Part shown: piece after piece, positions 1-64,000 of the stretch
Layout of the letters: each line of letters opens with the position of its first letter
How positions within the stretch are numbered: position 1 is the first letter of the stretch
Virus record (IMG/VR): IMGVR_UViG_3300017791_000124
Location: 1,174-65,173 of that record
Source: a virus
DNA length: 64,000 bases
Direction: 5' to 3' (one strand)
Position numbers and translations under genes: made by a program
The notes under the pieces: generated by a model
Told to the model about the DNA's origin: nothing
Seen by the model: the letters and a program-made list of their open reading frames with translations, nothing else
Database searches by the model: none

Positions 1-1
1 C

Positions 2-232
2 ACGGTCGTGGTCGCGGGCGCGAGCCGCACGATCACGCTCGCGGCGGGCGACGCTTCGCTCGTCGTCACCAGCGGTGCGCGATCCGTCGCGCCGCGCGCG
101 ATCGGCCGGGTGCTCGTGCCGGCAGTGGCGAGCAGAACCATCGTGGTGACGAGCGCAAGCCGCGTGATCAAGGCCGAGATCGACGACCGCAAAGTCGAGA
201 TCGCTCGCCGCTCGATGAAGCTGGCCGCATAG
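2..232 (+). CDS. 3' end of a virion/structural protein (truncated by window start)
   Basis: Open frame from the window edge to TAG at 232, directly upstream of the next late gene. Confidence 0.5.
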   Translation, partial: TVVVAGASRTITLAAGDASLVVTSGARSVAPRAIGRVLVPAVASRTIVVTSASRVIKAEIDDRKVEIARRSMKLAA

Positions 233-242
233 GGACGGAGCG

Positions 243-518
243 ATGGCGAAGCGCTGGGATGATCCGAAAGACCCCGACGAAGTGCTCGACTATGTCGTCG
301 ACTGGATAAAGCCGTTGGCCGGCGACACCATCCTGACGTCGACGTGGACGCTGCCCGAAGGCATCACCGGCAGTCAGGAATCGATGACCGACACGACGAC
401 CACGATCTGGCTCACCGGGGGCACAGCCGGGAAAGATTACGGCTTGGTGAATCGCATCACCACCGCAGGCGGAAGAACCCGCGAGCAAACCTGCACGCTG
501 CGGGTCAGGACGAAGTAA
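243..518 (+). CDS. Phage fibre/tail adaptor-like small protein
   Basis: KDPDEVLDYVVDW...ITTAGGRT motif typical of small phage adaptor proteins; GGAG RBS upstream. Confidence 0.7.
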   Translation: MAKRWDDPKDPDEVLDYVVDWIKPLAGDTILTSTWTLPEGITGSQESMTDTTTTIWLTGGTAGKDYGLVNRITTAGGRTREQTCTLRVRTK

Positions 519-535
519 CCCAACGGAGGAATACC

Positions 536-913
536 ATGCCGCTGACCATCGTAGACGGGCCGATGATTGCCGCCGGTGAATCGCTTTCCGATGGCGTCGA
601 TTGCTCGGCCGGCACCATCGTTCGCATCACCGTGCCGCAGGAATACACCGCAGCGAATCTTACTTTCCAAGTGAGCAGCGACGGCAATTTCTACAACGAT
701 CTCTACGGGCCGGATGGCATGGAGATCACGCTTTCGGCCAAAGCGGACACCGGCATCATCGTGCCCGTGGTCTGGTCGCAGTCGATCAACTTCATCAAGT
801 TTCGCTCAGGCTCGCGCGCGCATCCGGTCAATCAGGAAGTCGATTGCCGGTTCGCCATCGCGGTCGATGTCCCCGAAGCGCCGGCGGCCTCGCGCGCGGG
901 GGCGCCCAGATAG
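536..913 (+). CDS. Hypothetical phage protein (beta-rich)
   Basis: GGAGGA RBS before ATG 536; high GC3 codon usage. Confidence 0.75.
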   Translation: MPLTIVDGPMIAAGESLSDGVDCSAGTIVRITVPQEYTAANLTFQVSSDGNFYNDLYGPDGMEITLSAKADTGIIVPVVWSQSINFIKFRSGSRAHPVNQEVDCRFAIAVDVPEAPAASRAGAPR

Positions 914-922
914 GAGGGCGTC

Positions 923-1099
923 ATGTCCTTTCTGATCGCCGCAGCGGCGCTCATCATCATCGCGTTCGTCATCCGGTGGTGGATGAACGTCAACGTCGAG
1001 GAAGGTTTTCTCGGCAAGGGGCTGATGCTCATCGTCGTGGTGCTGGTGATCATCGGCATCCTGTCGCTGTTTAATCTGGTGCCCTTTCGAGGCTGGTGA
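923..1099 (+). CDS. Small two-TM membrane protein (58 aa)
   Basis: AGGAGG RBS; MSFLIAAAALIIIAFVIRWW...LMLIVVVLVIIGILSLF; below the ORF-track cutoff. Confidence 0.7.
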   Translation: MSFLIAAAALIIIAFVIRWWMNVNVEEGFLGKGLMLIVVVLVIIGILSLFNLVPFRGW

Positions 1100-1174
1100 T
1101 CACCCGTTCGATCATCCCCTGCCGCGCCCGCGCCCGCCCGAGCTTGATCAACCCTCGATCATGGTGCCCGAACA

Positions 1175-2887
1175 ATGACGCTGACCGCTCTCGAACGACG
1201 CATCGCGTTCGTGGGCGCCCGCGCCGAAGCTGTGCAAACACTGGCATGGCTTTCGAAAATAGATGTCGCATCATGTGACACGAGGTCTTATATTGAGGGA
1301 CGTGCGTTCGACCCGAGCCAACCGAGAGACGAACATGGCAGATGGACAGACGGCGGCGGAAGCAGCGATGGCGGCTCTGCCGGCGGAGCAGCAAGCGGAG
1401 ATCGAGAAGCTGAACCTGCACCCACGGGAGCAGGGAATGCTAGTCGAAGTGCTCACCAACTCACCGGGGCTTACAGTTCAAAAAGCCCTAGCGATGCTGA
1501 ATTCCGCCGGAATGTAGCGCAGGTTTGGGAGCTTGACGGCGGCGGCAAGCACGATGCCGCCGCGCTGCGCATCACACCGCAAACCTTTCACGAGCTTCAG
1601 CCGGGCACCACGGGCGGCGCCAAGCGCTTTCTCGAAGCGATCACCTACGCGAAAATCGCCGATCAGAATTACGGCTCGTCGGTCCACACCTATGCGGTGG
1701 ACGACTACAAGAGCATGCGGCTGTTTCTCTCGCCCGACGGCAAGAACGGCTTCGCGCTCAAGGGCCAAGACATCGTTTCGGTGTTCAAGCACGTCGACAG
1801 CGAGGCCAAGGGCAGCGCGAATGCGATGGTCGCGCTTGCTGTGCAACAGGGCGGGCGCAAGCTCGACGCGTTCGACACCGTGCTGCCGACGATCTACGCA
1901 GGCAACGGATTCATCGCGGCATCGCGGCTCGCGTGGAACGAAGAGCACAAGCCCGATACGTGGCACCACGAGAACTACAAGGAGTTCAACAACGGGCGCC
2001 CCGATGTCGTGTTCATGGTCTACGACCCGGAGCGCGCCGAAAAACGCGATTGGCAGTACAACAAGACCGACGGCGTGCGCGCGCAGACCTACGATCAGGC
2101 GGTCTCGATCCAGCAAGCGCTAGTGCGGCCCGAGGACAAGCCGCCCGCACCGCCCGCTCCCGCGCGCATGACGCACGACGAGGTCAAGGCGGCGGCGGTC
2201 ACGGTCGCGAAGGATTTGGATTTCGATCCGGCGGCGATCGAGGTCTCGTCCGGCACGCACAAGTTCGAACTGAACGGCAAGCAGTACAACGCCGCCGGGC
2301 TCGCCTTCACCAGCAAGATCGGAGAGACCGCATTCCCGGTGCGGATATTTGCCGAGAACGTCTCGCCCACAAACGTCGCCGGCGTGATCACGCACGAGAT
2401 CATGCACATCAAATTCCAGACCGCGATGAATCGCTATCGCGCTGAATGGCGAGCGATCCGCGATAAGGAACCGGCGCCGACGCACGAAGTGATGAAGCCC
2501 GACGGCAGCCTGAAGCCGCCCTACGACGAATACTATCCGGCCTATCACGCGATGCACGAAGCGCTGTTCAGCAAGCAGGCAAAGGACTTCGCCGCGTCCG
2601 ATGGCGTGTCGGAATACAGCTATGATTGGTGGCTGAACTGGAAGAACAGCCCGCCGTTCACCGAGCACGCCGAGAGCGCGCAGCATGAGACACTCGCCGA
2701 GATGGCGCGGATCAAATACGAGACCGGGAAATTTCCCGAGCATATGGGCGAGCGGATGCTGAGTTGGCGCGGGCCCGACACGCCGAAGCCGTCGCAGGCG
2801 CAGATCGAAGCCAACGCCAAAATCTGGCGCGATCTTTATCGCGCGGTCGAGAAGGTGTGGAAGCTGCCCGCGACGGGGCCAAAATGA
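1175..2887 (+). CDS. Putative virion-packaged polyvalent effector: QPRDEHGRW motif, GNAT-like domain and HExxH zincin-like domain
   Basis: FDPSQPRDEHGRWTDGGG; DIVSVF...GGRKLDAFDTVLPTIYAGNGF (GNAT-like); THEIMH. Confidence 0.65.
   Translation: MTLTALERRIAFVGARAEAVQTLAWLSKIDVASCDTRSYIEGRAFDPSQPRDEHGRWTDGGGSSDGGSAGGAASGDREAEPAPTGAGNASRSAHQLTGAYSSKSPSDAEFRRNVAQVWELDGGGKHDAAALRITPQTFHELQPGTTGGAKRFLEAITYAKIADQNYGSSVHTYAVDDYKSMRLFLSPDGKNGFALKGQDIVSVFKHVDSEAKGSANAMVALAVQQGGRKLDAFDTVLPTIYAGNGFIAASRLAWNEEHKPDTWHHENYKEFNNGRPDVVFMVYDPERAEKRDWQYNKTDGVRAQTYDQAVSIQQALVRPEDKPPAPPAPARMTHDEVKAAAVTVAKDLDFDPAAIEVSSGTHKFELNGKQYNAAGLAFTSKIGETAFPVRIFAENVSPTNVAGVITHEIMHIKFQTAMNRYRAEWRAIRDKEPAPTHEVMKPDGSLKPPYDEYYPAYHAMHEALFSKQAKDFAASDGVSEYSYDWWLNWKNSPPFTEHAESAQHETLAEMARIKYETGKFPEHMGERMLSWRGPDTPKPSQAQIEANAKIWRDLYRAVEKVWKLPATGPK
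1335..1517 (+). CDS. Candidate overprinted small protein nested in the +1 frame of the 1175-2887 gene
   Basis: MADGQTAAEAAMAALPAEQQAEIEKLNLHPREQGMLVEVL...; this frame has GC-rich third positions while the host frame is an A/T-ending low-complexity linker here. Confidence 0.45.
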   Translation: MADGQTAAEAAMAALPAEQQAEIEKLNLHPREQGMLVEVLTNSPGLTVQKALAMLNSAGM

Positions 2888-4659
2888 TCGAGACCACCAC
2901 GGTGAACGGGCGGCCGGCGCAGGTCGCCTACATCGGCGAAGCCGGCGAAGGCACGGTCGAGCCGGACCAAGCCACGCTAATCAAGGTGGTGTTCACCGAC
3001 GCGGCCGGCGGCATCGTGTTTCTCAACGGCGCAACGAAGACATCGATGACCACCAGCTATCTCTGGGCACAGGCCAAGCGCAACGCGCTCGCGCGGCTCG
3101 CGCCGTCACAGCGCGCGGCGATCGCGCGCGCGGAAGCTGAGCAAACACTGGCGCGCCTTAAGGGCACGTGGAACGAAGAGGATCACCCGCGCGACGAGGA
3201 CGGCAAGTTCACTGACAGCGGCGGCGGTGGCGGCGGGGGCAGCGCAAGGCCGAGCACGGCGCAAGCTGAGAAGCCGAAGCCCGAGCAGCAAGAGCTATGG
3301 CCCGACAAGTTTCCCCCGATCCCTGAGCCGAAGGCCAAGGTCGACATCGCTGAGTTCGAAAAGGACGACGTCGAATTGAAGGTTGCCGACACTGGTCTCA
3401 AGATGGCGCAGGGCGGCAAGGCCGCGAAGGATTTCGAGAAGGTCTGGAATGATCAGGTTGGCAGCATTGACCCGGGCGAGTTCAAGGAAAAATTTCTCGG
3501 CGGCGTCAAGGGCACGATGAGCATCGTGCATCGCTACAAGGAAGACGAAGACGGGCAGCCCTACGTCAATGATCTGAACATCAGCGGCCAACTGCTCAAC
3601 GAAAATGGCGCGGTGATCGGGCAGTACACGCGCGAGATTGATCTGGCGAACAACAAAGCCGATAGCTCTTACTTCAAGCTCTACAACAAGAACACCGGCG
3701 GCGGCGTCGGCAAGCAACTGCTCGCCGCCAACGTTGAGATGTACCGGCAACTGGGGCTCGAAAAGGTCGAGGTCCACGCCAACATCGATGTCGGCGGCTA
3801 TGCGTGGGCGCGCTACGGCTACGTGCCGACCGAAGATTCATGGAGCGATGAAGTAGAGCCCTACGTGCGCGAACGGCTCGACGAAATGGCCGGCGGCGGG
3901 CGTCCCGATGAATGGGACATGATGAGCAGTTCGCAACAGGACGAAGCCTTCAGGGCGTGGGCCGACGAGACGTTCGACGAATTCCACGACAGCGAGATCG
4001 AGAGTTGGCGCGAGAGCGGCGGGCCGCTCGACCAGACCAAGATAGAGCTTGCGGAGAAATTCACCGAGCGGACTGAATTCGGGATCACGCATTGGGCGTG
4101 GAAGGCGGTGCAGAACGCGCGCGCCGGCTATCCGCCCGGCGGCGAACAGCCGATGACGCTCACCAACGACGAAATTCTCGCCGCGACCACGATCACATAC
4201 GAGAGCGACGGCGAAGGCCGCAACGATCCGGTTGTCACGGTCGAAGAGATCGAGGGGCTCACCGAGGATCAGCGCTATTCGGTCGAGCAGTCGCTGCAGA
4301 CCGCATTCAACTATCAGGCCGAGCTTAACAAGGACGACATCCAGCCGCCCGAGTATCTCGCCGATCAAGCGCGCGAGTATCAGAAAGACACTTGGAACGA
4401 CAAGCGCGACAGCGAGAAGTTCGAATATGCCGAGCAAAACGATCTGCTCGGCGAAGGCGAAGGCAGCGGCGAGATCGATTACAGCGAGGCTGAATCAATC
4501 CGCGAGTTGCTTGACAGCGGCGACCCGAAAGCGATTTGGGCAATCGCCGATTCCACGCACGGCAAGGAATTGCTGCTCGGCAGCGACTGGCAGGGTGCGA
4601 TCGACTTCAGCGACCGCGAGACGATGAACAGGTTCAACGCCTATGTCGGGAAAAAGTAA
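2884..4659 (+). CDS. Second putative virion-packaged effector: HPRDEDGKF motif and GNAT-like domain
   Basis: ATGA overlap with previous gene; WNEEDHPRDEDGKFTDSGGG; GGGVGKQLL...ANIDVGGYAWARYGY acetyl-CoA-binding-like motif. Confidence 0.65.
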   Translation: MIETTTVNGRPAQVAYIGEAGEGTVEPDQATLIKVVFTDAAGGIVFLNGATKTSMTTSYLWAQAKRNALARLAPSQRAAIARAEAEQTLARLKGTWNEEDHPRDEDGKFTDSGGGGGGGSARPSTAQAEKPKPEQQELWPDKFPPIPEPKAKVDIAEFEKDDVELKVADTGLKMAQGGKAAKDFEKVWNDQVGSIDPGEFKEKFLGGVKGTMSIVHRYKEDEDGQPYVNDLNISGQLLNENGAVIGQYTREIDLANNKADSSYFKLYNKNTGGGVGKQLLAANVEMYRQLGLEKVEVHANIDVGGYAWARYGYVPTEDSWSDEVEPYVRERLDEMAGGGRPDEWDMMSSSQQDEAFRAWADETFDEFHDSEIESWRESGGPLDQTKIELAEKFTERTEFGITHWAWKAVQNARAGYPPGGEQPMTLTNDEILAATTITYESDGEGRNDPVVTVEEIEGLTEDQRYSVEQSLQTAFNYQAELNKDDIQPPEYLADQAREYQKDTWNDKRDSEKFEYAEQNDLLGEGEGSGEIDYSEAESIRELLDSGDPKAIWAIADSTHGKELLLGSDWQGAIDFSDRETMNRFNAYVGKK

Positions 4660-4834
4660 GGCCGAAGAGTTCTTCTACGAGACGGAAGACGGTACGCGCG
4701 CCGATGCCGAACTGCATCAGGACATCCTCGATGATGGCGATCATGCAACGGCGCAAGCGGTGAGCCGCAAGGTCGCGAAGCGGCTCGGTCTCACCGACGA
4801 GCAGATCAGCCGGCTGTTCAAGCCGAAGAAGTAG
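4643..4834 (+). CDS. Small hypothetical protein (possible immunity partner)
   Basis: Overlaps the effector stop; good codon usage. Confidence 0.55.
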   Translation: MSGKSKAEEFFYETEDGTRADAELHQDILDDGDHATAQAVSRKVAKRLGLTDEQISRLFKPKK

Positions 4835-4930
4835 CCACCACCAGCTTCCAGCCTCGCGCGCGCGGACAGGCGCGCGCACATCCGCGCGCTCACGGGCGCG
4901 CACACGCGCACGCGCGCGCAGGAGGGCACC

Positions 4931-7210
4931 ATGCCGATGAAGCCGAAGCCAGACGAGACCCAAGCCGACTTCATGAAGCGCTGCGTGCCCGACGTGATGG
5001 GCGCGGAGGGCGGCACCAAGCGCCCGCAGGATCAAGCCGTTGCCGCGTGCATGACGATGTGGCGCGACAAGGACAAGAAGCTGAAGGCGGTCACGCCGGA
5101 AGACGACGAAGACTTCGAAGATTTCATGGATCGCTGCCAAGAGGGCGGCGAGGACGCGGAAGAATGCCGCGTGATCTGGGCCGAGAACCGCAGCGCCAAC
5201 GTGGTGCGACTGCGCAACGGCAGCGACAAGCTCATCCGCAAGACCTTCGCCGAGCCTGTGGTGAACCGCGAGTTCGTCATGTCGGACGAAACGCCTGATC
5301 GGATGAACGACGTCATCTTGTCGGCCGGCTGGATGCTCGACGAGTTCAAGAAAAATCCGATCGCGCTTTACAATCACAACAGCAACCTGCCGATCGGCAC
5401 GTGGTCTGATGTGCAGGTCAAGGACGGCAAGCTGCGCGGCAAGCTCAACTTGCTGAAGCGCGGCAAAATCCCGCGCATCGATGAAATCCATGAACTGGTC
5501 GACGCCGACATTCTGCGCGCGGTGAGCGTCGGCTTTGCGCCGATCGAGGTCGAGCCGCTGCAGAAGGGCGATCCCTTCAGCGGCTCACGCTACAAGCGCC
5601 ACGCGCTGGTCGAATGCTCGCTGGTCACCGTGCCGGCGAATCCCAATGCACTCGCTGTCGCCAAGTCTCTCAACATCTCCGACGACACAATCAATCGCGT
5701 CTTTGCCAAGCCCGGCAGCCGGGACGCGCTCGATGTCGGTCGTCGTTCATCCGGCAAGCCCGCCGACACGTCTCCCATAGTGGGAAAATCCATGTCTGCT
5801 TTTGCACAGAGGATCACTGACTCGCAGGCGCGCATCGTCGCCTACCGGGACAAGCTCACCGAACATCTCAAGGGGGTCGACGACAGCAATGTCAGCGACG
5901 CCGAACTTGATGTGACCAACGAACTGAACGCGAGAATCAAGCAGGAAGAAAAGGCTCTCGCGTCGCTCAAGGAATCCGAGAGGAACCTGTTGCTCGCGAC
6001 CGATGGCGACAATGCCAACAACGGCAACGGCAGCGCCAGCAACGGCAACGGCTCGACGATCACGGTCGCGCCGGCGCGCTCGGTTCGACCGTTCGGCTTG
6101 AAGCCGAAGACCATCGATCCGATCGAGTACCTCGTGCGCGATGGCGTGGTGCGGCTGTTCGCACACCGCGAGAAGCGCAACGTCGACGACATGCGCAAGC
6201 TGATCTACGGCGACGACGAGGCGACCAAGGTGTTCATCGACTTCACGTCAAAGGCGGCCACCGCGCCGGCGATGACGAGTGTCGTCGGTTGGGCCGCTGA
6301 ACTGATCCAGCAAGTCAACGCCGACTTCCTTGAGCCGCTCTATCCCAACGTGGTGTTTCCGTCGCTCTCGGCGGCGGGGCTGTCGTTGTCGTTCGGCCGC
6401 AATGGTCGCATCTCGGTGCCGACGCGCTCACTCACTCCGACGATCGCCGGTTCGTTCGTCGGTGAAGGCGCGCCGATTCCGGTGCGGCAGGGTGCGTTCA
6501 CAGCAGCGGTGCTCACGCCGAAGAAAATGGCCGTGATCACCACGTGGACAAGGGAGATCGACGAACATTCGATTCCCGCAATCGAAGGCTTGCTGCGTGA
6601 TGCGATCAAGCAGGACACGGCGATCTCGATCGATTCCGTGCTGCTCGATGCCAATCCCGCGACGACGGTTCGTCCCGCTGGCCTGCTCAACGGCGTCGCT
6701 GGTCTGACGCCGACGGCGGGCGGCGGCTTCGCTGCGGTGGTGGGCGATCTGCAGAAGATCGCCGGCGCGTTGATGACCGGCACGAACGGCAACATCCGCA
6801 AGATGGTGTGGCTGATCAATCCGGCGCAGAAGCTCTCGCTCTCGCTGACCAGCGCACCGGGCACCGGCGCGTTCCCGTTCAAGGAAGAGATCGGAAGCAA
6901 CAAGTTGCTGACCTATCCGGTGATCGCGGCGGGCACTGTGCCGGTTGGCACCGTGATCGCGGTCGATGCCGCCGACTTCGTTTCCGTCGGTGGTGAAGCG
7001 CCACGGTTCGAGATCAGCGATCAGGCGACCCTTCATATGGAAGACACTACGCCGCTTGCGATCGGCACGCCGGGCTCACCGGCAACGGTCGCTGCTCCGG
7101 TGCGGTCGCTCTATCAGACCGACAGCTTGGCGCTGCGGCTGATCATGCCGCTCAACTGGACTCTGCGTCGCAGTGGCGTGGTCGCGTGGATGGCCGGCGT
7201 TACTTGGTAG
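4931..7210 (+). CDS. Fused HK97-type prohead protease and major capsid protein
   Basis: Protease motifs NPIALYNH, LRAVSVGF, LVECSLVTVPANPNA; capsid motifs FVGEGAPIP, LTPKK, SLYQTDSLALR. Confidence 0.92.
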   Translation: MPMKPKPDETQADFMKRCVPDVMGAEGGTKRPQDQAVAACMTMWRDKDKKLKAVTPEDDEDFEDFMDRCQEGGEDAEECRVIWAENRSANVVRLRNGSDKLIRKTFAEPVVNREFVMSDETPDRMNDVILSAGWMLDEFKKNPIALYNHNSNLPIGTWSDVQVKDGKLRGKLNLLKRGKIPRIDEIHELVDADILRAVSVGFAPIEVEPLQKGDPFSGSRYKRHALVECSLVTVPANPNALAVAKSLNISDDTINRVFAKPGSRDALDVGRRSSGKPADTSPIVGKSMSAFAQRITDSQARIVAYRDKLTEHLKGVDDSNVSDAELDVTNELNARIKQEEKALASLKESERNLLLATDGDNANNGNGSASNGNGSTITVAPARSVRPFGLKPKTIDPIEYLVRDGVVRLFAHREKRNVDDMRKLIYGDDEATKVFIDFTSKAATAPAMTSVVGWAAELIQQVNADFLEPLYPNVVFPSLSAAGLSLSFGRNGRISVPTRSLTPTIAGSFVGEGAPIPVRQGAFTAAVLTPKKMAVITTWTREIDEHSIPAIEGLLRDAIKQDTAISIDSVLLDANPATTVRPAGLLNGVAGLTPTAGGGFAAVVGDLQKIAGALMTGTNGNIRKMVWLINPAQKLSLSLTSAPGTGAFPFKEEIGSNKLLTYPVIAAGTVPVGTVIAVDAADFVSVGGEAPRFEISDQATLHMEDTTPLAIGTPGSPATVAAPVRSLYQTDSLALRLIMPLNWTLRRSGVVAWMAGVTW

Positions 7211-7321
7211 TTGGCACACGAGGCTGAACTCTTTGGCACACGGGGGCGCATCAAACGTTAGTCCGTGTGCCAAGTCTCGCCAACATTGGCGTGGCTTTCA
7301 CTCAAACCAAAGGAGGCCATC

Positions 7322-7660
7322 GTGGCCGAACATCAGACAAGCGAACACGCAGTACAGGAACGCGCCAAGGCAACTGAAGCCCAGAAGGAAGCCGCCAAGA
7401 AACGACTCGCCGACGAGAAGGCGGCGCGCGAGAAAATCGCGCAGGACGCGCCCGAGGCACCGAAGCCGACACCGACGCAGGAGGAGAACGATCTTGCGGC
7501 GCTCGGCGTCCACGTCCCCGAGCACGAGCCCGACGGCAGCCCGCTGCAAGACCCGTTCGCGCAGCAACTGGAGAAGCAGACGAAGCAGGCTGAAGCAAAG
7601 AAGCCCGCGACAGCCGGGCAATATCAGACGCGTGCAACGAGGCCGGCAGACACAGCCTGA
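7322..7660 (+). CDS. Hypothetical head-associated protein
   Basis: AGGAGG RBS before GTG; KPTPTQEENDLAALG motif; lies between capsid and portal. Confidence 0.7.
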   Translation: MAEHQTSEHAVQERAKATEAQKEAAKKRLADEKAAREKIAQDAPEAPKPTPTQEENDLAALGVHVPEHEPDGSPLQDPFAQQLEKQTKQAEAKKPATAGQYQTRATRPADTA

Positions 7661-7664
7661 ACCG

Positions 7665-9101
7665 ATGGGCATTGTCGCGTCGTTCATCAGCAAAGCGCTC
7701 TCGCCCTTCATCACGAAGGGCGAGGGCTATTATCATCCCGGCCCGTGGCAGCTTCCGGTCACGGGCGGGGTTTTGCCTGCCTATGTCGGCGAGAACATCA
7801 ACTGGTGGCAGTTAGGATACGACCCGGTCAATCTGTCGGGCTCATCGGCGATCGTCGAAGCGTGTCTTTCGGCTTACAGCCAGACCGTGGCGATGTGCCC
7901 GGGGGATCATTGGCGATTGAACAGCAAAGGCGGGCGCGAGCGCGTCACGACGTCGGCGCTGTCGCGGTTGCTGCGCAAGCCAAACACCTATCAGTCGATC
8001 AGCGATTTCATGCTGAACCTGACGCGTTCGCTGTTTCTTGACGGCAACGCCTATGCGCTGGGGCTGCGCAACGATCGCTATGAGATCGACGAGCTTCATC
8101 TGATGAGCCCGCGCGAGTCGGCGCCGCAGGTCGTGCGCTCGACCGGCGACGTGTTCTATCGGCTCGGCGGCAACGACGTGATGGAGCGGCTCGGCGAAGT
8201 GCTGGTGCCGGCGCGCGATGTGCTGCACGTGCGCTTGCATAGCTCGAAGCGCTATCCGGTCCCGTTGGTGGGCGCTTCGCCGATCGAGGCAGCGGCAAGT
8301 GACATCACGGCCAGCAACGCGATGCTGCAGCAACAGATCAATTACTACATGAACCAAGCGCGGCCGAGCGCGGTGTTGTCGACTGATCTCCAGTTGGACA
8401 AGGACCAAGTGCAGGCGCTGCGCGATCGCTGGAACGAGCAAGTGCGCGGGCTGCAGCAAGGCGGCACGCCGATCCTCACCGCCGGCTTGAAGGTGCAGCC
8501 GTGGGGCGTCGGCGCCAAGGATGCCGAGCTTGCCGAGATCATGAAGATGTCGGGCCAGAACATCGCGCTGGCCTATCGCATCCCGCTCCCGCTGATCGGT
8601 CTGAGCGCCACCGGCGTCACGTCGACCGAAGTGATGATGCAGTCGTGGATTTCCACCGGGCTCGGCTTCGCGCTCAATCATATCGAAGAGGCGTTCGGAC
8701 TGTTGTTCAACCTCAAGGGTCAGCCCGACGAATACATCGAGTTCGAGACCGGCGCGCTGTTGCGCTCGGCCTTCAAGGATCGCATCGACGCGCTGGCGCG
8801 TGGCGTGCAAGGCGGCATTCTGGCGCCGAACGAAGCGCGCGAACGCGAAGGGCTTGATGCCGTCGAGTTCGGCGACGAGCCACGCGTGCAGCAACAGGTC
8901 GTCCCCCTCTCTGCGGCGGGGGCGATCCCGGCAGCGCCCGGCCCCGGCGCACCACCGGGAGCACCGCCGGCGCCCACCGCCAAGCTCGACGACACGCCGC
9001 TCGTCGCACCCGCCAAAGGGGAAGGCAATGACAGCGTCCAACGGGAAGTCAGAAACATCCTTCGAGCCGCCGCCCGCATTGGCCGCCGACGTTCTACTTG
9101 A
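7665..9101 (+). CDS. HK97-family portal protein
   Basis: [50 protein letters not shown]. Confidence 0.93.
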
Positions 9102-10356
9102 TGCGTGGCGCGATGCGCTCGGTGAGACGCTGGCGCACGAGCGCCGGCAATGGCAGCGCGAGCGTGCGCTGATCGAGGCGCAGGCGCAGAGCACGATCGA
9201 CAAAATGCAAGCCGCGATCGTGACGCTGCGCGGCGAAGTGCTCGATCTCGTGCGCGCGAAGCTCGCCGAAGTGAAGGATGGCAAGGACGGCGAGCGCGGC
9301 CCGCAAGGCGAGCGGGGCGAGAAAGGGATTCAAGGTGAGCGAGGCATCATCGGACAACGCGGCCCTGCCGGCGAAGCCGGCCCCGTCGGCCCCGTCGGGC
9401 CAGCCGGGCCAGCCGGGCAACCCGGCACAGCCGGTGAAGCCGGTCCCGCTGGCCCAGCCGGCCCCGCTGGTGAGCGCGGACCAGCCGGCGACATCGGGCC
9501 AGCCGGACCCGTCGGACCCGCCGGTGAGCCCGGCGCTGTCGGCGCAACAGGTTCGCGAGGCGATACTGGGCTGATCGGCGAGAAGGGCCCGGCCGGCGAT
9601 CGCGGCGAGCCCGGCGCGCCCGGGCCCGCAGGCGCGCGCGGGGAGCGCGGCGAGCGCGGCCCGCAGGGCATCCCCGGCGTCATCGGCAAGGCTGGCCCGG
9701 CCGGCGAGCGTGGCCCGGCAGGCGAGAAGGGTGAGCGCGGCGAGCGGGGTGAGCCCGGCGCGCCCGGCATCATCGGCAAGACCGGCGACGTCGGCGAGCG
9801 TGGCCCGGCAGGCGAGAAGGGCGAACGTGGCGAAGTCGGCGAGCGCGGCGCGCCCGGCATGTTGCCGATCGCGAAAGCCTACGAGCCCGGCGCCGTCCAT
9901 TATGCCGCGCAAGTCGTCGCCCATGGCGGCGGGCTGTGGCAGGCGAGCAAGGACACCGGGCAAGCGCCGCCGCATGCCGACTGGCTGTGCCTCGCGCGCG
10001 CGGGCGCAGATGGCGTGTCGCCACGCGTGCGCGGCACCTATCAGGAGGGCGAGCAATATCGCGCGCTCGACATCGTGGCGTTCAACAAGGGCAGCTTCAT
10101 CGCCGACAGGGACAACCCCGGCCCGCTCCCGGGACCGCAGGGCAACGGCTGGCAGCTTCTCACCGCGCACGGCGGGAAAGGCGAGAAAGGCGTGCAGGGT
10201 CCGCGCGGCGAACGCGGCCCGGCTGGCCCGGGCATCGCGCGCTGGCTCGTGGATCGGCGCAGCTATGAGGCAAAGCCGGTGCTGAGCGACGGCACCGAAG
10301 GCGCACCGCTCGATCTGCGTGAGTTGTTCGAGCAATTCCAAACCGACGCCGGTTAA
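9028..10356 (+). CDS. Collagen-like (Gly-X-Y) virion protein
   Basis: Long uninterrupted G-X-Y run (GERGPAG...) followed by a globular C-terminus. Confidence 0.85.
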
Positions 10357-10359
10357 GTC

Positions 10360-11001
10360 ATGGCAGATCGAATCATCAAGGTGCTCGAACCGGCGGCGAG
10401 CTTTGCGCTGCTCACGCTCGACGAGTTGAAGATCATGCTCGGTGTTGCCGACGGCGACGTCAGCAGTGATGCTCAGCTACAGCAAATGATCGATTGGTAT
10501 TCGGCCTATGCGTCGAACGTCGCCAATCGTGTGTTCGCGCGGCAAAAGGTGCGCGAGACTTGGCGCGACATTAACGACCGTCGCGTGTTCCTGTCGCATT
10601 TCCCCGTGAAGGAAGAGGACATCGAGAGCGTCGAGTCACCGCGCGGCACGCTCGTGCCGATCACCGATTACGAGTTCGAGGAAGAGTCCGGCAAGCTCTC
10701 GTTGTTCGGCTCGCGCGCCGAGCCGATCGTCATCACCTACACCGGCGGCTTCGATCTGCCGGACGACGCGCCGGCCGATCTCAAGCACATCACGTCGCTG
10801 TTCGTGCGCCAAGGTCGCACCGAAGCGCAACGCGAGGCCACCGCCGGCATCAAGTCCATCTCGCACAAAGACCAGCGCGTGATGTTTTTCGATCCAAACC
10901 AAGCGGCGGCTGGCGGCGGCTCAAGCAGCGCCGGCGGCGGTGTGGAAGCGCTTCGCGCCGCGCATGCGATGCTCTCGCACTACAGCAGGCTGGAAGTATG
11001 A
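10360..11001 (+). CDS. Head-tail connector (gp6-like)
   Basis: LLTLDELKIMLG..D.QLQ, ITYTGGF...PADLK; position after the head genes. Confidence 0.75.
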   Translation: MADRIIKVLEPAASFALLTLDELKIMLGVADGDVSSDAQLQQMIDWYSAYASNVANRVFARQKVRETWRDINDRRVFLSHFPVKEEDIESVESPRGTLVPITDYEFEEESGKLSLFGSRAEPIVITYTGGFDLPDDAPADLKHITSLFVRQGRTEAQREATAGIKSISHKDQRVMFFDPNQAAAGGGSSSAGGGVEALRAAHAMLSHYSRLEV

Positions 11002-11336
11002 GCTTCGAGATTCTGATCGAGACGTGGGCGATCGAAGAGCGCGTCGAGAAGATGGCGAGCAAGCTGCAGGTCGTGCCGGTGCCGGCCGAACTGACGGCTT
11101 GGCAGACTGACGACATGAACCGAAAAAATCCGATCACCGAGGTGATCAATCCGACAGCCGCCGAGACGCGGATATGGCCGCGCGGGCGCACGACGCGGCA
11201 GCTAAGCGCGCGCCAGCGCATCGTCTCAAGGCGCGTGACGCGGATGCCCGGCAAGCGTCCGATCCTGCGGCCCGAGCTTTTCAACATGCTGCGCGAGCGC
11301 ATGAAGCAAATGATGTCGCGCGAGATTCAATGGTGA
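10998..11336 (+). CDS. Neck/tail completion hypothetical protein
   Basis: Translationally coupled within the neck region. Confidence 0.6.
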   Translation: MSFEILIETWAIEERVEKMASKLQVVPVPAELTAWQTDDMNRKNPITEVINPTAAETRIWPRGRTTRQLSARQRIVSRRVTRMPGKRPILRPELFNMLRERMKQMMSREIQW

Positions 11337-11340
11337 CGCC

Positions 11341-11700
11341 ATGGCGGTGAACATTTCGACGATGGTGAAGCTGCCGAACCAAGATATGTGGTCAGTGCCG
11401 GTCACGGTGAATCCGCTCGCCTCGCAGCCGGGGCAGCCTGCCTATGGTAATCGCGGCATCTTCCTCACCGATGCGGTCGACGTGCAGTTGCTCGACGGTT
11501 CGTTCTTCAGCGATCAGCGGACGATCCTCGATATTCGCGACGCCGAATATGGCGTGGTGCCGGTGCAGGGCGATCGGGTGACTGTTCCCTACGACCAGAA
11601 CGGCGCGCCGGCGGGCGAGTTCGAAGTCGTCGACGCCGATCAGGACGGCGGCGGGCTCACCACGCTGACATTGCGCAAGTACAAAGCACCGTTGCCATGA
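11341..11700 (+). CDS. Head-tail joining protein
   Basis: PVQGDRVTV...FEVVDADQDGGGLTTLTLR pattern. Confidence 0.7.
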   Translation: MAVNISTMVKLPNQDMWSVPVTVNPLASQPGQPAYGNRGIFLTDAVDVQLLDGSFFSDQRTILDIRDAEYGVVPVQGDRVTVPYDQNGAPAGEFEVVDADQDGGGLTTLTLRKYKAPLP

Positions 11701-12344
11701 GCGACGAGATCATAACGACGCAGAGCTACGGCTTGCTGATCCGCGACACGCTGTACGCCAAGGCGGTCACGCTGCCGTTCTTCGCGGGCTTCATATCGCG
11801 CCGCTGCAAGCAACTGCCGTCATATCCGGACGTGCTGCCGTTTCTCGGCGTCTACTTCATCAACGAGCGCGCGACCGCCGACGGAGACGCGTGGGCCGGC
11901 GAGGTGCGCTTCTGGAACGACATGACCGTCGGCTTCTCGGTGATCATCCAGAACAACGATCCGGTGCAAAGCGAATTGAAACTGGATCAAGCCTACTGGG
12001 CGATCATGAACGGTCTACTGCGCGATCAGTACATCTTGAACATGTTCGATACGCGCGCGCCCGGTGGCGCGATCACGTTGCCCGAAGGTGTGGTGATCAA
12101 GGGCATCGGGAGCGGCAATCGAAAGCATGTTTGGGGCAACAGTGGCCAGAACAACGAAACGCCGATCGCCGAACTGGCCTACGAAATGAACGTGCTCTAC
12201 AGCGCCGCCTTCCCGCCGATCATCACCGATGACCTGTTGAGGATTCACGTCGAGACGGTGCCGCTCGCCAGCGACGGCACGATTCCGCCAGCCGACGAAG
12301 TGCAGCGGATCATCAGCGAATACGAGTTTACCCCGGCCGCGTGA
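11697..12344 (+). CDS. Tail terminator-like protein
   Basis: Position directly before the sheath operon; coupled start. Confidence 0.55.
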   Translation: MSDEIITTQSYGLLIRDTLYAKAVTLPFFAGFISRRCKQLPSYPDVLPFLGVYFINERATADGDAWAGEVRFWNDMTVGFSVIIQNNDPVQSELKLDQAYWAIMNGLLRDQYILNMFDTRAPGGAITLPEGVVIKGIGSGNRKHVWGNSGQNNETPIAELAYEMNVLYSAAFPPIITDDLLRIHVETVPLASDGTIPPADEVQRIISEYEFTPAA

Positions 12345-12423
12345 AGGCCAGCCACCGCAACTGACTGCAGCAACGACGATGCACGCCGGCGCTTTTGCCG
12401 GCGCGAACCCGCGTGAGGACATC

Positions 12424-12771
12424 ATGGCAAAGCACGAAGGTGAGAAGAGCTTGCGCGAGCAGCAACTCGATGCGCGCAAGAAGCGAATGGCCGAACTGAA
12501 TCCGCCGGCGCGGAGCGTGCGCGTCACGCCCGCGAACGACGACCTGCGCCGGGTGCTCAAGCATCCGCGCAGCGGCACGAAGTTTCCGGCAAGCGGCTCG
12601 GTCGAATGGCCGCTCGATCAGTTCACCCGCCGCCGCATCAAGGAAGGCGCGGTGACGGTCGAAGAGCGCCAGCAGGAAGGCGAGCGCGGTGCGACCGGCC
12701 GCGAGCGCCGCACCGACGACGCGCGTCGCCAGCCGCCCGGCGCATCACCCGGGTCTGATCCTGCGGCGTAA
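12424..12771 (+). CDS. Small pre-sheath protein (DUF2635/Mu gp38-like)
   Basis: VLKHP...VEWPLDQFTRRRIKEGAV motif typical of the gene preceding Mu-like sheaths. Confidence 0.6.
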   Translation: MAKHEGEKSLREQQLDARKKRMAELNPPARSVRVTPANDDLRRVLKHPRSGTKFPASGSVEWPLDQFTRRRIKEGAVTVEERQQEGERGATGRERRTDDARRQPPGASPGSDPAA

Positions 12772-12810
12772 GGCCAGCCAACATTCACACAGCTTTGAAA
12801 GGATCGCGCC

Positions 12811-14376
12811 ATGCCTATCTCGTTTTCGCAAATCCCCGCTGAAATCAAAGTGCCGCTATATTGGGTTGAAGTCGACCCGAGCAAGGCCGGCTTGCCGGTG
12901 CTCAAGCAGCCCGCGTTGCTGGTTGGCACCAAGATCACCGCAGGCGTCGCACCGCCCGACATTCCGATCGCGATCGGCAGTCAGGCACAGGCCGACGAAG
13001 CGTTCGGACAGGGCTCCGAACTCGCCCGCATGTTCAGGGCGTTCTATGCCAACAACGTGTCGGGCATCGTCTACGGCTTGCCGGTCGCCGAGCCAGTCGC
13101 GTCAGCAGCCGCAACCGGCACCATCACGGTGGCCACGACCGCCACCGAAGCCGGCACGATCCATCTTTACATCGGCGGCACTCACATCCCGGTCAATATC
13201 GGCGCAACCGATACGGTCGATCAGATCGCGACGGCGATCGCGGCGGCGGTCAATGAGAACACCGACTTGCCGGTCACTGCAGCGGCTGCGGCTGCGTTGG
13301 TGACGCTGACCGCCGTCTGGAAGGGCGTCGGCGGCAACGAGGTCGCTGTCGGCGTGAACTACTTCGGCACGATCGGCGGCGAGATTCTGCCGCTCGGTCT
13401 TGATCTAACTCTGCCCGCCACGGGGATGCTCACCGGCGGCACAGGCGTTCCGTCGTTCGACGACGCGATCGATAATCTCGGCGAGCAGGAGTTCGAGTAT
13501 GTGGCGATGCCCTATGCGGACTCGACGTCATTGCTTGCGTGGGAGACCGAATATGGTTTCGCGGATGGTGGTCGTTGGGGTTGGAATCGCCAGCTTTTCG
13601 GCCATGTGTTCTCGGCGCTGCGCGGCACCTATGCCGATCTGATCACGCTCGGCAATTCGCGCAATTCCGGCGTGGTGTCGATACTCGGCTTCGAGGTTGG
13701 CAGCCCGTCGCCTGCGTTCGAATGGGCGGCGGCCTATGCCGGCAAGGCGCAGCGCGCATTGATCAACGATCCGGCGCGCCCGCTGCAGACGTTGTCGCTG
13801 AACTCGCTCAAGCCCGCACCGATGCATCAGCGCTTCGTGTTCGGCGAGTTGAACAGCCTCGCGCTCAACGGCATCGCGATCCAGAAGACCGGATCGGATA
13901 ACCAGCCGATGCTCGCCCGTGAGCAGACGACCTACCAGCGCAATCTCTACGGCATGCCGGATGATGCCTATGAGCTTGTCACCACGCTCGCGACGCTCGC
14001 GCGCGTGCTGCGCAATCAGCGTCACGCCATCACGACGAAGTTTCCGCGTCACAAGCTCGCCAATGACGGCACGCGGTTTGGCCCCGGCCAAGCGATCGTC
14101 ACGCCCGGCATCGCCAAGGCCGAACTGATCGCGCAATACCGCATGGACGAGTTCAACGGGCTGGTCGAGGACACCCGCGCGTTCAAGGCGCATCTCATCG
14201 TCGAGCGTAACCCCAACGATCCGAACCGCCTCGACGTGCTGTACCCGCCCGATCTTATTAATCAGCTTCGCGCGTTCGCGGTGCTGGCGCAGTTTCGTCT
14301 TCAGTATGATCGCGGCATCGACACCGAGATCACTGCCGGCGCGAACATCGGCATCACCGGGCGCTTCGCCGCCTAA
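12811..14376 (+). CDS. Contractile tail sheath protein (Mu gpL-like)
   Basis: ISFSQIP...VPLYWVE, FGQGSELARM, DPARPLQTL, RLDVLYPPDLINQLR. Confidence 0.95.
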   Translation: MPISFSQIPAEIKVPLYWVEVDPSKAGLPVLKQPALLVGTKITAGVAPPDIPIAIGSQAQADEAFGQGSELARMFRAFYANNVSGIVYGLPVAEPVASAAATGTITVATTATEAGTIHLYIGGTHIPVNIGATDTVDQIATAIAAAVNENTDLPVTAAAAAALVTLTAVWKGVGGNEVAVGVNYFGTIGGEILPLGLDLTLPATGMLTGGTGVPSFDDAIDNLGEQEFEYVAMPYADSTSLLAWETEYGFADGGRWGWNRQLFGHVFSALRGTYADLITLGNSRNSGVVSILGFEVGSPSPAFEWAAAYAGKAQRALINDPARPLQTLSLNSLKPAPMHQRFVFGELNSLALNGIAIQKTGSDNQPMLAREQTTYQRNLYGMPDDAYELVTTLATLARVLRNQRHAITTKFPRHKLANDGTRFGPGQAIVTPGIAKAELIAQYRMDEFNGLVEDTRAFKAHLIVERNPNDPNRLDVLYPPDLINQLRAFAVLAQFRLQYDRGIDTEITAGANIGITGRFAA

Positions 14377-14417
14377 TCGCTTCTCAATCTCTTCTCTAGA
14401 AAAATCAGGAGACTGAA

Positions 14418-14783
14418 ATGGCACAGCGCTTCGCTGGCATCGCCTTCGTCATGGTCGATGGCAATCAACTTCCGCTTCGCGGCAACTTCACCGTTTCGCC
14501 AAGCCCGACGGAGCGGACCATGATCGCGGGGCAGGACGGCGTCCACGGCTATCAAGAGCTTCCGCGCGTCCCGTATATCGAGGGCGATATTTCCCTCACG
14601 GCAGATGTCAACCTTGAAGACCTTGACGCCCAGACCGACGTCACGGTGGTCGCCCAGCTTGCCAACGGCAAGCAGTACACGCTCTCAGGCGCGACTTGCA
14701 AAAGCGCGCTGGAGGGCAACACGCGCGACGGGCAAGCGCGCGTGCGTTGGGAAGGTCTGTGGGCTGATGAGATAACGCTATAG
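14418..14783 (+). CDS. Tail tube protein (Mu gpM-like)
   Basis: GQDGVHGYQELP..PYIEG, QLANGK. Confidence 0.9.
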   Translation: MAQRFAGIAFVMVDGNQLPLRGNFTVSPSPTERTMIAGQDGVHGYQELPRVPYIEGDISLTADVNLEDLDAQTDVTVVAQLANGKQYTLSGATCKSALEGNTRDGQARVRWEGLWADEITL

Positions 14784-14793
14784 GAATCCGCCC

Positions 14794-15216
14794 ATGAACA
14801 AGCCAGTGCGTGAAGGCTTCGTCGCCGTCGATGAGCCGGTGGCGAAGCCGGATGATGTGCTCGACATGGAAATGGTGCCGCCCGAGCCGTCGGCGCCGGC
14901 CGAGCCCGAGCCCTATGTCGAGAAGTGGCCGATCAAGGTGAAGCTCATTCACAAGCCGATCCGCGACAACAAGGGCAACGAGTTGAAGGAATTGTTATTC
15001 CGTCAGCCGACCGGCGCGGACATCAATCGCAATGGCTTGCCCGTTCGCATCGACGTTCAAGGCGACGTCCTGATGGACGAGCGCAAGATGACGCTGATGA
15101 TGACCGCGCTCAGCGGCGTGATGACTCCGTTCCTCGAAACGATGGACCCGCGCGACTGGGCATCCTGCGCCTATCGGCTACGCAATTTTTTTCTTCCCGT
15201 TCCGGACGCTTGGTAG
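14794..15216 (+). CDS. Tail assembly chaperone (G)
   Basis: Between tube and tape measure; ELLFRQPTGADI...MDPRDW...NFF. Confidence 0.85.
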   Translation: MNKPVREGFVAVDEPVAKPDDVLDMEMVPPEPSAPAEPEPYVEKWPIKVKLIHKPIRDNKGNELKELLFRQPTGADINRNGLPVRIDVQGDVLMDERKMTLMMTALSGVMTPFLETMDPRDWASCAYRLRNFFLPVPDAW

Positions 15217-15392
15217 GCGACGAGAAGGACTTGATTCTCGACTGCTACCGGCTCGCGCGCGAGTATCACCAATCGCCGGAAGTCTTCCTCAACATGCCGC
15301 TTGATGAGGTGCAGCTTCACTTGAGCCGCACGATCGAGCTTGCCGAGATCAGGCGGCGGCAACAACAAATAGCCGACAGCGACGATGGCTGA
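15186..15392 (+). other. Programmed -1 frameshift (T TTT TTT) giving the GT-type extension of the chaperone
   Basis: AAT TTT TTT at 15184-15192; the -1 frame is open to 15392 (CYRLAREYHQSPEVFLNMPL). Confidence 0.75.
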
Positions 15393-18327
15393 ATTCGAAG
15401 AACTGCGGCTGACAGTCACCCTGATCGACAATGCGTCGACCGGGCTGGCAACGCTGCGCCAGAACTTGCGTGCCTTGGGCGGTCAGGAGAACCGCGAAGC
15501 GCTGGCGCGGATGCAGAAGGAAGTCGAGTCGCTGACCGGGCGCATGGGCAAGGTGCGCGAGGAGACATCGAAGACATCGGCCGCGCTGACATCTTTGGGC
15601 CGCTCGGCTGGCACCGCGCTCACCGGCCTTGCCACGGCGTTCATCAGCAACTTCGCGATCGACAGCCTGAAGAAATTCACCGACGAGGTGATCCGGCTCG
15701 ACACTGCGGCGAAGACGTTCGGCGTCGGCGGCGCCAATCTCAAGGCGCTGGTCGACCAGATGAAGCTAGCGGGCATCGACCCGAACGCTGCCGCGCAAAC
15801 TGTGACGAACTTCCGGACTGCCATTGCCGAATTGAGTCGGCAGGGCAGCCAATTGCGTCAAGACTTGATGAAGGGCGCGGTCAGCGATCCGGCCGCGATG
15901 GCGGCGTTCATCACGCGCATCACCGGCATGGGCAGTCGAGACGACATGGCCGGCGCGTTTAATGAATTTATTACGGCTGCCAATAATGTTTTCGAAAATG
16001 AGCTAAAGCGTACCGGCGACAGGGGTATGGCTGCCGAACTGCGTAATCGCTGGGTCAGTAGCTTCAAACTCGATCCGTCGGTCATCGTTCAACTAGAGGC
16101 CGGCTTCAAAAACGCCACCGATGTTGAAGAAGCGGCGTATAAGCGGCGGCTGCAAATATCGAAGCAGTTCAGCGCTGAAATGAACAAGATGAGTCAGGAC
16201 TGGGAAAAGTTCATCGCGGGAATGCAAGAGGCGTTGGTGCCGTTCATGCAAGAGTGGAATAAAACAACGACGGACATGAGCGCAAGCTGGGGCAAGATTC
16301 TCGGCAACGAAGCCGGCGCGTTTTTACGCGACCTGAAAAAGCTCGCGGAGGAAGCCACCTATTATTATCGGTTGATCACCGATCCGAAGCAGACTCTCAA
16401 GGAAACAATGCATCCGGAATTGCAAAAGAGTCTCGGCTTGGATCCGATGACTGCGGAGCAGGCAGAGAAAAACCGCAAGCACTGGGCAGAGCAATATAAA
16501 GCAGGTCGCACGACGCGCTACGGCGAAGCTGCAGATCGCGCGGCGGCCGGTCTCGATCAACCGAGCGGCGAGCTTGGTCTTCCGTCGGAAGACTTCGACA
16601 GGCTCATGCGGGAGAACGACGAGCGCATTCAGAACATTCCGCCGCCGCGTCGCTTCGATCGCCTCGTCCCCGGCGGGCTGACGACTAGTCAGGACTACGA
16701 TGCGGCGGCAAGGCGGCGCAATCCGATCACGCGCCCGCTTCAAGCGAATCCGATCAGTTATCAGGGCGGCGAGTTCGGCGGCGCGCGCGTGATCAAGGCG
16801 AGCTTCGGCGGTGACGACGAGGGCGAAGGATTCTCGCGCAGCGGTGGCGGCAGTGGCGCGTCGATGTTCAAGAACGCCATTCGAGTCGGTGTGTTCGAGG
16901 GCATGGTCGATTTCAAAAATTATCTGAGCAGCGGCGGCGCTGCCGGTGGCGGCGGTGGCGGCGGCGGCTTCACGCAGGCATCATTCCAGATGCCGGGCGG
17001 TGGAAGTATTCCGAGCAATATCGCGGCACCGGGCGGTGCAGCCAGCTTCGGCAGTCCGGAATTTCCGAACCTTGCTGTCCCGCGCAGTGATGGCGGTCGC
17101 GGCACGCCTATTGGAAGTCGCGTCGGTCCCGGCACAGGGCCGGGCGCGGGCGATACACCCGCAGGCGCCCCGCGTGCTGGCGGTGCCGCTGCCGGTAGCC
17201 GTGCTCAAGAGGCGATCGAGTATTTCAAGAGTCAGGGCTGGTCGCACGAGCAGGCGGCCGGCATTGCGGCGAATCTGCACGCCGAAAGTGGATTTAAGCC
17301 GGGCGCGGTTGGCGATGCCGGCAGGGCGCGAGGCATTGCGCAATGGCATCCGGATCGGCAGCGCGCGATCGAGCGGCAGTTCGGCAAGCCGCTGTCGCAG
17401 ATGTCGTATCAGGAGCAACTCGCCGCCGTTAATTGGGAACTGAACAATGGTGAGAGTCGTGCCGGCGCTGCATTGCGCGGCGCGAAGACGGCGAGCGAAG
17501 CCGGCGCTGCGGTTAGTCGTTATTACGAGCGGCCCGGAAACGTCAGGGGCGAGATGGCGAAGCGCGGCGCGCAAGCCGAGCGTTTTGCCGCGATGCCGCA
17601 GGCACAGTCGCGCGATACGACTGCCGCCCCCAGCGAAGCCAACGCGCCGCAGACGAGCGATACGACTGCCCCCCGCAGCGAGGGCGCTGGCAACGTCATC
17701 GAAGCTCAAAGCCGCGTCGCGGGGATTCGCAAGCTCGCGCTTGATCCGAAACTGAGAGCCGCGCTCGACTATGCGTCAGCGCAAACCGGATTAACCGCGC
17801 GCGTGACGTCAGGCGGGCAAGACCCGCATGGCCCGCGCACGGGCAGCCACCGGCACAACTATGGCAAGGCCGGAGATTTCAACCTGCTCGATGAGAAGGG
17901 CAACGTAGTCTCGCCGGATGATCCGCGTGCATTGGCATTCACCGAGCAAGCGGCGCGCGCTGGTGTGATCGGCGGCGGCGCGGGCTACATGAGCGACCCG
18001 AACAAGATTCACTTGGACATCGCGGGTGGGCGCCGTGGCGAGCGCGGTGCCTATGCGGGATCGCGTGCATTTCGCGGGGCCATGGCGCGCGGCATTGAAG
18101 GGCAAGCAACGTTCGATCGCAGCGTGCTCGATCGCGGCACGAACGAAACCCGCGTCACCGGCACCGGCAAGCTCAGCGTCGACGTGCGCGCGCCACGCGG
18201 CACCAAGGTCGACGCCGAGGGCAAGGGGCTGTTCAAGAAAACCGAGATCGATCGCCAGACCCAGATGGAACCGGCGCAATCCGCGCCGCGCCGTGGTGGT
18301 GGCGATGACGAAACCATAGCGATCTAA
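15385..18327 (+). CDS. Tape measure protein with tail lysozyme and M15-like peptidase domains
   Basis: Helical Ala/Gly-rich N-terminus; QAAGIAANLHAESG...GIAQW lysozyme motif; GSHRHNYGKAGDF...IHLD. Confidence 0.85.
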   Translation: MAEFEELRLTVTLIDNASTGLATLRQNLRALGGQENREALARMQKEVESLTGRMGKVREETSKTSAALTSLGRSAGTALTGLATAFISNFAIDSLKKFTDEVIRLDTAAKTFGVGGANLKALVDQMKLAGIDPNAAAQTVTNFRTAIAELSRQGSQLRQDLMKGAVSDPAAMAAFITRITGMGSRDDMAGAFNEFITAANNVFENELKRTGDRGMAAELRNRWVSSFKLDPSVIVQLEAGFKNATDVEEAAYKRRLQISKQFSAEMNKMSQDWEKFIAGMQEALVPFMQEWNKTTTDMSASWGKILGNEAGAFLRDLKKLAEEATYYYRLITDPKQTLKETMHPELQKSLGLDPMTAEQAEKNRKHWAEQYKAGRTTRYGEAADRAAAGLDQPSGELGLPSEDFDRLMRENDERIQNIPPPRRFDRLVPGGLTTSQDYDAAARRRNPITRPLQANPISYQGGEFGGARVIKASFGGDDEGEGFSRSGGGSGASMFKNAIRVGVFEGMVDFKNYLSSGGAAGGGGGGGGFTQASFQMPGGGSIPSNIAAPGGAASFGSPEFPNLAVPRSDGGRGTPIGSRVGPGTGPGAGDTPAGAPRAGGAAAGSRAQEAIEYFKSQGWSHEQAAGIAANLHAESGFKPGAVGDAGRARGIAQWHPDRQRAIERQFGKPLSQMSYQEQLAAVNWELNNGESRAGAALRGAKTASEAGAAVSRYYERPGNVRGEMAKRGAQAERFAAMPQAQSRDTTAAPSEANAPQTSDTTAPRSEGAGNVIEAQSRVAGIRKLALDPKLRAALDYASAQTGLTARVTSGGQDPHGPRTGSHRHNYGKAGDFNLLDEKGNVVSPDDPRALAFTEQAARAGVIGGGAGYMSDPNKIHLDIAGGRRGERGAYAGSRAFRGAMARGIEGQATFDRSVLDRGTNETRVTGTGKLSVDVRAPRGTKVDAEGKGLFKKTEIDRQTQMEPAQSAPRRGGGDDETIAI

Positions 18328-18329
18328 AG

Positions 18330-18938
18330 ATGAGCACAATCCGCGATCTCGCTTACGACAGAGAAGGCAACATCAAGAGCCCGTGGCGCGCCGATCTGCA
18401 GCCGGCGTCATTTGGCGATGCGTTCTTCTATACGGAAGCGAATGCGATCGAGAACGGCCGACGCATCGTGATGCATGAATTTCCCAAGAAGAACGTTCCC
18501 TATGCCGAAGACATGGGCCGCAAGGCGTTCGAGTTCACCGTGCGCGGCTATTGCATTCAGTATCCGCACGATCGCGTCGGCAACGACGGCTCGCAGCTTC
18601 AGCAACGCGACTACCGCGTTGCGCGCGACATTCTGTCGGCCGCGCTATCGAGCGGTGATCCCAAGCCGCTGCGGCTGCCGACGATGAAGGGCGCGAGCTA
18701 CAACGAGATGATCGTGATGTGTCCGCGCTATCGGCTCACCGAGGAAGATCGTTCCGGCGGCTATTGCACATTCGACATGACGTTCGTCGAGCTTGGCGCG
18801 CCGCCGAAGCAGCCGCAGCCGGACAGCCGCGACGAGGTGATCAAGTATTACGAGGAAATGCGCGATCGCAACGTCGACATCCTTACGCGCGGCGTGCAGC
18901 AGAGCCCGCCGGCTGCTCTCGGTCCCGGTGAAGTCTGA
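18330..18938 (+). CDS. Mu gpN-like DNA circularization protein, N-terminal part
   Basis: WRADLQPASF, GRRIVMHEFP...AEDMGRKA. Confidence 0.85.
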   Translation: MSTIRDLAYDREGNIKSPWRADLQPASFGDAFFYTEANAIENGRRIVMHEFPKKNVPYAEDMGRKAFEFTVRGYCIQYPHDRVGNDGSQLQQRDYRVARDILSAALSSGDPKPLRLPTMKGASYNEMIVMCPRYRLTEEDRSGGYCTFDMTFVELGAPPKQPQPDSRDEVIKYYEEMRDRNVDILTRGVQQSPPAALGPGEV

Positions 18939-19606
18939 TGCTCAAGATCGACGCCGAGGAAGCCAAGCCGATCGTGCGGCGCGCGATGGAAAACCTGATG
19001 CTGACGGTCAAGCATCTTGGCCGTGCCGGCTCAGACGTTCGCACTGCGGTGGGCGATCTGTTGGCGCATCTGGATGAGCTATTGCTGAACGATGCGATCG
19101 GGCAGCCGCTCGACAACTGCTTCGATCTGGCGCGCAAGTCCGGTGCCACGATCGACGGCATTGCCACCACGCGAATTGCTGTCGTCGCCGAGACGCCACG
19201 CACGCAGGGTGCCATGCTGATCAAGAACGCGCTGATCGTTTTCTGCCTTGCCACGAACTCGCGCATCACCGTCGACATGACGTTCACAAGCCGGGACGAT
19301 GTCACGCGCTTAAAGGAACGGATCAGCAAGGCGTTCTTCGACATGGAAGAGATTGCCGCCGATACGATGGACATCGCGAGCTATCGCGCGCTGGTGCGCC
19401 TGCATGCCGCTCTCTCGCACTATCTGATCGAAACCGCACGGCCGCTGCCGCGCATGCTCGCCTTTCGCTTCGCCGCACCGCTCGCAACATTGGTTGCTGC
19501 GCATCGGCTCTATGATGACGCCGGCCGGGCTGACGAACTGCGTGATGAAAACAAGGTGGTGCATCCGGCGTTCATGCGGCAAGAGGGGCGAGCCTTGTCG
19601 GCATGA
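18938..19606 (+). CDS. Mu gpN-like C-terminal part / baseplate protein
   Basis: LVAAHRLYDDAGRADELRDENKVVHPAFM. Confidence 0.75.
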   Translation: MLKIDAEEAKPIVRRAMENLMLTVKHLGRAGSDVRTAVGDLLAHLDELLLNDAIGQPLDNCFDLARKSGATIDGIATTRIAVVAETPRTQGAMLIKNALIVFCLATNSRITVDMTFTSRDDVTRLKERISKAFFDMEEIAADTMDIASYRALVRLHAALSHYLIETARPLPRMLAFRFAAPLATLVAAHRLYDDAGRADELRDENKVVHPAFMRQEGRALSA

Positions 19607-20766
19607 CGATCAAGCCAGAAGAAACATGCACGATCGTCGTGCGCGGCTCGCGGTTTTACGATTGGGAATCGGTGTTCGTGCAGCACCGCTGGACCGAAGC
19701 CTTTCCGCTGTTCCGCTTCACCGCAGCCGAGCGCGATCGTCCGGCGACGCTGTGGGAAAAGCTGCAATTCCAGCCGGGCGACGAATGCGCCATCTATCTC
19801 GGCGGCATCCTCGCGATCTCCGGTGTGATCCTGTTGCGGCAGGCGTCCTATGACGCGAACGCGCACGGCGTCATGCTGCAGGGCGTCGGCATGACTTGGT
19901 ATGCGACGCGCGGCAGCATCATCGACGAGAAGGGCAACTTTGACGGCCAGACGTTCGAACAGGTGGCGCGCAAGGTGATCGCGCCGTTCGGTGTCGGCGT
20001 GAAGACGATTGGCACGCTGAACGCGACGCCGTTCGAGAAGCTGCAAGTCGAGCCCGGCGAGAACCTGTGGAATTTTCTGGAACGCATCGCGCGCCCGCGC
20101 GGGATCGTGATGGGCAGCGATCATCTCGGCAACCTGTTGCTGATCGACAATCATTCGTCACTGGTTTCGGCCGAGCTTGTCGAGGGCGACAACATCCTGA
20201 AGTGTCAGGCGACGATCTCGAAGGAAGCGATGTTCTCCGACTACATCGTGCGCGGGCAGACGCCGGCGAGCGATGATCAATACGGCCGGCAGGCGAGCGA
20301 ACAGGAAGCGCGCATCAAGGGTAGCGCCAAGCGCTACAGCCCGATCCTGACGCCGGCCGAACAGCCGGTGAAGAACCTCGCCGAGCTTGCCGATCGCGCC
20401 AAGAACGAATCGGTCTGGCACGAGGGCACCGAGATACGCGCCAGCATCACAGTGCAGGGGTGGATGATGCCGGGCGGTGGGTTGTGGCGCGCCGGTGATC
20501 TGATCGCAGTGCAGTCGCCGATGGCAATGCTCAACATGGGGCTGAAGATCGACACCGCGACATTCACGCAGGACAGCACCAGCGGCACGCTGACGACGCT
20601 CGAACTGGTGGCGCCGTGGCTGCTCAAGGACAGGGGCGACATGAACGTTGGTCGTCCCGGTGTGCCGCAAGCGCCCGGCGATGCGAAGTCGAACACGGAG
20701 GCGCCGGTCACGCCGGCGGCGGCCAAAGTCGCCGAACCATATCCCGAGCAACTCAGCAGCGCGTGA
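19603..20766 (+). CDS. Baseplate hub (Mu gpP/gp44-like)
   Basis: QVEPGENLWNFLERIAR, FSDYIVRGQ, TVQGW...LWR. Confidence 0.88.
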   Translation: MTIKPEETCTIVVRGSRFYDWESVFVQHRWTEAFPLFRFTAAERDRPATLWEKLQFQPGDECAIYLGGILAISGVILLRQASYDANAHGVMLQGVGMTWYATRGSIIDEKGNFDGQTFEQVARKVIAPFGVGVKTIGTLNATPFEKLQVEPGENLWNFLERIARPRGIVMGSDHLGNLLLIDNHSSLVSAELVEGDNILKCQATISKEAMFSDYIVRGQTPASDDQYGRQASEQEARIKGSAKRYSPILTPAEQPVKNLAELADRAKNESVWHEGTEIRASITVQGWMMPGGGLWRAGDLIAVQSPMAMLNMGLKIDTATFTQDSTSGTLTTLELVAPWLLKDRGDMNVGRPGVPQAPGDAKSNTEAPVTPAAAKVAEPYPEQLSSA

Positions 20767-20772
20767 GAAACC

Positions 20773-21813
20773 ATGCACCGCACCACGCCATTGATGACAG
20801 CGTTTCGCGCCTTCACCGCAGGCGGCGCGCGCTCGGTCGTCGACAAGGCCGACGACAAGAAACTGATGCAAGAGATGGGCGGCAACTTCATGAAGGGCGA
20901 GACGCGCGAGAAGGTCGAGGCGCCGCAGAACTACGGCTTCACCAGCGTGGTGATGCCAGCGACAAAGGGCAAGGACGGACAGATCGAGGACAGTGCGGAA
21001 GCGTTCATCAACTTCATCGGCGGCAATCGTTCGTTCCCGGTGTGCGGTGTCATGGACGACCGGCGCTTCCGGCTGAAGGAATTGGAAGCGGGCGATGTCG
21101 CGTTCTTCGATCATCTGCAGCATCAATTCCATTTCAACAAGGACGGCGGATTTCTCACCGGGCGCGAAGACAAGAAGCTGAGATTCCAACTGGTCGAGAA
21201 GCCGCAGGAGGATCAGCAGCAAGGCGGTGGTGGCGGCGGCGGTGTCGGCAAAGATGCGCCAGATGTGGCAGGGCTTGCGGCGGCTGCCGGCGGCACGTCC
21301 GGCCAGCAAAGCGGTGGCCAGAAAAAGAAGGGCCAGACCGCGCGCTACAAGAAGGAAAGCAAGAAGTTCGTCGACATCAACAACGACAAGATCGATCTCG
21401 AACACGACAAGGCGATCAAGCACAAGGCACCGAAACACACACTCGACGGCAACGTCGTCATCACGGGTGAGCTATACGTTCAGGGCGAGATAAAGGGCGG
21501 ATCGAATCTTCGCATCAATAATCAAGGCTTCAAGCCAAGCAATGACCTGTGGGCGGCTGGCAGCGCTGGTGGACCGCCGTCTGCCGACAGCGAAACCGGC
21601 TTGGCCGAGGGCGGCGGCGGCGTCGAGTCCCTGAACGCCGAGCAACTGGCGCATCTCGAATACAAGCGGCAGGTTCGCAATCGCGTTCGCATCGATCCCG
21701 ATGGCACCGTGTCGGTCGATGGCGATTTCGTCGTGCGCGGCAACCTGATCGTGACCGGCGATCTCGACGTGAGCGGCGTCGTGCGCGCCAAGGACTTCGT
21801 CAAAGTGGAATGA
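20773..21813 (+). CDS. Baseplate spike/assembly protein (Mu gp45-like)
   Basis: QNYGFTS, GGNRS, DDRRFRLKELEAGDVA. Confidence 0.85.
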   Translation: MHRTTPLMTAFRAFTAGGARSVVDKADDKKLMQEMGGNFMKGETREKVEAPQNYGFTSVVMPATKGKDGQIEDSAEAFINFIGGNRSFPVCGVMDDRRFRLKELEAGDVAFFDHLQHQFHFNKDGGFLTGREDKKLRFQLVEKPQEDQQQGGGGGGGVGKDAPDVAGLAAAAGGTSGQQSGGQKKKGQTARYKKESKKFVDINNDKIDLEHDKAIKHKAPKHTLDGNVVITGELYVQGEIKGGSNLRINNQGFKPSNDLWAAGSAGGPPSADSETGLAEGGGGVESLNAEQLAHLEYKRQVRNRVRIDPDGTVSVDGDFVVRGNLIVTGDLDVSGVVRAKDFVKVE

Positions 21814-21814
21814 C

Positions 21815-22336
21815 ATGGCCGACAACATTCCCGACATCCGGCTGGTTCAGCGCGGCGAGTATCCGGCGCAGAGCGAAGTCTCGGTCGATTGGTCGCTGCT
21901 CGGCGACGGCTCGCTCGACGACACCGAGGCGCTGGCGACTGCCGTGATCGTTGCGCTCGGCACCGATCGGCTGGCAAGGCGCACCGATACTCTGCCCGAT
22001 CTGGATTCGACCGATCGGCGCGGGTGGTGGGGCGATCTCGATGCTGAATTGATCTGGAACGGCTGGCCGATCGGCACGCGGCTGTGGCTGATCAAGCGCG
22101 ACAAGATCACTGGCGCGGGCGCAGATCAGGGCTCGACGCTGGTCAAGATCGATCACTACATCCGCGAAGCGATCCAGCCGTTCATCGATCTGCGTGTTGC
22201 CTCGCGCATGGATGTCAAAGTCGAGCGCGTCGGGCGCGAGCGCATTCAGGCGGTAGTCCGACTCTACCGTGGGCCCGAGCTTGCGGTCGATCTCAGGTAT
22301 CAAGTCCTCTGGGCCGGCGTCGTCATCGAAAGCTAG
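21815..22336 (+). CDS. Baseplate protein (Mu gp46-like)
   Basis: LATAVIVALGTD, RRGWWGD, IGTRLWLIKRDK. Confidence 0.9.
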   Translation: MADNIPDIRLVQRGEYPAQSEVSVDWSLLGDGSLDDTEALATAVIVALGTDRLARRTDTLPDLDSTDRRGWWGDLDAELIWNGWPIGTRLWLIKRDKITGAGADQGSTLVKIDHYIREAIQPFIDLRVASRMDVKVERVGRERIQAVVRLYRGPELAVDLRYQVLWAGVVIES

Positions 22337-22368
22337 GCCAACTCTTTCGCGCCTTTAGGGACATCTCC

Positions 22369-23436
22369 ATGCCGTGGCAAACTCCTACGCTGCGCGATAT
22401 GCGCGGCATTGTGCGCGACAACATTCGCACCGCGCTGCCGGGCGCTGACGCGAACATCCCGAACAGTGTGCTGCGCGTGCTGTCCGACAATCAGGGCGCG
22501 CTCTGTCATCTCACGCTGCAATATCTTGACTGGCTTGCGCTGCAGCTTCTGCCCGACACTTCCGAAACCGAGTGGCTCGATCGGCACGGCGACATCTGGC
22601 TGGTGAACGCCGACGGCTCGACCGGCCGCAAGCTGGCAACGCCGGCAGTCGGCTATGTGGAGTTCACCGGGCAGCCCGGCATCACCGTCCCGATCGGCAC
22701 GCAACTCGAATATACGACGACCGGATACGAGACGACGGCCGACGTCATTCTCAGCAGCGCGCCGACGACCGAAGCGCCGGTTCGTGCGCTTGATCCCGGC
22801 GCCGCCGGCAATCTCTTGCCCGGCACGCCGCTCGGCGTGACCTATCCGAATGTCACCGGCGCGACCGTGGTTGCGCTCGATTTCGGCACCGACGCAGAGC
22901 ACGACGATCAGTTGCGCGCGCGCATCCTGCGGCGCATTCAACAGCCGCCGATGGGCGGATCGGCCTACGACTACGAGGCGTGGGCGCTCGCGGTCCCGGG
23001 CGTCACGCGCGCGTGGTGCGGGCCGCTCGAAATGGGAATCGGTACGGTCACCGTGCGCTTCATGATGGATGAGTTGCGCGCCAGCAATGGCGGCTTCCCG
23101 TTGCCTAGCGACGTCGCGATCGTGAAAGCCTACATCGATACGAAGCGTCCGGTTGCGGTGAAAGACTACTTCGTCGAATCGCCGATCCCGGTTCGCATCG
23201 ATCACCGGCTCACCTTCCTCGCCAACGATGTCGCCTCGACGCGCGCCGCGATCGAGCAAAGCCTGCTCAAGTCTTTCAGGGCTCGCGCCGTGCCGGGGCA
23301 GCATTGGTATCGGTCGTGGTCAGATGAGGGCATCGCGAACGCGGCTGGCGTCTATGCCTACAATCTGATCGCCAGCGATCTCGACATGCCAAGCGCGGGG
23401 CACATGGCGGTGCTGGGCGACATCACTTACGGATAA
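22369..23436 (+). CDS. Baseplate J-like protein (Mu gp47)
   Basis: QLLPDTSETEWLDRH, PPMGGSAYDYEAWALAVPGVTRAW. Confidence 0.92.
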   Translation: MPWQTPTLRDMRGIVRDNIRTALPGADANIPNSVLRVLSDNQGALCHLTLQYLDWLALQLLPDTSETEWLDRHGDIWLVNADGSTGRKLATPAVGYVEFTGQPGITVPIGTQLEYTTTGYETTADVILSSAPTTEAPVRALDPGAAGNLLPGTPLGVTYPNVTGATVVALDFGTDAEHDDQLRARILRRIQQPPMGGSAYDYEAWALAVPGVTRAWCGPLEMGIGTVTVRFMMDELRASNGGFPLPSDVAIVKAYIDTKRPVAVKDYFVESPIPVRIDHRLTFLANDVASTRAAIEQSLLKSFRARAVPGQHWYRSWSDEGIANAAGVYAYNLIASDLDMPSAGHMAVLGDITYG

Positions 23437-23446
23437 GGGCCGGGCA

Positions 23447-24172
23447 ATGGATGATCGGCACGTCCGTAGGAGCGGCAGCGATTATCGGGAGGCATTCCTT
23501 GCGCTGTTGCCGCAGGGGCCGGCGTGGCCGAAGCATGCGATCGGCAGTGTGCTATGGCGCGCTTGCGATGGGCTCAATCAGTATTGGGGCTTCGTCGACA
23601 GTCGCGCGGGCGATCTCTTAGAGATCGAGAGTGATCCGCGTCTGAGCGTCGAGTTACTGCCGGACTGGGAACGTAACTGGGGTCTGCCCGATCCCTGCAT
23701 GACGAATCCGCCGACGGACCTGAATGGCCGTCACGCGGCACTGATCGCCAAGATGACGATGATGGGCGGGCAGTCGCGCCAGTTCTTCATCGACATCGCC
23801 GAGAGCTACGGTTACCAGATCACCATCACCGAATATGCGCCGTACATGACCGGCGTCTCGCGCGTCGGCGACACGCGCAAGCAATTCAATCCCGGCGATC
23901 CGGAGCACTATCATTGGTATCTCGGCCGCGCCGAGATGCGCTTCTACTGGACCGTCCACGTCACCGGCAAGGCACTGATCTACTTCCGCTGCGGCTCCAG
24001 CCAAACCGGCATCAACCGGCTGCTTGAGATCGGCATCGCCGACGATCTGGAATGCGTGCTCGACAAGCTGAAGCCGGCCCAGACTGACATCATCTACGAT
24101 TATTCGCCGATGGATGCGCTCGACTTCACGCAGCCGTTCAATACCCAATATCTGGCATTAGGGATGCTGTGA
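23447..24172 (+). CDS. Baseplate wedge protein (Mu gp48/YmfQ-like)
   Basis: ALLPQGPAWP, ELLPDWERNWGLPD, GGQSRQFFI, KLKPAQT. Confidence 0.9.
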   Translation: MDDRHVRRSGSDYREAFLALLPQGPAWPKHAIGSVLWRACDGLNQYWGFVDSRAGDLLEIESDPRLSVELLPDWERNWGLPDPCMTNPPTDLNGRHAALIAKMTMMGGQSRQFFIDIAESYGYQITITEYAPYMTGVSRVGDTRKQFNPGDPEHYHWYLGRAEMRFYWTVHVTGKALIYFRCGSSQTGINRLLEIGIADDLECVLDKLKPAQTDIIYDYSPMDALDFTQPFNTQYLALGML

Positions 24173-24969
24173 TGAGCGACAACAAGCAGATCAAGGACGG
24201 ACTCGGCAACCTGTTCACCATACGATCGCGCGACGTCAGTCCGCTGGGTGATGGTTCGCTGCAGCGCTCGATGATCTTCGCGACGCTGTTTCCGGCCGAT
24301 TATGGTGGCGGTGGTTCTTATCATCGCACTTGCCGCAGTGATGTGATGGCGGCCAACGCCGCAGCCTACATCCCGATCTACGCGTTTCGCTGGGGTTCGC
24401 CGGATTATTTCGCGCTGGTGCGGCGCATCCGCATAACAGTGTGGAGCGGCAGCGTCGGCTTCATCCCGGGCATGGCGACCTTCGATATGGTCACGGCGCG
24501 CGCCTTCACGACGCAGTTGGTGGGCGGCAACAGCATTCCGCTCGGCGGCAACGTCGCGAAGCTGAAGACTTCAATGGGATCGTCGCAGGCCAGCATCGTA
24601 TTCGCGACCACGGCCGGCTTGACCAACGGCGTGTTCACGCCCGACGTTTCGCCGGGCTCGACGGATAGCTGGGCGACCACCGTGGGCGGCAATCCCTACA
24701 CGCCATTGAGTCCGATGCCGGTGAAGCTATTCGAGAAGCTGCAAGGCGAGACGCCACTGATACTCGCGGCCGATGAAGGCTTCATCATCTACGCCACGGT
24801 GCCAGCGCAGGGCACATGGCAATTCGTCATGCAGTGCGAATGGGATGAAGTCCCGGGTGTTTCGGGATGGGACAACGCTTTGCTGGAAACGCCTGCCGTT
24901 TCGGGATGGCAGGAAGCTTCGGGAACCGCCGACGCGGATCAGGATGACGAAGCTTCGGAAGAGATTTGA
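24172..24969 (+). CDS. Hypothetical tail-region protein
   Basis: Coupled ORF in the tail fibre region. Confidence 0.65.
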   Translation: MSDNKQIKDGLGNLFTIRSRDVSPLGDGSLQRSMIFATLFPADYGGGGSYHRTCRSDVMAANAAAYIPIYAFRWGSPDYFALVRRIRITVWSGSVGFIPGMATFDMVTARAFTTQLVGGNSIPLGGNVAKLKTSMGSSQASIVFATTAGLTNGVFTPDVSPGSTDSWATTVGGNPYTPLSPMPVKLFEKLQGETPLILAADEGFIIYATVPAQGTWQFVMQCEWDEVPGVSGWDNALLETPAVSGWQEASGTADADQDDEASEEI

Positions 24970-24983
24970 AAGGGAGCATCACC

Positions 24984-26369
24984 GTGCAGTACAATCAGCC
25001 GTTCGATCAGCCGTCCAATTCCAACGCGCCCTACATCGACGGCAATCCGGCCGCCGGCATTCAGGGCTCGATTGTGCCAGCGGCATCGATCGAGTTCGAC
25101 CAGCGTGAAATTGTCGAAGTCATCACCCGCGCCAACATACGCGGCTATTCGGATTTCTCGAACACGCTTTGCGCGGTCCCGAACAACGCCGACTTGCTGC
25201 AATTGCGCAAGGCGATCGAGGGATTCATTCGCGGCTGGGAATACATCATCGACACTGAGGTGACGTTCACGGTTCACGGCAGCGGCGCGGACTTTCCCGA
25301 TCTCATTAAGGCATTCGACTATCTCGGCAAGTATCGCATCACCCCGCGCGGCCACGTCATCCTGCAATTGGCCGGCGCCGCGCCGGGCAGTCAGACCGCA
25401 ATTCAATATGGCTACACCCAGCCGGTCATTATCGCGCATCCCAACAACGATCGCATCTCGATCTTCGGAGCGCAGATGCTGGCGGGCGTGCCGAGGACTG
25501 ACGCGGGCTACGCTTGGAATGGCTCGTCGCCAGCCCAGCGGGCGCAAGACATATCAACCAACCTCGTGATGCTGCGGACGAAGTTCGCGACCGAGCTTCG
25601 GTTTCTCGGAAATTTTTCGGCAGTTGCTCCGTTTCATCCGGTGGGAGGCATTACGATCATCGGGAAGTGCCTCATGCATCTTGACAGTCTGCTGTTCACC
25701 AGCGATGGCGCGTCCAGTGCAAGCGGCGTCCTTTTCAACGCCTATGGCTATCTGAATGATCAGCCGCGAACCATGCAAGCGGGAAGCCCATTCGCCTACG
25801 ATGGACTTGCGTGTGTCGGGTTTACCGGCGGGTCTGCATTCAACTTCGATGTCGGTAGCTGCATCAGCGCGTGGGGGCAGACCCCGGATTATAATTATCA
25901 AACGACGTGGATCGGAATTGGCTGCGGCAATGGCATCGCTTGCACCAACGGTGGCTTTGTCACCGCCTTTGGCAATGCCATTCTGCTCTCGAATAATTCA
26001 TCGGGCATGTATCTGTGGCCGCGCGCAGGCACGCAATGGGACGGCGGATTATTCCTCAACGCCAACGGAGATCATGGGCTGCATTGTTATCTGTCTTCGA
26101 CGGGGTTCATGGCCGCCCCTGTTCTGAATGGTGCCGGTTGGGGCGCGGGCGGATGGTCGCATTATTATCGCAATGCTGGCTGGGGCATCGTCTGTCGTCA
26201 ATCAAACATCACCATCGCTGCCGACTGCGGCACGGGTCCAACTGCAAACGGTGCTGGACAGTGTCATGCAAGCGATAACTCAAGCATCTCTTGTAGCGGT
26301 GTTAATTTCTCTGCGGTGTGCTCGCCGCCATTCGGTACTGTCGGCAACGGCAATAGCATGATTAACTAA
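24984..26369 (+). CDS. Tail fibre/spike protein with beta-helix-like C-terminus
   Basis: N-terminal YIDGNPAAGIQGSIVPA..QREI baseplate anchor; Gly/Asn/Cys-rich lower-GC C-terminus. Confidence 0.75.
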   Translation: MQYNQPFDQPSNSNAPYIDGNPAAGIQGSIVPAASIEFDQREIVEVITRANIRGYSDFSNTLCAVPNNADLLQLRKAIEGFIRGWEYIIDTEVTFTVHGSGADFPDLIKAFDYLGKYRITPRGHVILQLAGAAPGSQTAIQYGYTQPVIIAHPNNDRISIFGAQMLAGVPRTDAGYAWNGSSPAQRAQDISTNLVMLRTKFATELRFLGNFSAVAPFHPVGGITIIGKCLMHLDSLLFTSDGASSASGVLFNAYGYLNDQPRTMQAGSPFAYDGLACVGFTGGSAFNFDVGSCISAWGQTPDYNYQTTWIGIGCGNGIACTNGGFVTAFGNAILLSNNSSGMYLWPRAGTQWDGGLFLNANGDHGLHCYLSSTGFMAAPVLNGAGWGAGGWSHYYRNAGWGIVCRQSNITIAADCGTGPTANGAGQCHASDNSSISCSGVNFSAVCSPPFGTVGNGNSMIN

Positions 26370-26381
26370 TGGAGATGCTAG

Positions 26382-26984
26382 ATGAACCTGCTCTATTGCC
26401 TCGATGGCGTCGTTCTCGGCAATCACGAAAGCGTGCTCAACGTGCCTGCTTCGGTCTACGGCACCGGAGTTCGCATCATTCCCTATCCCGATCCGATGGG
26501 GACGCTGACAAAAATTGGCGATCCGCCTGCTCTCGACGTCCCGCCGGGGCAGCGTGCGGCCGACAGCCGGCCCTATGCCGAGCCGGCGCCGACGCCAACA
26601 TTGTTGATCGGATATGCTTCGCAAGTCCGCTTCGATGTTGTGACAGCGGGGATCACTTGGAACAGCATTCCGATCAACACGGAACGGATCAGTCAGTTGA
26701 TGATCGGCAATCTGGCGCAGTATGCGCTATCGGTCGATCCGGCAACGCTGATCGATTTCACGCAGGACGGCATCGCCTATCAGTTTCCGGCGAGCGACGT
26801 TGCCGATCTCAACACTCAGGTCAACGCGCATGTTCAAGGCGCGAGGACGATCGAGGCGGAGTGCATCACCGATCTCACGTCGGCAACGCCGACGATCCTG
26901 ACCTATGAGGATGTCGAGGCGCGGTTCTCTGCGTTGGCAGCGAAGACGCTGCACGGAAAGCTGAAGCCGCGCCGCGCGCGCTAA
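26382..26984 (+). CDS. Tail fibre assembly protein (DUF4376-like)
   Basis: [15 protein letters not shown]...NTERISQ...VNAHVQ; follows the fibre gene; GGAG RBS. Confidence 0.6.
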
Positions 26985-26993
26985 GGGGAAATC

Positions 26994-27371
26994 ATGGCCG
27001 GTCCCGCGTATTACAGCGGTGCGATCAACATCGCCAAGAACGAGGATTGGATCGTGCCATTCGCCTATGGCTCGGTGGACGAGACCGGCTCGAACTTCAC
27101 GCCGATCGATCTCACCGGCTCCACGATCATGATGGAGTTTCGCAAGCGAGAGGGCGATCACGAAGCCATCGTGTCTCTCGCTTCACCGAACAACGGGGTG
27201 ATCATCACCGACGCTGTTGGTGGAACGTTCACCATCCTGATCGCGCGCGGGCGCCTGTGGCGCATGGCTCCCGGCGATTACGTCACCGACATCGTGCGGC
27301 TTGCGCCAAACGGTTATCAAGAACGTCTGTGGGAAGGCATTGCGTCAGTGGTGGAAGGGACGACCCGATGA
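26994..27371 (+). CDS. Fibre adaptor/BppU-like protein
   Basis: PIDLTG..M...G.F.I.I...YVTDI...RLWEG...GTTR. Confidence 0.6.
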
Positions 27372-29707
27372 CCGATCACTCGTTTGAGCCGATGTCGGTT
27401 GGCGCGCCGCGCATCACGCTGGAGCGGGAAATGCCGGCAGCGCCGACTAACGTGCTGCTGATCCCGGCGATTGGCCCGGCTGGCCCGCAAGGGCCTCCGG
27501 GGCCGATTGGTCCGCAAGGGCCGCAGGGCCCGGGCGGCGTGTCGGGCTCGCAGGGGCCGCTAGGCCCGGCTGGCCCGCAGGGTCCGGCTGGCACGGAAGG
27601 CCCGCAGGGCGACACCGGGCCGATCGGCCCGCAGGGTGTGCCCGGCCCGCCCGGTGGTCTTGGCGAAGCTCCGCAGGACACCAAGTTCTATGGCCGCAAG
27701 AATGCAGCATGGTCGCGCGGTGTCGATATCGCTGGCGACACCATGACCGGCAACCTGACGATCAACAGCGACAGCGCGGAGTTGATCTTCGGCAAGACCG
27801 CCAACAACGGGTTCGGGCGGATCATGTCGTACCGGAACGGTCTGCCACGCTGGCTGATGTTCATGAGCGATACAGAACCCGAAACAGGCGTCGGCAATTC
27901 CGGATCGGATTTCTCGATCTTTCGCTTTGACGATGCGGGCGCTCTCATCGACAGCCTTCCGACCTTCAAGATCGACCGGGCAACCGGCAACATCGACACG
28001 ACGGGCAATATCATTACATCCAATGGGGGTCCGCGCCTTACCCTGAACGACACGCTCACTTCGTTCAATGACGCGGTGATCAACTTCAATTCCGGAGGGG
28101 CCGTAAACTACCGTTGGCAAATCGGCATGGTTGGCGACAATTTCGTCATCCAGCGGTTCAACGATGCTGCGACATATATCGACGCGCCGCTCTCGATCAA
28201 CCGCGCTGTCGGCAATTGGACGATTAGAACCAACGACATCAAAATCTTGCCTAGCCCGAACGTCGTTTCGCATCAGTCGCTCGCTCTCAGCAGTTATGGG
28301 CCAGCGACGAGTTGCAATGTTTCGATAAACTCTTCGAACAACGGCGAAGCCAGCGTTCTCTTCAAGCAGAACGATTTAACCCGCTGGCGGATACTGTCAT
28401 CAGCCAACACGGCTGACCTTCATATTCAGAGGTTCGACGCTGTAGGCAATTACACCGGAACGCCGCTCTGGATCGGTGCCGACTATGTTTCACACCTTGG
28501 CGGCGTTGCGATAGCTAACACCAACCCGAACCTTGCATTGCAGAAACTCGCCAACGGACAGACCAACACGCTCAGTGGATATCTTAATGGTTCGATGCGC
28601 TGGCAATTGCATATGGGGGATTACGGCTCCGAGACTGGCGGCAACGTCGGATCGGATTTGTGTATCTACAGGTTCAGCGACACTGGTGCGTTTCTTGGCA
28701 AGGCTTTCAACATTCAGCGCAGCAATGGTGCCGCGTCTTTCGAGAGCAGTGTCGTCTCTTATAGCGCGCTCATTTCGATGGGCGCGAGGGTCATGGCCCA
28801 AGGCCCGACAGCCTATCAGCCAAGTGTCGCGGTTTGGGGAAACGCTGGCGGCGGTCAAATCGCGGCCTGCATGTTTGCCTCATCCGCTGGCACGCTGGCT
28901 TGGGGTAACTGCGACGGGAACGGCGTTCCGGTGAACTCGTTCATGGCCATTAATCCAAATGGCAATTCTCTTACCGTCAACGGCCCGATCTATTCGCAAT
29001 CAACTGTCAACGCTACCGGGGCAGTCAATGGCGCCAACTTCAACGCGACCAGCGCGCAAGGTTACCGGCACTCCGGTGTGTCCGATGCCGGTGGCGGCGT
29101 TCTTGTCCAGTATTCTCTCCTTTGTAATCCCGGTTGGCAGGACATGTACATTCAGGCGGTCCACAACCAAGGCCAAAGCGTCTATTGGCAAATTCAGGTT
29201 GGATCGCTGTTTCAACTCTACAACGGCGGCAATGCTGCCAAGGCGGGCGGCGGCCCGTGGAGCGACACTTCGGATCAGCGCATCAAGAACATACTCGGCG
29301 ACTACGAGCACGGGCTGGATGAAATCCTGCAACTCAAGCCGCAGCGTTACACCTTCAAGGGCAACGACACCATCACAGCGCCATCGCACGTCAGGGATGG
29401 CGAAGAGGTACCCGAGAAACTGAAGGGCGCGCCGCCGCCGACGAAGGCGCCGTTCAAGAATAGCACGCACCATGAGGAAGGCACCACTCAGAAGGAATTC
29501 ATCGGCCTGATCGCGCAGGATGTCGAAGAGATAATGCCCGAGATGGTCAGCATGAAGCAGGGCTTCATCGACGGAGTGGTGGTTGACGATATGCGCACGC
29601 TCGATCCCAACGCGCTGGTTTATGCGTTGATCAACTCGGTGAAGGCACTGAACGCACGGATCGTCGATCTTGAAGCGCGGCTCGCGCAGCCGAAGGCGGC
29701 GACGTGA
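27368..29707 (+). CDS. Tail fibre with collagen segment and C-terminal S74-type intramolecular chaperone
   Basis: G-X-Y repeats; four RW...I.RF.D repeats; SDQRIKNI...[15 protein letters not shown] then coiled coil. Confidence 0.85.
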
Positions 29708-29788
29708 CGTGTCTCAAGTGCGCGGAAAGGCGGCGCAGAGTTGCCGCAGCTTTGCGTGCGTGGCTCAACTCTCAGAAGGGAAATCAAC

Positions 29789-29947
29789 ATGCAGCACGTC
29801 CCCGAGCAGCATCCGGACCCACCGCGCCCGCCGGTGCAAGAGCCGCCGACGCCGCAGCCAATTCCGCCGCAGCCCGAGCCCGACGAGGACGACAATGGCG
29901 ACAATGGTGATGACCACGAGGACAAGCATCACGCGCTCTATGCCTGA
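29789..29947 (+). CDS. Small Pro/acidic hypothetical protein
   Basis: AAGGGA RBS; short ORF coupled to the next. Confidence 0.4.
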   Translation: MQHVPEQHPDPPRPPVQEPPTPQPIPPQPEPDEDDNGDNGDDHEDKHHALYA

Positions 29948-30051
29948 TGTGGCTTAACTGGCGCACCATCCTGATCGGCGCCGCCGTGTGGGCGGTGCTG
30001 ATCGGCGCGGCCTATCTGGTGTGGAAGATGATCGTGGGGGAGTTGCCATGA
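29947..30051 (+). CDS. 34-aa single-TM peptide in the lysis cassette
   Basis: MWLNWRTILIGAAVWAVLIGAAYLVWKMIVGELP; start and stop overlap its neighbours. Confidence 0.5.
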   Translation: MWLNWRTILIGAAVWAVLIGAAYLVWKMIVGELP

Positions 30052-30278
30052 TGGTTGTAGACACCACCGGGAAGATCGCCGAAGGCGCCGTCAACGCGAT
30101 GAAGTCCACGCCGCTCGCGATCGCGTTGCTGATTGTCAACGTTGGCTTTCTCGGCTTCGCCGCCTATGTGCTCGGCGAGGTCGCCAGCAACAGCGCCGAG
30201 CGCAACAAGGCGCAACTTGAATTGATCAACAAACTGGTGACGGACATCCGTGACTGTCGGCAAGGCCCGCGTGGATGA
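30048..30278 (+). CDS. Putative holin
   Basis: One TM segment (PLAIALLIVNVGFLGFAAYVL) directly before the endolysin. Confidence 0.55.
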   Translation: MMVVDTTGKIAEGAVNAMKSTPLAIALLIVNVGFLGFAAYVLGEVASNSAERNKAQLELINKLVTDIRDCRQGPRG

Positions 30279-30979
30279 TGAAGTTCAATCGCAAAATTTA
30301 TTTCGATCAAGTGCGCCCGATGTTCGGCGGCTCGTTGTCGCAAGAACAGGTCGACGGGCAGAATTTTCTGCTCGGCGCTTGGGAGAAAGAACCGCTGTCA
30401 TCCGATCTTCGGCACCTAAGTTATTCGCTCGCGACGACGAGGCACGAGACGGCTTCGACGATGCTGCCCGTCGAGGAATACGGGCACGGCGCGGGCCAGC
30501 CTTACGGCGTTGCCGATCCAGAGACCGGGCAGACCTACTACGGTCGCGGTTATGTGCAACTGACATGGCGCGAGAACTATGCGCGGGCCACGCGCGAACT
30601 CGATCTCGAAGGCGATGACGATCTTGAATGGCACGCCGAACGTGCGCTCGATCCGACGATCTCGGCGCGCACCCTTTATCGCGGCATGACCGATGGATGG
30701 TTTCGCACCGGCAGTGATGGCGAGCCAGAGACGCTCGACAAGTATTTCAACGAAAACGACGACGAGCCATATGCAGCGCGCGAGATCGTCAACGGCGACA
30801 AGAGTGTCGTGCCGGAATGGTCAAGCGTCTCGATCGGCAATCTGATCGCCGGCTATCACAAGGATTTTCTCGCCGCGCTTGAAGCTTCATTGATTGAAGC
30901 GGTGGTGCGGATCGAGATCGCGGTGCCACCCGGCGTGCGCGTTGAGATCGTGCAGAACGTTACAATGAGAGAGGACTGA
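30275..30979 (+). CDS. Endolysin, GH19 chitinase-like
   Basis: LATTRHET...PVEE, YYGRGYVQLTWRENY, AREIVNG. Confidence 0.9.
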   Translation: MMKFNRKIYFDQVRPMFGGSLSQEQVDGQNFLLGAWEKEPLSSDLRHLSYSLATTRHETASTMLPVEEYGHGAGQPYGVADPETGQTYYGRGYVQLTWRENYARATRELDLEGDDDLEWHAERALDPTISARTLYRGMTDGWFRTGSDGEPETLDKYFNENDDEPYAAREIVNGDKSVVPEWSSVSIGNLIAGYHKDFLAALEASLIEAVVRIEIAVPPGVRVEIVQNVTMRED

Positions 30980-30984
30980 CCCCC

Positions 30985-31278
30985 ATGGCACTCGACTACG
31001 CTGGCTCGGACGCGCTGATGCAGGACATGGCCTTTCAGGGGCGCATCAAGTGCGCGTGTCTGGTCTTCGCCAATTACATTCTCGGTGAAGCCACCAACGT
31101 CCCGGCGCACAACACGCGCGTCAAATGGGCGAACAACACCATTCAGGCGCCGAACGTGTCGGCTTCTTTGATCACCCCCACGGTGGTGATGGACCCGGCC
31201 GTGCAAGCTGAAGGCGGCGACATCGACGACGCCGGATTGCAGGCTGCGGTCGAGGGGGCTGTCAACAAGCTGATGTGA
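30985..31278 (+). CDS. Hypothetical protein
   Basis: GAGGA RBS; last gene of the + strand late operon. Confidence 0.7.
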   Translation: MALDYAGSDALMQDMAFQGRIKCACLVFANYILGEATNVPAHNTRVKWANNTIQAPNVSASLITPTVVMDPAVQAEGGDIDDAGLQAAVEGAVNKLM

Positions 31279-31292
31279 AGGCTGGCCAGAGT

Positions 31293-31511
31293 TTACGTGC
31301 CTTTGAGACGCTCGGCATCGCGCCGCATCTCGGCAGCGACGTGCTCCAGCAGGGCGGCGACGTGCTCGACGCTGATCAGCGCGTGCGTGTCGCCCTGCAC
31401 CGAGAAGCCCGAGCCCTTGTCGCCGTTGATGATGATCACGATCGCAGCTTCGGCGTGCGTCGCCACGCGCGCAGCGGTGCAAGCGTCGTCATACTTTCCC
31501 GGGCCGATCAT
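31293..31511 (-). CDS. Hypothetical protein
   Basis: GPGKYDDACT...GSGFSVQ; plausible small phage protein. Confidence 0.65.
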   Translation of the reverse strand: MIGPGKYDDACTAARVATHAEAAIVIIINGDKGSGFSVQGDTHALISVEHVAALLEHVAAEMRRDAERLKGT

Positions 31512-31514
31512 GGT

Positions 31515-31730
31515 TCACGCACCATGAGATGTCAGGAACAGCTTTGCGAGAATGGCGACCTGCAGCCCGATGATCAGGGCGAAAGCCCAGCGATGAAACG
31601 CAAGCTCGGATTCGATCTTGGTGAAGCGGCTGTCGTATCCGTCGAGCGCGCTGGCAGCGGCACGCGCCTTGTCGTCCGGCACGTTGATCGCGCGCAGAGC
31701 GTCGTAGAGTTCGGCGTTGAGTGTGGTCAT
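31515..31730 (-). CDS. Small coiled-coil protein with C-terminal TM (DUF1640/CCDC90-like)
   Basis: AELYDALRAINVPDDKARAAA...WAFALIIGLQVAILAKLF. Confidence 0.65.
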   Translation of the reverse strand: MTTLNAELYDALRAINVPDDKARAAASALDGYDSRFTKIESELAFHRWAFALIIGLQVAILAKLFLTSHGA

Positions 31731-31836
31731 GCTTTGGCCTTCGGCATAATGACGTTTGTCCTCATCAAGACACGTTGTTCTCGCGGCGCGCTTCAATGCG
31801 AAGCACGTGGTGAATTCAGAAACGAACGAAGCGTCG

Positions 31837-32097
31837 TTAGTCCTCTTGCTTCGCGGCTGCGCGGTCTTTTGCTCGCTGCTTGTTGAGCATGTGGCGAGTG
31901 ACGACATGCTTGATCGCGTAGTAGACGTAAGGGGGCAGAAAGGCGCCTTGCTCGTATCGCATGATCGTGCGCCGTTCGAGCCCAAGCCGCTTCGCAAATT
32001 CGCCTTGGCTTAGCTTGAGCTTGGCACGCGCACGCTTCACGAAGCCTGCGGTATCCATCGAAGTGTTGGTGTCAGCGTAGAGTTCGCCTGTAGTCAT
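31837..32097 (-). CDS. XRE/Cro-CI-type HTH regulator
   Basis: VKRARAKLKLSQGEFAKRLGLERRTIMRYEQG. Confidence 0.85.
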   Translation of the reverse strand: MTTGELYADTNTSMDTAGFVKRARAKLKLSQGEFAKRLGLERRTIMRYEQGAFLPPYVYYAIKHVVTRHMLNKQRAKDRAAAKQED

Positions 32098-32411
32098 GTT
32101 GCCTCTTTCCATTGTCAGTTTTCTTCCGGGGGCTCCCGGCACGCGTGCGAGTCGCAATTTGTCACACACGTCGGCCGGCTGCCAAGTGAATTTGGCGTGG
32201 TCCGACCCCTTGTCATGCACGACGCAGTGTCAAAAAATTAACTTTTGTAAAGTTGCGCCAGACTTTGCGTGTCTTTCGCAGTGCAACATGAGACGTTGCA
32301 AGAAGCCCCGAAGACGCTTACATCATTCTGCAATCGCGAGTCGCGGGCTGTTCTTGGAAATCTCCAGCCCCTCGCGAGGCTCGTGTTGAAGTTGCGATCG
32401 CACGAAGCACA

Positions 32412-32450
32412 AAACCCCCGGGAGCATGAAGCTCGCCGGGGGTTTTTCTT
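32412..32450. terminator. Intrinsic terminator (possibly bidirectional)
   Basis: AAAACCCCCGG...CCGGGGGTTTTT inverted repeat just downstream of the - strand ORF ending at 32468. Confidence 0.6.
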
Positions 32451-32467
32451 TGGGCAACAACAGAAGA

Positions 32468-33043
32468 TCACTTGCGCCCACGCGCCTCATAGGCGTGCGT
32501 GATCCACGTTCCTCTCGTGTCTTTCCTGACCCGGGCCAGCACCGTGCAAGGTCGTCCGACGCGGCACTTGTCGGTGATGATCACGCCTTCGTATTGATCG
32601 ATGGTGAAGGTGCAGGCGCCGACGCGAAAGTTGTCGCCGCCAGTGTTCGGGACTTCGCTAAGGACTCCCTGACACGTCGTCTGCTGTGCCTGCGCGGGCG
32701 CGGCTGCCGGTGCTGCTTCTGCCTTGCAATACGTCGTGACATCGGCAGCCTCAAGGCGCTGCGATGTGCTCGTGCAGCGGTGCCAACGCATGTCGGCGCC
32801 GATCTGGCCGCGCTTGCCGTAGCACCATCCGAGTTGATTAAGCTGCATATTGACCTTCTGGCGTTCGCAGCATGACGCATCGATCCTCTTCTGATCTTCG
32901 TCGTTCTTGGCGACAGCGCCCCGACAAGTGTTGTCAAGAACTGCAGCGCGCGCCAAAAGCGATTTGGCTTGCTGATCCTGTGCGCTAGCCGATGCGGCGA
33001 GCGCGAGCGTTGCCGCGATGAAAGCTGTGGCAAGTCTGATCAT
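32468..33043 (-). CDS. Secreted/periplasmic Cys-containing protein
   Basis: Signal peptide MIRLATAFIAATLALAASASA; preceded by the repeated leader. Confidence 0.7.
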   Translation of the reverse strand: MIRLATAFIAATLALAASASAQDQQAKSLLARAAVLDNTCRGAVAKNDEDQKRIDASCCERQKVNMQLNQLGWCYGKRGQIGADMRWHRCTSTSQRLEAADVTTYCKAEAAPAAAPAQAQQTTCQGVLSEVPNTGGDNFRVGACTFTIDQYEGVIITDKCRVGRPCTVLARVRKDTRGTWITHAYEARGRK

Positions 33044-33141
33044 TTGGAAATCTCCATTTCCGTTTGCGCCGGGTTGCGCCGGCGAGTGTCCGTCATGGGC
33101 ACTATGGAACGGCGCCCGTAGGCGCCGCTCGGTGGTGCTCA
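33044..33141 (-). repeat. Structured intergenic leader, copy 1
   Basis: TGAGCACCACC-hairpin-CATAGTG-hairpin-GCAA hairpin-AACGGAAATGGAGATTTCCAA-ATG. Confidence 0.8.
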
Positions 33142-33423
33142 AGCCCTCCTCTCTCGTTGGGCATAACGCGGGACGAAGCCATCCCGCAGATAGAACAACT
33201 GACGATCAAGGTGTCGCTCAATGCCGACGATGTCGTGGATGAAGTGTTCATCGGGCGCATCGAGCAGATCATCGAGACGCAGCGGCCGAGATAGATGGGC
33301 CGCCGTCAGGTCCATCTTGATGTCGCGTTCTTCGCGGTCAGGGAAGAACACGCGCGCGCGGCTCACAATCGCGTCAATGACGCGAAGCTCGGCGCCGCTG
33401 ATCGGTGGCAGGCGCGGCTTCAT
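33139..33423 (-). CDS. Hypothetical protein (DUF6874-like)
   Basis: MDLTAAH...PLRLDDLL..DEHFIHDIVGIERHLDR...FVPRY. Confidence 0.65.
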   Translation of the reverse strand: MKPRLPPISGAELRVIDAIVSRARVFFPDREERDIKMDLTAAHLSRPLRLDDLLDAPDEHFIHDIVGIERHLDRQLFYLRDGFVPRYAQRERRA

Positions 33424-33680
33424 CGCACGCCCCTCCGCTTTGCCTTGTCGGCCATCTCGACCGCCATCATCTCGGCTTCGTCGTCGTCGCCATGCACGGC
33501 GGCGATCGTCGCAAGCATCGCGTCGACGCTCGGCTGCATCGCGTCTGCCAGCCTCGACAATCGCGCTGCAAGGTTGCGCTGCAGGTCTTGACGTTCTGTG
33601 AACGGCATTATGTTGTTGACGAGTTGAAAGCGCATGCTTTCGATCTCGCCAATAGCTTCGGCCCATTGCTTGTCAGTCAT
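33420..33680 (-). CDS. Hypothetical protein
   Basis: Starts directly after leader copy 2. Confidence 0.7.
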   Translation of the reverse strand: MTDKQWAEAIGEIESMRFQLVNNIMPFTERQDLQRNLAARLSRLADAMQPSVDAMLATIAAVHGDDDEAEMMAVEMADKAKRRGVR

Positions 33681-33784
33681 TTTGGAAATCTCCATTTCCG
33701 TTGAGCCGGCGTTGCGTGCCGGCAGTGCTCGTCATGAACACTATGGAGCGGCGCCGGTTGCCCGATGCCGCTCGGTGGTGCTCA
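33681..33784 (-). repeat. Structured intergenic leader, copy 2
   Basis: Same architecture as copy 1 with compensatory stem changes. Confidence 0.8.
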
Positions 33785-34027
33785 GTTGGCTCGTCGTTGC
33801 CGCTGCTCGTTTAGCGCACGCGAAATGCAATTATTGTACTGCTCGATCGCATGTTGGCGGTTTTCGTATCGCCAGCGACCCGTCGCCGGGTCACAAAAGC
33901 CGCCAGCTTCAATTGCGCAGCGGCCTGTCTGGTCACACTTGTTCACGGCACCGTTGCCGTTCTTAGATGCAGCTTCAGCGGATGAAACGGCCGCCAGAAT
34001 GGCGGCAGCGATCAGTAGTCTACTCAT
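33782..34027 (-). CDS. Small secreted Cys-rich protein
   Basis: Signal peptide MSRLLIAAAILAAVSSAEA. Confidence 0.65.
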   Translation of the reverse strand: MSRLLIAAAILAAVSSAEAASKNGNGAVNKCDQTGRCAIEAGGFCDPATGRWRYENRQHAIEQYNNCISRALNEQRQRRAN

Positions 34028-34119
34028 TTTGGTTTCCTTGTAGTGTTGCGCCGTGCAAGCGGCGAGTGCTCGGATGAACACTGTCGAACGGCGCGCTAGG
34101 CGCCGCTCTGCAGTAGTCA
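34028..34119 (-). repeat. Structured intergenic leader, divergent copy 3
   Basis: Three hairpins retained, different RBS segment. Confidence 0.6.
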
Positions 34120-34190
34120 CCGTTGACAACAGGGGTTACATTCCGCTGCCGATCTTGCGCTTTAGGAATTTGGTTTCCTTGGGGCGCGAG

Positions 34191-34228
34191 AAAGGCACGA
34201 GGCCGGGCTTGCAAGGGCCCGGCCTCAC
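34191..34228 (-). terminator. Hairpin terminator after the vWA gene
   Basis: GAGGCCGGGC-CCTTGCAA-GCCCGGCCTC followed by a weak U tract. Confidence 0.5.
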
Positions 34229-34231
34229 TCT

Positions 34232-35689
34232 TCAGTGCGATCCGACGTCGATCGCGGTGGCGCCCCACGGCGCGCGGGCAATGTGCTCGCGCACTTGGTT
34301 GGGGAAGCCGGTGATCGCCCAAAGAACCGGGCAAGCCGGCTCATCGTGCGCGCTCGTGATCTCGTGATCACCATCGGTGAAGCACACGATCAGCGAAGCG
34401 TCGACTTCGTTCGCCACGTGCTCGAACAGCGGCGCCAGTTCGGTGCCGCCACCGCCACGCGGATCGAACTCGCATTCGTCGCCGCTCCGATAGGTGTCGA
34501 CGCGCGTCACCCGCGTGTCGCCGTAGATCACCACGACTTCGTCGATGATGTTCTCGTCGAGTGCCGCTTGCACTTCGACACCGATCGCCGCGAGCGCAAT
34601 GCGATCCATCGAACCCGAAGTGTCAACCAAGAACGCCGCACGGTTGACGCCTTCACGCTCGCGGCCGGGCAGATACAAGCCCGAGCCGATGAAGCGGCGA
34701 TTAGGACGCGACCACGTTTCGGTCGTCTGCGCGCCGCCGTCGAAAAAGGCACGCAAAGTCTCGCGCCAGTCTTGCGGGGGATGATCGTTCCGCTCGATCT
34801 CGCGCGTCACGTGCCCGGGAGCGTCGCCACGCTTGCGCGCGAGGCTGGCGGCCTCGCGCACGACGCGCTCCCATTTGGCGTCGACGTCGGCCCGCTCGCC
34901 GGCATCGGTCGCCGCGTCGAGCACTTCGCCGCAGCGGCCCGGGTCACCCGACGACGGGCCCGGTTTGGCCTCACCGGCATCGCTGCCGGCGTCCGAGCCT
35001 TCGCCGTCGCCAGAACCCTCGCCAGAGCCCTCGCCGGGCTCGCCAGCGTCGCCGTCGGCCGAGCCCTTGCCAGCGTCGCCAGCGTCGCCAGCCTCACCAG
35101 CGGCCTCGCCAGCCCCTTCGTCGCCAGCGCCTTCGTCGCCATCGGTTCCATCGGTTCCATCGGTGCCGGGCTGCTCGCCTTCGTCGCCGTCGTCGCCGGG
35201 CTTGCCGGCGTCGTCGTCTTCGTCGGCATCGCCGTCGCCTTCTTGCGGCTGCGGCTGTTGTTGCTGACGCTCAAGCTCCCGGGTGCGGTAGATGTCTTCG
35301 GCCGACATGCCTTCGAAGCGCCATTCGAGCAGGAAGCCCTTGGGCAGCTTGAAGCCCGCGCGGATCAGGTCCGGGTTGATCGCAAGATCGCAGCAAATAT
35401 TCCATTCCTGCGGATCGCGGTTGCCGCGACGCGTGTGATGCCGGCGCGCGTCGTGCTCGGTCTCGTGCGCTTGCGTGCCGAGCACTTCAACCTGCGGCAT
35501 GCCGCAAATGAATTCCGGGTTGAAAAAGTGCGTCGAGCCGTTCGTCGCCATCGTCGGGAAGTCCCGCGACGGCACCGCCTTAACTTGCGAGACCAGCACG
35601 CCGTAGAACGTGCGCTCAAGGATCAATTCTTGGCGCGCCTTGCTGACGCGCTCGGCGGCATCGGCCGCCACGGTGTCGATCGTTTGCAT
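34232..35689 (-). CDS. DUF2201-type protein: HExxH metallopeptidase-like N-terminus, acidic linker and vWA-like C-terminus
   Basis: TMATNG...AHETEH...WNICCDLAIN; W.RPNRRF; VDTSGSM, GGGGT, FTDG. Confidence 0.88.
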   Translation of the reverse strand: MQTIDTVAADAAERVSKARQELILERTFYGVLVSQVKAVPSRDFPTMATNGSTHFFNPEFICGMPQVEVLGTQAHETEHDARRHHTRRGNRDPQEWNICCDLAINPDLIRAGFKLPKGFLLEWRFEGMSAEDIYRTRELERQQQQPQPQEGDGDADEDDDAGKPGDDGDEGEQPGTDGTDGTDGDEGAGDEGAGEAAGEAGDAGDAGKGSADGDAGEPGEGSGEGSGDGEGSDAGSDAGEAKPGPSSGDPGRCGEVLDAATDAGERADVDAKWERVVREAASLARKRGDAPGHVTREIERNDHPPQDWRETLRAFFDGGAQTTETWSRPNRRFIGSGLYLPGREREGVNRAAFLVDTSGSMDRIALAAIGVEVQAALDENIIDEVVVIYGDTRVTRVDTYRSGDECEFDPRGGGGTELAPLFEHVANEVDASLIVCFTDGDHEITSAHDEPACPVLWAITGFPNQVREHIARAPWGATAIDVGSH

Positions 35690-35747
35690 TTGGAAATCTC
35701 CATTTCCGTTGAGAAGAAAAAAGCGCCGGGTTGCGGCCGGCGCGCTC
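35690..35747 (-). repeat. Short leader copy 4 (GCAA hairpin, U run, conserved RBS hairpin)
   Basis: GCGCCGGCCGCAACCCGGCGCTTTTTT...AACGGAAATGGAGATTTCCAA. Confidence 0.7.
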
Positions 35748-36638
35748 TTAGCCGAGCAGGCTTTCGACATCTTTCAGAATGTCGTCGGCCGACTTGGCCA
35801 CCGACTTCCGCACGTTGTCGTCGTGTCGCAGTGTCTCGGCGTCTTCGACGCAGAGTTCTTTCTTGATGCGATCAGCGATCGCGTCTAGCGCCGGATCATT
35901 GTCGAGATTGAAGGCCGGCAGAAGCTCGGCAAGCTCGCGCACGTTCTCAACCAAGCTGTAGCTGAAAAAGCTGCGCGCGCCCTTGCCCGGCTTTTTGTAA
36001 GCCTTCAATTTTTCCGCCATGTGGCCGACGACTTCGGTTATCTGCTTGGCCGTGTGCTTCATCGCATCAGCCATCACCGTTTCGTTGGTCTCGGCAAGCT
36101 CGCGCTTGATGTCCTCGACCGTGTCCGCGTCGAGCACGTCTGATCTGAAGTCGTCCGACTCAGGCAGCGGAAACGTCTTCGTCATCAGCCGAAACTTGCT
36201 GCGGATTTCGGATGCGTGCGGATAGTCCGACGCATCGAACAAGCCGTTGAGCGCCCGCTTGCGTTCCTCGATGAACATCGGATAGTCGCGGCAGAAGTCA
36301 TCAGCGGCCTGATCGAACTCACGCTTGAGCTTGCGAAACTCGCTCGCGAACTTCTCGTGCAGCTTGTTCGGCAGGATGCGCAAGCCTTCGTCGGCCCACG
36401 GCTTGGTCAGCGCGTAGTGCAGCTTGCGCGCGCGATCGACGAGACCGTTGATCGTTTCGAGGCGACGTGCCTCGATCAGCAGTTTGTGATAGCGGCCGGC
36501 GTCTTCGGCCGCGTGGTGCTCGCGGTTCACTTTCTCGGTGACGCGCTTGTCGAGCTTGCGCGCTGACCAGTTGCTGATGTCGACGCTCACAAGCGTTGCC
36601 TTCCGCGACAGCGGAGAGGCGATCTTTTTCGTGTTCAT
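35748..36638 (-). CDS. DUF3150-like protein of MoxR-vWA modules
   Basis: LVSVDISNWSARKLD, T.PW.D.G.RILP, F..SDYP...IRSKF. Confidence 0.75.
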   Translation of the reverse strand: MNTKKIASPLSRKATLVSVDISNWSARKLDKRVTEKVNREHHAAEDAGRYHKLLIEARRLETINGLVDRARKLHYALTKPWADEGLRILPNKLHEKFASEFRKLKREFDQAADDFCRDYPMFIEERKRALNGLFDASDYPHASEIRSKFRLMTKTFPLPESDDFRSDVLDADTVEDIKRELAETNETVMADAMKHTAKQITEVVGHMAEKLKAYKKPGKGARSFFSYSLVENVRELAELLPAFNLDNDPALDAIADRIKKELCVEDAETLRHDDNVRKSVAKSADDILKDVESLLG

Positions 36639-36738
36639 TGGAAATCTCCATTTCCGTTCGGGTTGGCGCCGGTTGCGACGGCGCAGTGCGGTATGGGCAC
36701 TATGGGGCGGCGCATCTAGCGCCGCCCGGTGGTGCTCA
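36639..36738 (-). repeat. Structured intergenic leader, copy 5
   Basis: Same architecture as copy 1. Confidence 0.8.
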
Positions 36739-37761
36739 CGATTGCAAGAGCGCACCCTGATTGGCGACCGCCCACTTGCTATAGGCGCTAGTCTCTTTCA
36801 GCTTCGGGTCGCGCATCACAGCGTCATGCACGAGCAGCACTTGATGCTCGCCGCGCAGCCGCTCGGCATACTTCACGATCTGCGCCCAGTTCTTGCGCGT
36901 CGCGAGACGGGCAAGGCCAGTGCAGACCGCGTAAAGCTGCGAAGGCTCGGTGGGCACCTTCGCGTTCTCAGGATCGGCGACGATGTCATCGAGGCTGCCC
37001 AAGCTCTGGTAAAGCTCGATGAAGCCGTTCAACTCGCCAGCGACGTCCGCGCCGACATGCGCCGCGAACAATTTTTGACGCTGCGCGACGTTGTCGACCG
37101 CGATGTATTTCGCCGCCCTTGTCAGTGACCGGGGCGACGGCACCGCGTTCTCATCGCCGCGCGGCATGCGATGGATCAGTTCACGCCGCAAGCGGATGAA
37201 CGCCACCATCTCAGGCGCGACGCCGTTAGCGTTCGCCCAAGTCGCCCACGCGTTGACGTCCGGCGCGCAGAACAGATGAGCGAAGCGATTGCGCAGCGCC
37301 GTCGGCATCCGTTGCGCCGCCGCTCGATCGCTCATGCGGTTGCCGGCAGCGATGATCTGCCAGCCGTCGGGCAGCACGTAGTCGCCGACGCGCCGATCGA
37401 GGACCAGCCCGAACATCACCGCCATCATTTGCGGCGAGCCCGTGTTGATCTCGTCGAGGAACAGGTAACCGAACTCGCCGTCACGCTCGACTTGCGGAAG
37501 CTCATCAGGCACGAGCCAGCGCGTGGTGCCCGTGTTTAGATCGGGCACCGGGATGCCGCGCACGTCGACCGGCTCACGCAGGTTGACGCGATATTCAATC
37601 ACCTTGCGCTTTTTCTTGGCGCCAAGCTGATGCACGATCGCGGACTTGCCGATGCCAAACGTACCCCAAAGCATGGCAGGGTCGCCGCCATCGGTCAGGA
37701 TTTCAAGCATCACGGCCGCTTCCGCGATCGAGCATTCAATTTCGTTCAACAGTGCAGTCAT
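36736..37761 (-). CDS. MoxR-like AAA+ ATPase
   Basis: Walker A GTFGIGKS, Walker B LFLDEIN, AAGNR, ALRNRF, PSPRS. Confidence 0.9.
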   Translation of the reverse strand: MTALLNEIECSIAEAAVMLEILTDGGDPAMLWGTFGIGKSAIVHQLGAKKKRKVIEYRVNLREPVDVRGIPVPDLNTGTTRWLVPDELPQVERDGEFGYLFLDEINTGSPQMMAVMFGLVLDRRVGDYVLPDGWQIIAAGNRMSDRAAAQRMPTALRNRFAHLFCAPDVNAWATWANANGVAPEMVAFIRLRRELIHRMPRGDENAVPSPRSLTRAAKYIAVDNVAQRQKLFAAHVGADVAGELNGFIELYQSLGSLDDIVADPENAKVPTEPSQLYAVCTGLARLATRKNWAQIVKYAERLRGEHQVLLVHDAVMRDPKLKETSAYSKWAVANQGALLQS

Positions 37762-37865
37762 TTGGAAATCTCCATTTCCGTTTGAGATGCGCCGGTTGCG
37801 ACGGCGCGTGTTCGCATGAACACTGTGAAGCGGCGCGTTTACGGCGTGCCGCTCGGCGGTGCTCA
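37762..37865 (-). repeat. Structured intergenic leader, copy 6
   Basis: Same architecture as copy 1. Confidence 0.8.
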
Positions 37866-38261
37866 TTAGCTTGGTGGTGCAGTCGTGCGGCACTCTTTCT
37901 CAGAACTTGCCCGGCCTCGCCTTGCGTAGTCTCGTCTCTCGCGCGGCTACCCGCCGACCGCGATCCTTGTCTATGCGACACGAACCTCGACGACTGCACC
38001 ATCAAACCAAAGGGGCGGCGCTCGTAAGCGCCGCCCGTTGTTGTGTTTAGTTTTCTCTGTTGTTGCCCTAGTCGCGCTAATGTCACGCGATTGTCTAGGA
38101 CCGTGGACCCCTCATTCAGACCGTGCGGCGTGCGGCACTTGGCTTCGTCACGCGTCACGGGCTGGCGCCCATGTTGCACCCCTAGGTGCTTGGCCTGCGG
38201 CCGTCTCGGTATCTCGATCTCAACCTCTCATCTAACCAACCAACGAGACACGTATATGGCA

Positions 38262-38278
38262 TGTCACATCATGTGACA
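38262..38278. promoter_or_regulatory. 17-bp palindromic candidate operator
   Basis: TGTCACAT-C-ATGTGACA upstream of the MoxR operon; one-mismatch copy at 1264-1280. Confidence 0.45.
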
Positions 38279-38330
38279 CAAGAGGCTAGCCAGACTTTTT
38301 TTGCCTTTCGTAAGCGCCTGAAAACACACA

Positions 38331-38355
38331 CAAAAAAGCCGCCCCGAAGGGCGGC
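38331..38355 (-). terminator. Intrinsic terminator
   Basis: GCCGCCC-TTCG-GGGCGGC-TTTTTT on the - strand. Confidence 0.75.
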
Positions 38356-38425
38356 GTCTCAGTTTCGGGCTGGAAAAATTATCCGGCCATGAGCCGGAGA
38401 CCTCCGCGTGCCTTTGGGGCTCGGC

Positions 38426-38896
38426 TCAGCCGGCCCTGATCTTTTCGAGCGCCGCCTTGCCGGTGAGCGGCATGGCCCGGGTTGCGCCGCTTTTCTTGGC
38501 CTTGAGCTTCTCGATCCGGCCGCGCGCCTTGGCTTTGCGCTTGGCCTCGATCTCGGCGGCGATCGCGGCGCCGGCGGCGTCGGGCTTCGAACGCTGCAGG
38601 AAGCCGGGTATCGCGAGATCGTCGAAGCTCCCCGACGCAGGCGCTGGCGTGGCTGCTACTGCCGCTGGTTGCGACGCTGGCGGCGGCGCCGGGGGCTCGA
38701 CGATCGCCGGCACCGTGGCCGGGACAGGCGGGGGTGCTGGCGTGCGTTCGTATCGCTCGATCGATCGGCGCACCGCCTTGAGCTTGGCGGCGAGCCGGGC
38801 GAGCTTGTCGAGCATAGTGTCGCGATGCGCTTCGAGCCGGGCAAGGTCTTTGCGAGCTTGCTGGTGACGTCGATCGCGTAGTGATAGGGTCGTCAT
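38426..38896 (-). CDS. Hypothetical protein (DDLAIPGFLQR motif)
   Basis: GGAG RBS; IP.FL.R motif resembles FtsZ C-terminal-like peptides (inference). Confidence 0.7.
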   Translation of the reverse strand: MTTLSLRDRRHQQARKDLARLEAHRDTMLDKLARLAAKLKAVRRSIERYERTPAPPPVPATVPAIVEPPAPPPASQPAAVAATPAPASGSFDDLAIPGFLQRSKPDAAGAAIAAEIEAKRKAKARGRIEKLKAKKSGATRAMPLTGKAALEKIRAG

Positions 38897-38967
38897 GTTG
38901 TGAACTCCAGTGTTTGGTTTCGGTTGTGTGGGGCCCGGGGCGTTGACGCCGTCCCGGGCCCTTCGCT

Positions 38968-39219
38968 TTAGACCGCGATCTCGGTCCACTCCGCGCGGAA
39001 GGCTCGATAGCTGCGGCCGGCAATGCCGGGCGAGTCGATCAATCCGCCGAAGGTGTTGGTCATTGCGTTTCGATCGCGAGCAATGATGCCGGCAATCTCA
39101 CTCTCGTCGTTGCAGTTCGCGACGCGGTGAGTGTGCTTTACCTTCAGACCGTTTCGCTTTGTCGGCTCGACGGTGCAGTAGACTTGGATCGTGGCAGGTC
39201 GCACAAATGCTTTGCGCAT
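38968..39219 (-). CDS. Hypothetical protein
   Basis: GGAG RBS; compact ORF. Confidence 0.6.
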   Translation of the reverse strand: MRKAFVRPATIQVYCTVEPTKRNGLKVKHTHRVANCNDESEIAGIIARDRNAMTNTFGGLIDSPGIAGRSYRAFRAEWTEIAV

Positions 39220-39656
39220 TGGTGTTGGTCTCCATTGGTTTCAGTTTTCAAACAGCCCGCTGCGCTCTGACCGCAACGTAAGAGAAGTCTAGCATGAGGG
39301 GTCCGCGCTTTTCGGCGATTGGGGATTCGCGCGCACGCCACACAAGGACATCTCGAACGTTTTCGTCGACTTGACTCTAGGCTCGACGGGCACAAGTCGC
39401 ACGTTTTTGCGCTCGCGTGATGCGAGATGTTATTGCGCTGCAGTCAATCGTCGCGATGAAAAAAATTTTTCCGCCGCTTTAGCTGTCTTGATCGGACGCG
39501 ATATTTTTTCGCTCACCGTGATGACGGCTGCGCGTATCTCTTCGTCGTCACGCCGTTCATAGCTCGCCATCAGCTTACCCCACACGATGCGGCGCACAGT
39601 GAAGCCGTTGCGGCGTCGCTTGCCGATCGCCCATGCCCTGAAGTTGGATGCGTGCT

Positions 39657-39863
39657 TCACTTCATTTCGATCTGATGCACGACTGAGACTTTCCATCCCT
39701 TCTCGGCGCAGTATGCGCGCACGCGCGCGCGTGTCCACTTGCCGCGCTTCATGTACGCCACGATCGGCGCCGCCTCGACGACGCGATCGTCTTGCAGCAC
39801 GATGCCGGCGGTGACATGTCCCAGTGTGTGCTCGTATTCGATGACGGCGAGAATCTCGATCAT
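39657..39863 (-). CDS. Hypothetical protein
   Basis: TAGIVL...VVEAAPIVAYM...W...YC..KGWK small phage motif. Confidence 0.6.
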   Translation of the reverse strand: MIEILAVIEYEHTLGHVTAGIVLQDDRVVEAAPIVAYMKRGKWTRARVRAYCAEKGWKVSVVHQIEMK

Positions 39864-40015
39864 TCTTCCCCTCGCCAAATACGGCGTGCATGCTGATAGT
39901 CGCGCTCGGCATTCCAGCCGATGGCGCCGATCTTTTGCCAGCGCTCATAGTGCCTTTCGATGCGCCACATCAGGATCATCGCGCGGATATGCCGGATGAT
40001 GGGCCAGCGTTTCAT
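39860..40015 (-). CDS. Small hypothetical protein
   Basis: MKRWPIIRHIR...; overlaps both neighbours. Confidence 0.5.
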   Translation of the reverse strand: MKRWPIIRHIRAMILMWRIERHYERWQKIGAIGWNAERDYQHARRIWRGEE

Positions 40016-40230
40016 GGCGTGTCCTGTTGCTTTCCATCCTCCCGCAGCCGCTGCACTTCTTTCATCAGCATCACTGCGAACGATGCCGCCGCGAGCAATC
40101 CATCGAGCCGTTCCTGCGCGAGAGCTTCCAGCCGCTCGACCTCGTCGGCGGCCTCTCGACCCAGCGGGTTGTTCGATCCAACCTCGTCGAGAATAACAAG
40201 TGCTCGCAGCTTCTCTTTGATGCCACTCAT
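40012..40230 (-). CDS. Hypothetical protein
   Basis: Coupled ORF. Confidence 0.55.
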   Translation of the reverse strand: MSGIKEKLRALVILDEVGSNNPLGREAADEVERLEALAQERLDGLLAAASFAVMLMKEVQRLREDGKQQDTP

Positions 40231-40895
40231 GCGGCCGGTCTCCACTGCGGCAGCTTCGCCTTGAACAGCGCCTCGACGCGATTCATCGCGGCGGTAAGCT
40301 CGGACATCGCGCCCTCGCTCGCGGCTACGTTAGCGAGCGCCGGCAGCCCGGTGACGATCGACTTGTCGATCTCGGCGCGTGTCGCGTGCCGGCCTTCAGC
40401 ATAGGCGACAAGCTCGACCGGCTCGCCCATGTGGATGATCGGCCCGGTGCGGGTGCGGATCAGCACATAGTCGTGCGTGATCCAGAGCAGGATGACTCCC
40501 GGGTTGCGCTCGATCATGATGCCGCCCGGGTCCACCGTCTCATCGGGCAAGCCGACGTCGTTGCGGCGCATGCGCGGCTTGCTGAGAAACGGGCAGGCGC
40601 GCACCGCATACTCCGCGCAGTCGCGGTGGCTCGGCGGCTCGGAGCTTGTGCGGTTGACCGCGCACATCGGGCCGACGGTGAACACCTTGAAGCGGCCGAG
40701 CGTGTTGCCGCACAGCCAGCATAGATCAGCCTGCAGCGCGCGCTTGAACTTCGCATGATCGGCGACGCGGAAGTCGCGCCGGCCGTCCACTTCGGCGACG
40801 AACCAAGGCGTGGGGAAACCTTGGTCGCTCACCGGCAGACGGCGCATGCGATCAGGCAGCGGGATGTCGGCGATCGCGGCGTTGAGCGGCCTCAT
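40227..40895 (-). CDS. Phage hypothetical protein with Zn-binding-like motifs
   Basis: CWLCG...EPPSHRDCAEYAVRACPFL. Confidence 0.75.
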   Translation of the reverse strand: MRPLNAAIADIPLPDRMRRLPVSDQGFPTPWFVAEVDGRRDFRVADHAKFKRALQADLCWLCGNTLGRFKVFTVGPMCAVNRTSSEPPSHRDCAEYAVRACPFLSKPRMRRNDVGLPDETVDPGGIMIERNPGVILLWITHDYVLIRTRTGPIIHMGEPVELVAYAEGRHATRAEIDKSIVTGLPALANVAASEGAMSELTAAMNRVEALFKAKLPQWRPAA

Positions 40896-40965
40896 CGGAT
40901 GCCCCTGTCAATAGCTTCCGCAATCCTGCCGCCGGAAAAAGCGGCGGCAGGAAGCGGCGGCAGGA

Positions 40966-41210
40966 TATGGGTCGCCGTATGGGTCGAGCGCTCGCTGCTT
41001 GCTGGAAAAGCTAAGCTCGTCAGTAGCTTAGTAAGATCCGGTGCTCCCCTTGTAGGGAATGCCGGCGAGGTCTCAGGAGGTCTCAGGACGTCCAAGGCGG
41101 AAGCAAAAAACCCTTGTGGCATAGCGCTTTCTCGCATATTAGTCCTCCATGCGTCGCAGTGCGTCGCAGTGCGTCTCACCCGAATGGGATGAGTCAAATT
41201 ATCGGTCGAG
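40966..41210. mobile_element. Candidate attP region
   Basis: Non-coding region upstream of the integrase; arm-like TATGGGTCG x2 (40966, 40978) and TATCGGTCG (~41200); 10-bp repeats at 41068-41097 and 41146-41179. Confidence 0.55.
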
Positions 41211-41221
41211 AGGGAAGTGAG

Positions 41222-42454
41222 ATGGCAGCGATTCATAAGCTCAGCGCCGGCGCGGTCGAAGGCGAGATCAGGCGCAAGATCAAAACGCCGAAGCTCATCA
41301 ACGACGGCGGCGGGCTTTACCTGCAGGTCGCGCGCTCCGGATCGGTGTCGTGGATTCTCCGCTACCGCAGCCCGGTCACCGGCAAGAAGCGCGACATGGG
41401 ACTCGGCTCGGCGCACAAGCTGCCGATGAAGCGCGCACGCGAGGAAGCGAAGCGGTTGGGCGAGATGGTTCACGCCGGCCTCGATCCGATCGTTGAGCGC
41501 GATAAGGCTGGCAAGAACGCGGTCACCTTTCGCCAGCGCTTCGAGTACATGGACAAGCTGCAGCCGCGTTTCGGCTGGCGCGAGATGCTCGACATTCACG
41601 CGATGCCGGTGCTCGGCGACAAGCGCATCGACGCGATCACCACCGAAGACGTCGTCGGAATCATCGCCGGGCTGACCAACGCCGGCAAGCACGAGACCGC
41701 GCGCAAGCTGCAGCAACGGATTCAGGCGGTGATCCGCAGCGCGAAGAACAGCATCGATACGGTCGCGCACAAGGCGTACATCTGCAACACGCTGTCGAGC
41801 TTCAAGAAGGTGAAAAAGAACAAGGCATTTCCGTCGCTCGACTTCGAGAAGCTGCCGGCGTTCTTCCGCGAACTGCAAGCGCGTCCGGAGCTTGCCGCGC
41901 GCGCTCTTGAGTTCGTCACGCTCACCGTCTGCCGGCCGGGCTCGATCGTCGGCGTGCGATCGAAGTATGAGCGCAAGCCGCCGCTGCGCTGGACCGACAT
42001 CGACTTCAAGCGCCGGGTGTGGATCGTGCCGGCGGTGAAGACCGCCGATCAGCATGACCCGCAACCGTTCGAGATTCCGCTGAGCGATGCCGCGATGGAC
42101 GTGCTCGCGCGCGTGAAGGCGATGAAGCTGCACGACGAGATCGTCTTCGTGTCGCAGTATCACGCAGGCCCGATGGCAGTCTCGGCGATGCGTCAGCAGA
42201 CGATGCAGCGGATGCGTCCCGGTCTTACCGTCCACGGAATGCGGACGGCGTTTCGCACTTGGGTGGGCGAGAAGACCGACTTCAGCCGCGAACTGATCAA
42301 CACCGCGATGGCGCATCAGGTCTTCTCCGAGAACAAGGCGGAAGCGGCTTACAAGTCCAAGCTCAAGTTTTTCGCCAAGCGCCGCGCGATGATGGATCGC
42401 TGGGCCGACTACGTCACCGGCAAGAACAAGGTGGTTGCGCTCAAGGCTGCTTAG
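41222..42454 (+). CDS. int: Tyrosine integrase (P4-like, arm-binding N-terminal domain)
   Basis: DGGGLYLQV...SWILRY...MGLGS; catalytic R (TVCRPG), H..R (TVHGMR), H (MAH), Y (AAY); RRAMMDRWADY. Confidence 0.93.
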   Translation: MAAIHKLSAGAVEGEIRRKIKTPKLINDGGGLYLQVARSGSVSWILRYRSPVTGKKRDMGLGSAHKLPMKRAREEAKRLGEMVHAGLDPIVERDKAGKNAVTFRQRFEYMDKLQPRFGWREMLDIHAMPVLGDKRIDAITTEDVVGIIAGLTNAGKHETARKLQQRIQAVIRSAKNSIDTVAHKAYICNTLSSFKKVKKNKAFPSLDFEKLPAFFRELQARPELAARALEFVTLTVCRPGSIVGVRSKYERKPPLRWTDIDFKRRVWIVPAVKTADQHDPQPFEIPLSDAAMDVLARVKAMKLHDEIVFVSQYHAGPMAVSAMRQQTMQRMRPGLTVHGMRTAFRTWVGEKTDFSRELINTAMAHQVFSENKAEAAYKSKLKFFAKRRAMMDRWADYVTGKNKVVALKAA

Positions 42455-42755
42455 CATCGTCACGCCCTCGCATGCGTTTGCGCAAAGCCTTCAACTTTGC
42501 TTCCGCTTCTATGCGTCGCTTTTTTTCTTCCGCGAATGTTTCATGACCTTCGTGGCATTGCTGCCACCACGCACCGATGAGCGAGGCATCGTCCGGAGAA
42601 AACTGCGAGCAGTAGTGGAGACCTGTTACCGTCTGCCATGTTGGCGAGATGGTGCATGAACCTTCCTCTCGCTTCACTTGCTCAACAATGCTCAGCTTGG
42701 AATCGTAGCCCTCCCTTCTGTGTTCGTCGTAATGGCGACAGGTGAAGCACGCCAT
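42441..42755 (-). CDS. Cys-rich hypothetical protein
   Basis: CFTCRHY...CTISPTW...CSQF. Confidence 0.6.
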   Translation of the reverse strand: MACFTCRHYDEHRREGYDSKLSIVEQVKREEGSCTISPTWQTVTGLHYCSQFSPDDASLIGAWWQQCHEGHETFAEEKKRRIEAEAKLKALRKRMRGRDDAKQP

Positions 42756-42760
42756 CGCTC

Positions 42761-43165
42761 TCAGTCTCCATCGCGACGCCGCATGATCTGCGTCGGATTC
42801 ACGAGATGCATGACCGTGTAGGCGCGAAGCTGCGCGGTCAATTCGCGCCCCTCGTCGATCAGTTCGGCGATATGCAGGCGCACCGCTTCATCGGCGAGTC
42901 TGTCCTGATAGGCTGCGGCGTTGATGACTTGCTGCGTCTCTGACGCGTCGCCCGACTGCAGCGCGCGCTTGTAGCTCATGAAACGGCCGAGCCTGAGATC
43001 GGCAGCATGGTCGTGCTTGAACTTGCTCCAGACGTCGGCCCTGATCTTGCTCGCAACCTCGCCGCCCAACGCCGCCAGCTTGCCCGCTCGCTTCGTCGTC
43101 ACCGCCTTGGTCTGCGCCGGCTTTGTCTCGTCAGTCTTCTGAAAACTCTTGGTTGCCTTTGTCAT
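42761..43165 (-). CDS. Hypothetical protein
   Basis: GGAGGA RBS. Confidence 0.65.
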   Translation of the reverse strand: MTKATKSFQKTDETKPAQTKAVTTKRAGKLAALGGEVASKIRADVWSKFKHDHAADLRLGRFMSYKRALQSGDASETQQVINAAAYQDRLADEAVRLHIAELIDEGRELTAQLRAYTVMHLVNPTQIMRRRDGD

Positions 43166-43183
43166 CGATGGTCCTCCGTTGAT

Positions 43184-43387
43184 TCAACAGCCACTAGCAA
43201 CAGGATCGAGTCGCGATTTGTGCCTCACCATTTCCTCGTGCTGGCGATCGCACTGGCGGATGATCTTTGTCGCCATGCGCCGCATCGCCTTGGCGCGCTC
43301 GCGCGGTGGGACTTCCCAAAAAGCGCACAGCGCGTGGTGAAGGTAGCTTTCGAACTCTTCGATCGTTCGCTTCGGTCTCTTTCTCAT
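43184..43387 (-). CDS. Hypothetical protein
   Basis: Coupled chain of small ORFs. Confidence 0.55.
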   Translation of the reverse strand: MRKRPKRTIEEFESYLHHALCAFWEVPPRERAKAMRRMATKIIRQCDRQHEEMVRHKSRLDPVASGC

Positions 43388-43581
43388 CGGTGATCCTCCG
43401 CTGACGATAATCGCGACTCGACAATCCACGTGCTCTTGATGTCGCCGCTGTGGACCCAAGAAATCTGTACGTCGGCGTGGTGCCCATAGAATGCAAATCC
43501 GGTGACGGTCGCGGCGATCGAGTTGTCGCCGTCGATGCACACGCGCTCGAACAAGGCGAGCTTGCTGGTGAACGTTGCCAT
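43384..43581 (-). CDS. Hypothetical protein
   Basis: Coupled chain of small ORFs. Confidence 0.55.
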   Translation of the reverse strand: MATFTSKLALFERVCIDGDNSIAATVTGFAFYGHHADVQISWVHSGDIKSTWIVESRLSSAEDHR

Positions 43582-43826
43582 CACTGCTCCCTCACCCGCA
43601 CCGGCACCCGGGTGTTCGAGAGGATCGGCACCGACGGGATGTTCTCCTGCGCCAGATGCGCCGCCGCCATCTCGACCTTGAGCGTGTCGAGGATCGCGCG
43701 CGCGAGGCTGATGTGCATCCGCGCTTCCGACGACGAGATTTTCTTCTCGTCGACCTGCTTCCAGATGTCCAACAGCTTCGCGCGAATGTCGGCTGTGTCC
43801 TTGATCACCCTAGCTGGAATGCTCAT
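43581..43826 (-). CDS. Hypothetical protein
   Basis: Coupled chain of small ORFs. Confidence 0.6.
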   Translation of the reverse strand: MSIPARVIKDTADIRAKLLDIWKQVDEKKISSSEARMHISLARAILDTLKVEMAAAHLAQENIPSVPILSNTRVPVRVREQ

Positions 43827-44074
43827 CGTGCCAATCTCCTGTTGAGCTTGCGGAGCAGCCCTTGCAGATTTCCGATCTGTCGTTCGGCTTGCTCGATCTC
43901 TTCGCGCTCGCGCCGGCGCGTCTCACCAGTGGCTCGCGCTTGCGCGCTCAACGCCGGCCGGCAGGTCGTGCAGCGCTCGAACTCGTGAACCTCCAGCGGC
44001 TCGCCGCAAGCGAGGCATTGCCGGTTGCCGTGCATGCCGGGCAGCCGGCTTTCCGATTCAAGGCGCCGTCTCAT
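43823..44074 (-). CDS. Zn-ribbon plus coiled-coil small protein
   Basis: CLACG...CTTC. Confidence 0.55.
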   Translation of the reverse strand: MRRRLESESRLPGMHGNRQCLACGEPLEVHEFERCTTCRPALSAQARATGETRRREREEIEQAERQIGNLQGLLRKLNRRLAR

Positions 44075-45135
44075 GCCGCATCCTTTTTCCGCAGCCGGCC
44101 ATCGCGCACCAATTCGTCGAGGCATTTCTTCAAGAACGTCTGATCAGCGCAGCCGGTCGAGCGTGACAATTCCTCGACCGTCCACACATGGGGCGCGGTG
44201 TTGCGGAGCAGATCGAGAACCGTGCGCTTCAGCTTCTCGGCATCCGCCGGGCTCGGCGGCATGTCCCGCCATCCGCGTTCGAGCCGGTTGACGCGCTCGA
44301 TCGTCTTGCGCGCGTCCTCGATCATTCGCTCGCGCACTTCCGCTTCAAGCGCCACGCGCTCGGCCGCTATCTGCTCGCGTTCGATCTGCTCGCGCTCGCG
44401 TCGCGCAAGCTCTTGTCGCGCCGCGCGATTGAATGCGTCTTGCGCGAAAGCCGTCGCTTCGCGCTCTGCCGCCTCGCGCGCTTGCTGCTCCAGTCGCTCC
44501 CTGTGCTCCTGCGCCTCGCGTGCCTTCTGCTCGCGCCTGCGCGCGCGGGCCTCACGCGCTACCTTCTCGCGCTTGCGCCGGGCCCGCTCATCGGCCTTGT
44601 TCAACTCGCCGCGCTCGTCGAGCTTCCACTGCGGGACGAAGTGGCGACCTTCGACCTTGCCGAACCTGATTTCGCGCGTCGGCGCCGCTGCGTTCCATTC
44701 GGCGTCGGTGATCCTCTCGCGCAGCTTGCGCCGCTCTTTTGCTTGCTCGTGCTCGCGCTGCTCGCGCTCCAGTTCGGCGGCGGCGATCGCCTTCTCGTGC
44801 TCGCGGATCGCGCGGCGTGCCCACCACCGGCTCGATCGCGCCAGCCGCTGCTCGCGCTGCTCGGGCGTCTCGGGCGGGCGCGCGCGGATCGGCACCGGAC
44901 CCGCCTTGCGCACGATGTCGGGCTGGATGGTGTAGGGCCTCTGCCAGAACTCAAGCTCTTCGAGCGACACCGTGTCGGTGCAACACAGCGTGCCGTTGGC
45001 GATGCCGCGCGCCTTCACGTATTCCAGAAATGCGTGATCGTCGGCGTCGAGATCACGCGCCCAGAACCCATTATGCATGAGGCTGTAGAGATGCCGGGAA
45101 AATGATGTCCGGTAAACATAGGGCCGCGTCGCCAT
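44071..45135 (-). CDS. Coiled-coil protein with C-terminal wHTH-like domain
   Basis: Long E/R/A-rich helix; WTVEELSRSTG...LDELVRDGRL. Confidence 0.65.
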   Translation of the reverse strand: MATRPYVYRTSFSRHLYSLMHNGFWARDLDADDHAFLEYVKARGIANGTLCCTDTVSLEELEFWQRPYTIQPDIVRKAGPVPIRARPPETPEQREQRLARSSRWWARRAIREHEKAIAAAELEREQREHEQAKERRKLRERITDAEWNAAAPTREIRFGKVEGRHFVPQWKLDERGELNKADERARRKREKVAREARARRREQKAREAQEHRERLEQQAREAAEREATAFAQDAFNRAARQELARREREQIEREQIAAERVALEAEVRERMIEDARKTIERVNRLERGWRDMPPSPADAEKLKRTVLDLLRNTAPHVWTVEELSRSTGCADQTFLKKCLDELVRDGRLRKKDAA

Positions 45136-45138
45136 CGC

Positions 45139-45351
45139 TCATCCGCTCATTGCATGGTCCGCTTTCTTTCGATCCCGCGTCGCGATCTTGCTCTCGACAT
45201 AGCGATCGATCTCATCCTCGATCCAGCCGACTGCGCGGTTGCCGATCTTCACGGTGCGCGGGAAGCGGCCTTCGCTCATCAGCGCGTAGATCGTCCCCTT
45301 CGGGTGCCCGGTGCGGCGCTCGACTTCGGGCAAACGAATGATCGTCTTCAT
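45139..45351 (-). CDS. alpA: AlpA-family regulator/excisionase
   Basis: IIRLPEVERRTG..KGTIY....GRFP..VKIG.RAVGW...EID. Confidence 0.92.
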   Translation of the reverse strand: MKTIIRLPEVERRTGHPKGTIYALMSEGRFPRTVKIGNRAVGWIEDEIDRYVESKIATRDRKKADHAMSG

Positions 45352-45560
45352 CGGTCCTCCTTGCGCAGCAAGTCTTGCAGGATCAGCACAGCTTGCGTCA
45401 GGTTGCGCTCTTGTTGACGCGTCATCGTCACCGTGATGGGGCCTTCTCTTTCCAAGTACGCCGCCAGATCACGCGCGCGTGCGGCATCAGTCTCTTCTAT
45501 TGAGGCACGCAGCGGGCCGAGCAGGTCGAGCAGCAATCGCACGGTGTCGGCGTCCATCAT
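45348..45560 (-). CDS. Hypothetical protein
   Basis: Coupled ORF. Confidence 0.55.
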   Translation of the reverse strand: MMDADTVRLLLDLLGPLRASIEETDAARARDLAAYLEREGPITVTMTRQQERNLTQAVLILQDLLRKEDR

Positions 45561-45648
45561 TTCGTCACGACGCTGACAACCGCCCAGATGATCACCCCCC
45601 ACGTCAGCAAAGAACCGCCCACGGCGATCCACCGGATTTGTGTGTCGC

Positions 45649-45882
45649 TCATGTCGGCGTCGCCTTCCGCTCGGCTTCGATCTCCATTGCCTTGAGCCTC
45701 TCGCGCATGTTGTTCACCAAGCCCTTCATGGTCCCTTCCATTTTCACGAACGCGTTGTGATCGGCTTCAGCTTCGGCGAGCTTGCGTTCGGTCTCGCGCG
45801 CGTGCGTCGAGACCAGCTTGAGCACGCCGTCGAGTCCGGAAAGCTCTTCGCGTAGTGCGCGGATCGGATCAAAGTCGCTCAT
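45649..45882 (-). CDS. Coiled-coil hypothetical protein
   Basis: Coupled ORF. Confidence 0.55.
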   Translation of the reverse strand: MSDFDPIRALREELSGLDGVLKLVSTHARETERKLAEAEADHNAFVKMEGTMKGLVNNMRERLKAMEIEAERKATPT

Positions 45883-46121
45883 CCTTGCTCCCCGCGACAC
45901 CAAACATCGGCCACGCGGCTCGCGCAGCATCGATCAATGAACGCGACAGCTTCTGACAAAACCCTGTCCCGCCTCTCAACCGGCACGTCGGCGAGCGCGA
46001 AGCCCATGATGCCGGCACAGGCGGAAATGACGTCGACGACGTCGGTCCCGTCGGGGATCGCGTTACTGATCGTTATCGCGAGCCGATCCATGTAGACGTC
46101 ATAGTCGCTGCGCGTCGTCAT
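45879..46121 (-). CDS. Hypothetical protein
   Basis: Coupled ORF. Confidence 0.55.
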   Translation of the reverse strand: MTTRSDYDVYMDRLAITISNAIPDGTDVVDVISACAGIMGFALADVPVERRDRVLSEAVAFIDRCCASRVADVWCRGEQG

Positions 46122-46383
46122 CGGCTTCCCCTTCCTCGAACAGCGGCGGCGCCTGTTCGCGCGCATCGATTGGCCGAACCGGCGACTGCAGCGCCGCGAG
46201 CTTCACGTGCATCACCAGCGCCTCGATCTCGCGCTTGAGCAAATTACAATTCTTGGTGTGCTCGTCGTCGTGGTCGCTGCCATCGAACGCGACCTTGCAT
46301 GTTTTGGTCGCGGTGTGCGCGATGCGCCGCGCCTCGCTGGCGATCTGGCGGTTGAGTAGATAACGGCGCAGCGGCGCGGTCAT
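46099..46383 (-). CDS. Hypothetical protein
   Basis: ORF directly downstream of guide block A. Confidence 0.55.
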   Translation of the reverse strand: MTAPLRRYLLNRQIASEARRIAHTATKTCKVAFDGSDHDDEHTKNCNLLKREIEALVMHVKLAALQSPVRPIDAREQAPPLFEEGEADDDAQRL

Positions 46384-46408
46384 GATCTATCGGCCTATCG
46401 TGAATAAA

Positions 46409-46505
46409 GTGCGCCCGGCAGGCGCATCGTGGAGTTCAGCGTTACCTTGGCCGGGCGCGGCGGTCGCACATGCTCAATGGAGTTCAATTGCAATTTGGCG
46501 ACCGC
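46409..46505 (-). ncRNA. TIGR-like stem-loop guide array, block A (2 units)
   Basis: Constant stems and TGAACTCCA loop repeat separated by exactly 9-nt variable spacers. Confidence 0.85.
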
Positions 46506-46530
46506 ATTCTGTGTGTTGGTCATCGGCCCT

Positions 46531-46947
46531 TCACCGGATAATGTGATCGCGATCGGCCGGCGGCGGGTTGTCTGTGGCTATTGTCAATCCGCGCGGCAGC
46601 AAGCCCTGACCATTATTGCGGCGCATCGCGTTGGGCGTGATCGTCGTGGGGGCGACCGTTGCGCGCACGTTGTCGAGCTTCGCGGTCGCTTCATTCAATT
46701 GTGTTTCGGCTTTCATCAGATCATCGACCAGCCGACTATTGCGAAGCTCAAGATCGCGGTTGCGTTGCTGCAGGTCCGCGATCTCGCCGTTCAGCTTGTC
46801 GATCGCCTGCTCGCGCTCTTCAGCCTCTTGCATAAGGCGCGCGCGATCTTGCGCCGTCTCGGCGATGTCGGCGTACAGTAAGTGACCTTGCTCGGTGAGC
46901 TTGTCGATCAGGATTTTCGCGCCGGCGAGCTTGTCTACCGTGATCAT
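46531..46947 (-). CDS. Coiled-coil hypothetical protein
   Basis: GGAGGA RBS; heptad pattern. Confidence 0.65.
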   Translation of the reverse strand: MITVDKLAGAKILIDKLTEQGHLLYADIAETAQDRARLMQEAEEREQAIDKLNGEIADLQQRNRDLELRNSRLVDDLMKAETQLNEATAKLDNVRATVAPTTITPNAMRRNNGQGLLPRGLTIATDNPPPADRDHIIR

Positions 46948-47062
46948 GTCTTCCTCCCTGTTGAAACGAGCGGACAGGAGAAGCGAGCGATGGTCGTCAC
47001 CACGCCTCGCCGCAAGCGCGCGTCTTGCGTCCGGTCTCCTGCCCATTCCGCCGGCTCGAAAC

Positions 47063-47545
47063 TCATTGCAGTGTTCCCCGCATTGGCAGCATGCCGACAA
47101 ACCGTCCTTCGAAGTGTGCCGGCTCCATGAATTCGAGCGGGCCGAGCTTCGGCCGGTTGCCGTTGCCCGGGCGCGTGATGACGCGCTGCGCGGTCAGCAT
47201 GCCGGTCTCGTCTTCGGCCTGATACATCAGCGCTTCAATGCGGTTCGGATGATCGCTGAGCCCGTGCCGCGCGATCTCGTGCAGTTCGTCGTCGCTGAAG
47301 CCGGCTGGCGCGTAAAGCTGCCAAGCCTCGTTGACAAACACATAGCGCACCACGTCGTTAAGTTCGAAGTAAGCGCGCATCAGCAGCGCGGCGATGTCCT
47401 TGTCGAACGGCGGTGATGGCACGATTTTGTGCTCGCCGGATTCCGTGATGCTGTGCCACATCGGCAGAATCTCGCCGGCGTTGTCGAATATCTGCGTGAC
47501 CTTCGCGTCGGTCTTGATGATGAAATCGCGCAGTGTGTCGATCAT
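47063..47545 (-). CDS. Hypothetical protein coupled to the TasA-like gene
   Basis: ATGA overlap with the 47542 stop; YVFVNEAW...HPNRIE...GRF. Confidence 0.7.
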   Translation of the reverse strand: MIDTLRDFIIKTDAKVTQIFDNAGEILPMWHSITESGEHKIVPSPPFDKDIAALLMRAYFELNDVVRYVFVNEAWQLYAPAGFSDDELHEIARHGLSDHPNRIEALMYQAEDETGMLTAQRVITRPGNGNRPKLGPLEFMEPAHFEGRFVGMLPMRGTLQ

Positions 47546-48396
47546 CGTGGCGGCGGCGAAATTCTGTCGCCGTCCTCTTTCTTGTTTCGCGTAGGCTTCG
47601 CCGTCGTGGCGCAGCGATCCCACTCATTCCACAAGTCGAGCAAAAACTTTTTCATCGTAACGCGTAGCGCGTCCTTGCGACGGTGTCCGTCGCTCCAGTC
47701 GGGATGAGTTTCCTTGGTGTGCTCGCGCCGCTCGGCGTAGATTGCACCGTAGGGCCCGTTCGGCTTGCCCTCGCCGCTTTCGCTTTTCTTCGCGCCGATC
47801 CATTGGGCGTTGACCAACCATGTCGCGATCTGCGCCATCAGCGCATAGCGCTCACCGGAAAAGGGATTCTCAGTCCACTCTTCGGCTGACAACGCACGCG
47901 GTCGCCACGTCTGGCGCTTCCACGTGCTGCCAGCGTGGCCGTCATAGGGCGCGAAGCCGAGCCGCTTCCAAACCTTCGCGGGATACGCGTAGTCGGAGAG
48001 ATTGCCGGTCTCGGCGATGATGGTGGCGAGCCCCAGCGCGCCCGCGCCACGGATCGCTTCAACATACGGATACACTGGCAATTCCTTCGCGGCACGCTCC
48101 ATCGCTCTTTCGGCGGCAGCGCGCTTCTCGTCGGCCGGCTTACGGGCCTCGTCGCACATGCGGACCTCGTCGGCGAACTGGTGATCGGCGCCGGCACGGA
48201 TTCGCTCGATCAGCGCCTTGACCTCGCGGTTGGCTTTCTCTCGATCCTTCTCATCGGCGTTCGGATTCCACTCTGTTGCATTGATGCGGATAAAACTTTC
48301 GAGCGATCGGTCGAGCTTCTGTTGCACTTTCATCGCGAAGCGGCGCTGGCGATGCAGTCCGCGAATCAAAGCGATGGTCTCGGCGAGATCAGTCAT
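47542..48396 (-). CDS. tasA: TasA-like RNA-binding protein (IS110 C-terminal/Nop domain, no nuclease domain)
   Basis: Coiled coil then IRGAGALGLATIIAETGNLSDY..PAKVWKRLGFAP (IS110/Nop-type motif) and YGAIYAERR...H...ALRVTMKKFLLDLW; 284 aa with no RuvC/DEDD or HNH; begins just downstream of guide block B. Confidence 0.82.
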   Translation of the reverse strand: MTDLAETIALIRGLHRQRRFAMKVQQKLDRSLESFIRINATEWNPNADEKDREKANREVKALIERIRAGADHQFADEVRMCDEARKPADEKRAAAERAMERAAKELPVYPYVEAIRGAGALGLATIIAETGNLSDYAYPAKVWKRLGFAPYDGHAGSTWKRQTWRPRALSAEEWTENPFSGERYALMAQIATWLVNAQWIGAKKSESGEGKPNGPYGAIYAERREHTKETHPDWSDGHRRKDALRVTMKKFLLDLWNEWDRCATTAKPTRNKKEDGDRISPPPR

Positions 48397-48421
48397 GGAG
48401 TCATGCTCCGTTGGTGAAAGA

Positions 48422-48633
48422 GAGAGCGCCCGGCACATCGCGAATGGAGTTCAGAAGGTCCATGGCCGGGCGCAGCGGTCGCATTGGCGGCTTGGAGTTC
48501 ACAGCCGATCTGGCGACCGCGTTCGAGATGAGAGCGCCCGGCAGCGGCGCGCTGGAGTTCATGCGTTGCTTGGCCGGGCGCGGCGGTCGCATCGCAGCAT
48601 TGGAGTTCATCAGCCATCGGGCGACCGCGTTCG
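48422..48633 (-). ncRNA. TIGR-like stem-loop guide array, block B (4 units)
   Basis: Eight 9-nt spacers between conserved CCA/TG-bounded repeats. Confidence 0.88.
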
Positions 48634-48636
48634 TGA

Positions 48637-49323
48637 TCATTGCCGAGCATCCTCGATCGGCTCGGCTTTGTGGGCGCTGGCGATCAAGTCGTGCGCAACT
48701 CTTATGCTCCCATCGCGGATCACTTCGGCGGCTTTGATCTTCGCCGCCTTGAGCTTGGCTTCGACGACGTTCGGCGGGACTGCGTCTCGAACCTTGGTGA
48801 AGGGCTCGGACGCGACGCAATGGTCATTCAGCATCAGCAGTAAGATCGACTCGACGGCATCGTCATAGCCGCGTTGCAGAAAAGATGTTGCAGTGCTTGC
48901 CTGACTCTCGGCAATCGCGCGGAGTTCGTGGATATGGATGTCGCCGAGCCGGCCTGCGCCGCGAATCCGCCGCTCGAATATCTCGTGTCGGATCACCGTC
49001 CCGGCTTTGACGGTGCCGGCCTTCTGCGCCGCGCTCGGTGTGCCGAGCTTGACACGCCGATGCGGACCTTCACGGCGGCGACCTATCGGCTTCGGCGACT
49101 TCGACGGCTTCGGTGAGAGTGTCGGCGCCTCTGCCGTTTCTGGCGTCTCCGTCTTCAGCGGCAGCCGATCGAGATAGTCGGCCGCGAGCGCAATCAGTAA
49201 CGGTCGCTTGGCATTCTCCATAAGCATGCTCGCGAACTTCGGCGCGGCCTTCGTCACGTTGCCGTCGGTCGACTTCAGAATTTCGATGGCGGCAGTGCGG
49301 AGCTTATCGGTCGTGGTGTTCAT
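48637..49323 (-). CDS. Hypothetical protein between guide blocks B and C (candidate TIGR accessory)
   Basis: GGAGGA RBS before ATG 49323; fills the gap between two arrays. Confidence 0.7.
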   Translation of the reverse strand: MNTTTDKLRTAAIEILKSTDGNVTKAAPKFASMLMENAKRPLLIALAADYLDRLPLKTETPETAEAPTLSPKPSKSPKPIGRRREGPHRRVKLGTPSAAQKAGTVKAGTVIRHEIFERRIRGAGRLGDIHIHELRAIAESQASTATSFLQRGYDDAVESILLLMLNDHCVASEPFTKVRDAVPPNVVEAKLKAAKIKAAEVIRDGSIRVAHDLIASAHKAEPIEDARQ

Positions 49324-49348
49324 CAAGACGTTCCTCCGTTTCAAATTA

Positions 49349-49877
49349 GTGCGCCCGGCATCAGCTTGTGGGAGTTCATGAGCCTCTTGGCCGGGCGCGG
49401 CGGTCGCAGCGCGAGTGTGGAGTTCATCGGTGCCACGGCGACCGCGTTCGAGAAGAGAGCGCCCGGCAACTGACATGCGGAGTTCATCACCCTCTTGGCC
49501 GGGCGCAGCGGTCGCAAACGATGGATGGAGTTCACGTCACCATTGGCGACCGCGTTCGAATGGAGAGCGCCCGGCACTCGATTTTTGGAGTTCAGACCAA
49601 GGATGGCCGGGCGCGGCGGTCGCACTCCACGTTCGGAGTTCAGATGACGATTGGCGACCGCGTTCGAGATGAGAGCGCCCGGCATGGCTTCGTTGGAGTT
49701 CAGCCCATCCAAGGCCGGGCGCGGCGGTCGCAGCGCGATTGTGGAGTTCACTGTGTTGCTGGCGACCGCGTTCGAGATGAGAGCGCCCGGCAAGCGAGCT
49801 TTGGAGTTCACGGGTAGGATGGCCGGGCGCAGCGGTCGCAACGCCAGCATGGAGTTCATGTGTTCATTAGCGACCGC
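49349..49877 (-). ncRNA. TIGR-like stem-loop guide array, block C (10 units, 108-nt two-unit period)
   Basis: Twenty distinct 9-nt spacers; alternating GCGGTCG/CGACCGC and GCGCCCGG/CCGGGCGC stems. Confidence 0.9.
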
Positions 49878-49888
49878 ATTTCGATTGA

Positions 49889-50275
49889 TCATCGGCGGCA
49901 TCTCCATGTCCGTCCGTAAAACACCTTCCGCATTTTGTGCCGCGCGCAGATGTCGAGCTTCACGACCTTGGTGCGCAAACGCCGGTGCCGGGACGGCTGC
50001 AGGGCTGGGGGGCTCACTGCCGCCCCGGGCACCGCGTCCACTGCGCCGCTCTCTCGTGCGTTAGCGACGTAGCGAACCTGTGTGGCCGGCGGCATGTCAT
50101 AGAGCGGACGCCACCGCTGGCGGAACGTGTTGTCGTCTTCGCGCCGCGCTGTGATGCCTTCGGTCGCGACCGCCACCGGCGCGATCGGCGGCGAGGCTTT
50201 CCTAGGTCCGGCCACACCCGCGATCGCGAACGAGATCACAGGGATTGCGGCGAGCATGAAAGACCAGCGAACCAT
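49889..50275 (-). CDS. Secreted/membrane-anchored hypothetical protein
   Basis: N-terminal hydrophobic segment; C-terminal DICARHKMRKV...TWRCRR. Confidence 0.6.
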   Translation of the reverse strand: MVRWSFMLAAIPVISFAIAGVAGPRKASPPIAPVAVATEGITARREDDNTFRQRWRPLYDMPPATQVRYVANARESGAVDAVPGAAVSPPALQPSRHRRLRTKVVKLDICARHKMRKVFYGRTWRCRR

Positions 50276-50285
50276 GGCGTGCCTT

Positions 50286-50489
50286 TCACTTGCGCGGCAG
50301 ACCTGCGACGTATTGATCGATGCTCACTTGCGTGACACGCGTCATGCGCGCGCCGCCCTTCACGATTTCAAGCTTGCCGGTATCGATCAGCCGATAGACT
50401 TGCGCGCGACTGACACTAAGCTGTCGCGCCGCATCCTTCACTGTGCGCAGCTTGACGTCGCCGCCATCGTCATCGCTGCGCTTGTTCAT
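50286..50489 (-). CDS. Excisionase-like HTH (MerR/HTH_17) protein
   Basis: TVKDAARQLSVSRAQVYRLIDTGKL. Confidence 0.85.
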   Translation of the reverse strand: MNKRSDDDGGDVKLRTVKDAARQLSVSRAQVYRLIDTGKLEIVKGGARMTRVTQVSIDQYVAGLPRK

Positions 50490-51544
50490 GGGCCACCCCC
50501 GTCACCGTCCCAGCCCCGGCGCCACGCGTCGACCTCTGCCTCGCGACCGGCCTCACGATATTCGCCCGGGACGGCGGTGCGCTTCATGCCGGTGCGCTTC
50601 GCTTCCTTGCCGCGCTCCCAAGCGGTGTCGAGCCTGACCTTCGGGATGGCCGCCGGCTTGGCCGCTGTCGTCACTTCGCCGGTGGCGGCGTCGACGGTCT
50701 CGGTCTGCTCGCGCAGATGCGGCTCGGCACCACCGGGAATGTCGGGCGTCGGCTCGGGCTCGCCGTCATCGGCGAACTGATCGAGTGCTGCGGCAGCGCC
50801 GCGCGGACGGCCGAGCTTCTTGGGCGGCGGTGCCGCCACGTAGCCGGCTGGCGCGACGTCCTCGCCTTCATCCTCGCGGCTGATCAGTTCGTCGAGCCCG
50901 TGCGGCATCGGCAACAGCTTGCACAGCCGCTTCAGCGCGGTCTTCTTGCGCATCTCATCCGTCCACTGCGCCCACGGCGAATCCTCACCGCGCGCGCGAG
51001 AGACATTGCGAATGCGCGTCATCTCCGTTTCATTGATTGTGGAGACGAAGAACCCTCCGCCCTTGGTGATGGCTGCCGCGTAAGTTTCGATCACCTTGCC
51101 GTTGCCCGGGCCCGGGCGATGCAGAAAGTGCTGGCCGTGCTCGTCGAGCCAGATGTCGAACTCGCGATCGTCGTCGCGGTGCAGGCCGGCGCCGATCCAT
51201 TTATACTCGCCCGACTGCTCAAAGCGGTCGATGAGCCCGCGATACATGGGTTGCCACTTGGCCTTGCCCTTGTACGGCACGATCACGCCCTGCCGGCGAT
51301 CGGGCAACAGACCGTCGTTGGTGGCTTCGAGCAGCGCCTGCCAGAGCGATTGGAACGACACGTCGCTGATAAGCTCGGGCTGCATCATCGCGGCGGTGAC
51401 TGCCGCACGAATGAAGCGATCCGCGCTGATGCCGGACCCTTCGAGCGCATGTTCAAGCTCGGCACGCCGCTGCAAGAGCCGATCGCGCAACACGGCGATC
51501 GCCGGCACCGCCTTGGTCTCACGCTCAATCACTTGAGTGCTCAT
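50486..51544 (-). CDS. recT: RecT-family single-strand annealing protein
   Basis: GLLPD..QGVIVPY...WQPMYRGLI, SPWAQWTDEMRKKTALKRLCKLLP. Confidence 0.9.
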   Translation of the reverse strand: MSTQVIERETKAVPAIAVLRDRLLQRRAELEHALEGSGISADRFIRAAVTAAMMQPELISDVSFQSLWQALLEATNDGLLPDRRQGVIVPYKGKAKWQPMYRGLIDRFEQSGEYKWIGAGLHRDDDREFDIWLDEHGQHFLHRPGPGNGKVIETYAAAITKGGGFFVSTINETEMTRIRNVSRARGEDSPWAQWTDEMRKKTALKRLCKLLPMPHGLDELISREDEGEDVAPAGYVAAPPPKKLGRPRGAAAALDQFADDGEPEPTPDIPGGAEPHLREQTETVDAATGEVTTAAKPAAIPKVRLDTAWERGKEAKRTGMKRTAVPGEYREAGREAEVDAWRRGWDGDGGGP

Positions 51545-51566
51545 GCTTCATTTCCCTTCTGAATAA

Positions 51567-51772
51567 GTGCGCCCGGCATCGTTGCAGTGGAGTTCATGGC
51601 CTGTTTGGCCGGGCGCGGCGGTCGCATACGGGTCGTGGAGTTCACGCCGCCATTGGCGACCGCGTTGGTGGATAGGTGCGCCCGGCAAACCTGAGATGGA
51701 GTTCATGTATCCATGGGCCGGGCGCGGCGGTCGCATCCTCGCAATGGAGGTCACGAGATCAATGGCGACCGC
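51567..51772 (-). ncRNA. TIGR-like stem-loop guide array, block D (4 units)
   Basis: Same repeat grammar; intergenic between yqaJ and recT. Confidence 0.88.
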
Positions 51773-52065
51773 ATTCGATTCCATTTGGCGCGGAGTCGCG
51801 CCTTGTCGTTCCGATTGGTGATTGTTTGTGCCGCACGCGCGAGGCGCGCCGCGCCTATTGCCGGGCGGTTGACTGGCGATTGAACCCCGGGGGGAAAGAT
51901 CGCCCCCGCCTATTTCCCCGTGAGGGGTGTTGTATTCAGCGGGCCGCCCGACAAGGGAGGCCCCGGAGTTCAGGTAGTACCAAGCACTGCACCAGTCACG
52001 ATACACGCTTGGAGGATGGAGGTTCATATACTCACCTTGGGTGTGTCAAGTGTGATCCTCGTCGG

Positions 52066-53007
52066 TCATGGCGCGCGCTCATGCTCATTGCGTGCCACGC
52101 GCAGCACGCGGAAACTGGATGCCGGCACGGTGTATTCGCTGCGGTGCTGAAGCTTCCAAGTGACCCGCCAGCCGGGCACCAGCGCGCCTTCGGCATCGCC
52201 GATCTTGGCCTTGATCTCGTCTTCGGCTGCCTTCAGCCGCTTCTGCACGTCCTTCTCGGTGTCCTTCAAAATCTGCCGGCGTTCGAGCAAGTCGCCGATG
52301 GCATTATCGGTCGAGAGATCGATCACCTTGCCGGGAGTCTCATTCGGAAACATCAGCGCGATGAGATCACCGTCGCGCTCGAAGTCGATCACCGGCTGAT
52401 CGCCGGCATCGAACTTGAGCCAGAACGCGGCGGCGGCGGTGCGCAGGCGCAACTCGGCCTTGCGGTTGCGCTCGACCGGGAAGACTCGCGCTTCGAATGT
52501 GAAGTCGCCGATGATCAGCGCGCCGAGCGCGCCCCACGTGCAGTCGGGGATCAGCATCATTTCGGTCGCAAGCTGCAACAGATAGCCGAGCGGCGGTGTG
52601 CCGTCCGGCCATTTCCTTTTGAAGACGGGTTGCGCCACGGTCTTGATCTGCAGCGAGCCGACGCCGTCGCGCGCGGGATCGATCACGAGAAAGTCCGGCG
52701 TGCAGGCGATGCGCGCCACTGGGTCAACATACTGGTGCTCACAGCGAGAGATGCGCCACGTCGGGTGCAGCTTTTGGACTTCGTCCATCGCGTCATCTTC
52801 CAGCGCGTTGCCGCGCCGGATCAGTGGGCTGTCGGGATCGACGTCGCTTTCGAGCCCGCGCATCTCGGCGGTGAGCCGGGCCAAGGTCTTATAATCGTGC
52901 AGGCCGAAGACGCAGGCGATGTCGGAGGCATTCAGGTAGTGGCGGCGGCGTTCGAGCCAGTCGCTGCGGTCTCCGATCGGATGAGCTTCCACTCCGGTGG
53001 CTGTCAT
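52066..53007 (-). CDS. YqaJ/lambda-exonuclease family recombination nuclease
   Basis: WLERRRHYLNASD, RGNALE, CTPDF, LQIKT, YLLQLATEM. Confidence 0.9.
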   Translation of the reverse strand: MTATGVEAHPIGDRSDWLERRRHYLNASDIACVFGLHDYKTLARLTAEMRGLESDVDPDSPLIRRGNALEDDAMDEVQKLHPTWRISRCEHQYVDPVARIACTPDFLVIDPARDGVGSLQIKTVAQPVFKRKWPDGTPPLGYLLQLATEMMLIPDCTWGALGALIIGDFTFEARVFPVERNRKAELRLRTAAAAFWLKFDAGDQPVIDFERDGDLIALMFPNETPGKVIDLSTDNAIGDLLERRQILKDTEKDVQKRLKAAEDEIKAKIGDAEGALVPGWRVTWKLQHRSEYTVPASSFRVLRVARNEHERAP

Positions 53008-53062
53008 CTCGTGTGACCCTTAAACGTGTTGACGTCGGGCTGGCGATTTCGTTCCCGGTCCT

Positions 53063-53151
53063 ATGGAGAAAAATGAGACGCACTGAGAAGCACTGAGACG
53101 CATAGAGACGCATGGAGACAATATCTGTTCCTATTTCCTGTGCGTCTCCAT
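53063..53151. repeat. 10-bp-period direct repeats (GAGACGCAct) in the divergent control region
   Basis: TGAGACGCAC TGAGAAGCAC TGAGACGCAT AGAGACGCAT GGAGACAA, plus an inverted copy at 53141-53151. Confidence 0.75.
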
Positions 53152-53441
53152 GGACTTATATCGACGTACCGAGACCCTGCGCCGTGTCTGATCGATCGTC
53201 AAGCGGTCCGCGATTCGGCGCGCGCGGCGTCATCTGAATTTCATATTGCCGGCTCGTGGCTTATCGGTCGCCAAAATTTTTTCTTGCGTGGCGCGCTGCC
53301 CGGTGGCTTCCTCGCATGTCTTCCACGAGCCCGCACTGCTTTGCTGCCAAGAGCCTTTCGCGCTCTGCGTTTTTTCCGTGCGGTGCTCGCAACAAAACCA
53401 ATTGCAGGGGTATTCCCTGAGTTGGGCAGGCGGAAACCCCG

Positions 53442-53729
53442 ATGCCGCAACAACATTGTCCACATTGCCACAAACCCCTGCAGCCGACACGCTACGGTGT
53501 GGGCTTTGGCCCGCTCGCGATCCGCATCATCGACGCGATTGAGACCGCCGGCCCCGCCGGCATCAGCAGTACTGACCTATTTCGCGCGGCCTATCGCGAG
53601 CGCAACGGCGCCACGGTCGAGCGGCTGAAAAGCTACATCGGCTCGATCAACGCCGCGCTCGCCGGCAAGGGCTTCGCCATCCGCATCGATCGCGCTTCCG
53701 ATCGCGTCATCATGAGGCGACGCGCATGA
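53442..53729 (+). CDS. Zn-ribbon/winged-helix DNA-binding protein
   Basis: CPHC...; LKSYIGSINAAL..KGFAIR. Confidence 0.65.
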   Translation: MPQQHCPHCHKPLQPTRYGVGFGPLAIRIIDAIETAGPAGISSTDLFRAAYRERNGATVERLKSYIGSINAALAGKGFAIRIDRASDRVIMRRRA

Positions 53730-54316
53730 CGGTGGCCGATCGACAGCCGTTGATCTGGGCGCTCGACATCGCCACGGTCACCGGCTGCGCCATCGGCAAG
53801 GTGGGCGATCGACCGAAGGCGCATTCGGTTCGCTTCGCGCCGGCGGGCGCGTCGAGCGATACGCTGTTCGCCGGCTGCTTCGAATGGTTCGGCGAGATGA
53901 TCGAGAAGGGCCCGTTGCCCGACATCTTGATGATCGAGGAACTGCTGCCGCCGATCGCGCGGCGCGGCACCACCAACACACAGACACAGCATCGGCTCGC
54001 CGGCTTGCACGGCGTGGTGCGCGCGATGGCGAAGCACGCGGCGATTCCAGAGATCGCCAGCGCCAACGTGCTCGACGTGCGGGCACACTTCATTCAGGCG
54101 CGCAACCTCAAGCGCGACGCAGCCAAGCGCGCGGTGTTCATCCGCTGCAAGATGCTCGGCTGGCTCGCGAGCGACGATAACTGTGCCGACGCGCTCGCGC
54201 TGTGGAGCTACACCGCCGGCCTAATCAATCCGGCGACGGCGCTCGCGGTAACGCCGCTGTTCTCATCGTGGGAAGAGGTGGCGAAGGCGCGCGAAGCAAA
54301 GCGGGGTGAGTCATGA
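53726..54316 (+). CDS. RuvC-like Holliday junction resolvase
   Basis: IWALDIATVTG, LMIEE, DDNCADALAL. Confidence 0.8.
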   Translation: MTVADRQPLIWALDIATVTGCAIGKVGDRPKAHSVRFAPAGASSDTLFAGCFEWFGEMIEKGPLPDILMIEELLPPIARRGTTNTQTQHRLAGLHGVVRAMAKHAAIPEIASANVLDVRAHFIQARNLKRDAAKRAVFIRCKMLGWLASDDNCADALALWSYTAGLINPATALAVTPLFSSWEEVAKAREAKRGES

Positions 54317-56493
54317 CACCCGCTTTCCGTCACTGGGTCGAGCGCGCGCGGGCCGAGCACGTCACCGCGATTCTGCGCGGGCGGCAGATCAACCTCATGG
54401 GGCGCGGCAACCGACGCGCCGGCCCGTGTCCGAAGTGCGGCGGCGAGGATCGCTTCGCGGTCGATCTGGAAAAAGAGGTTTTCAATTGCCGGGGCTGCGG
54501 CGGCAAGGGCCATGGCTCGATCAGCCTTGTGGAGTTTCTCGACGGCGTGAACTTCCTGCAGGCGGTCGAGATCATCACCGGCGAGCCGCCGCCAAAGGAT
54601 GAAGCGAAGCAGGCGAAGCCGCGCGAGCGCAAGGCGCGCGGCAAATTCGTGTGCGCCTATGACTACACCGACGAGCTTGATGTCCTCGGCTATCAGGTCT
54701 GCCGCTATGCCGAGCCGAAGAGCTTCTCGCAGCGGCGGCCCGATCCGGATCACGACGGCGAATGGATCGGTGATCTCAAGGGCGTGCGGCTGGTGCCGTA
54801 TCACTTGCCCGACATGATCGAGGGCATTGCCAATGACCATCCGGTCTACTGGGTCGAGGGTGAAAAGGACGCCAACACTGGCGCAGCTTTGGGGCTGGTG
54901 ACGACCACGACCGCGATGGGACTCGCCGGCAAGGGCCATTGGGAGCGCGGTGCCTACGATGAATTTTTCAAGGGCGCGAAAGTGATCCTGATGCCGGATC
55001 AGGACGCTGATCCGCGCAAGGGCGGCGCGCTCGCGCGTGTCATCGCCAAGCGGCTGTTACCGATCGCAGCTTGCGTGTTCATGCTGAACCTGCCGGCCAA
55101 GGACTTGAGCGAATGGGTCGAGCAGGGTGGCACGCGCGAGGCGCTCGACGAGATTCCGCTGCAGGAAGTGCCGGCGACCAACGGCCACGACCACGACGCG
55201 CTGGATGCGTTTGAAGCCCAATGGGAGCCGCCGGGCAACACGAGCCAAGCGCCGGCGATCAAGCCGGTGCCGACGGTGCGACCGTTCCCGATCGACGGCG
55301 CAAGCATTCCGCGCCGGCCATGGGTGATCCCCGGATGGCTGTTGCGCCGACACGTCTCGGTGCTGGTCGCGCCGCCGGGCTCGGGCAAGTCTCTGCTCAC
55401 GCTGCAGGCCGCGTTGATGATGGGCACGGCGATGCAATGGGGCGGCTGGCATCCGCGCGGTGCGTTCAAGGTGCTGGTGATCAACAGCGAGGACGACAAC
55501 GACGAGATGCGCCGCCGGCTCTATGCCGGCGCCAAGATCATGAACTGCGACGAGCAGATGCTGAGCGAGCGGATCGTGCTTGCCGACGCGCCGGAAGACA
55601 TCGTGATCGCGCGCGCCGACAGCAAGACGAAAACGGTGATCCGCACGCCGATGGTCGAGAACCTGATCGCCACCATCACGGCCGGCGGCTTCGACGTGGT
55701 GATCATCGATCCGTTCGCCGAATGCTTCGAGGGCGACGAGAACTCGAACAGCGAATTGAAATGGGCGGCGCTGTTGTGGCGCGAGATCGCGCGCCGGACC
55801 AACTGTTCGGTGCTGCTGGTGCATCACACGAGGAAGTATGCCAACGAGCCGGGCGACATGGACGCGGCACGCGGCGCCGGCGCGCTGCTCGGTGTCGCGC
55901 GCGTGGTGTCGACCGTGTTCACCATGAGCGAGAGCGAGGCGCAGGCGTTCGAGATCGATGCGGAGCGGCGCCACGAATATCTGCGCTTCGACGACGCCAA
56001 GGCGAACCTCTCGCTGGTGACGTTCAAGGCGCGCTGGTTTTTCAAGCGCACGTTCACGCTGCCGAACGGCACCGATGATGAGCCGGCCGATCAGCTTGGC
56101 GTGCTGGAGCCGTGGCAGCCGTCGACGGTGTTCGACAAGCTCGACGCCGGCACCGCGCGGACAATCCTGCTCATCATCGACAAAGGCGTGGTGGTCGATG
56201 ACGGCAAGCCGAAGCTCGCGACCGATCAAGGCGTGCTCGTGCCGGACAAGCCTGACCCCTACACGCTGACACGACGCGGCAAGGCGGCGCCACGCTGGGC
56301 CGGGACCGTGGTGATGGATCACGTGTCGTGTAGCGAGAAGGAAGCGCAGAAGCTGTTGAACATCTGGATCAAGAATCGCGTGCTGGTCGAGATCGATGTC
56401 GAGACGTCGACCAGCAAGGGGCAGAAGCGCAAGGGGCTCAAGGTCAACATGGCCCGGCTGCCGGGCACGCTCAGCGATGAGACATCGCTGTGA
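54313..56493 (+). CDS. Primase-helicase (Zn finger, TOPRIM, AAA_25 helicase)
   Basis: GPCPKCGGEDRF..CRGC; VEGEKDA, MPDQD, KDLSEW; APPGSGKS, IIDP, VHHTRK. Confidence 0.9.
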   Translation: MTPAFRHWVERARAEHVTAILRGRQINLMGRGNRRAGPCPKCGGEDRFAVDLEKEVFNCRGCGGKGHGSISLVEFLDGVNFLQAVEIITGEPPPKDEAKQAKPRERKARGKFVCAYDYTDELDVLGYQVCRYAEPKSFSQRRPDPDHDGEWIGDLKGVRLVPYHLPDMIEGIANDHPVYWVEGEKDANTGAALGLVTTTTAMGLAGKGHWERGAYDEFFKGAKVILMPDQDADPRKGGALARVIAKRLLPIAACVFMLNLPAKDLSEWVEQGGTREALDEIPLQEVPATNGHDHDALDAFEAQWEPPGNTSQAPAIKPVPTVRPFPIDGASIPRRPWVIPGWLLRRHVSVLVAPPGSGKSLLTLQAALMMGTAMQWGGWHPRGAFKVLVINSEDDNDEMRRRLYAGAKIMNCDEQMLSERIVLADAPEDIVIARADSKTKTVIRTPMVENLIATITAGGFDVVIIDPFAECFEGDENSNSELKWAALLWREIARRTNCSVLLVHHTRKYANEPGDMDAARGAGALLGVARVVSTVFTMSESEAQAFEIDAERRHEYLRFDDAKANLSLVTFKARWFFKRTFTLPNGTDDEPADQLGVLEPWQPSTVFDKLDAGTARTILLIIDKGVVVDDGKPKLATDQGVLVPDKPDPYTLTRRGKAAPRWAGTVVMDHVSCSEKEAQKLLNIWIKNRVLVEIDVETSTSKGQKRKGLKVNMARLPGTLSDETSL

Positions 56494-57023
56494 GCGGCGC
56501 GATCGCCATCAAGCTGACTGAAGGCCAGATCAGCATGGCGAGCCACATCGGCGTCATGCGCCGCATCAGCAACTTGCGGCGCAGTACGCCGCCGAAGCAT
56601 GGCGCGGGCAATGGCGAAGGAAGCTGGGAGATCGACATCAACGGTTGCTGCGCCGAGCTTGCGGTCGCGTGCTATCTCAATCTGTTTTGGTGCGGCTCGC
56701 TCAACGACTATGCGGCGCGTGATGTTGGCGGCTTGGTCGACGTGCGCTCGACCATGAAGCCGGATCGCCGGCTGCCGTTGCACCCTGATGATCTCGACAG
56801 CGTGCCGTTCGTGCTCGCATGGCCGCGCCCGCCGCTGTTCTCTGTCTATGATCTTGTCGGCTGGACACTCGCGCGTGACGGCAAGCGACAAGAGTTCTGG
56901 TGTGATCCGACGAACAACGGTCGCCCGGCGTTTTTCGTGCCGAAGAATGTCCTGCATCCGATGCCGGCGCTGCGCGAGTGGACCGAGCGCATGCGATCGC
57001 TCACAGAGGAGTCGTCGCTGTGA
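56490..57023 (+). CDS. Hypothetical protein, PD-(D/E)xK-like fold
   Basis: GCCAELAVA...DV...VDVRST. Confidence 0.6.
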   Translation: MSGAIAIKLTEGQISMASHIGVMRRISNLRRSTPPKHGAGNGEGSWEIDINGCCAELAVACYLNLFWCGSLNDYAARDVGGLVDVRSTMKPDRRLPLHPDDLDSVPFVLAWPRPPLFSVYDLVGWTLARDGKRQEFWCDPTNNGRPAFFVPKNVLHPMPALREWTERMRSLTEESSL

Positions 57024-57640
57024 GCGTGTTTGCACCATTGGCGCCGCCCTACGGCATCGTGGTCGCCGATCCGCCGTGGCGCTTCGCGACGTGGTCGCAG
57101 AAAAATCAGGACGTCGGCAAGGGCGCGCTCGCGCATTACTCGCTGATGTCACTACGCGACATCATGGCGTTGCCGGTGGCCGATCTCATGGGCCGGCATG
57201 GCTTTGCGTTTATCTGGACGACCGGATGGGCCATGGCGACGGGCCAAGCGCGTGACGTCGCGCGTGCGTGGCGGCTTGAGCCGAAGACGGAGTCGGTGTG
57301 GGTCAAGCGCACGATCAACGGCAAGGTGCGCGTCGGCACCGGCTACATCGCGCGATCGATGCACGAGCCGATCCTGATCTGCACCAAAGGCAGTCCCGGC
57401 CGGCTCGGCTTTCCATCCATGTTCGACGGACTGGCGCGCGAGCACTCACGCAAGCCGGATGAATTCTATGCGCTGCTCAAGGCGCGCACGCCGGACGCGC
57501 GGCGCTGCGATCTGTTCTCTGGCGGTGTCACGCGTGACGGATTCGATGGATGGGGCGAGCGGCATGGCAAGCGCTGTGTTGATTGCGCTTTGGTCAGCAA
57601 ACCTGACCTTGAATTTGACTTGTCGGAAATGATGGGATGA
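57020..57640 (+). CDS. MT-A70-family N6-adenine methyltransferase
   Basis: IVVADPPW, VWVK, GTGYIARSMHE, REHSRKPDEFY, DLFS. Confidence 0.9.
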   Translation: MSVFAPLAPPYGIVVADPPWRFATWSQKNQDVGKGALAHYSLMSLRDIMALPVADLMGRHGFAFIWTTGWAMATGQARDVARAWRLEPKTESVWVKRTINGKVRVGTGYIARSMHEPILICTKGSPGRLGFPSMFDGLAREHSRKPDEFYALLKARTPDARRCDLFSGGVTRDGFDGWGERHGKRCVDCALVSKPDLEFDLSEMMG

Positions 57641-57738
57641 GCATAGTATCCGATCGATGCCGTTTTTCGCGGCGCGCGCTATTGGCGCAGGCTCCTCGAC
57701 GAGCGGCAGTGTCATGCCTGTTCAATGGGGAGTTTCCT

Positions 57739-60333
57739 ATGTCTGATCAATATCTTCCGCACAAGCCGAGCGAACTGTCGAGCGCCGAATGGGAATACAT
57801 CTTGGCGCGCGACTTGCGCCATTGCGCGCGTTATCGTGAGTGCAGCCGCACTGGCCAGACCGCATTCTGCTCCGATCAAATCGACATCGATCATGCGCAG
57901 CCGAAAGAACTCGGCGGTGATGATACGATCGGCAACATGCGGCTACTGTGCTTCAGCTACAATCGCGGTCGCATCAGTGAGCCACTGGAGAAGTGGGCCG
58001 AACAAAATTATTGGGACAGGCACGATCAGCTTGTTGTCGGTAAGCTGCGGGAAATCCAACGGTTGGTTGGTTGGGATTCGATTGGCGACATTGAACATCA
58101 GATCGAAGTGCCCGGCTATTTCCGCCGCGCCCTACTTGGCACGATCACGCTATTGCCGGGTGCGACCGGGATCGGCAAATCACTCTTGATGCAAGCAGCG
58201 CTGTTTCGTTTCAACAAGTTGATCGGTCTCGGCTTCCCGCGTGTGAAGTCGGTGTTGTGGCTCACAAACGACACGACGTTGCGCGATATGGCCGCGACCG
58301 AGATCGAGACGGAAGCATTTGAAGTTGTGAAGATGATCGATCGTCCACCCGTCGTTCACAAGGCGCGGGCGTTTGACGATCTGTTGCGCGGCCCAATGGG
58401 TGCTGATGTCACGGTCTCGACCGTACAGGCATTATGGAAGCGTGAGGACGGTGACGGCGATCAGATGCGCAGCGATGGTGAGAGGCTCGCGGCGCTGAAT
58501 CACTTCGACACGATTGTCTTCGACGAATGCGATTGGGGCAGCTATCAAGTTCATGGGATTTCTGACGTTGGTCGTCATGCGCTGCAATTCGCACTGACTG
58601 CGTCGCCGTTGACGTTCGATACGACGGATGATCCCAAGCGCGCCGAAGAGTTTATCAAGCGCTTTGTGTTGATCGCACCGGAAGCGATTGCTGACTATGA
58701 GCGGGCGCTCAAGTTCGATGCTTGTCTCAAACTGCTGGAGAAAGCGACAGTTGGGCCAAAGCACAAGGGATTTGATTTTCTCAAAAGCGGGCATGTCAAG
58801 ACCGAGAACGACCAGAACATGCCGCGCGACCATGCGCTCTATCGTGGTCTGATCCTGCAGGCTGTCGTCGAGGCCGACAATCTTGAAACGCGGATGAAAG
58901 AGACGCATCCTGATGAATATTACTCGCCGCACATCATGGTGCGAATGGATACGATCCAAGAATTGCTGGCGATGAAGACTGATTTGGAGCAGCATCTTTC
59001 GAACTTATGCGCCGAAGGCACACTTGTGAATGATGGCTGGGGCGTCTCGGCTATCTTTATGGGCCGGCAGATGGCGAAGATGCCAGCCGAAGAGCGTGAT
59101 CTATCGAGGCGCCGGGGCGATCAGTGGCTTCATCCATTCATGCTGGCGAAGAACCATCACGGTCGCGCCGTGCGCGGATCGAAGCGCATTCTTCTCATGT
59201 GCAACATTGCGCTGCGCGGCATCAACAACTGGGTAATCAACACCATCGTCGACTGCGCGGTTAATGAATCAGTTGGCACAATTATTCAATTCGATTGGGG
59301 CAGACCGCTTCGATTGCCGATGCATTTGGCGCACTGGACAGGCGACAAGGCGACCGATGATGAGCGCGAGTTCGTCACCGTGAAGGTGTGGCTGCCGCAG
59401 GTTGAGGGATTCGAAACCAAGCGCGATGCTGTCGAGCGTGCGCGGGCGTTCATTGTCAACATGCTGCCGCTACTGCGCGACGCCGGATTTCTGACTTGGA
59501 ACGATCTGATCGAAGGTAAGCGTCCAAGCGATACTGACGTTGTGATCGATCCGAGCAATCGGCCGCTTACACAAGGCGAGAAGTTCGCGATCCAAGGGGC
59601 GCTGGCGCAGGCCGCCGAGACCAATGCACTGAGTAAGGAAAATGTTGAGTCAATCGTTGCGCCGCTTTTCCCAGATGTTGGCCAGCGTGTGCGCAAGCGC
59701 AGCATCGAATATGCCGCCAAGCTACTCGATCCGGTATTCCGCGATCATGAGACACTCAACACACAAATGGTCAAGGAAGTGGTGTTCAATCCGGAAAACG
59801 TAATGAACCGATTGCGCCCGCAGGAAGTCTACGATCCGGAAGACCTGATCCGCTGGATTCGCCACGATCCGAGATATAAGGGCTACACCGATCGCTACAT
59901 CCAACGGATCAACGACAGCGATGAGATCGTCATTCACGCTGTGTCGGATGCACTGCGTAAGATGCAGATCGCGAATTATCGGCCGCCGGCGCGCACCTAT
60001 CGGCTGCATGGCCACAAGGGTGACCCGGGCGTGCTGATCGAGATCGCAGGAGAACTGAAAGAGCATCTCAGAGGCGCAAGGCAACTGCCGGATAATGATG
60101 GTGAAGTGAACAAGGAGATCGTCGGTGCAGCCAAAATGCTATTCGACATCACCGACGCCAGCGAAGGCGGCCCGATGGATCATCCCGCATATCACATTGC
60201 TATGCTCTGCAAGCATCGGCGCAAGCTGCAGGCAATGGCGCGCGGGCGACTGATCACCAAGGGATTACTGGGGCAAGCGATGAAGAGGTTCGCAAGCAAT
60301 GAGCACGCCGACGCGAACGCAAGTTGCGAATAA
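57739..60333 (+). CDS. HNH endonuclease fused to an SF2 (restriction-type) helicase
   Basis: DIDHAQPKELGG....NMRLLC..YN; GATGIGKS; IVFDECD; LTAS; QFDWGRPLR; lower GC than flanks. Confidence 0.75.
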   Translation: MSDQYLPHKPSELSSAEWEYILARDLRHCARYRECSRTGQTAFCSDQIDIDHAQPKELGGDDTIGNMRLLCFSYNRGRISEPLEKWAEQNYWDRHDQLVVGKLREIQRLVGWDSIGDIEHQIEVPGYFRRALLGTITLLPGATGIGKSLLMQAALFRFNKLIGLGFPRVKSVLWLTNDTTLRDMAATEIETEAFEVVKMIDRPPVVHKARAFDDLLRGPMGADVTVSTVQALWKREDGDGDQMRSDGERLAALNHFDTIVFDECDWGSYQVHGISDVGRHALQFALTASPLTFDTTDDPKRAEEFIKRFVLIAPEAIADYERALKFDACLKLLEKATVGPKHKGFDFLKSGHVKTENDQNMPRDHALYRGLILQAVVEADNLETRMKETHPDEYYSPHIMVRMDTIQELLAMKTDLEQHLSNLCAEGTLVNDGWGVSAIFMGRQMAKMPAEERDLSRRRGDQWLHPFMLAKNHHGRAVRGSKRILLMCNIALRGINNWVINTIVDCAVNESVGTIIQFDWGRPLRLPMHLAHWTGDKATDDEREFVTVKVWLPQVEGFETKRDAVERARAFIVNMLPLLRDAGFLTWNDLIEGKRPSDTDVVIDPSNRPLTQGEKFAIQGALAQAAETNALSKENVESIVAPLFPDVGQRVRKRSIEYAAKLLDPVFRDHETLNTQMVKEVVFNPENVMNRLRPQEVYDPEDLIRWIRHDPRYKGYTDRYIQRINDSDEIVIHAVSDALRKMQIANYRPPARTYRLHGHKGDPGVLIEIAGELKEHLRGARQLPDNDGEVNKEIVGAAKMLFDITDASEGGPMDHPAYHIAMLCKHRRKLQAMARGRLITKGLLGQAMKRFASNEHADANASCE

Positions 60334-61039
60334 GGTCTTCGAAGTCGCAAAGGGCGTCGATCCAATTGGTTACGGCCGAGGGATCGACGACATCCCGAAA
60401 GATTTTGCGCGCGCCGACGGAGCAAGGGAGGTTGCCGTGCTCACCCTCACGGCGATCTCTCACGACTATGAATTCAAGCCTGTCATGGCCGCGCTGGAAA
60501 AACTGGCGGCGCTGGAGGATTGGTCGCATTCGTTTTTTGTGGCTCATATTGCGCGCAACGAGCGACCGACATTCGACTGGCGTGAAGCGCCGATGCGCAA
60601 GTACGAGTCGTTTGCTGATTTCTATCAGCGCGAACTCGAACACACGTTCGGCACATGGGAGAATTTGCAACACACATGGGCAAAGATCGTCAAAGGCGAG
60701 ATCACTGAGCCTCAAGGGCGCGAGATCATCCAGCGCAGCAAGATGCGAGCGTCGCGAGGCGGGGATCAACGTAGTAACAACAAAAATGCCACTACCTTGA
60801 TCGGTAAGGATCGTGGTCGCCCCTACACGATGGCTCGCCTCGACCGCGATCGTCCTGACCTCGCCGCCAAGGTTGATGCTGGATTGATGACCTCCAACGC
60901 CGCCGCCATCGAGGCGGGCTTCCGCAAGCCGAGACCGAGCCGCAAGCTCACCGGCCTCGATCGGCTGCGCTCGGCATGGGCCAAGGCGAGCGAAGACGAG
61001 CGCAAAATCTTCCGCGACGAGATCACACGCGATGGTTAG
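60299..61039 (+). CDS. Hypothetical DNA-binding protein
   Basis: RGGDQRS...YTMARLDRDRPDLAAKV..G.MTSNAAAIEAG; overlaps the helicase stop. Confidence 0.65.
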   Translation: MSTPTRTQVANKVFEVAKGVDPIGYGRGIDDIPKDFARADGAREVAVLTLTAISHDYEFKPVMAALEKLAALEDWSHSFFVAHIARNERPTFDWREAPMRKYESFADFYQRELEHTFGTWENLQHTWAKIVKGEITEPQGREIIQRSKMRASRGGDQRSNNKNATTLIGKDRGRPYTMARLDRDRPDLAAKVDAGLMTSNAAAIEAGFRKPRPSRKLTGLDRLRSAWAKASEDERKIFRDEITRDG

Positions 61040-61321
61040 GTGCATGCTCACGGAGTTGTATCGCGACGCACAAAAACGGAGCGCGATCGAGATGAAAAAA
61101 CCCCTTCCGCAATTCGCGTTTTTTGAATTGCGGAGAATTGCGGAATTGCGTCCGCAATTCAACGGCGCGAAACCCCCTACGGGGGAATTGCGGAATACTT
61201 CCGCAAATGCCCTCCGCGTGCGCTGCGGGCATGTTTCCCCCCGTAGGGAGATCATCGCGCCTTCGCAATTGCGGAATGCGGCACAACCTGCAACCCAACG
61301 GGAACCGGAAGGGAGCACACC

Positions 61322-61645
61322 ATGCAACCCGGCGCCGTGCTGATGACAGCGGGCAAGCTCTCGGCCGGCGACGTCGAGCGGCTGCGCGAGCGGTGGCGTC
61401 GACTGCAAAACGATCCACACCGCGCGATCGTCCTCGACGCAGTGGCCGGCGGTCTGCTCTCGCCCAACCAAGCACGCGCTATGGTCTTCGGTCCCGGGAT
61501 GCGCGTCGAATGTCTCGGCCCGGTCCCGCTGCAGTCGCGACCATTGCCGATTCCGTTTTGCTGGGGCCCGAACGGCGCGTTGCTGTTGCTGCTCGCGATG
61601 CTCGCGGGCTACGCGATCGCCGTCGCACTTTGGTGGGCCGCATGA
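61322..61645 (+). CDS. Hypothetical protein with C-terminal TM
   Basis: GGAG RBS; coupled to the nusG-like gene. Confidence 0.5.
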   Translation: MQPGAVLMTAGKLSAGDVERLRERWRRLQNDPHRAIVLDAVAGGLLSPNQARAMVFGPGMRVECLGPVPLQSRPLPIPFCWGPNGALLLLLAMLAGYAIAVALWWAA

Positions 61646-62133
61646 GCGAACCGTATTGGACCGTCGCGGTTGCGATGTCTCAGCGGGAAGACCTCGTGAA
61701 GCACCATCTCGATCGCGAGGGCTTCGAGACCTACGTGCCGAAGATCAGGACCGCGCCGAAACGGACGGCGCCGCTGTTTCCCGGCTACCTCATGGTGCGC
61801 GTCGTCGTGCGCTGGTATCCGATCCGCTGGTGCCCCGGCGTGCTGAAGCTCTTGATGGACGGCGAGAGGCCGGCAAAGCTGAGAGATGCGATCGTGGATG
61901 AGATCAAAGGTCGAGAAGTGCGCGGCTTCGTCAAGCTGCCCAAGCCGCCGACGCTGGAGAACGGAACGACCGTGCGCGTCACCATGCCGGGCAACTTCAT
62001 GGGCAAGGTTGGGATTTACGAAGGCATGAGCGGATCACAGCGCGAGAAGGTGCTGCTCGAACTGCTCGGCCAGAGCGTGACGGTGACGCTCCCCGCCGGC
62101 AACGTCGAGCCGATCGCGGGCCCGTTTCGCTAA
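61642..62133 (+). CDS. NusG/RfaH-family transcription antiterminator
   Basis: PLFPGYLMVR, KOW-like VRVT..G.F.G..G...LLELLG. Confidence 0.85.
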   Translation: MSEPYWTVAVAMSQREDLVKHHLDREGFETYVPKIRTAPKRTAPLFPGYLMVRVVVRWYPIRWCPGVLKLLMDGERPAKLRDAIVDEIKGREVRGFVKLPKPPTLENGTTVRVTMPGNFMGKVGIYEGMSGSQREKVLLELLGQSVTVTLPAGNVEPIAGPFR

Positions 62134-62356
62134 TTGCCGGCAATTGTCGCTAATTCAGAGGCACGCCATATCTTGCGCATCTCTCGGATCGGCGCTACAA
62201 GCGGCGGCATCCCACACAAGACGCATGCTTTTTCCGCGCGATCGTTGCCCATTTGGCGACAGGTCGCAGCGCAGCGCGTTTTGCGTTTCTGCCGGCAGTG
62301 TCCGCGTCTTGATGGTGGGAACCTTACTTCGCGTTCTTCCTCCCGGCAGATAGGGC

Positions 62357-62670
62357 GTGCTCGATGCTCACACACCGTCGAGCACGCCTAACCTTTTCGC
62401 TGATGGTGCCAACACGGTCGAGTGGATCGTCGCTCTCACCCTGCTCGTCTTTGTCATCGCCTTCGTCGTCGTGGGCTTCATGTCGACGCTCGGTGAATAT
62501 CGGTGACCCATGGCCGTCGATCTCACACCATGGCTGATCGTGCTCGTGTTCACCGGCTTCGTCGTCGCGCTCGCGCTGCGGCCCTTGCGGTGAACGATCG
62601 CGTGCTGATCGGGCTGTTGCTCATGTTCGCGGTGCTCGCAGCCGTGTTCGTCGTCCTGATGCAACGATGA
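62357..62670 (+). CDS. Three tandem single-TM micropeptides (62357-62506, 62510-62593, 62590-62670)
   Basis: Each is a hydrophobic helix; 3-nt gap, then GTGA and ATGA overlaps into the HNH gene. Confidence 0.45.
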
Positions 62671-63572
62671 AAGTCCGCTCGGAAGCTGCAGCACCTTGGA
62701 CGAAATGGTATCGCTGGCGCCGCTGGAAACAGATGCGCGCGCACCAACTGGCGTTCGAGCCGCTGTGCCGCCTGTGCAAGCGCAACGGCAAGATCACGCC
62801 GGCGAACATCGTCGACCACGTCGAGCGTCACTTCGGCGATCCGGAAAAATTCTGGTGCGGCGAACTGCAGAGCGTGTGCCGCTACTGCCACGAAGTGCGG
62901 AAAAAATTCATCGAGTCACGCGGCTACGATCGCGCCGTCGGTCCCGACGGATGGCCGCTCGATCCGAACCATCCCGCCAACCTGCCGCGCGACGTCTTCC
63001 GCAGATTCGGCTTTTCCATCCCGCACAATCTGCGCGCTTCGGCGATCCCGGTTTTTCTCGTCTGCGGCCCACCGGCTTCGGGAAAAACAACGTGGGTCAA
63101 CACGCGCAAGGCGTTCGGCGACACCGTCATTTCGCTCGACGACTGCAAGATCGCTGTCGGCGGTCGAGCTTGGGACACCGATCGCAGGATTTTCCGTCGT
63201 GCCATGGCTTATCGCGACAGCATGCTGCGGATGCTGGCGCTGAAAACACAGGGTCGAGCTTTCGTTGTGATCGGAGGACCAACACAGGCAGAGCGTGATG
63301 CGTGGTGTAAGGCTCTCGGTGTCGAGTCCGACAACGTCGTGGTGCTCGACACTCCCGCCGACGAGTGCATTCGCCGACTCGGCGCTGATCCTGCTCGCGC
63401 TCTGGCTCGTGCGGATTTGGAAAATGGCGTGAAGCGTTGGCACTTCCTGTACAGGAAGGGTGCGCCCGGCAGCGCTTCACTGGAGATCACTGGCACTATG
63501 GCCGAGCGCACAGCGATTGCACCTGAGACGTGGAGTTCAGTTGTATCATGGCGATCGCCGCAAATAGGCTAA
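62667..63572 (+). CDS. Packaging-type HNH endonuclease fused to a P-loop (AAA_33-like) kinase
   Basis: EPLCRLC...VDHV..H.GD...QSVCRYCH; VCGPPASGKTT. Confidence 0.82.
   Translation: MKVRSEAAAPWTKWYRWRRWKQMRAHQLAFEPLCRLCKRNGKITPANIVDHVERHFGDPEKFWCGELQSVCRYCHEVRKKFIESRGYDRAVGPDGWPLDPNHPANLPRDVFRRFGFSIPHNLRASAIPVFLVCGPPASGKTTWVNTRKAFGDTVISLDDCKIAVGGRAWDTDRRIFRRAMAYRDSMLRMLALKTQGRAFVVIGGPTQAERDAWCKALGVESDNVVVLDTPADECIRRLGADPARALARADLENGVKRWHFLYRKGAPGSASLEITGTMAERTAIAPETWSSVVSWRSPQIG
63460..63557 (-). ncRNA. Orphan TIGR-like guide block E (2 units), antisense within the HNH gene 3' end
   Basis: GCGCCCGGCA-9nt-TGGAGATCA-9nt-TGGCCGAGCGC...GCGATTGCA-9nt-TGGAGTTCA-9nt-TGGCGATCGC. Confidence 0.75.
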
Positions 63573-63600
63573 CAGCCCTTTCTCTATCCGGACAACCTAC

Positions 63601-63969
63601 AAGAAGTCTCTGTGCTGCAGGCACATCTTGCATCGATGTAAGAAACCTCTGCGCTGCAAGCACTTGTGACACATAGAGACGCACTGAGACGCATGGAGAC
63701 AACAGTTTCACGTGAAACGATCAAAGAAGTCCTTGTGCTGCAGCCACATCTACGATTCAAAAAGTCACTGTGGCACAGGCACTTCTCGCATTGGTGAGAT
63801 ACACTGAGACGTAGTGAGACGTACTGAGACGTATGGGACGCATGGAGATAGAAGGATATTCTTCCCCTGCAGGCAGAGCGCTAAAAGCTCAATCATATCA
63901 AATGGTTGCATGGCATATGCGGAACGGTCCTTGGCGTCTTCCTAATCCTTCAATGAAATCAAAGACTTA
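63601..63969. promoter_or_regulatory. Repeat-rich non-coding region (candidate cos/packaging or control locus)
   Basis: Four ~28-bp direct repeats, GAGAC decamers, parS-like GTTTCACGTGAAAC (63705-63718) and IHF-consensus sites (~63896, ~63957). Confidence 0.55.
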
Positions 63970-64000
63970 CCAAGGGGCCAAAACAAGCCCCTAGGAAGCC

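Follow-up and report, generated by a model that had tools for sequence, protein, structure and literature searches.

A gene surrounded by nearly identical hairpins, within one operon of a phage genome, raises the question of what kind of system the two form together and at what that system is aimed. We analyzed a stretch of 64,000 nucleotides (the window) from the IMG/VR record IMGVR_UViG_3300017791_000124, positions 1,174 to 65,173. The contig carries phage genes for sheath, baseplate, portal, capsid, and integrase, and the locus is a stem-loop TIGR-TasA system on a temperate, contractile-tailed (myovirus-like) phage. Systems of this kind are already known (Faure, 2025; Xu, 2026; Guan, 2026); Faure (2025) had described this stem-loop architecture together with TasA, so that it is not new as a kind. 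What is new here is the complete replacement of guides among close relatives on 95% identical scaffolds, a complementarity between the end bases of spacers A and B that fits 17-bp sites sharing a central base pair, and four guides, one of them from the window, that fit the tasA of sibling phages better than their own tasA. The genes concerned are as follows.

41114..42454, + strand: tyrosine integrase, a temperate marker
47063..47548, - strand: 161-aa gene, downstream of tasA
47542..48396, - strand: tasA, 284 aa, nuclease-less; coiled coil from residue 4, Nop C-terminal domain, disordered conserved loop at residues 150-169
48637..49323, - strand: 228-aa companion gene between arrays, adjoining tasA in 13 of 25 related loci
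50286..50489, - strand: HTH_17 excisionase-like DNA-binding gene, same operon
50486..51544, - strand: recT, same operon, arrays on both sides; present in 11 of 25 related loci
52066..53007, - strand: YqaJ/RecE-type exonuclease gene, same operon; present in 12 of 25 related loci

The companion has no recognized fold, and its invariant Arg-rich stretch (R82, R84, G86, then H88-R90) lies in a low-confidence linker. The hairpins are arranged around these genes in the following arrays.

46411..46506, - strand: block 4, 2 units (1 twin), by parse and fold
48426..48629, - strand: block 3, 4 units (2 twins), directly upstream of tasA, by parse
49351..49878, - strand: block 2, 10 units (5 twins), upstream of the companion gene, by parse and fold
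51569..51773, - strand: block 1, 4 units (2 twins), between the exonuclease gene and recT, by parse and fold
63462..63559, - strand: outlying twin with degenerate stems (7 and 8 of 8 pairs) and loops TGAACTCCA and TGATCTCCA, by parse and fold

We parsed 22 units on the - strand, 20 in the four blocks at 46411-51773 and a pair at 63.5 kb, which lies 11.7 kb off the main cluster, where it overlaps the 3' end of ORF 62667-63572 in antisense. Each unit reads stem-CCA-9 nt-UG.AACU.CCA-9 nt-UG-stem, with the layout 8-nt arm, C-box, 9 nt, 9-nt loop, 9 nt, TG, and 8-nt arm. The arms pair at 7 or 8 of 8 positions in every unit, the CCA is found in 17/22 outer and 19/22 inner boxes, the loop is TGAACTCCA in 17/22, and both spacers are followed by TG in every unit, as is visible in columns that the relaxed scan left unconstrained. 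All 44 spacers are 9 nt long and distinct, with a smallest Hamming distance of 1. Direct reading and the parse thus agree with the initial annotation, which had listed 20 units plus 2 at 63.5 kb on this strand, with 9-nt spacers that all differ. Box C (CCA), box D (UG), and the loop length of the window units are those given in the definitions of Faure (2025; PMC12045711) and Xu (2026). The relaxed scan gave 27 matches in the array regions, and five of them (starts 49343, 49298, 48949, 48707, and 47309) were rejected as having no CC box, TG, or stem.

A point absent from the initial annotation is the twin arrangement: two stems alternate, GCGGTCG/CGACCGC and then GCGCCCGG/CCGGGCGC, and units abut within a pair and are separated by 12-13 nt between pairs.

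Instead of guides, such repeats might be intergenic hairpins (REP-like elements or terminators) or the coding sequence of a 36-aa repeat protein. ORFs do run through three blocks (49341-49907 through block 2, 51548-52027, and 48393-48650), the pairs have a period of 108 nt, and a spacer equals three codons. However, the reading frame of the unit differs among these three ORFs, the frame shifts inside block 1, and the same-frame GC phase coupling that translation would produce is absent (z 0.3-0.4 vs 6-8 in the coding control for its own geometry). No T-run follows the stems, and terminator-like sites number 8 vs 7.6 expected. The strict box and spacer geometry and its strand-specific link to tasA would be left unexplained, and we give this reading almost no weight.

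The protein was compared with known structures by profile and by fold. A profile of 33 homologues, searched against 177,635 PDB sequences, placed TaTasR (9MTY) first (E 8.8e-5) and TasH second (0.18). With the AlphaFold model of TasA (pLDDT 85.3, pTM 0.80), ranks 1-10 in Foldseek were TasR or TasH chains only (1.4e-5 to 3.1e-4), followed by IS621/ISCro4. VIA-align gave Z 15.3 for TasH (199 aligned, 3.1 A), 14.8 for TasR (181 aligned, 2.5 A), 12.3 for ISCro4, and 8.1 for the next structure. In both TasH (residue 66) and TasR (residue 112), the aligned part begins past the nuclease domain. Pfam-A gave no match to TasA at E 0.01 or better, and PADLOC gave none. Among the homologues, H231, W234, H238, and R245 are invariant and K249 is near-invariant; their spacing, as distinct from a direct alignment, equals that of the box-C contacts reported for PlTasA (H292, W295, H299, R306, and K310).

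The motif quoted in the initial annotation is present in the translation of 47542-48396. It is named there as an IS110 C-terminal/Nop-type motif. The gene could be a decayed IS110-family transposase whose hairpins are remnants of a bridge RNA or of transposon ends; PHROG 4285 and 2199 are labeled 'transposase', a few homologues have PF02371, and the ISCro4 score is in line with this. Against such decay, there is no DEDD/RuvC domain, the model starting at the coiled coil, and Tas structures stand above IS110 in both fold searches. Moreover, the 22 units carry hypervariable 9+9-nt inserts and do not resemble one two-loop RNA, and all 25 related phage loci have kept both the gene and the arrays, which leaves an IS110 remnant hardly credible. 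The initial annotation had called the system TIGR-Tas-like, with a Nop/IS110-type protein devoid of a nuclease domain, had placed it on a temperate phage, and had set it apart from a CRISPR array and an IS110 remnant. These assignments stand: a Tas/Nop fold without a nuclease domain accompanies the published boxes CCA/UG around two 9-nt spacers within a covarying stem, on the contig of a tailed phage with an integrase.

We examined how the units are conserved in 478 kb (the contig and 25 related loci). The pattern CCA-N9-TG-N4-CCA-N9-TG, which includes the boxes only, occurred 336 times on the tas strand vs 6 times on the other, and this strand difference excludes chance. At least 7 of 8 stem pairs were formed in 307 of the 336 matches, vs 1 of 336 in the control with a slid arm. 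Compensatory changes were found at 8 of 9 stem pairs (378 cells vs 116 +/- 9 when shuffled; none of 500 shuffles reached 378). Units on the tas strand were present in all 25 first-fetched related loci and in 18 of 20 metagenome loci. In block 3 of four relatives, 684 of 720 scaffold columns (95%) were identical, compared with 129 of 432 spacer columns (30%), and no other guide came within 4 of 18 positions of any window guide.

The regular pairing might mean that the twin hairpin is the working unit, that is, a two-guide RNA with two TasA dimers that joins two DNA sites for looping or for steering RecT/exonuclease recombination. In the window, the 22 units group without exception into 11 pairs whose two members abut and have alternating stems, and a longer linker is found only from one pair to the next. 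The subclade as a whole keeps the 48-then-60 nt rhythm, and arrays are interleaved with exo and recT in the window and in loci L007 and L010-L013. However, alternating stems are also the simplest guard against mispairing of identical arms at a 0-1 nt linker, distant relatives have single hairpins with stems that all differ, and, the phages being related, their synteny does not count as independent evidence. Matched sites correspond to single guides, the twin partner having no match nearby, and TasA has no recombinase domain. We regard a joint function of the twins as improbable and return to the single hairpin as the guide.

The spacers show a codon-like GC periodicity (z 4.7 for A and 4.3 for B; coding control, z 5.1), and the phases of A and B agree with a gap of -1 or +2 but not with 0. 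In 216 of 463 guides (47%), spacers A and B end in bases that are Watson-Crick complementary, vs 24.3% expected (z 11.4). The count is 208 of 442 after similar guides were collapsed, the share of guides is 69% when G:U is included, and eight other position pairs gave |z| of at most 1.0. This complementarity fits a 17-bp site in which the last base of each spacer reads the same central base pair; it could alternatively reflect an RNA-RNA contact at the dyad of the complex. For the arrays examined in Faure (2025), spacers A and B are described as having no obvious covariation and overlap as unlikely. In 889 kb, the 17-bp geometry gave 22 matches at one mismatch or fewer vs 5 for mispaired spacers, and the published contiguous 18-bp geometry gave nothing above controls (one-mismatch counts: Y 3, X 2, mispaired 3). 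Counted as exact 16-mers, matches to the 17-bp geometry were indistinguishable from noise (3 vs 0-2).

These statistics also bear on whether the target is RNA, as for box C/D snoRNPs, rather than DNA. When A and B were placed on the same strand there was neither phase coupling nor an excess of matches, whereas placement on opposite strands gave both. The Nop fold is common to Nop5 (E 0.22) and Prp31 (Z 7.0, 173 residues), and the spacer sequences look coding, as an RNA target would allow. Nevertheless, the K-turn box sequence (RUGAUGA/CUGA) is absent from the units, no fibrillarin or L7Ae partner was found in the scanned subset of ORFs, and TasR is described in Faure (2025) as having no action on RNA. 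An RNA target is very improbable, and we continue with DNA sites.

The tasA genes of sibling phages account for 30.7 kb of the 889 kb and for 12 of the 22 matches. Four guides match within tasA, vs 0.00-0.08 on average when spacers were mispaired (12 shuffles) and 0-1 for 11 other geometries. These guides have 0-1 mismatches to a sibling tasA vs 2, 6, 3, and 2 at the site in their own, and all four lie 57 nt or less from their own tasA (Fisher p 0.0024). All tasA matches are antisense, yet the codon-model scores have no global orientation bias. One of the four is in the window.

48426..48473, - strand: single guide unit, 30 nt before the tasA start, with spacer A TGGACCTTC and spacer B TTCGCGATG
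48323..48339, - strand: homologue of its predicted site in the window's own tasA, codons 20-25 (FAMKVQ), with 2 synonymous third-codon differences

The predicted 17-bp site of guide 48473-48426 has no mismatch in the tasA of locus L031, one in those of L034, L035, L036, L037, and L047, and two in its own. Elsewhere, a guide of sibling locus L004 matches the 161-aa gene at 47342-47358 with one mismatch, and a guide of L042 matches the integrase at 42132-42148 with one mismatch, noise being about 5 such matches per 889 kb. Credible matches amount to 4 (perhaps 5-7) of 463 guides, and the other 21 window guides have no credible match in 889 kb. The initial annotation had proposed, then purely by inference, a use against competitors or host genes; the guide matches in the tasA of sibling phages lend support to the part on competitors only. 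A guide that matches the tasA of rival siblings gives a hint at the natural aim of such systems.

The same system might have another role, in which spacers were copied from array-adjacent DNA of the phage's ancestor and serve feedback control of its own early operon. Matching guides adjoin the gene family that they match (including the L007 and L004 cases), spacer B of guide 48473-48426 is identical to its own tasA at 9 of 9 positions, the L004 guide matches the 161-aa gene of its own locus with one mismatch, and TasA acts as a repressor in the reporter assays described in Xu (2026). However, the own tasA alleles are the worse match, and the differences in the window tasA site are synonymous, as is expected of escape rather than of a maintained operator. 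In addition, the guide at the equivalent position is wholly different in the closest relatives, and no window guide matches its own contig at two or fewer mismatches (the own-tasA site of guide 48473-48426 is separately given as two). We consider self-regulation unlikely, although of some weight, and prefer a role in conflict between sibling phages.

The best explanation as a whole, including the conflict role, has in our estimate a probability of about 80%. The system belongs to the early (RecET-type recombination) operon, whose transcript is probably cut into hairpin tigRNAs, as for other Tas proteins. By the same analogy, each tigRNA would be held by a TasA dimer through the CCA and UG boxes, and its two 9-nt spacers would pair with opposite strands at one DNA site. 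Since TasA has no nuclease, the complex is predicted to stay as a roadblock on DNA and to repress transcription. RNA-guided transcriptional repression is reported as demonstrated for MbTasA (Xu, 2026), and this mechanism is assumed for the window TasA. We infer that target sites are 17 bp in coding DNA of related phages; at least some guides may aim at sibling alleles of the adjoining gene (tasA, recT, or the 161-aa gene) and spare their own. If true, this would be an RNA-guided weapon or immunity among sibling phages, and fast guide replacement in fixed scaffolds would be the mark of their conflict.

Among known systems, PlTasA is a stem-loop TIGR system from a Peromyscus leucopus gut contig (Faure, 2025; Guan, 2026, preprint 10.64898/2026.08.11.744272). 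As described there, it likewise combines a nuclease-less TasA with hairpins that have two 9-nt spacers between box C and box D, in arrays split into sub-arrays around the gene. Unlike in those descriptions, the stems here are near-invariant and of two alternating types in abutting pairs, the arrays are scattered among several phage early-operon genes with a 228-aa companion between them, and the spacer ends covary. MbTasA and BlTasA (Xu, 2026, preprint 10.64898/2026.09.09.750476) are similar in their stem-loop tigRNAs, 9-nt loop, and a TasA without the Y/H processing loop, as far as the preprint describes them. The CUU boundary motif, which Xu (2026) places at processing sites, follows only 5 of 11 twins here, and four guides of the clade match sibling tasA, whereas natural targets are absent from the preprint's account.

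TaTasR and SpTasH, which are dual-repeat TIGR systems (PDB 9MTY and 9W04; Faure, 2025), share the Nop core fold, the CCA and UG boxes, and a target strand that reads spacer A and then the reverse complement of spacer B; the loop UG-NNNN-CCA here is almost that of TaTasR, UGAAACCCA. Unlike the window system, they have RuvC or HNH nucleases, 36-nt guides, and, in place of stems, short edge repeats, and their site is published as a contiguous 18 bp, whereas an overlapped 17-bp site fits better here. The IS110/IS621 bridge-RNA recombinases (PDB 8WT6, 8WT9, and 9T56) have a homologous RNA-binding C-terminal domain and split-spacer guide loops in stem-loops, and the side-by-side hairpins recall the two bridge-RNA loops. 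Unlike them, the window system has no DEDD catalytic domain or transposon ends, and many hypervariable units take the place of one RNA. Virus-borne mini-CRISPR arrays act in conflicts of related archaeal viruses, and their guides match close relatives, not the carrier. They belong to another guide system with interference by a host-supplied nuclease, whereas the effector in the window is encoded by the phage and has no nuclease.

The guide units of the phage lie on the - strand and, except for one outlying pair, within a single operon in which blocks of units are interspersed with genes. The features discussed here are as follows.

46411-51773, - strand: TIGR array, 20 units grouped into four blocks (4, 10, 4 and 2), found by direct reading and a pattern scan
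63462-63559, - strand: outlying degenerate unit pair, found by the pattern scan
47542-48396, - strand: tasA, encoding a 284-aa protein
48637-49323, - strand: companion gene, encoding a 228-aa protein
Operon order, - strand: YqaJ-type exonuclease, 4 units, recT, HTH gene, 128-aa gene, 10 units, 228-aa gene, 4 units, 284-aa tasA, 161-aa gene, 138-aa coiled-coil gene, 2 units

A relaxed scan of the window gave 27 matches, and removal of five that had neither boxes nor stem left 22 units. Each unit is a 48-nt hairpin consisting of an arm of 7-8 bp, CCA, nine variable nt (spacer A), the loop UGAACUCCA, nine variable nt (spacer B), UG and the complementary arm. The initial annotation had described units of the form stem-CCA-9 nt ... 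9 nt-TG-stem in which all spacers are 9 nt long and different, and this description held: spacers were 9+9 nt in 22/22 units, and 44/44 were distinct. CCA was present at the outer position in 17/22 units and at the inner position in 19/22, and TG was present in 44/44 cases. In the accessible text of Faure 2025 (PMC12045711), each of the two variable spacers of a unit, 8-12 nt long, is flanked by CCA, termed 'box C', and by UG, termed 'box D'; stem-loop arrays with TasA are also described; the accessible part of Xu 2026 (10.64898/2026.09.09.750476), on MbTasA, gives a tigRNA loop of mostly 9 nt. The window units agree exactly with these boxes and with the 9-nt loop. They are arranged as twins, that is, abutting pairs with two alternating stems, separated from the next pair by a linker of 12-13 nt, and RNAfold predicted two hairpins per pair. 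CTT, corresponding to the CUU motif at the stem base, followed 5/11 window twins; CUU marks processing sites according to the same part of Xu 2026, where it is frequent and not defining.

We then compared the units across relatives of TasA with 49-73% identity, which were found in one MAG contig and 24 IMG/VR contigs. All of these loci (25/25) carried 5-32 units on the tas strand, compared with 5 units altogether on the other strand, and units were also present in 18/20 further metagenome loci. The aligned units had been preselected for at least 7/8 pairs, which makes their percentage of paired positions circular; the unselected test was the box pattern without the stem requirement. This pattern occurred 336 times on the tas strand vs 6 times on the opposite strand (478 kb). 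At least 7/8 arm pairs were formed in 307/336 of these matches, and in 1/336 when the arm was slid by 3. The alignment for covariation contained 121 units with distinct stems, selected from 397, plus one out-of-register row. Compensatory changes were seen at 8/9 stem pairs, in 378 cells vs 116 +/- 9 after shuffling; 0/500 shuffles reached this value, and slid controls gave at most 100. Neither the box C:D pair nor the G:C pair of the loop varied among the aligned units.

The 284-aa protein had no Pfam-A domain at E <=0.01 and matched PHROG 4285, annotated as 'transposase', at 3.9e-12. A PDB search with a profile built from 33 of the 368 homologues found ranked TaTasR (9MTY) first (8.8e-5) and TasH second (0.18). 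With the AlphaFold model of the protein (pLDDT 85.3, pTM 0.80), TasR and TasH chains filled Foldseek ranks 1-10, and IS621 and ISCro4 came next. VIA structure alignment gave Z 15.3 for TasH, 14.8 for TasR and 12.3 for ISCro4, followed by an unrelated helical match at 8.1. In TasH and TasR the fold matches start past the nuclease domain, and the modelled protein opens with a coiled-coil helix at residue 4; we therefore identify the protein as TasA. Its homologues begin at the same place, and GGAG lies 9 nt upstream of the tasA start codon. TasA has a coiled coil and a Nop-type RNA-binding domain, and neither HNH nor RuvC, so that the nuclease-less Nop-domain protein proposed by the initial annotation was confirmed. 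H231, W234, H238 and R245 were invariant and K249 was near-invariant among the homologues; these residues are spaced like the box-C contacts of PlTasA in the accessible part of Guan 2026 (10.64898/2026.08.11.744272), as judged by comparison of residue numbers and not by alignment. The C-terminal tail contains neither Tyr nor His, and a host RNase therefore probably processes the tigRNAs. TasA homologues at E <=1e-10 numbered 3 among the 401 genomes of the family to which the MAG with the relative belongs, and a second scan of IMG/VR with the window protein gave no further loci. One bacterial genome of the MAG's family carried two identical copies of a distant tasA locus (L027 and L029 on contig G304:C74; E 2.5e-34), 63 kb apart on one contig and with 6 units each.

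The PHROG label and the fold similarity to IS621 and ISCro4 raised the possibility of an IS110 transposase. This was rejected because the protein lacks a DEDD/RuvC-like N-terminal domain: in the model as in the alignments, the coiled coil comes first; the fold matches to ISCro4 were limited to its residues 124-314. An IS110 bridge RNA was likewise rejected, since the 22 units are spread over five places, a single two-loop RNA upstream is absent and Rfam gave no match (0 matches in a gathering scan of the window; a tRNA scan also gave 0). A CRISPR-Cas array, with direct repeats of 25-36 nt and spacers of similar size, does not fit two 9-nt spacers per 48-nt hairpin, and no cas-like match was seen among the ORFs scanned. 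The initial annotation was thus right to exclude both a CRISPR array and an IS110 remnant. Box C/D sRNPs were considered and rejected, because the units hold CCA and UG only, without the K-turn motifs RUGAUGA/CUGA; the ORFs scanned, a subset of those of the contig, included no L7Ae or fibrillarin partner. A final candidate was a translated repeat, as open frames traverse three blocks (49341-49907, 51548-52027 and 48393-48650, all -). The array ORFs read the unit in different frames between blocks, the frame switches inside block 1, and the same-frame GC coupling expected of translation was absent in the spacers, for which reasons this candidate was rejected. Because the frames differ between blocks and within block 1, we regard the array ORFs as by-products of stop-free scaffolds. 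ORF 49341-49907 (-) reads as a 36-aa repeat, NAVA-xxx-VNS-xxx-LRPPRPA-xxx-LNS-xxx-MPGALIS. The window system showed all computationally testable defining features of stem-loop TIGR-TasA. We conclude that it is a genuine, well-preserved member of the family published in 2025-26, and that its kind is not new.

The virus record (65,173 bases) contains genes for sheath, baseplate, portal, capsid protease and integrase, and no terminal repeats were found in the contig. Between 45800 and 53600, there were no sigma-70-like promoters (0 vs 1.5 expected) and no excess of terminator-like sites (8 vs 7.6 expected). A non-coding leader of 290 nt with several G+C-rich hairpins separates the exonuclease gene from the first array block (51780-52065, -). 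The outlying twin at 63462-63559 (-) is antisense to the last 40 codons of ORF 62667-63572 (+), in which the family match (small terminase/HNH, AAA_33) stops at residue 258; either the true ORF is shorter than called or the twin lies inside it in antisense orientation. Elsewhere in the window, a three-gene cluster at 34232-37893 (-) encodes a MoxR-like AAA ATPase (AAA_5), a 335-aa protein of no assigned family, and a DUF2201 metallopeptidase-like + VWA protein; the cluster had no PADLOC match. At 4931-7210 (+), one 759-aa ORF has matches to families of the head maturation protease as well as of the major head protein, which makes it a fused prohead protease-capsid gene. The 898-aa product of 57637-60333 (+) combines an HNH motif at its N terminus with a ResIII helicase domain; its gene adjoins that of a DNA methyltransferase at 56978-57640.

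The 228-aa companion had no match in Pfam, PHROG, PADLOC or PDB sequences. Searches of its model (pLDDT 79, pTM 0.50) revealed no recognisable fold: Foldseek gave no match at E <=0.001, the Atlas gave no usable match, and the best VIA alignment (Z 6.6 over 45 residues) covered helical hairpins only. Its two helical parts are joined by a linker of low confidence in which residues 81-90, GRRREGxHRR, are invariant and rich in Arg; this suggests that the companion may bind nucleic acid.

By analogy with the TasA proteins described so far, hairpin tigRNAs would be freed from the operon transcript and each bound by a TasA dimer; spacers A and B would then pair with opposite strands of one DNA site, where the nuclease-free complex would block transcription. 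In the accessible text of Xu 2026, a transcription block by MbTasA was shown by reporter, RT-qPCR and EMSA, and in that of Guan 2026, PlTasA was seen structurally with the same mode of action.

The guides turn over completely on fixed scaffolds. In the first 26 records, 397 units contained 346 distinct guide pairs, and sharing occurred only between near-identical loci. When the block just upstream of tasA was compared among four relatives (83-93% protein identity where measurable), scaffold columns were identical in 684/720 cases and spacer columns in 129/432, which is about random. No other guide was within 4 of 18 positions of any window guide.

According to the oligo table in the accessible part of Faure 2025, the target strand consists of spacer A and then spacer B in reverse complement, giving a contiguous 18-bp site (gap 0). 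Contiguous 18-bp self-targets were absent from the phage's own 65-kb contig at <=2 mismatches; at 3 mismatches there were 4, vs 1 when the arrangement was reversed and an expectation of 2.9 based on mispaired spacers. A search of 346 guides against 26 loci (478 kb) gave no exact match, and 24 vs 16 at <=2 mismatches. We extended this search to 463 guides and 889 kb, comprising 43 records including ten whole sibling contigs, with 17 loci omitted as duplicates of other records. Nothing exceeded the controls: there were 0 exact matches, the counts at 1 mismatch were 3 for arrangement Y, 2 for arrangement X, 3 for mispaired spacers and 1 for the same-strand arrangement, and the corresponding counts at 2 mismatches were 47, 40, 47 and 29.

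The spacers themselves resemble coding DNA, with a 3-nt GC periodicity in each spacer (z 4.7 and 4.3 vs 5.1 for coding 9-mers of the same phages). The phase coupling between A and B fitted a gap of -1 or +2 and not 0 (z 4.1, all 463 guides); a coding control gave z 6-8 for gap 0. The coupling had z 3.4 in 330 guides and z 1.6 in 112 new guides, with equal effect size. A gap of -1 corresponds to a 17-bp site, formed by A and the reverse complement of B from B's second base, in which the two spacers share the central base pair. The last bases of A and B were Watson-Crick complementary in 216/463 guides vs 24.3% in shuffled pairs (z 11.4), in 208/442 after similar guides were collapsed, and in 9/22 window guides. 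Eight other position pairs had |z| <=1.0, and A and B showed only weak complementarity in other registers (z no higher than 2.4, at i+j=10). Alternatively, an RNA-RNA contact could account for the end-base pairing. Gap +2, also permitted by the periodicity, gave no matches at <=1 mismatch. A first gap scan had shown an apparent excess at -1 (5 and 45 matches), much of which was due to counting of the doubled position. No gap was prominent when 16 equalised positions were scored, and with exact 16-mers the 17-bp geometry was inseparable from noise. The gap -1 signal is real only when limited to tasA and to <=1 mismatch of 17. Phase coupling and matches both arose when the spacers were placed on opposite strands and were lacking when they were placed on the same strand, which supports opposite-strand pairing indirectly; the best spacing was a 1-bp overlap compared with the published 0. 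In both spacers of the clade guides, G+C rose to 0.59-0.70 at positions 6-8 and fell to 0.45-0.54 at positions 1 and 9, a profile that may relate to the published 'seed' positions; spacer G+C was 0.56 overall vs 0.60 for the loci.

With the 17-bp site and <=1 mismatch, the 889 kb contained 22 matches vs 5 for mispaired spacers. Of these, 12/22, from four guides, fell inside sibling tasA genes, which account for 30.7 kb of this sequence, and all tasA matches were on the antisense strand. The window unit at 48473-48426 (-) matched codons 20-25 (FAMKVQ) of tasA exactly in the related locus L031 and with 1 mismatch in L034, L035, L036, L037 and L047, whereas the window's own tasA site (48339-48323) had two synonymous differences from this guide. 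Similarly, the guides of sibling contig G409 and of loci L033 and L003 had 0-1 mismatch to siblings and 6, 3 and 2 mismatches, respectively, to their own tasA. Within tasA, 11 other combinations of geometry and orientation gave 0-1 matches, and 12 mispaired shuffles gave a mean of 0.00-0.08 guides. The four matching guides lay <=57 nt from their own tasA (4/102 adjacent guides vs 0/355 others, p 0.0024). Outside tasA, where about 5 matches are expected as noise, the last unit before recT in L007 matched recT of sibling contig G407 with 1 mismatch, and a unit before the 161-aa gene in L004 matched that gene in both L004 and the window (47342-47358) with 1 mismatch each. The share of guides with a match was about 1%, and a codon model showed no global strand bias of the guides (t -0.9). 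A guide of G404, the contig of locus L021, was the fifth to match a sibling tasA (L031, about residue 200), also antisense; here the geometry was the contiguous 18 bp, the sole mismatch fell on the final base of spacer B, and the guide lay 2.2 kb from its own tasA.

These results led us to propose, with a probability of roughly 0.45, that phage TIGR-TasA is a programmable immunity between sibling phages. It would act at 17-bp sites with a shared central base pair, and its guides would target rival alleles of the adjoining gene (tasA, recT or the 161-aa gene). The phage's own allele would be protected by synonymous changes, with guide and resistant allele travelling together like a killer-and-antidote pair. 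Such immunity would explain the complete turnover of guides on fixed scaffolds. If it is correct, these would be the first natural targets for TIGR systems, conflict between related phages would be the role of the nuclease-free TasA, and target prediction for TIGR systems should use the 17-bp overlapped site. In the accessible TIGR-Tas literature, natural spacer targets were not yet determinable; a full-text search found tigRNA natural targets only described as unknown and no co-occurrence of TIGR-Tas with 'superinfection'. What emerges from the clade is a site geometry that can be tested, together with the first candidate natural targets, namely rival alleles of tasA and neighbouring early genes.

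What makes this clade stand out is that its spacer ends covary (z 11), its spacers resemble coding DNA, and a few guides match sibling tasA better than their own. The accessible part of Xu 2026 contains no mention that we found of covariation between the ends of A and B. In the accessible text of Faure 2025, spacers A and B show no obvious covariation in the arrays examined there and the site is a contiguous 18 bp, whereas in this clade the spacer ends covary and an overlapped site of 17 bp gives the better fit.

Follow-up and report, generated by a model that had tools for sequence, protein, structure and literature searches.

Two alternating stem types in a stem-loop TIGR-TasA guide array of a soil-type phage

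Described systems closest to the array

According to the accessible text of Faure et al. (PMC12045711) and Xu et al. (bioRxiv 10.64898/2026.09.09.750476), TIGR guide RNAs (tigRNAs) contain two short spacers, each with a box C (CCA) on its 5' side and a box D (UG) on its 3' side, and between the spacers a 9-nt loop repeat that is A-rich in its center; in the stem-loop class the unit is closed by a palindromic stem. Stem-loop TIGR-TasA examples named in the accessible parts of the literature are PlTasA, from a Peromyscus leucopus gut contig, BlTasA, and MbTasA (Faure et al. 2025, PMC12045711; Xu et al. 2026, bioRxiv 10.64898/2026.09.09.750476; Guan et al. 2026, bioRxiv 10.64898/2026.08.11.744272). 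The folding, cutting and growth of stem-loop TIGR arrays are described as open questions in the accessible text of Xu et al. (2026, bioRxiv 10.64898/2026.09.09.750476).

The window analyzed here is a stretch of 64,000 nt (positions 1,174 to 65,173 of the IMG/VR record IMGVR_UViG_3300017791_000124); its source is a 65-kb phage record. It contains repeats that are stem-loop tigRNAs of a CRISPR-like TIGR-TasA system, a kind of system that is already known, and the carrier of the array is a soil-type phage. The features shared with the stem-loop TIGR-TasA systems, as far as the searchable text of the TIGR papers describes them, are a nuclease-free Nop-like Tas protein, tandem hairpins with two 9-nt spacers, box C/D and a 9-nt loop, and arrays that lie on the tas strand on both sides of tas, are split into sub-arrays, and are phage-borne. 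Several features differ. The published stems are, in the same text, variable palindromes that diverge within an array, whereas here two near-invariant families alternate, the hairpins of a pair are 0-1 nt apart, and the pairs are separated by conserved linkers of 13-16 nt. Furthermore, recET-like genes lie between the blocks, which extend over 5.4 kb, and one additional pair is located 12 kb away. The CUU motif at the processed ends, which is mentioned in the accessible published text, is not consistently present in the linkers of the window, which read UCUCAUCUCGAAC or CACCUAUC... In the TIGR papers, as far as their text could be searched, no mention of alternating stems was found, while the layout may already be shown in figures and in supplements (Faure fig. 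S12-S13, table S1; Xu Extended Data Fig. 2; TIGRSafari).

The dual-repeat TIGR systems with TasR or TasH (TaTasR, PDB 9MTY; SpTasH, PDB 9W02-9W04) resemble the locus in the CCA/UG boxes, the 9-nt spacers, the A-rich 9-nt loop repeat, and the protein fold (Z 14.8-16.0). In contrast, their guides have a length of 36 nt, an edge pairing of only 2-4 bp and no long stem, and their proteins contain a nuclease domain, RuvC or HNH, as well as a Y/H processing loop, according to the accessible text of Xu et al. (bioRxiv 10.64898/2026.09.09.750476). The IS110 bridge RNAs with IS621 and ISCro4 (PDB 8WT6, 8WT9, 9T56) also have two stem-loops and split guides, and the RNA-binding domain (PF02371) of the recombinases is related (Z 12.0-12.5), but the locus has no DEDD/RuvC-like catalytic domain, it has 22 tandem units and not one bridge RNA, and no transposon ends were seen. 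An IS110-family bridge-RNA transposon was rejected for the lack of a catalytic domain in the 284-aa protein encoded among the repeats and for the 22 tandem units in place of one bridge RNA. Archaeal box C/D sRNAs with Nop5 are similar in that each RNA contains two guides and is closed by a stem, and in the dimer of a Nop-domain protein (Z about 7). They differ from TIGR systems, which, according to the accessible text of the TIGR papers, have no k-turn/L7Ae and no fibrillarin and target DNA instead of RNA.

Repeat units, TasA and neighboring genes

The stem/loop parse of the window revealed 22 hairpin units, exclusively on the minus strand, which are distributed over five intergenic blocks of 2, 4, 10, 4 and 2 units. 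These are the even unit numbers that had been given in a first-pass annotation of the sequence. The blocks and the genes between them are as follows.

46411 to 46505, minus strand: block A, 2 units (one pair), 27 nt from the last hairpin to the start of the ORF 46099-46383
47542 to 48396, minus strand: tasA, 284 aa, nuclease-free Tas protein with a Nop/IS110-C-terminal-like fold, 29 nt downstream of block B
48426 to 48628, minus strand: block B, 4 units (two pairs), directly upstream of tasA, 29 nt to the start codon at 48396
48637 to 49323, minus strand: 228-aa gene, located between blocks C and B, encoding a helical protein, possible accessory partner
49351 to 49877, minus strand: block C, 10 units (five B-A pairs), largest block, corresponding to the annotated interval 49349-49877
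50486 to 51544, minus strand: RecT-family annealing protein (PF03837, E 3.6e-25; phrog_148)
51569 to 51772, minus strand: block D, 4 units (two pairs), upstream of the RecT gene, 24 nt to the start codon at 51544
52066 to 53007, minus strand: YqaJ/RecE-like exonuclease (PF09588, E 1.3e-10; phrog_434, E 1.7e-47)
63462 to 63558, minus strand: block E, 2 units, one distant degenerate pair with altered stems

Block C begins 11 nt past the stop codon of the ORF 49889-50275 and ends 27 nt ahead of the start of the 228-aa gene. A small HTH protein is also encoded among the minus-strand neighbors of RecT and the YqaJ-type exonuclease.

All 22 units have the layout stem-(C)CA-9 nt-UGAACUCCA-9 nt-U(G)-stem on the minus strand, and the pattern stem-(C)CA-N9-UG N4 CCA-N9-U(G)-stem fits each of them. 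The loop has a length of exactly 30 nt in every unit of the window. Two spacers (9+9 nt) are present in 22/22 units, CA follows the stem in 17/22, CCA is found at the loop end in 19/22, and UG in 22/22. The stems are only a part of the conserved repeat, to which box C (CCA) and box D (UG) also belong, as does the 9-nt loop repeat. The loop motif GGAGTTCA occurs 24 times in comparison to 1.42 expected occurrences, and none of 100 shuffles reached 24; the first unit of block D has the loop UGACCUCCA. Stem B comprises 8 bp (GCGGTCGC/GCGACCGC) and stem A 9 bp (GCGCCCGGC/GCCGGGCGC). In block E the stems are GCGATCGC, with one C-A mismatch, and GCGCTCGGC, with one U-G pair. A scanner whose training set consisted solely of 90 units of other phages detected exactly the same 22 units on the minus strand and none on the plus strand, and no unit in ten dinucleotide-preserving shuffles of the window. 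The comparison of the whole window with Rfam yielded no match at the gathering thresholds.

An alignment search with TasA led to 25 related loci, of which 24 are viral and one is on a metagenome-assembled contig of Xanthobacteraceae. The association of array and tas is a general property of these loci. With a strict detector, all 25 were found to have 5-32 units per locus on the tas strand and 0-2 on the opposite strand. A position-and-pair scanner, for which the opposite strand served as control, found 467 units on the tas strand versus 6 on the opposite strand in total, and the unit counts were taken from this scanner; a cmsearch with the model R1 had 473 matches, of which the best 300 were listed. 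A second pass of the scanner added 12 units with indels, and one of these, with a score below 13, was excluded from the block counts. A more tolerant hairpin detector was discarded, as it yielded equal numbers of matches on the wrong and the right strand. Scans with a loop-motif pattern resulted in 4 stretches in viral contigs, of which only one (L009) was related, on the contig of locus L029, and in 16 stretches in genome contigs. The stretches L010-L028 from these scans were rejected, because they are short tandem repeats of other periods and contain no units. For the parity and neighbor statistics the loci L033, L038 and L046 were left out, because they have every guide, or every guide except one, in common with L032, L037 and L045, respectively, and 23 non-redundant loci remained.

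The boxes are conserved in the clade, CCA at the stem closure being present in 352 and UG in 396 of 412 units. In an alignment of 111 units 98.3% of the stem cells were paired, in comparison to 30-47% in slid controls. The inner six stem pairs had been a criterion for detection, but the two outer pairs were not required by the detector, and these were paired in 108/111 and 99/111 units. Both sides were changed in 315 cells; the shuffles had 105 such cells, and none of the 500 reached 315. The covariance check that had been proposed for the stems is positive, and the sequence comparison indicates that the stems are maintained by compensatory change and are under selection. G-U pairs (73) were more frequent than A-C mismatches (42) across the relatives, under a scoring that favored G-U, and this excess fits an RNA that is read from the tas strand.

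The guide anatomy in all 22 units and the tasA gene among the blocks bear out the earlier view that the units are guides. It would be very hard to reconcile the data with repeats of another kind, i.e., a coding repeat of 18/36 aa, extragenic palindromes of the REP/BIME type, or DNA sites for a binding protein, and this option is considered close to negligible. The periods of 54 and 108 nt are multiples of three, and block C is crossed on the gene strand by an ORF of 188 aa. In BIMEs, too, two types of palindrome alternate. Against these readings, the variable segments are exactly 9 nt long and framed by CCA/UG, the stems covary, and a Tas protein is encoded on the same strand in all 25 related loci. 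The coding repeat was rejected, because the reading frame of the ORFs, relative to the unit, changes from block to block; one ORF even shifts its frame within block D. A CRISPR array was also rejected, as the spacers have a length of 9 nt, two are present per unit, and the repeats consist of stem and loop, not of one 25-40-nt repeat with spacers of about 30 nt. No cas family was detected in the 10 neighboring proteins that were scanned.

The 284-aa protein has the fold of the Tas proteins, including the Nop-like RNA-binding domain and the coiled coil. The profile of the TasA family matched PDB 9mty_A (TasR) with an E value of 3.5e-4. All of 35 TasA homologues matched PF02371, the IS110 C-terminal family, at E<=0.1 (best E 5.9e-6), while the TasA of the window itself reached 16.3 bits, which is under the cut-off of 21.3 bits. 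The AF2 (AlphaFold) model has a pLDDT of 84.6 and is all-helical. With this model, the ten best Foldseek matches were all TasR or TasH, with a probability of 1.00, and a VIA comparison yielded Z 16.0 to TasH (rmsd 2.7 over 199 residues), 14.8 to TasR, 12.0-12.5 to the bridge recombinases IS621 and ISCro4, and about 7 to Nop5 and Nop56/58. Residues 5-265 of TasA were aligned to residues 65-283 of TasH, and residues 9-266 to residues 112-300 of TasR. The alignments begin past the nuclease domains of TasH and TasR, showing that the 284-aa protein is a nuclease-free TasA. In line with this, no nuclease family was found with Pfam in the window protein and its homologues, and no RuvC or HNH domain precedes the Nop-like domain. 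The Pfam Nop domain PF01798 had no match at E<=10 in the phage genome; TasA is closer to the IS110 C-terminal/Tas branch than to PF01798.

The 228-aa gene has a homologue beside tasA in 14 of the 25 related loci. The protein has a conserved arginine-rich stretch with the invariant residues R82, R84 and G86, and no Pfam match was found for it. As a further Tas protein it was rejected: the single sequence had no PDB match, the best profile match had an E value of 0.84, Foldseek yielded no match at E<=0.001, and a wide VIA search retrieved generic helical hairpins (best Z 6.7). Its position between the blocks and the kept arginine-rich stretch would fit a system in which the two stem types are read by two proteins, e.g., TasA on one type and the 228-aa protein on the other. 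This is regarded as highly improbable, since box C, box D and the loop motifs, which are the known contact points of Tas, are identical in both hairpin types, and since alternation is also present in the 11 of the 25 loci where a homologue of the 228-aa protein is missing within 8 kb. In addition, no RNA-binding fold was found for the protein.

Alternation of unlike stems in the clade and in predicted folds

The alternation of the stems is strict in all 22 units, and each block, read on the minus strand, begins with a B unit and ends with an A unit. In the window a B hairpin is followed after 1 nt by an A hairpin and then by a linker of 13-15 nt, and this spacing results in the period of 108 nt. 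Tandem Repeats Finder detected this period in two stretches, 49388-49877 with 4.5 copies and 48422-48637 with 2.0 copies. Both the strict alternation and the period noted in the first-pass annotation are, therefore, correct. The boundary sequences noted for blocks A, C and D were also found: these blocks start with ...AAT followed by GCGGTCGC, and they end with GCCGGGCG followed by CAC and then an AT-rich tail. However, they are not specific for boundaries, because relatives use the same form as internal linker. The edges of block B have the form of an internal linker (...AAC before and CTCTC after the block).

The alternation is clade-wide. In the 23 non-redundant loci, adjacent units shared a stem (at least 7 of 8 bases identical) in only 2 of 331 cases, in comparison to 192 of 255 cases for next-but-one units. 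The gaps between units are bimodal across the loci, the short gaps having their peak at a junction of 0-1 nt and the long gaps measuring 10-19 nt, and the module of the clade comprises a B hairpin, 0-1 nt, an A hairpin and a pyrimidine-rich linker of 13-16 nt. Sub-clades have other stems: ACGGTCGC and GAGCCCGGC are present in L032, versus GCGGTCGC and GCGCCCGGC in the window, and ATCTCGGC and CCGAGGGC in L048, and the period-2 pattern is kept. In the two most distant loci, L052 and L053, nearly each unit has its own stem, as in the published descriptions. The feature that is conserved throughout is that neighboring stems differ, and two alternating families are the minimal form of it, found in loci with uniform repeats. 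As a variant of the known stem-loop TIGR-TasA systems, the two-hairpin module with its alternating stems is real, quantifiable and present across the clade.

The clade offers a clean natural rule, i.e., two stem families, unlike neighbors, a fixed B-A phase, a junction of 0-1 nt and a conserved linker. With this rule, the need for differing neighbor stems, the cut sites of the precursor, and the role of recombination between like repeats in array growth become addressable, and it offers practical guidance for the design of compact multi-guide TasA arrays.

The alternation had been proposed to prevent mis-pairing of neighboring guides, and the predicted folds support this in part. Owing to the two stem families, a 3' half-stem never finds its complement in the next 5' half-stem, and thus a competing helix, which would have a loop of only 1-16 nt, cannot form. 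Each of the 11 pairs, folded alone, formed the two expected hairpins one nt apart (z -2.9 to -5.0). In the transcript of the 10-unit block the B stems were native, with probabilities of 0.94-1.00. In the minimum-energy fold (-254.3 kcal/mol), however, four of the five A stems were swapped between units, and the probabilities of the native A pairs were 0.03-0.50. The best fold with all stems native has an energy of -252.6 kcal/mol and is 1.7 kcal/mol worse than the minimum. When the base-pair span was limited to 60 nt, all native stem pairs (85/85) formed. The swaps of A stems at equilibrium and the native fold at limited span indicate that alternation would aid local folding, without guaranteeing the native fold alone. 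That it acts on local, presumably co-transcriptional, folding is plausible but only partly supported by these models.

Block parity, guide targets and transcription

The even parity of the blocks is a property of the window and of its closest relatives. In the four closest phages, i.e., the window and L029, L031 and L032, each of the 15 blocks has an even number of units. The 23 non-redundant loci comprise 90 blocks, of which 67 are even and 23 odd. At the same position upstream of the 228-aa gene, 10, 22 and 24 units were found in related phages, and 4, 10 and 2 units between the 228-aa gene and tasA. The two loci L037 and L039 differ by exactly one whole pair upstream of tasA. Several orphan units adjoin a decayed hairpin of the partner type (L034, L039, L040, L043), and true single units are present in the distant loci L049 and L051. 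The comparison of block positions and unit counts in relatives thus revealed even differences at the same positions, but also the odd blocks and the single units of the distant loci.

Guides are exchanged on a smaller scale than pairs. Between L037 and L039 a B unit stayed in place and its A partner was replaced, one A guide is present in two blocks of L037, and several guides have one 9-nt spacer in common with a relative while the other spacer is different. Among the guides of the window there was no sign of duplication, with a best identity of 11/18 in comparison to a mean null maximum of 10.2. The proposal that a guide pair is the unit of expansion or mobility is, therefore, only partly right: the number of units changes by pairs, but single units and single 9-nt spacers are exchanged, and odd blocks occur. 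We infer that the exchange takes place between like repeats, A with A and B with B. Recombination between like repeats could add or remove only whole B+A periods, so that blocks would stay even, with recombination as the putative cause.

The same exchange is compatible with an alternation that has no function, in which an ancestral two-unit module was amplified and the stem families were kept uniform by concerted evolution, i.e., by gene conversion between like repeats. The A-to-A replacement between blocks and the guide in two blocks of L037 can be read as conversion between like units. The linkers within blocks B and C are near-identical to one another while the block ends differ, and the loci L052 and L053 indicate that two types are not required. 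Yet the stems were exchanged by compensatory changes in the sub-clades (GCGGTCGC/ACGGTCGC and GCGCCCGGC/GAGCCCGGC, and ATCTCGGC/CCGAGGGC in L048) and the period-2 pattern persisted with the two exceptions among 331 neighbors, and no array has collapsed to a single stem type. A functionless alternation is rated as unlikely, though it deserves attention. A joint effect of folding insulation and of a parity preserved by recombination is considered fairly probable.

The guides were compared with possible targets in both spacer geometries. Within the window, no self-target was detected with up to two mismatches and gaps of 0-2 nt, and the self-hits with three mismatches (5 and 15) were not in excess of the about 9.9 hits of mis-paired controls. 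The 409 distinct guides had no exact match in the 411 kb of the window and the related loci. Matches with one mismatch in the 411 kb numbered 2 and 1 versus 0 and 1 in the controls, and those with two mismatches 41 versus 50 in one geometry and 61 versus 32 in the other, with near-duplicate loci kept in the set. The reconstructed sites of the units 51679 and 63513 overlap with a shift of 2 nt, 14 of 16 positions being identical, with a score of 10 in comparison to a null maximum of 9. This overlap supports a geometry in which spacer A precedes the reverse complement of spacer B, and the same geometry fits the 3' overhangs that are reported in the accessible text of Faure et al. (PMC12045711). 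The partner guides inside a pair had no overlapping reconstructed sites; the only significant overlap joins different blocks.

The target sites and the guide exchange also bear on the form of the mature guide. A B-A pair could be a two-headed guide, i.e., a 108-nt module with coaxially stacked stems, on which two TasA dimers about 17 bp apart would engage two DNA sites by looping or bridging, as the two-loop bridge RNA of IS110 does. The constant spacing in the clade, with 0-1 nt in the pair and 13-16 nt between pairs, would fit, as would the fixed phase with B-first and A-last blocks, the smallest of which are single pairs, and the fold of TasA, to which the IS621 and ISCro4 bridge recombinases are the next closest (Z 12.0-12.5). 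A bridge RNA has also been likened to a fusion of two tigRNAs in the accessible text of Faure et al. (PMC12045711). Nevertheless, a two-headed guide is judged to be improbable, because the partners are not co-inherited, as seen for the A unit that was replaced while B was kept (L037 versus L039), because the reconstructed targets of partner units do not overlap, and because stem-loop tigRNAs are processed to single hairpins according to the accessible text of the same study (PMC12045711). If it were true, TIGR guides would be linked to bridge RNAs, and the clade would be a living intermediate between single-hairpin guides and the IS110 bridge RNA, within a recET-like operon.

The best explanation of the locus as a whole, which we hold to be probable, is a stem-loop TIGR array for TasA that is composed of two-hairpin modules and is read together with the early recombination operon. 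The array would be transcribed from the minus strand with this operon of the phage, and each hairpin would present its two 9-nt spacers, framed by box C and box D and split by the 9-nt loop repeat. In analogy to the published TasA systems, a TasA dimer may bind to one hairpin, with spacer A pairing with one strand of the DNA and spacer B with the other. TasA would then bind the target, and probably repress it, without cutting. The two stem families would leave the hairpin with the 30-nt loop as the shortest-range pairing available, and recombination between like repeats would change the number of units by whole B+A periods.

The arrangement of blocks and genes is in agreement with a common transcript. 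The blocks are situated in gaps between minus-strand ORFs and begin 8, 11, 25 and 293 nt past the upstream stop codon, and in all four main blocks the last hairpin is located 24-29 nt ahead of the next start codon. In the region 44000-54500 no promoter-like site was detected on either strand with a sigma-70 consensus, which may not suit the host, and terminator-like sites were present at chance level. The common strand, the lack of such promoter-like sites, and the regular spacing to the genes are consistent with guides that are cut from the RNA of the early operon. Judged from the gene arrangement, the guides may be part of the early polycistronic RNA and be cut from this precursor, as had been suggested in the first-pass annotation. 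The accessible text of the TIGR papers allows for such an origin, with stem-loop guides reported even within the tas reading frame.

Gene neighbourhood of the tasA clade

The phage recombination module is the habitual setting of this TasA clade. Within at most 8 kb on each side of tasA, the gene of the nuclease-free Tas protein, RecT homologues were found in 10 and homologues of the YqaJ-type exonuclease in 11 of the 25 related tas loci. Another gene of this neighbourhood lies between blocks of the tigRNA units.

48637-49323, minus strand: gene of the 228-aa protein, between unit blocks

A homologue of the 228-aa protein adjoins tasA in 14 of the 25 related loci. An arginine-rich stretch is kept in this protein, with R82, R84 and G86 invariant and R83, H88, R89 and R90 near-invariant, and the stretch lies in a linker, modelled with low confidence, that joins helical parts. 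A fold search with the 228-aa protein gave no match. The protein may be an RNA-binding partner.

Guide turnover and guide matches

In the related locus L037 one guide is present twice, in two blocks (4859-4904 and 5928-5973). When L037 was compared with its sister phages L039 and L040, several guides had one identical 9-nt spacer and one different spacer, showing that guides change by half-units. This change would occur either via exchange within the loop repeat or via tracking of diverging targets.

The 409 guides were also compared with the window and the related phage loci, a set that still contained near-duplicate loci. With these included, spacer A plus the reverse complement of spacer B gave 61 matches at 2 mismatches versus 32 in mis-paired controls, and the other spacer geometry 41 versus 50.

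Further repeats and hairpins in the window

51773-52065: non-coding gap of 293 nt, with the exonuclease gene on one side and block D on the other

This gap contains several GC-rich hairpins and two loop-like motifs spaced by 55 nt, namely GGAGTTCA at 51965-51972 and a copy with one mismatch near 52020. These elements could be decayed units, or else a separate small RNA.

Direct repeats of the GAGACGCA-type, with a 10-nt period, are present at 53074-53119 in the divergent early control region and at 63668-63848 near the right end, and are probably operator or binding sites. Runs of repeats with a 9-nt period are present at 9288-10260, 27485-27609 and 35007-35237, and their translation would give collagen-like Gly-X-Y repeats, which are typical of tail-fibre genes.

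Follow-up and report, generated by a model that had tools for sequence, protein, structure and literature searches.

The window analysed here comprises 64,000 nt (positions 1,174 to 65,173) of the IMG/VR virus record IMGVR_UViG_3300017791_000124 and contains 22 stem-loop TIGR units, which lie in five blocks around tasA (47542..48396, minus strand), a gene for a 284-aa Nop-domain protein that lacks a nuclease domain. A Pfam search of TasA returned no family, and an HNH or RuvC nuclease domain was not found in it. The AF2 model of TasA (pLDDT 84, pTM 0.78) is entirely helical and confirmed a predicted Tas fold when compared with the PDB using Foldseek, where ranks 1-10 were all TasH or TasR chains (probability 1.00, TM 0.44-0.64). 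The protein sequence has a weak match to 9mty_A and a match to phrog_4285 (5e-12), a family annotated as 'transposase'; at least 363 homologues of TasA are found.

The units are encoded on the minus strand, i.e. the strand of tasA, and read stem-CCA-(9 nt)-TGAACTCCA-(9 nt)-TG-stem. The spacer layout is 9+9 nt in 22/22 units, and the CCA and TG boxes, which are exact or one-off, fit the UG...CCA boxes described for TIGR-Tas (PMC12045711). The loop motif occurs 38 times (9 expected). The stems are of two types in strict alternation, and the units share a conserved 9-nt loop. The stems are complementary at 7-9 of 9 positions in the 15 units caught by an automatic finder, and the closing stems comprise 9 bp in RNA folds (z=-3.0 to -3.3 for three units; z=-1.6 for the block-5 unit).

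All five blocks lie on the minus strand, and they flank tasA on both sides. Block 1 (46410..46506) comprises two units; block 2 (48425..48629), immediately upstream of tasA, four; block 3 (49350..49878) ten, with a 108-nt period and two alternating stems; block 4 (51568..51773), upstream of a recT-like gene (50486-51544), four; and block 5 (63461..63559), which is located ~12 kb from the main locus, two. In 24 related loci the units are also found on the tas strand, and the 5 candidate opposite-strand units are confined to three loci. We propose that this soil phage is temperate (~65 kb) and that the units represent predicted live guides of a stem-loop TIGR-TasA system; the host is probably a member of the Xanthobacteraceae. 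TIGR-Tas systems are related to CRISPR and were described recently. A run search listed no RNA sequencing run with this locus, and two soil DNA runs with a small share of it.

Two units from distant blocks are considered here in detail. Unit T1 of block 4 (51677..51725, minus strand; spacers and loop at 51688-51714) carries, on the RNA strand, spacer A ATGGATACA, loop TGAACTCCA and spacer B TCTCAGGTT, with the closing stem GCGCCCGG/CCGGGCGC; its RNA folds at -25.2 kcal/mol (z=-3.3) and is closed by a stem of 9 bp. Unit T2 of block 5 (63511..63559, minus strand; spacers and loop at 63522-63548) carries spacer A TGATACAAC and spacer B CGTCTCAGG with a variant closing stem, GCGATCGC/GCAATCGC. Its fold is weaker (-17.5 kcal/mol, z=-1.6), and the unit is antisense to the 3' end of an HNH/AAA gene (62667-63572).

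Convergence of T1 and T2, and the phage's own decamers

With the A and B spacers read from the minus-strand RNA, all 22 of the 18-mers that an earlier note on this DNA had built as spacerA + revcomp(spacerB) were reproduced, and the units lie where it had placed them. Its observation that the 18-mers of T1 and T2 (ATGGATACAAACCTGAGA and TGATACAACCCTGAGACG) are 14/16 identical at an offset of 2 was confirmed as well. No shifted overlap between any other of the 22 guides is better, and the same holds for the 326 guides of the Tas family. The score was matched in 6/5000 letter-shuffles and in 6/5000 re-pairings of the B spacers, which presumably restored the original two pairs. Written as 17-mers, T1 and T2 are identical at 14/15 positions, which 0/10000 shuffles reach. 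The two units thus converge on one sequence far beyond chance.

Between T1 and T2, spacer A moves by +2 and spacer B by -2, with the length of each kept at exactly 9 nt; the forward shift of A together with the backward shift of B fits a reading of opposite strands. Of the split two-strand rule, for which the overlap had been taken as evidence, the opposite-strand reading therefore stood, and the order of the spacers was not distinguished (14/16 for A+rc(B) vs 13/16 for rc(B)+A). Since the control order rc(B)+A reaches 13/16, and likewise 14/15 when written as 17-mers, the junction is nearly uninformative; the orders A+B and B+A gave just 11/16. A conversion of T1 into T2 would take four length-compensating indels, and the stem types of the two units differ. 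Judged from the spacers, an independent derivation of T1 and T2 from one template would be the simpler explanation.

The phage carries several arrays of a TGAGACG decamer. The array near the right genome end (63783..63852, plus strand), which reads TGAGACG(T/C)A with a 10-bp period, contains TGAGATACACTGAGACG and TGAGACGTACTGAGACG, each of which is 13/17 to the T2 17-mer, and another (63668..63705, plus strand) reads AGAGACGCAC TGAGACGCAT GGAGACAACA. A further array (53060..53125, plus strand) is located in a divergent early control region, with an inverted copy at 53141-53151, and those at 41060..41182 (minus strand) adjoin the integrase gene (41114-42454) and comprise two copies of CCTGAGACCT followed by TGAGACGCAC TGCGACGCAC TGCGACGCAT. 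The repeats to which the earlier note had likened the target exist, i.e. GATACACTGAGACG at ~63790-63803 and, at 41068-41087 of the minus strand, a tandem pair of CCTGAGACC, and the likeness itself was upheld: the self matches of the T2 17-mer at <=4 mismatches are located, 3/3, within 297 nt of arrays, and three such matches are reached by 0/3000 shuffles. Each of these three best self matches has 4 mismatches, several of them internal; the T1 17-mer has no array-like self match at <=4 mismatches. The T1/T2 target resembles a pair of the phage's own TGAGACG decamers in 10-bp phase.

The Cox boxes of phage P2 and the Apl boxes of phage 186 are short direct repeats, phased at ~10 bp, at the early switch region and beside int/attP. 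The TGAGACG decamers resemble these boxes in phasing and in their early and integrase-side sites, a likeness of layout alone; unlike in P2 and 186, a third array precedes the late/packaging region.

Length of the natural target

Published structures of other Tas proteins contain contiguous 18-bp targets, and gaps of 1-2 bp are tolerated by TasR; for dual-repeat systems no obvious covariation of the A and B spacers was reported, hence an overlap was regarded as unlikely (PMC12045711). In the family of this phage, the last bases of the two spacers covary: A9 is complementary to B9 in 157/326 guides (80.6 expected, null maximum 106, z=10), and the next best among the 81 A:B position pairs reaches z=3.1. 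Pairs that would extend the stem or the loop scored low (A1:B9, z=1.1; A9:B1, z=-0.4), and A9 and B9 are not opposed in the hairpin. Further, A and rc(B) are coupled in their GC codon phase at shift 1 only (z=3.8; P=0.0001, 20000 permutations), and the coupling is negative at gap 0 (S=-29, z=-1.3); in simulation, coupling at shift 1 corresponds to a gap of -1 or +2, not 0. The codon-phase signal resides in the 157 centre-shared guides (z=4.85), a class to which nine guides of this phage belong, T1 and T2 among them. The other 169/326 guides have no shared centre and no phase coupling, so that a 17-bp rule may cover a minority of guides.

Because the A9:B9 complementarity and the codon phase fit a 1-bp overlap, the natural target of this Tas family is probably 17 bp long, with a central base pair that is shared by both spacers. 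For this Tas family the contiguous 18-mer junction assumed in the earlier note probably overshoots by one base, and under the 17-bp rule about half of the 18-mers that it listed would duplicate the central base.

Matches to tas genes were observed in this geometry. In L111, a related phage, one guide fits the tas gene of three sister phages at 17/17 with a 1-bp overlap, and the tas gene of L111 itself differs from that guide's target at 6/17 positions (counted from the sequences). This match, and four tas matches at 15/17, were seen in the -1 geometry only. The 17-mer target of the block-2 unit at 48436-48462 reads the FAMKVQ codons of tas genes; at the corresponding site in the phage's own tasA (48323..48339) the guide matches at 15/17, and both differences are synonymous third-codon positions.

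Target searches

No self-target was detected in the 65,173-bp genome, in agreement with the earlier reading by eye: the best 18-mer match has 3-5 mismatches, equal to four control spacer orders. Joined at gap 0, the order A+rc(B) gave no more near-perfect matches than the control orders, an outcome that the earlier note had itself named as speaking against its rule. There was no enrichment of the gap-0 18-mers over controls in Tas-phage loci ±10 kb; in six whole Tas-phage genomes they gave no match at <=1 mismatch and 13 at two mismatches (8-19 in controls). An all-vs-all search under the 17-mer rule was weakly enriched, with three perfect matches, all of one guide (0-1 in controls), seven at one mismatch (1-14) and 160 at two mismatches (74-157).

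For the T1/T2 target, no site was found in the genome itself or in 25 viral records that are either related or bear decamers (five of them whole, twenty others), and no real one was present among the matches listed for IMG/VR. In the related Tas phages G001-G005, GAGAC clusters are absent, and the decamer-bearing viral contigs retrieved with TGAGACGYAYNGAGACG contain no T1/T2-like site. A scan of IMG/VR for GATACAAMCCTGAGA yielded 95 matches, mostly in low-GC phage contigs, whose flanks agree at chance level; a scan of JGI metagenomes for KGATACAAMCCTGAGACG (gap-0 pattern only) yielded 23 scattered matches, none of which is preceded by AT. The sole exact match to the union site (19/19) among the matches listed is located in terS of ~47-kb Klebsiella/Salmonella-type siphoviruses. 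It was attributed to chance: ~0.4 such matches are expected, the other guides have >1 mismatch there, and GC content and host are wrong. The exact 17-mer of the anti-tas guide had two matches in IMG/VR, neither of them in a tas gene.

In 401 Xanthobacteraceae genomes, matches to the T1/T2 target were at control level (5 genomes vs 2 controls; 2 vs 0). One lead from the host side was followed, TGATGCAACCCTGAGACG, a 17/18 match to the gap-0 18-mer of T2. In one Xanthobacteraceae genus it forms part of an intergenic hairpin, which is conserved and lies upstream of an S24/HTH repressor-like gene. The site occurs in 3/401 sampled Xanthobacteraceae genomes and, by alignment, in 5/24 genomes with a match (32 searched), all of one genus. 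The lead was rejected, for the mismatching base lies in a conserved GCAACC/GGTTGC stem and the base of the guide, A, is present in 0/15 aligned homologues (G in 14, C in 1); T1 matches this site at 13/18 by hand alignment.

The earlier note had also named start codons among the places where matches might be enriched. An ATG comes first in 5/44 spacers of this phage but in 12/608 spacers from related loci of the family; the idea is weakly supported and was not retained. The match of the guide at 49841-49867 to the start of the gene at 48637-49323 (13/18) is at chance level. Since no actual T1/T2 target was found in the places searched, the occlusion of control repeats of a related element, as suggested earlier, is still something that we infer.

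Proposed action, alternatives and comparison with known systems

In the proposed model, each predicted tigRNA would be a minus-strand transcript in which box C (CCA) and box D (UG) enclose two spacers of 9 nt. Each spacer would pair with a different strand of a single DNA site, with the two 3' ends meeting mid-site, and both 3'-terminal spacer bases would read one central base pair, which gives a 17-bp protospacer. T1 and T2 may aim at one foreign site, AT(G/T)GATACAACCTGAGACG, in registers 2 bp apart; this putative site would be built from two decamers, in 10-bp phase, of the family that is used at the phage's own integrase-proximal, early and late control regions. As the site differs from every own copy at >=4/17 bases, the phage would spare itself, and as TasA has no nuclease, occlusion is its likely action; other TasA proteins, likewise without a nuclease, have been shown to act as repressors (bioRxiv 10.64898/2026.09.09.750476). 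The element concerned would be a related one that has not been sequenced so far, either a satellite or a rival temperate phage; with its control repeats occupied by the RNP, its regulator or its transcription would be blocked. For the account as a whole, i.e. live guides, a 17-bp overlap, a shared foreign decamer-like site and occlusion, we consider the chances to be evenly balanced.

Other readings were weighed against this account. T1 and T2 might bind the phage's own decamer arrays imperfectly and tune its own early, late or integrase control regions; the best self matches of the T2 17-mer are exactly these arrays, block 5 lies ~240 nt from the right-end array, and the guide at 48436-48462 fits the own tasA at 15/17. 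However, every array copy is off at 4/17 positions, several of them internal, and the T1 17-mer has no array match at <=4 mismatches. TasR is not guided by half-site matches (PMC12045711), and for TasH single mismatches at most positions are reported to reduce activity strongly and double mismatches to abolish it (bioRxiv 10.64898/2026.08.11.744272), and we regard such autoregulation as distinctly unlikely. Quite unlikely, too, is a chromosomal site of the host, where the gene silenced would belong to the host or to a resident prophage. Host-gene silencing is among the roles proposed for TasA (bioRxiv 10.64898/2026.09.09.750476), and the site upstream of the S24/HTH repressor-like gene is 17/18 to the gap-0 T2 18-mer, but the A of the guide is found in none of the 15 aligned homologues, T1 reaches just 13/18 there, and the counts in 401 genomes (5 vs 2; 2 vs 0) are at control level, in a sample that may omit the true host.

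The similarity of T1 and T2 could also stem from chance or from duplication of a unit followed by drift, and would then be silent on a shared target. The L103 arrays hold same-register near-duplicates (AGAAGCGTG/GCGCCGCTT and AGAAGCGCG/GCGCCGCTT), and the stem of the block-5 unit is degenerate and its fold weak; yet copies keep their register, whereas here the two spacers are offset in opposite senses (A +2, B -2) and the stem types also differ, and chance is excluded by the shuffles (6/5000 and 0/10000), which leaves this explanation highly improbable. Finally, the A9:B9 complementarity might reflect an RNA-RNA contact in the tigRNA or the apo-RNP, or a by-product of spacer making, and the true targets might be contiguous 18-mers or 2-bp-gapped sites, in which case the junction of the earlier note could yet hold. 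The solved Tas complexes with contiguous 18-bp targets and the 1-2-bp gaps tolerated by TasR would agree with this, and codon phase alone cannot tell gap -1 from gap +2. We hold it to be unlikely in view of the negative phase coupling at gap 0, the unopposed A9 and B9 in the hairpin with the low scores of A1:B9 and A9:B1, and the confinement of the L111 match (17/17) and the four 15/17 tas matches to the -1 geometry.

A broader form of the preferred account, occlusion of a foreign site, is possible but rather doubtful. A 17-bp TasA would serve phage-versus-phage silencing: some guides would shut off the tasA of close rivals at polymorphic codons, and T1 and T2 would jam phased regulator repeats, either in a competing temperate phage or in a satellite that responds to the regulator of this phage. 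Just about a third of the units would be live, and the remainder would be half-site pairs that have been shuffled or have decayed.

What TIGR spacers target in nature, and the split-guide layout, are named as open questions in the primary literature (PMC12045711; bioRxiv 10.64898/2026.09.09.750476), and the main obstacle to target finding is the excess of false matches from 18-mers. Three handles used here are free of databases, i.e. shifted-register guide pairs, last-base covariation of A and B, and codon-phase coupling of the half-sites. Taken together they hint at targets of 17 bp in one family of phage TasA and separate candidate live guides from the rest. If this geometry is true, searches for contiguous 18-mer targets fail for this Tas family by construction, and the tas genes of rival phages are the first nameable natural targets; the permitted half-site spacing bears directly on guide design with compact TasA repressors. 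If the foreign-target reading is true, the signature to be sought in host prophages and satellites is decamer arrays with TGATACAACC-TGAGACG.

Relatives among the stem-loop TIGR-TasA systems are PlTasA (Peromyscus gut contig), MbTasA (Minisyncoccota) and BlTasA (Bifidobacterium longum) (PMC12045711; bioRxiv 10.64898/2026.09.09.750476; bioRxiv 10.64898/2026.08.11.744272). The system of this phage shares with them a solo Nop-domain Tas and tandem two-spacer hairpin units between box C and box D, as well as gene-split sub-arrays up- and downstream of tas, one block inside another coding sequence, and an expected action by DNA binding and repression without cleavage. Unlike in the published stem-loop systems, two stem types strictly alternate and the 9-nt loop is conserved, the family statistics point to 17 bp rather than to contiguous 18-bp targets, and rival tas genes can be put forward as candidate natural targets. 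The dual-repeat systems TaTasR and SpTasH have in common with it tandem-spacer recognition of two strands, the absence of a PAM and the UG...CCA boxes, and TaTasR also 9-nt spacers; they differ in their nucleases (RuvC or HNH), in the short edge repeats that take the place of stems, and in RNAs processed to 36 nt, and A9/B9 covary strongly here, in contrast to the dual-repeat systems without obvious A/B covariation (PMC12045711). A further parallel is provided by the non-cleaving CRISPR types IV and V-M (PMC12045711, discussion), in which RNA-guided binding without cutting is likewise directed by one mobile element against another; their proteins are unrelated, and their guides are single-strand and PAM-dependent.

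TIGR array, tasA and the carrier phage

The window, which covers bases 1174-65173 of a viral record of 65,173 bp, carries a TIGR array of the stem-loop type and a TasA that lacks a nuclease; the carrier of this locus is a temperate phage. The 9-nt plus-strand motif TGGAGTTCA occurs 38 times in the window (at most one mismatch; 9 expected) and identifies 22 units. These form five blocks (46421-46495, 48436-48618, 49361-49867, 51579-51762 and 63472-63548) and are read from the minus strand, as are the surrounding genes. All 22 units show the minus-strand layout stem-CCA-(9 nt)-TGAACTCCA-(9 nt)-TG-stem, with two alternating stem types and a period of 108 nt; this is an exact fit to the box order described by Faure et al. 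(PMC12045711), in which box D (UG) opens and box C (CCA) closes each tigRNA repeat.

The product of the tasA gene (47542-48396 on the minus strand) is 284 aa long, and no Pfam domain was found in it; the ten best PDB matches of its AlphaFold model (pLDDT 84) were TasH and TasR chains only, each with probability 1.00. A total of 363 TasA homologues were found, for the most part in soil metagenomes, and like units flank tas on the tas strand in 24 related loci, of which 23 come from IMG/VR and the last from a Xanthobacteraceae MAG. Other genes of the phage include an integrase gene (41114-42454), RecT/exonuclease genes, and genes for a primase-helicase and a NusG-like protein. The product of gene 62667-63572 combines HNH and AAA_33 (with terminase small subunit as its best PHROG), and both tigRNA units of the fifth block lie antisense in the last ~37 codons of this gene.

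Convergence of two guides

Each unit contains two 9-nt spacers (A and B), which the earlier note had joined as A + revcomp(B), without a gap, into 18-mer targets; all 22 of these were reproduced with spacers from the minus-strand RNA. The order A + rc(B) was derived here; it is the one that accounts for the 8-nt 3' overhangs described for TasR (PMC12045711). No guide had a self-target, in line with the earlier note, in which no exact self-match had been seen by eye: the best matches in the phage's own genome carried at least 3 mismatches, the same as for control orders.

The targets of unit 51688-51714 (fourth block, first guide) and unit 63522-63548 (fifth block, second guide) are 14/16 identical at a 2-nt shift, and this earlier observation is confirmed and significant: it is the top shifted overlap within the window's 22 guides, was reached by 6 of 5000 letter-shuffles, and also tops the ~53,000 pairs formed from 326 guides of the family. 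Relative to the first unit, the second has its spacer A displaced by +2 nt and its spacer B by -2 nt in RNA coordinates, both still being exactly 9 nt long; these opposite shifts, as of a window slid along one duplex, therefore support a two-strand reading. Duplication of a unit is disfavoured because a duplicate keeps its register, whereas the pair differs by 2 nt. As evidence for the proposed targeting rule, the pair holds for the opposite-strand reading (orders A+B and B+A gave 11/16) and not for the exact junction: the control order rc(B)+A gave 13/16, and 17-mers in which A and rc(B) overlap by 1 bp (gap -1) gave 14/15 in both orders, A>rc(B) and rc(B)>A, so that the pair leaves the A/rc(B) order unfixed.

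Target geometry in the Tas family

The geometry was analyzed in 326 distinct guides, 22 from the window phage and 304 from the 24 related loci (L096-L119). The GC three-periodicities of A and rc(B) are correlated at phase shift 1 only (at shifts 0, 1 and 2, S was -29, 86 and -57; shift 1 had z = 3.8, with P = 0.0001 over 20000 permutations), and no phase correlation of A with B was found in these guides without reverse complementation. A simulation on real phage DNA assigned shift 1 to rc(B) placed after A at gap -1 or +2, and shift 0 to gap 0. The positions A9 and B9, the last bases of the two spacers, are complementary in 157 of the 326 guides (z = 10; 80.6 such guides expected and at most 106 in the null), as the sole outlier of 81 A/B position pairs (runner-up, z = 3.1). 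Mis-registration was ruled out as the source of this signal because the central base has no skew towards the constant box letters; A9:B9 is the signature of one central pair that is read twice, since the spacer 3' ends meet mid-target. The best-supported interpretation of these spacer sequences is a predicted protospacer of 17 bp whose central base pair is shared between the two spacers. All of the phase signal comes from the guides with a shared centre (157 guides, z = 4.85). The remaining 169 guides (z = 0.5), which include 13 of the 22 in the window, had no codon-phase coupling at any shift, and their half-sites may have been re-paired via recombination in the constant loop, or may have decayed.

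Faure et al. (PMC12045711) reported no obvious covariation of spacers A and B, and hence considered an overlap unlikely, and the targets in solved complexes of other Tas proteins are contiguous and 18 bp long; in contrast, A9:B9 covariation is strong in this phage family. The 1-bp overlap would be either specific to this Tas family or general but so far unnoticed; no mention of it was found in the literature searched, including bioRxiv 10.64898/2026.09.09.750476 and 10.64898/2026.08.11.744272.

Candidate targets

Both convergent guides are among the 9/22 centre-shared guides of the window. Their 17-mer targets, ATGGATACAACCTGAGA (first guide) and TGATACAACCTGAGACG (second guide), are 14/15 identical, which was reached by 0 of 10000 shuffles; the A/C mismatch at the centre of the 18-mers is gone, and the two 17-mers differ only in the base at the 5' edge of the second guide's spacer A. 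In the union target, AT(G/T)GATACAACCTGAGACG, the spacing from GATAC to GAGAC is exactly 10 bp. The phage's own TGAGACG(C/T)A arrays, also of 10-bp period, are located beside int (41060-41182), in the divergent early region (53060-53125, region to 53151) and before the late/packaging region (63668-63705 and 63783-63852); a single decamer family marks these three control regions. Four copies of a ~30-nt repeat containing TGTGCTGCAGGCACA are found at 63600-63785.

With its own unit excluded, the second 17-mer has three window matches at up to 4 mismatches (TGAGATACACTGAGACG, TGAGACGTACTGAGACG and TGAGACCTCCTGAGACC), all inside the 297 nt of decamer arrays (reached by 0 of 3000 shuffles); the first 17-mer has no such match at this threshold. 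Because these matches all fall in the arrays, the target looks like a dimer of the phage's own decamer family, but the best agreement with any own copy is 13/17. In the best-supported reading, the two units are predicted to be live guides of the phage TIGR-TasA. They would address, each in its own register, a single foreign site that resembles a decamer array, where TasA is predicted to bind a 17-bp protospacer and to act by occlusion, not cleavage.

As to the earlier proposal that these guides may act on repeats of a related element, no convincing target for the pair was found in the viral, metagenome and host-family searches. The gap-0 patterns gave 95 matches in IMG/VR and 23 in JGI metagenomes, both chance-like; among 401 Xanthobacteraceae genomes, these patterns matched 5 genomes (2 in controls), and the 17-mer pattern gave 2 matches (0 in controls). 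A G-variant scan of IMG/VR gave no match with the right flanks, and 20 further viral records contained no site within 3 mismatches. Among the matches listed for the 17-mer core in IMG/VR, a full 19/19 match to the union was present only in the terS genes of siphoviruses (ATTGATACAACCTGAGACG; locus L314, G425:C1:38358-38376, and at least 10 sister contigs), which are ~47-kb Klebsiella/Salmonella-type phages. It was judged coincidental: chance alone would give ~0.4 matches of this kind, and for the other 20 guides no match within 1 mismatch was found in these phages. A conserved intergenic hairpin, one of the leads from Xanthobacteraceae, was dropped after homologues from one genus were aligned. 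The conserved intergenic element of one Xanthobacteraceae genus (L143:1440-1560 and homologues L169-L183) is located upstream of a gene resembling S24/HTH repressors and comprises an invariant AAGAATTTGTTCCCT..TTGTACAGGAC box and, after it, a GCAACC/GGTTGC hairpin; the loop differs between species and in some is CTGAGACGCATA, a 12-nt identity with the phage decamer array.

Rival tas genes are a credible, not proven, target class. When read as a 17-mer, one guide of related locus L111 (L111:9929-9955) has a 17/17 match that starts 87 nt into tas in L108, L109 and L110 (codons ATGWTW), while L111's own tas (ATDWSW) has 6 mismatches over these 17 positions, two of which change an amino acid. The window guide 48436-48462, directly upstream of tasA, has the sense target TTCGCGATGAAGGTCCA, encoding FAMKVQ, which is conserved in Tas proteins; the site in its own tasA (48323-48339) differs at two positions, both synonymous third positions, and three other related tas genes match at 15/17. 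At the positions that vary, each variant base occurs in some tas allele, and an exact tas-gene copy of the 17-mer was not found in IMG/VR. In a comparison with 25 tas genes, 6 guides had a match at up to 2 mismatches under the 17-mer geometry, versus 0-3 under five control geometries. In 712 kb of Tas-phage DNA there were 3 perfect 17-mer matches, all of one guide (0-1 in controls), with other mismatch classes about within the control range, so the enrichment is weak.

The arrays of L096 (8522 and 9768) and L103 (2448 and 4198) contain same-register variant guides, differing at 1-5 positions, as if to cover the alleles of one target; L096 guide 8522 is 1 mismatch from a gene start in its own contig. 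Start-codon-like 5' ends are in local excess in the window's spacers, with ATG in 5/44 (12/608 in related loci) and A/G/T-TG in 9/44 (34/608).
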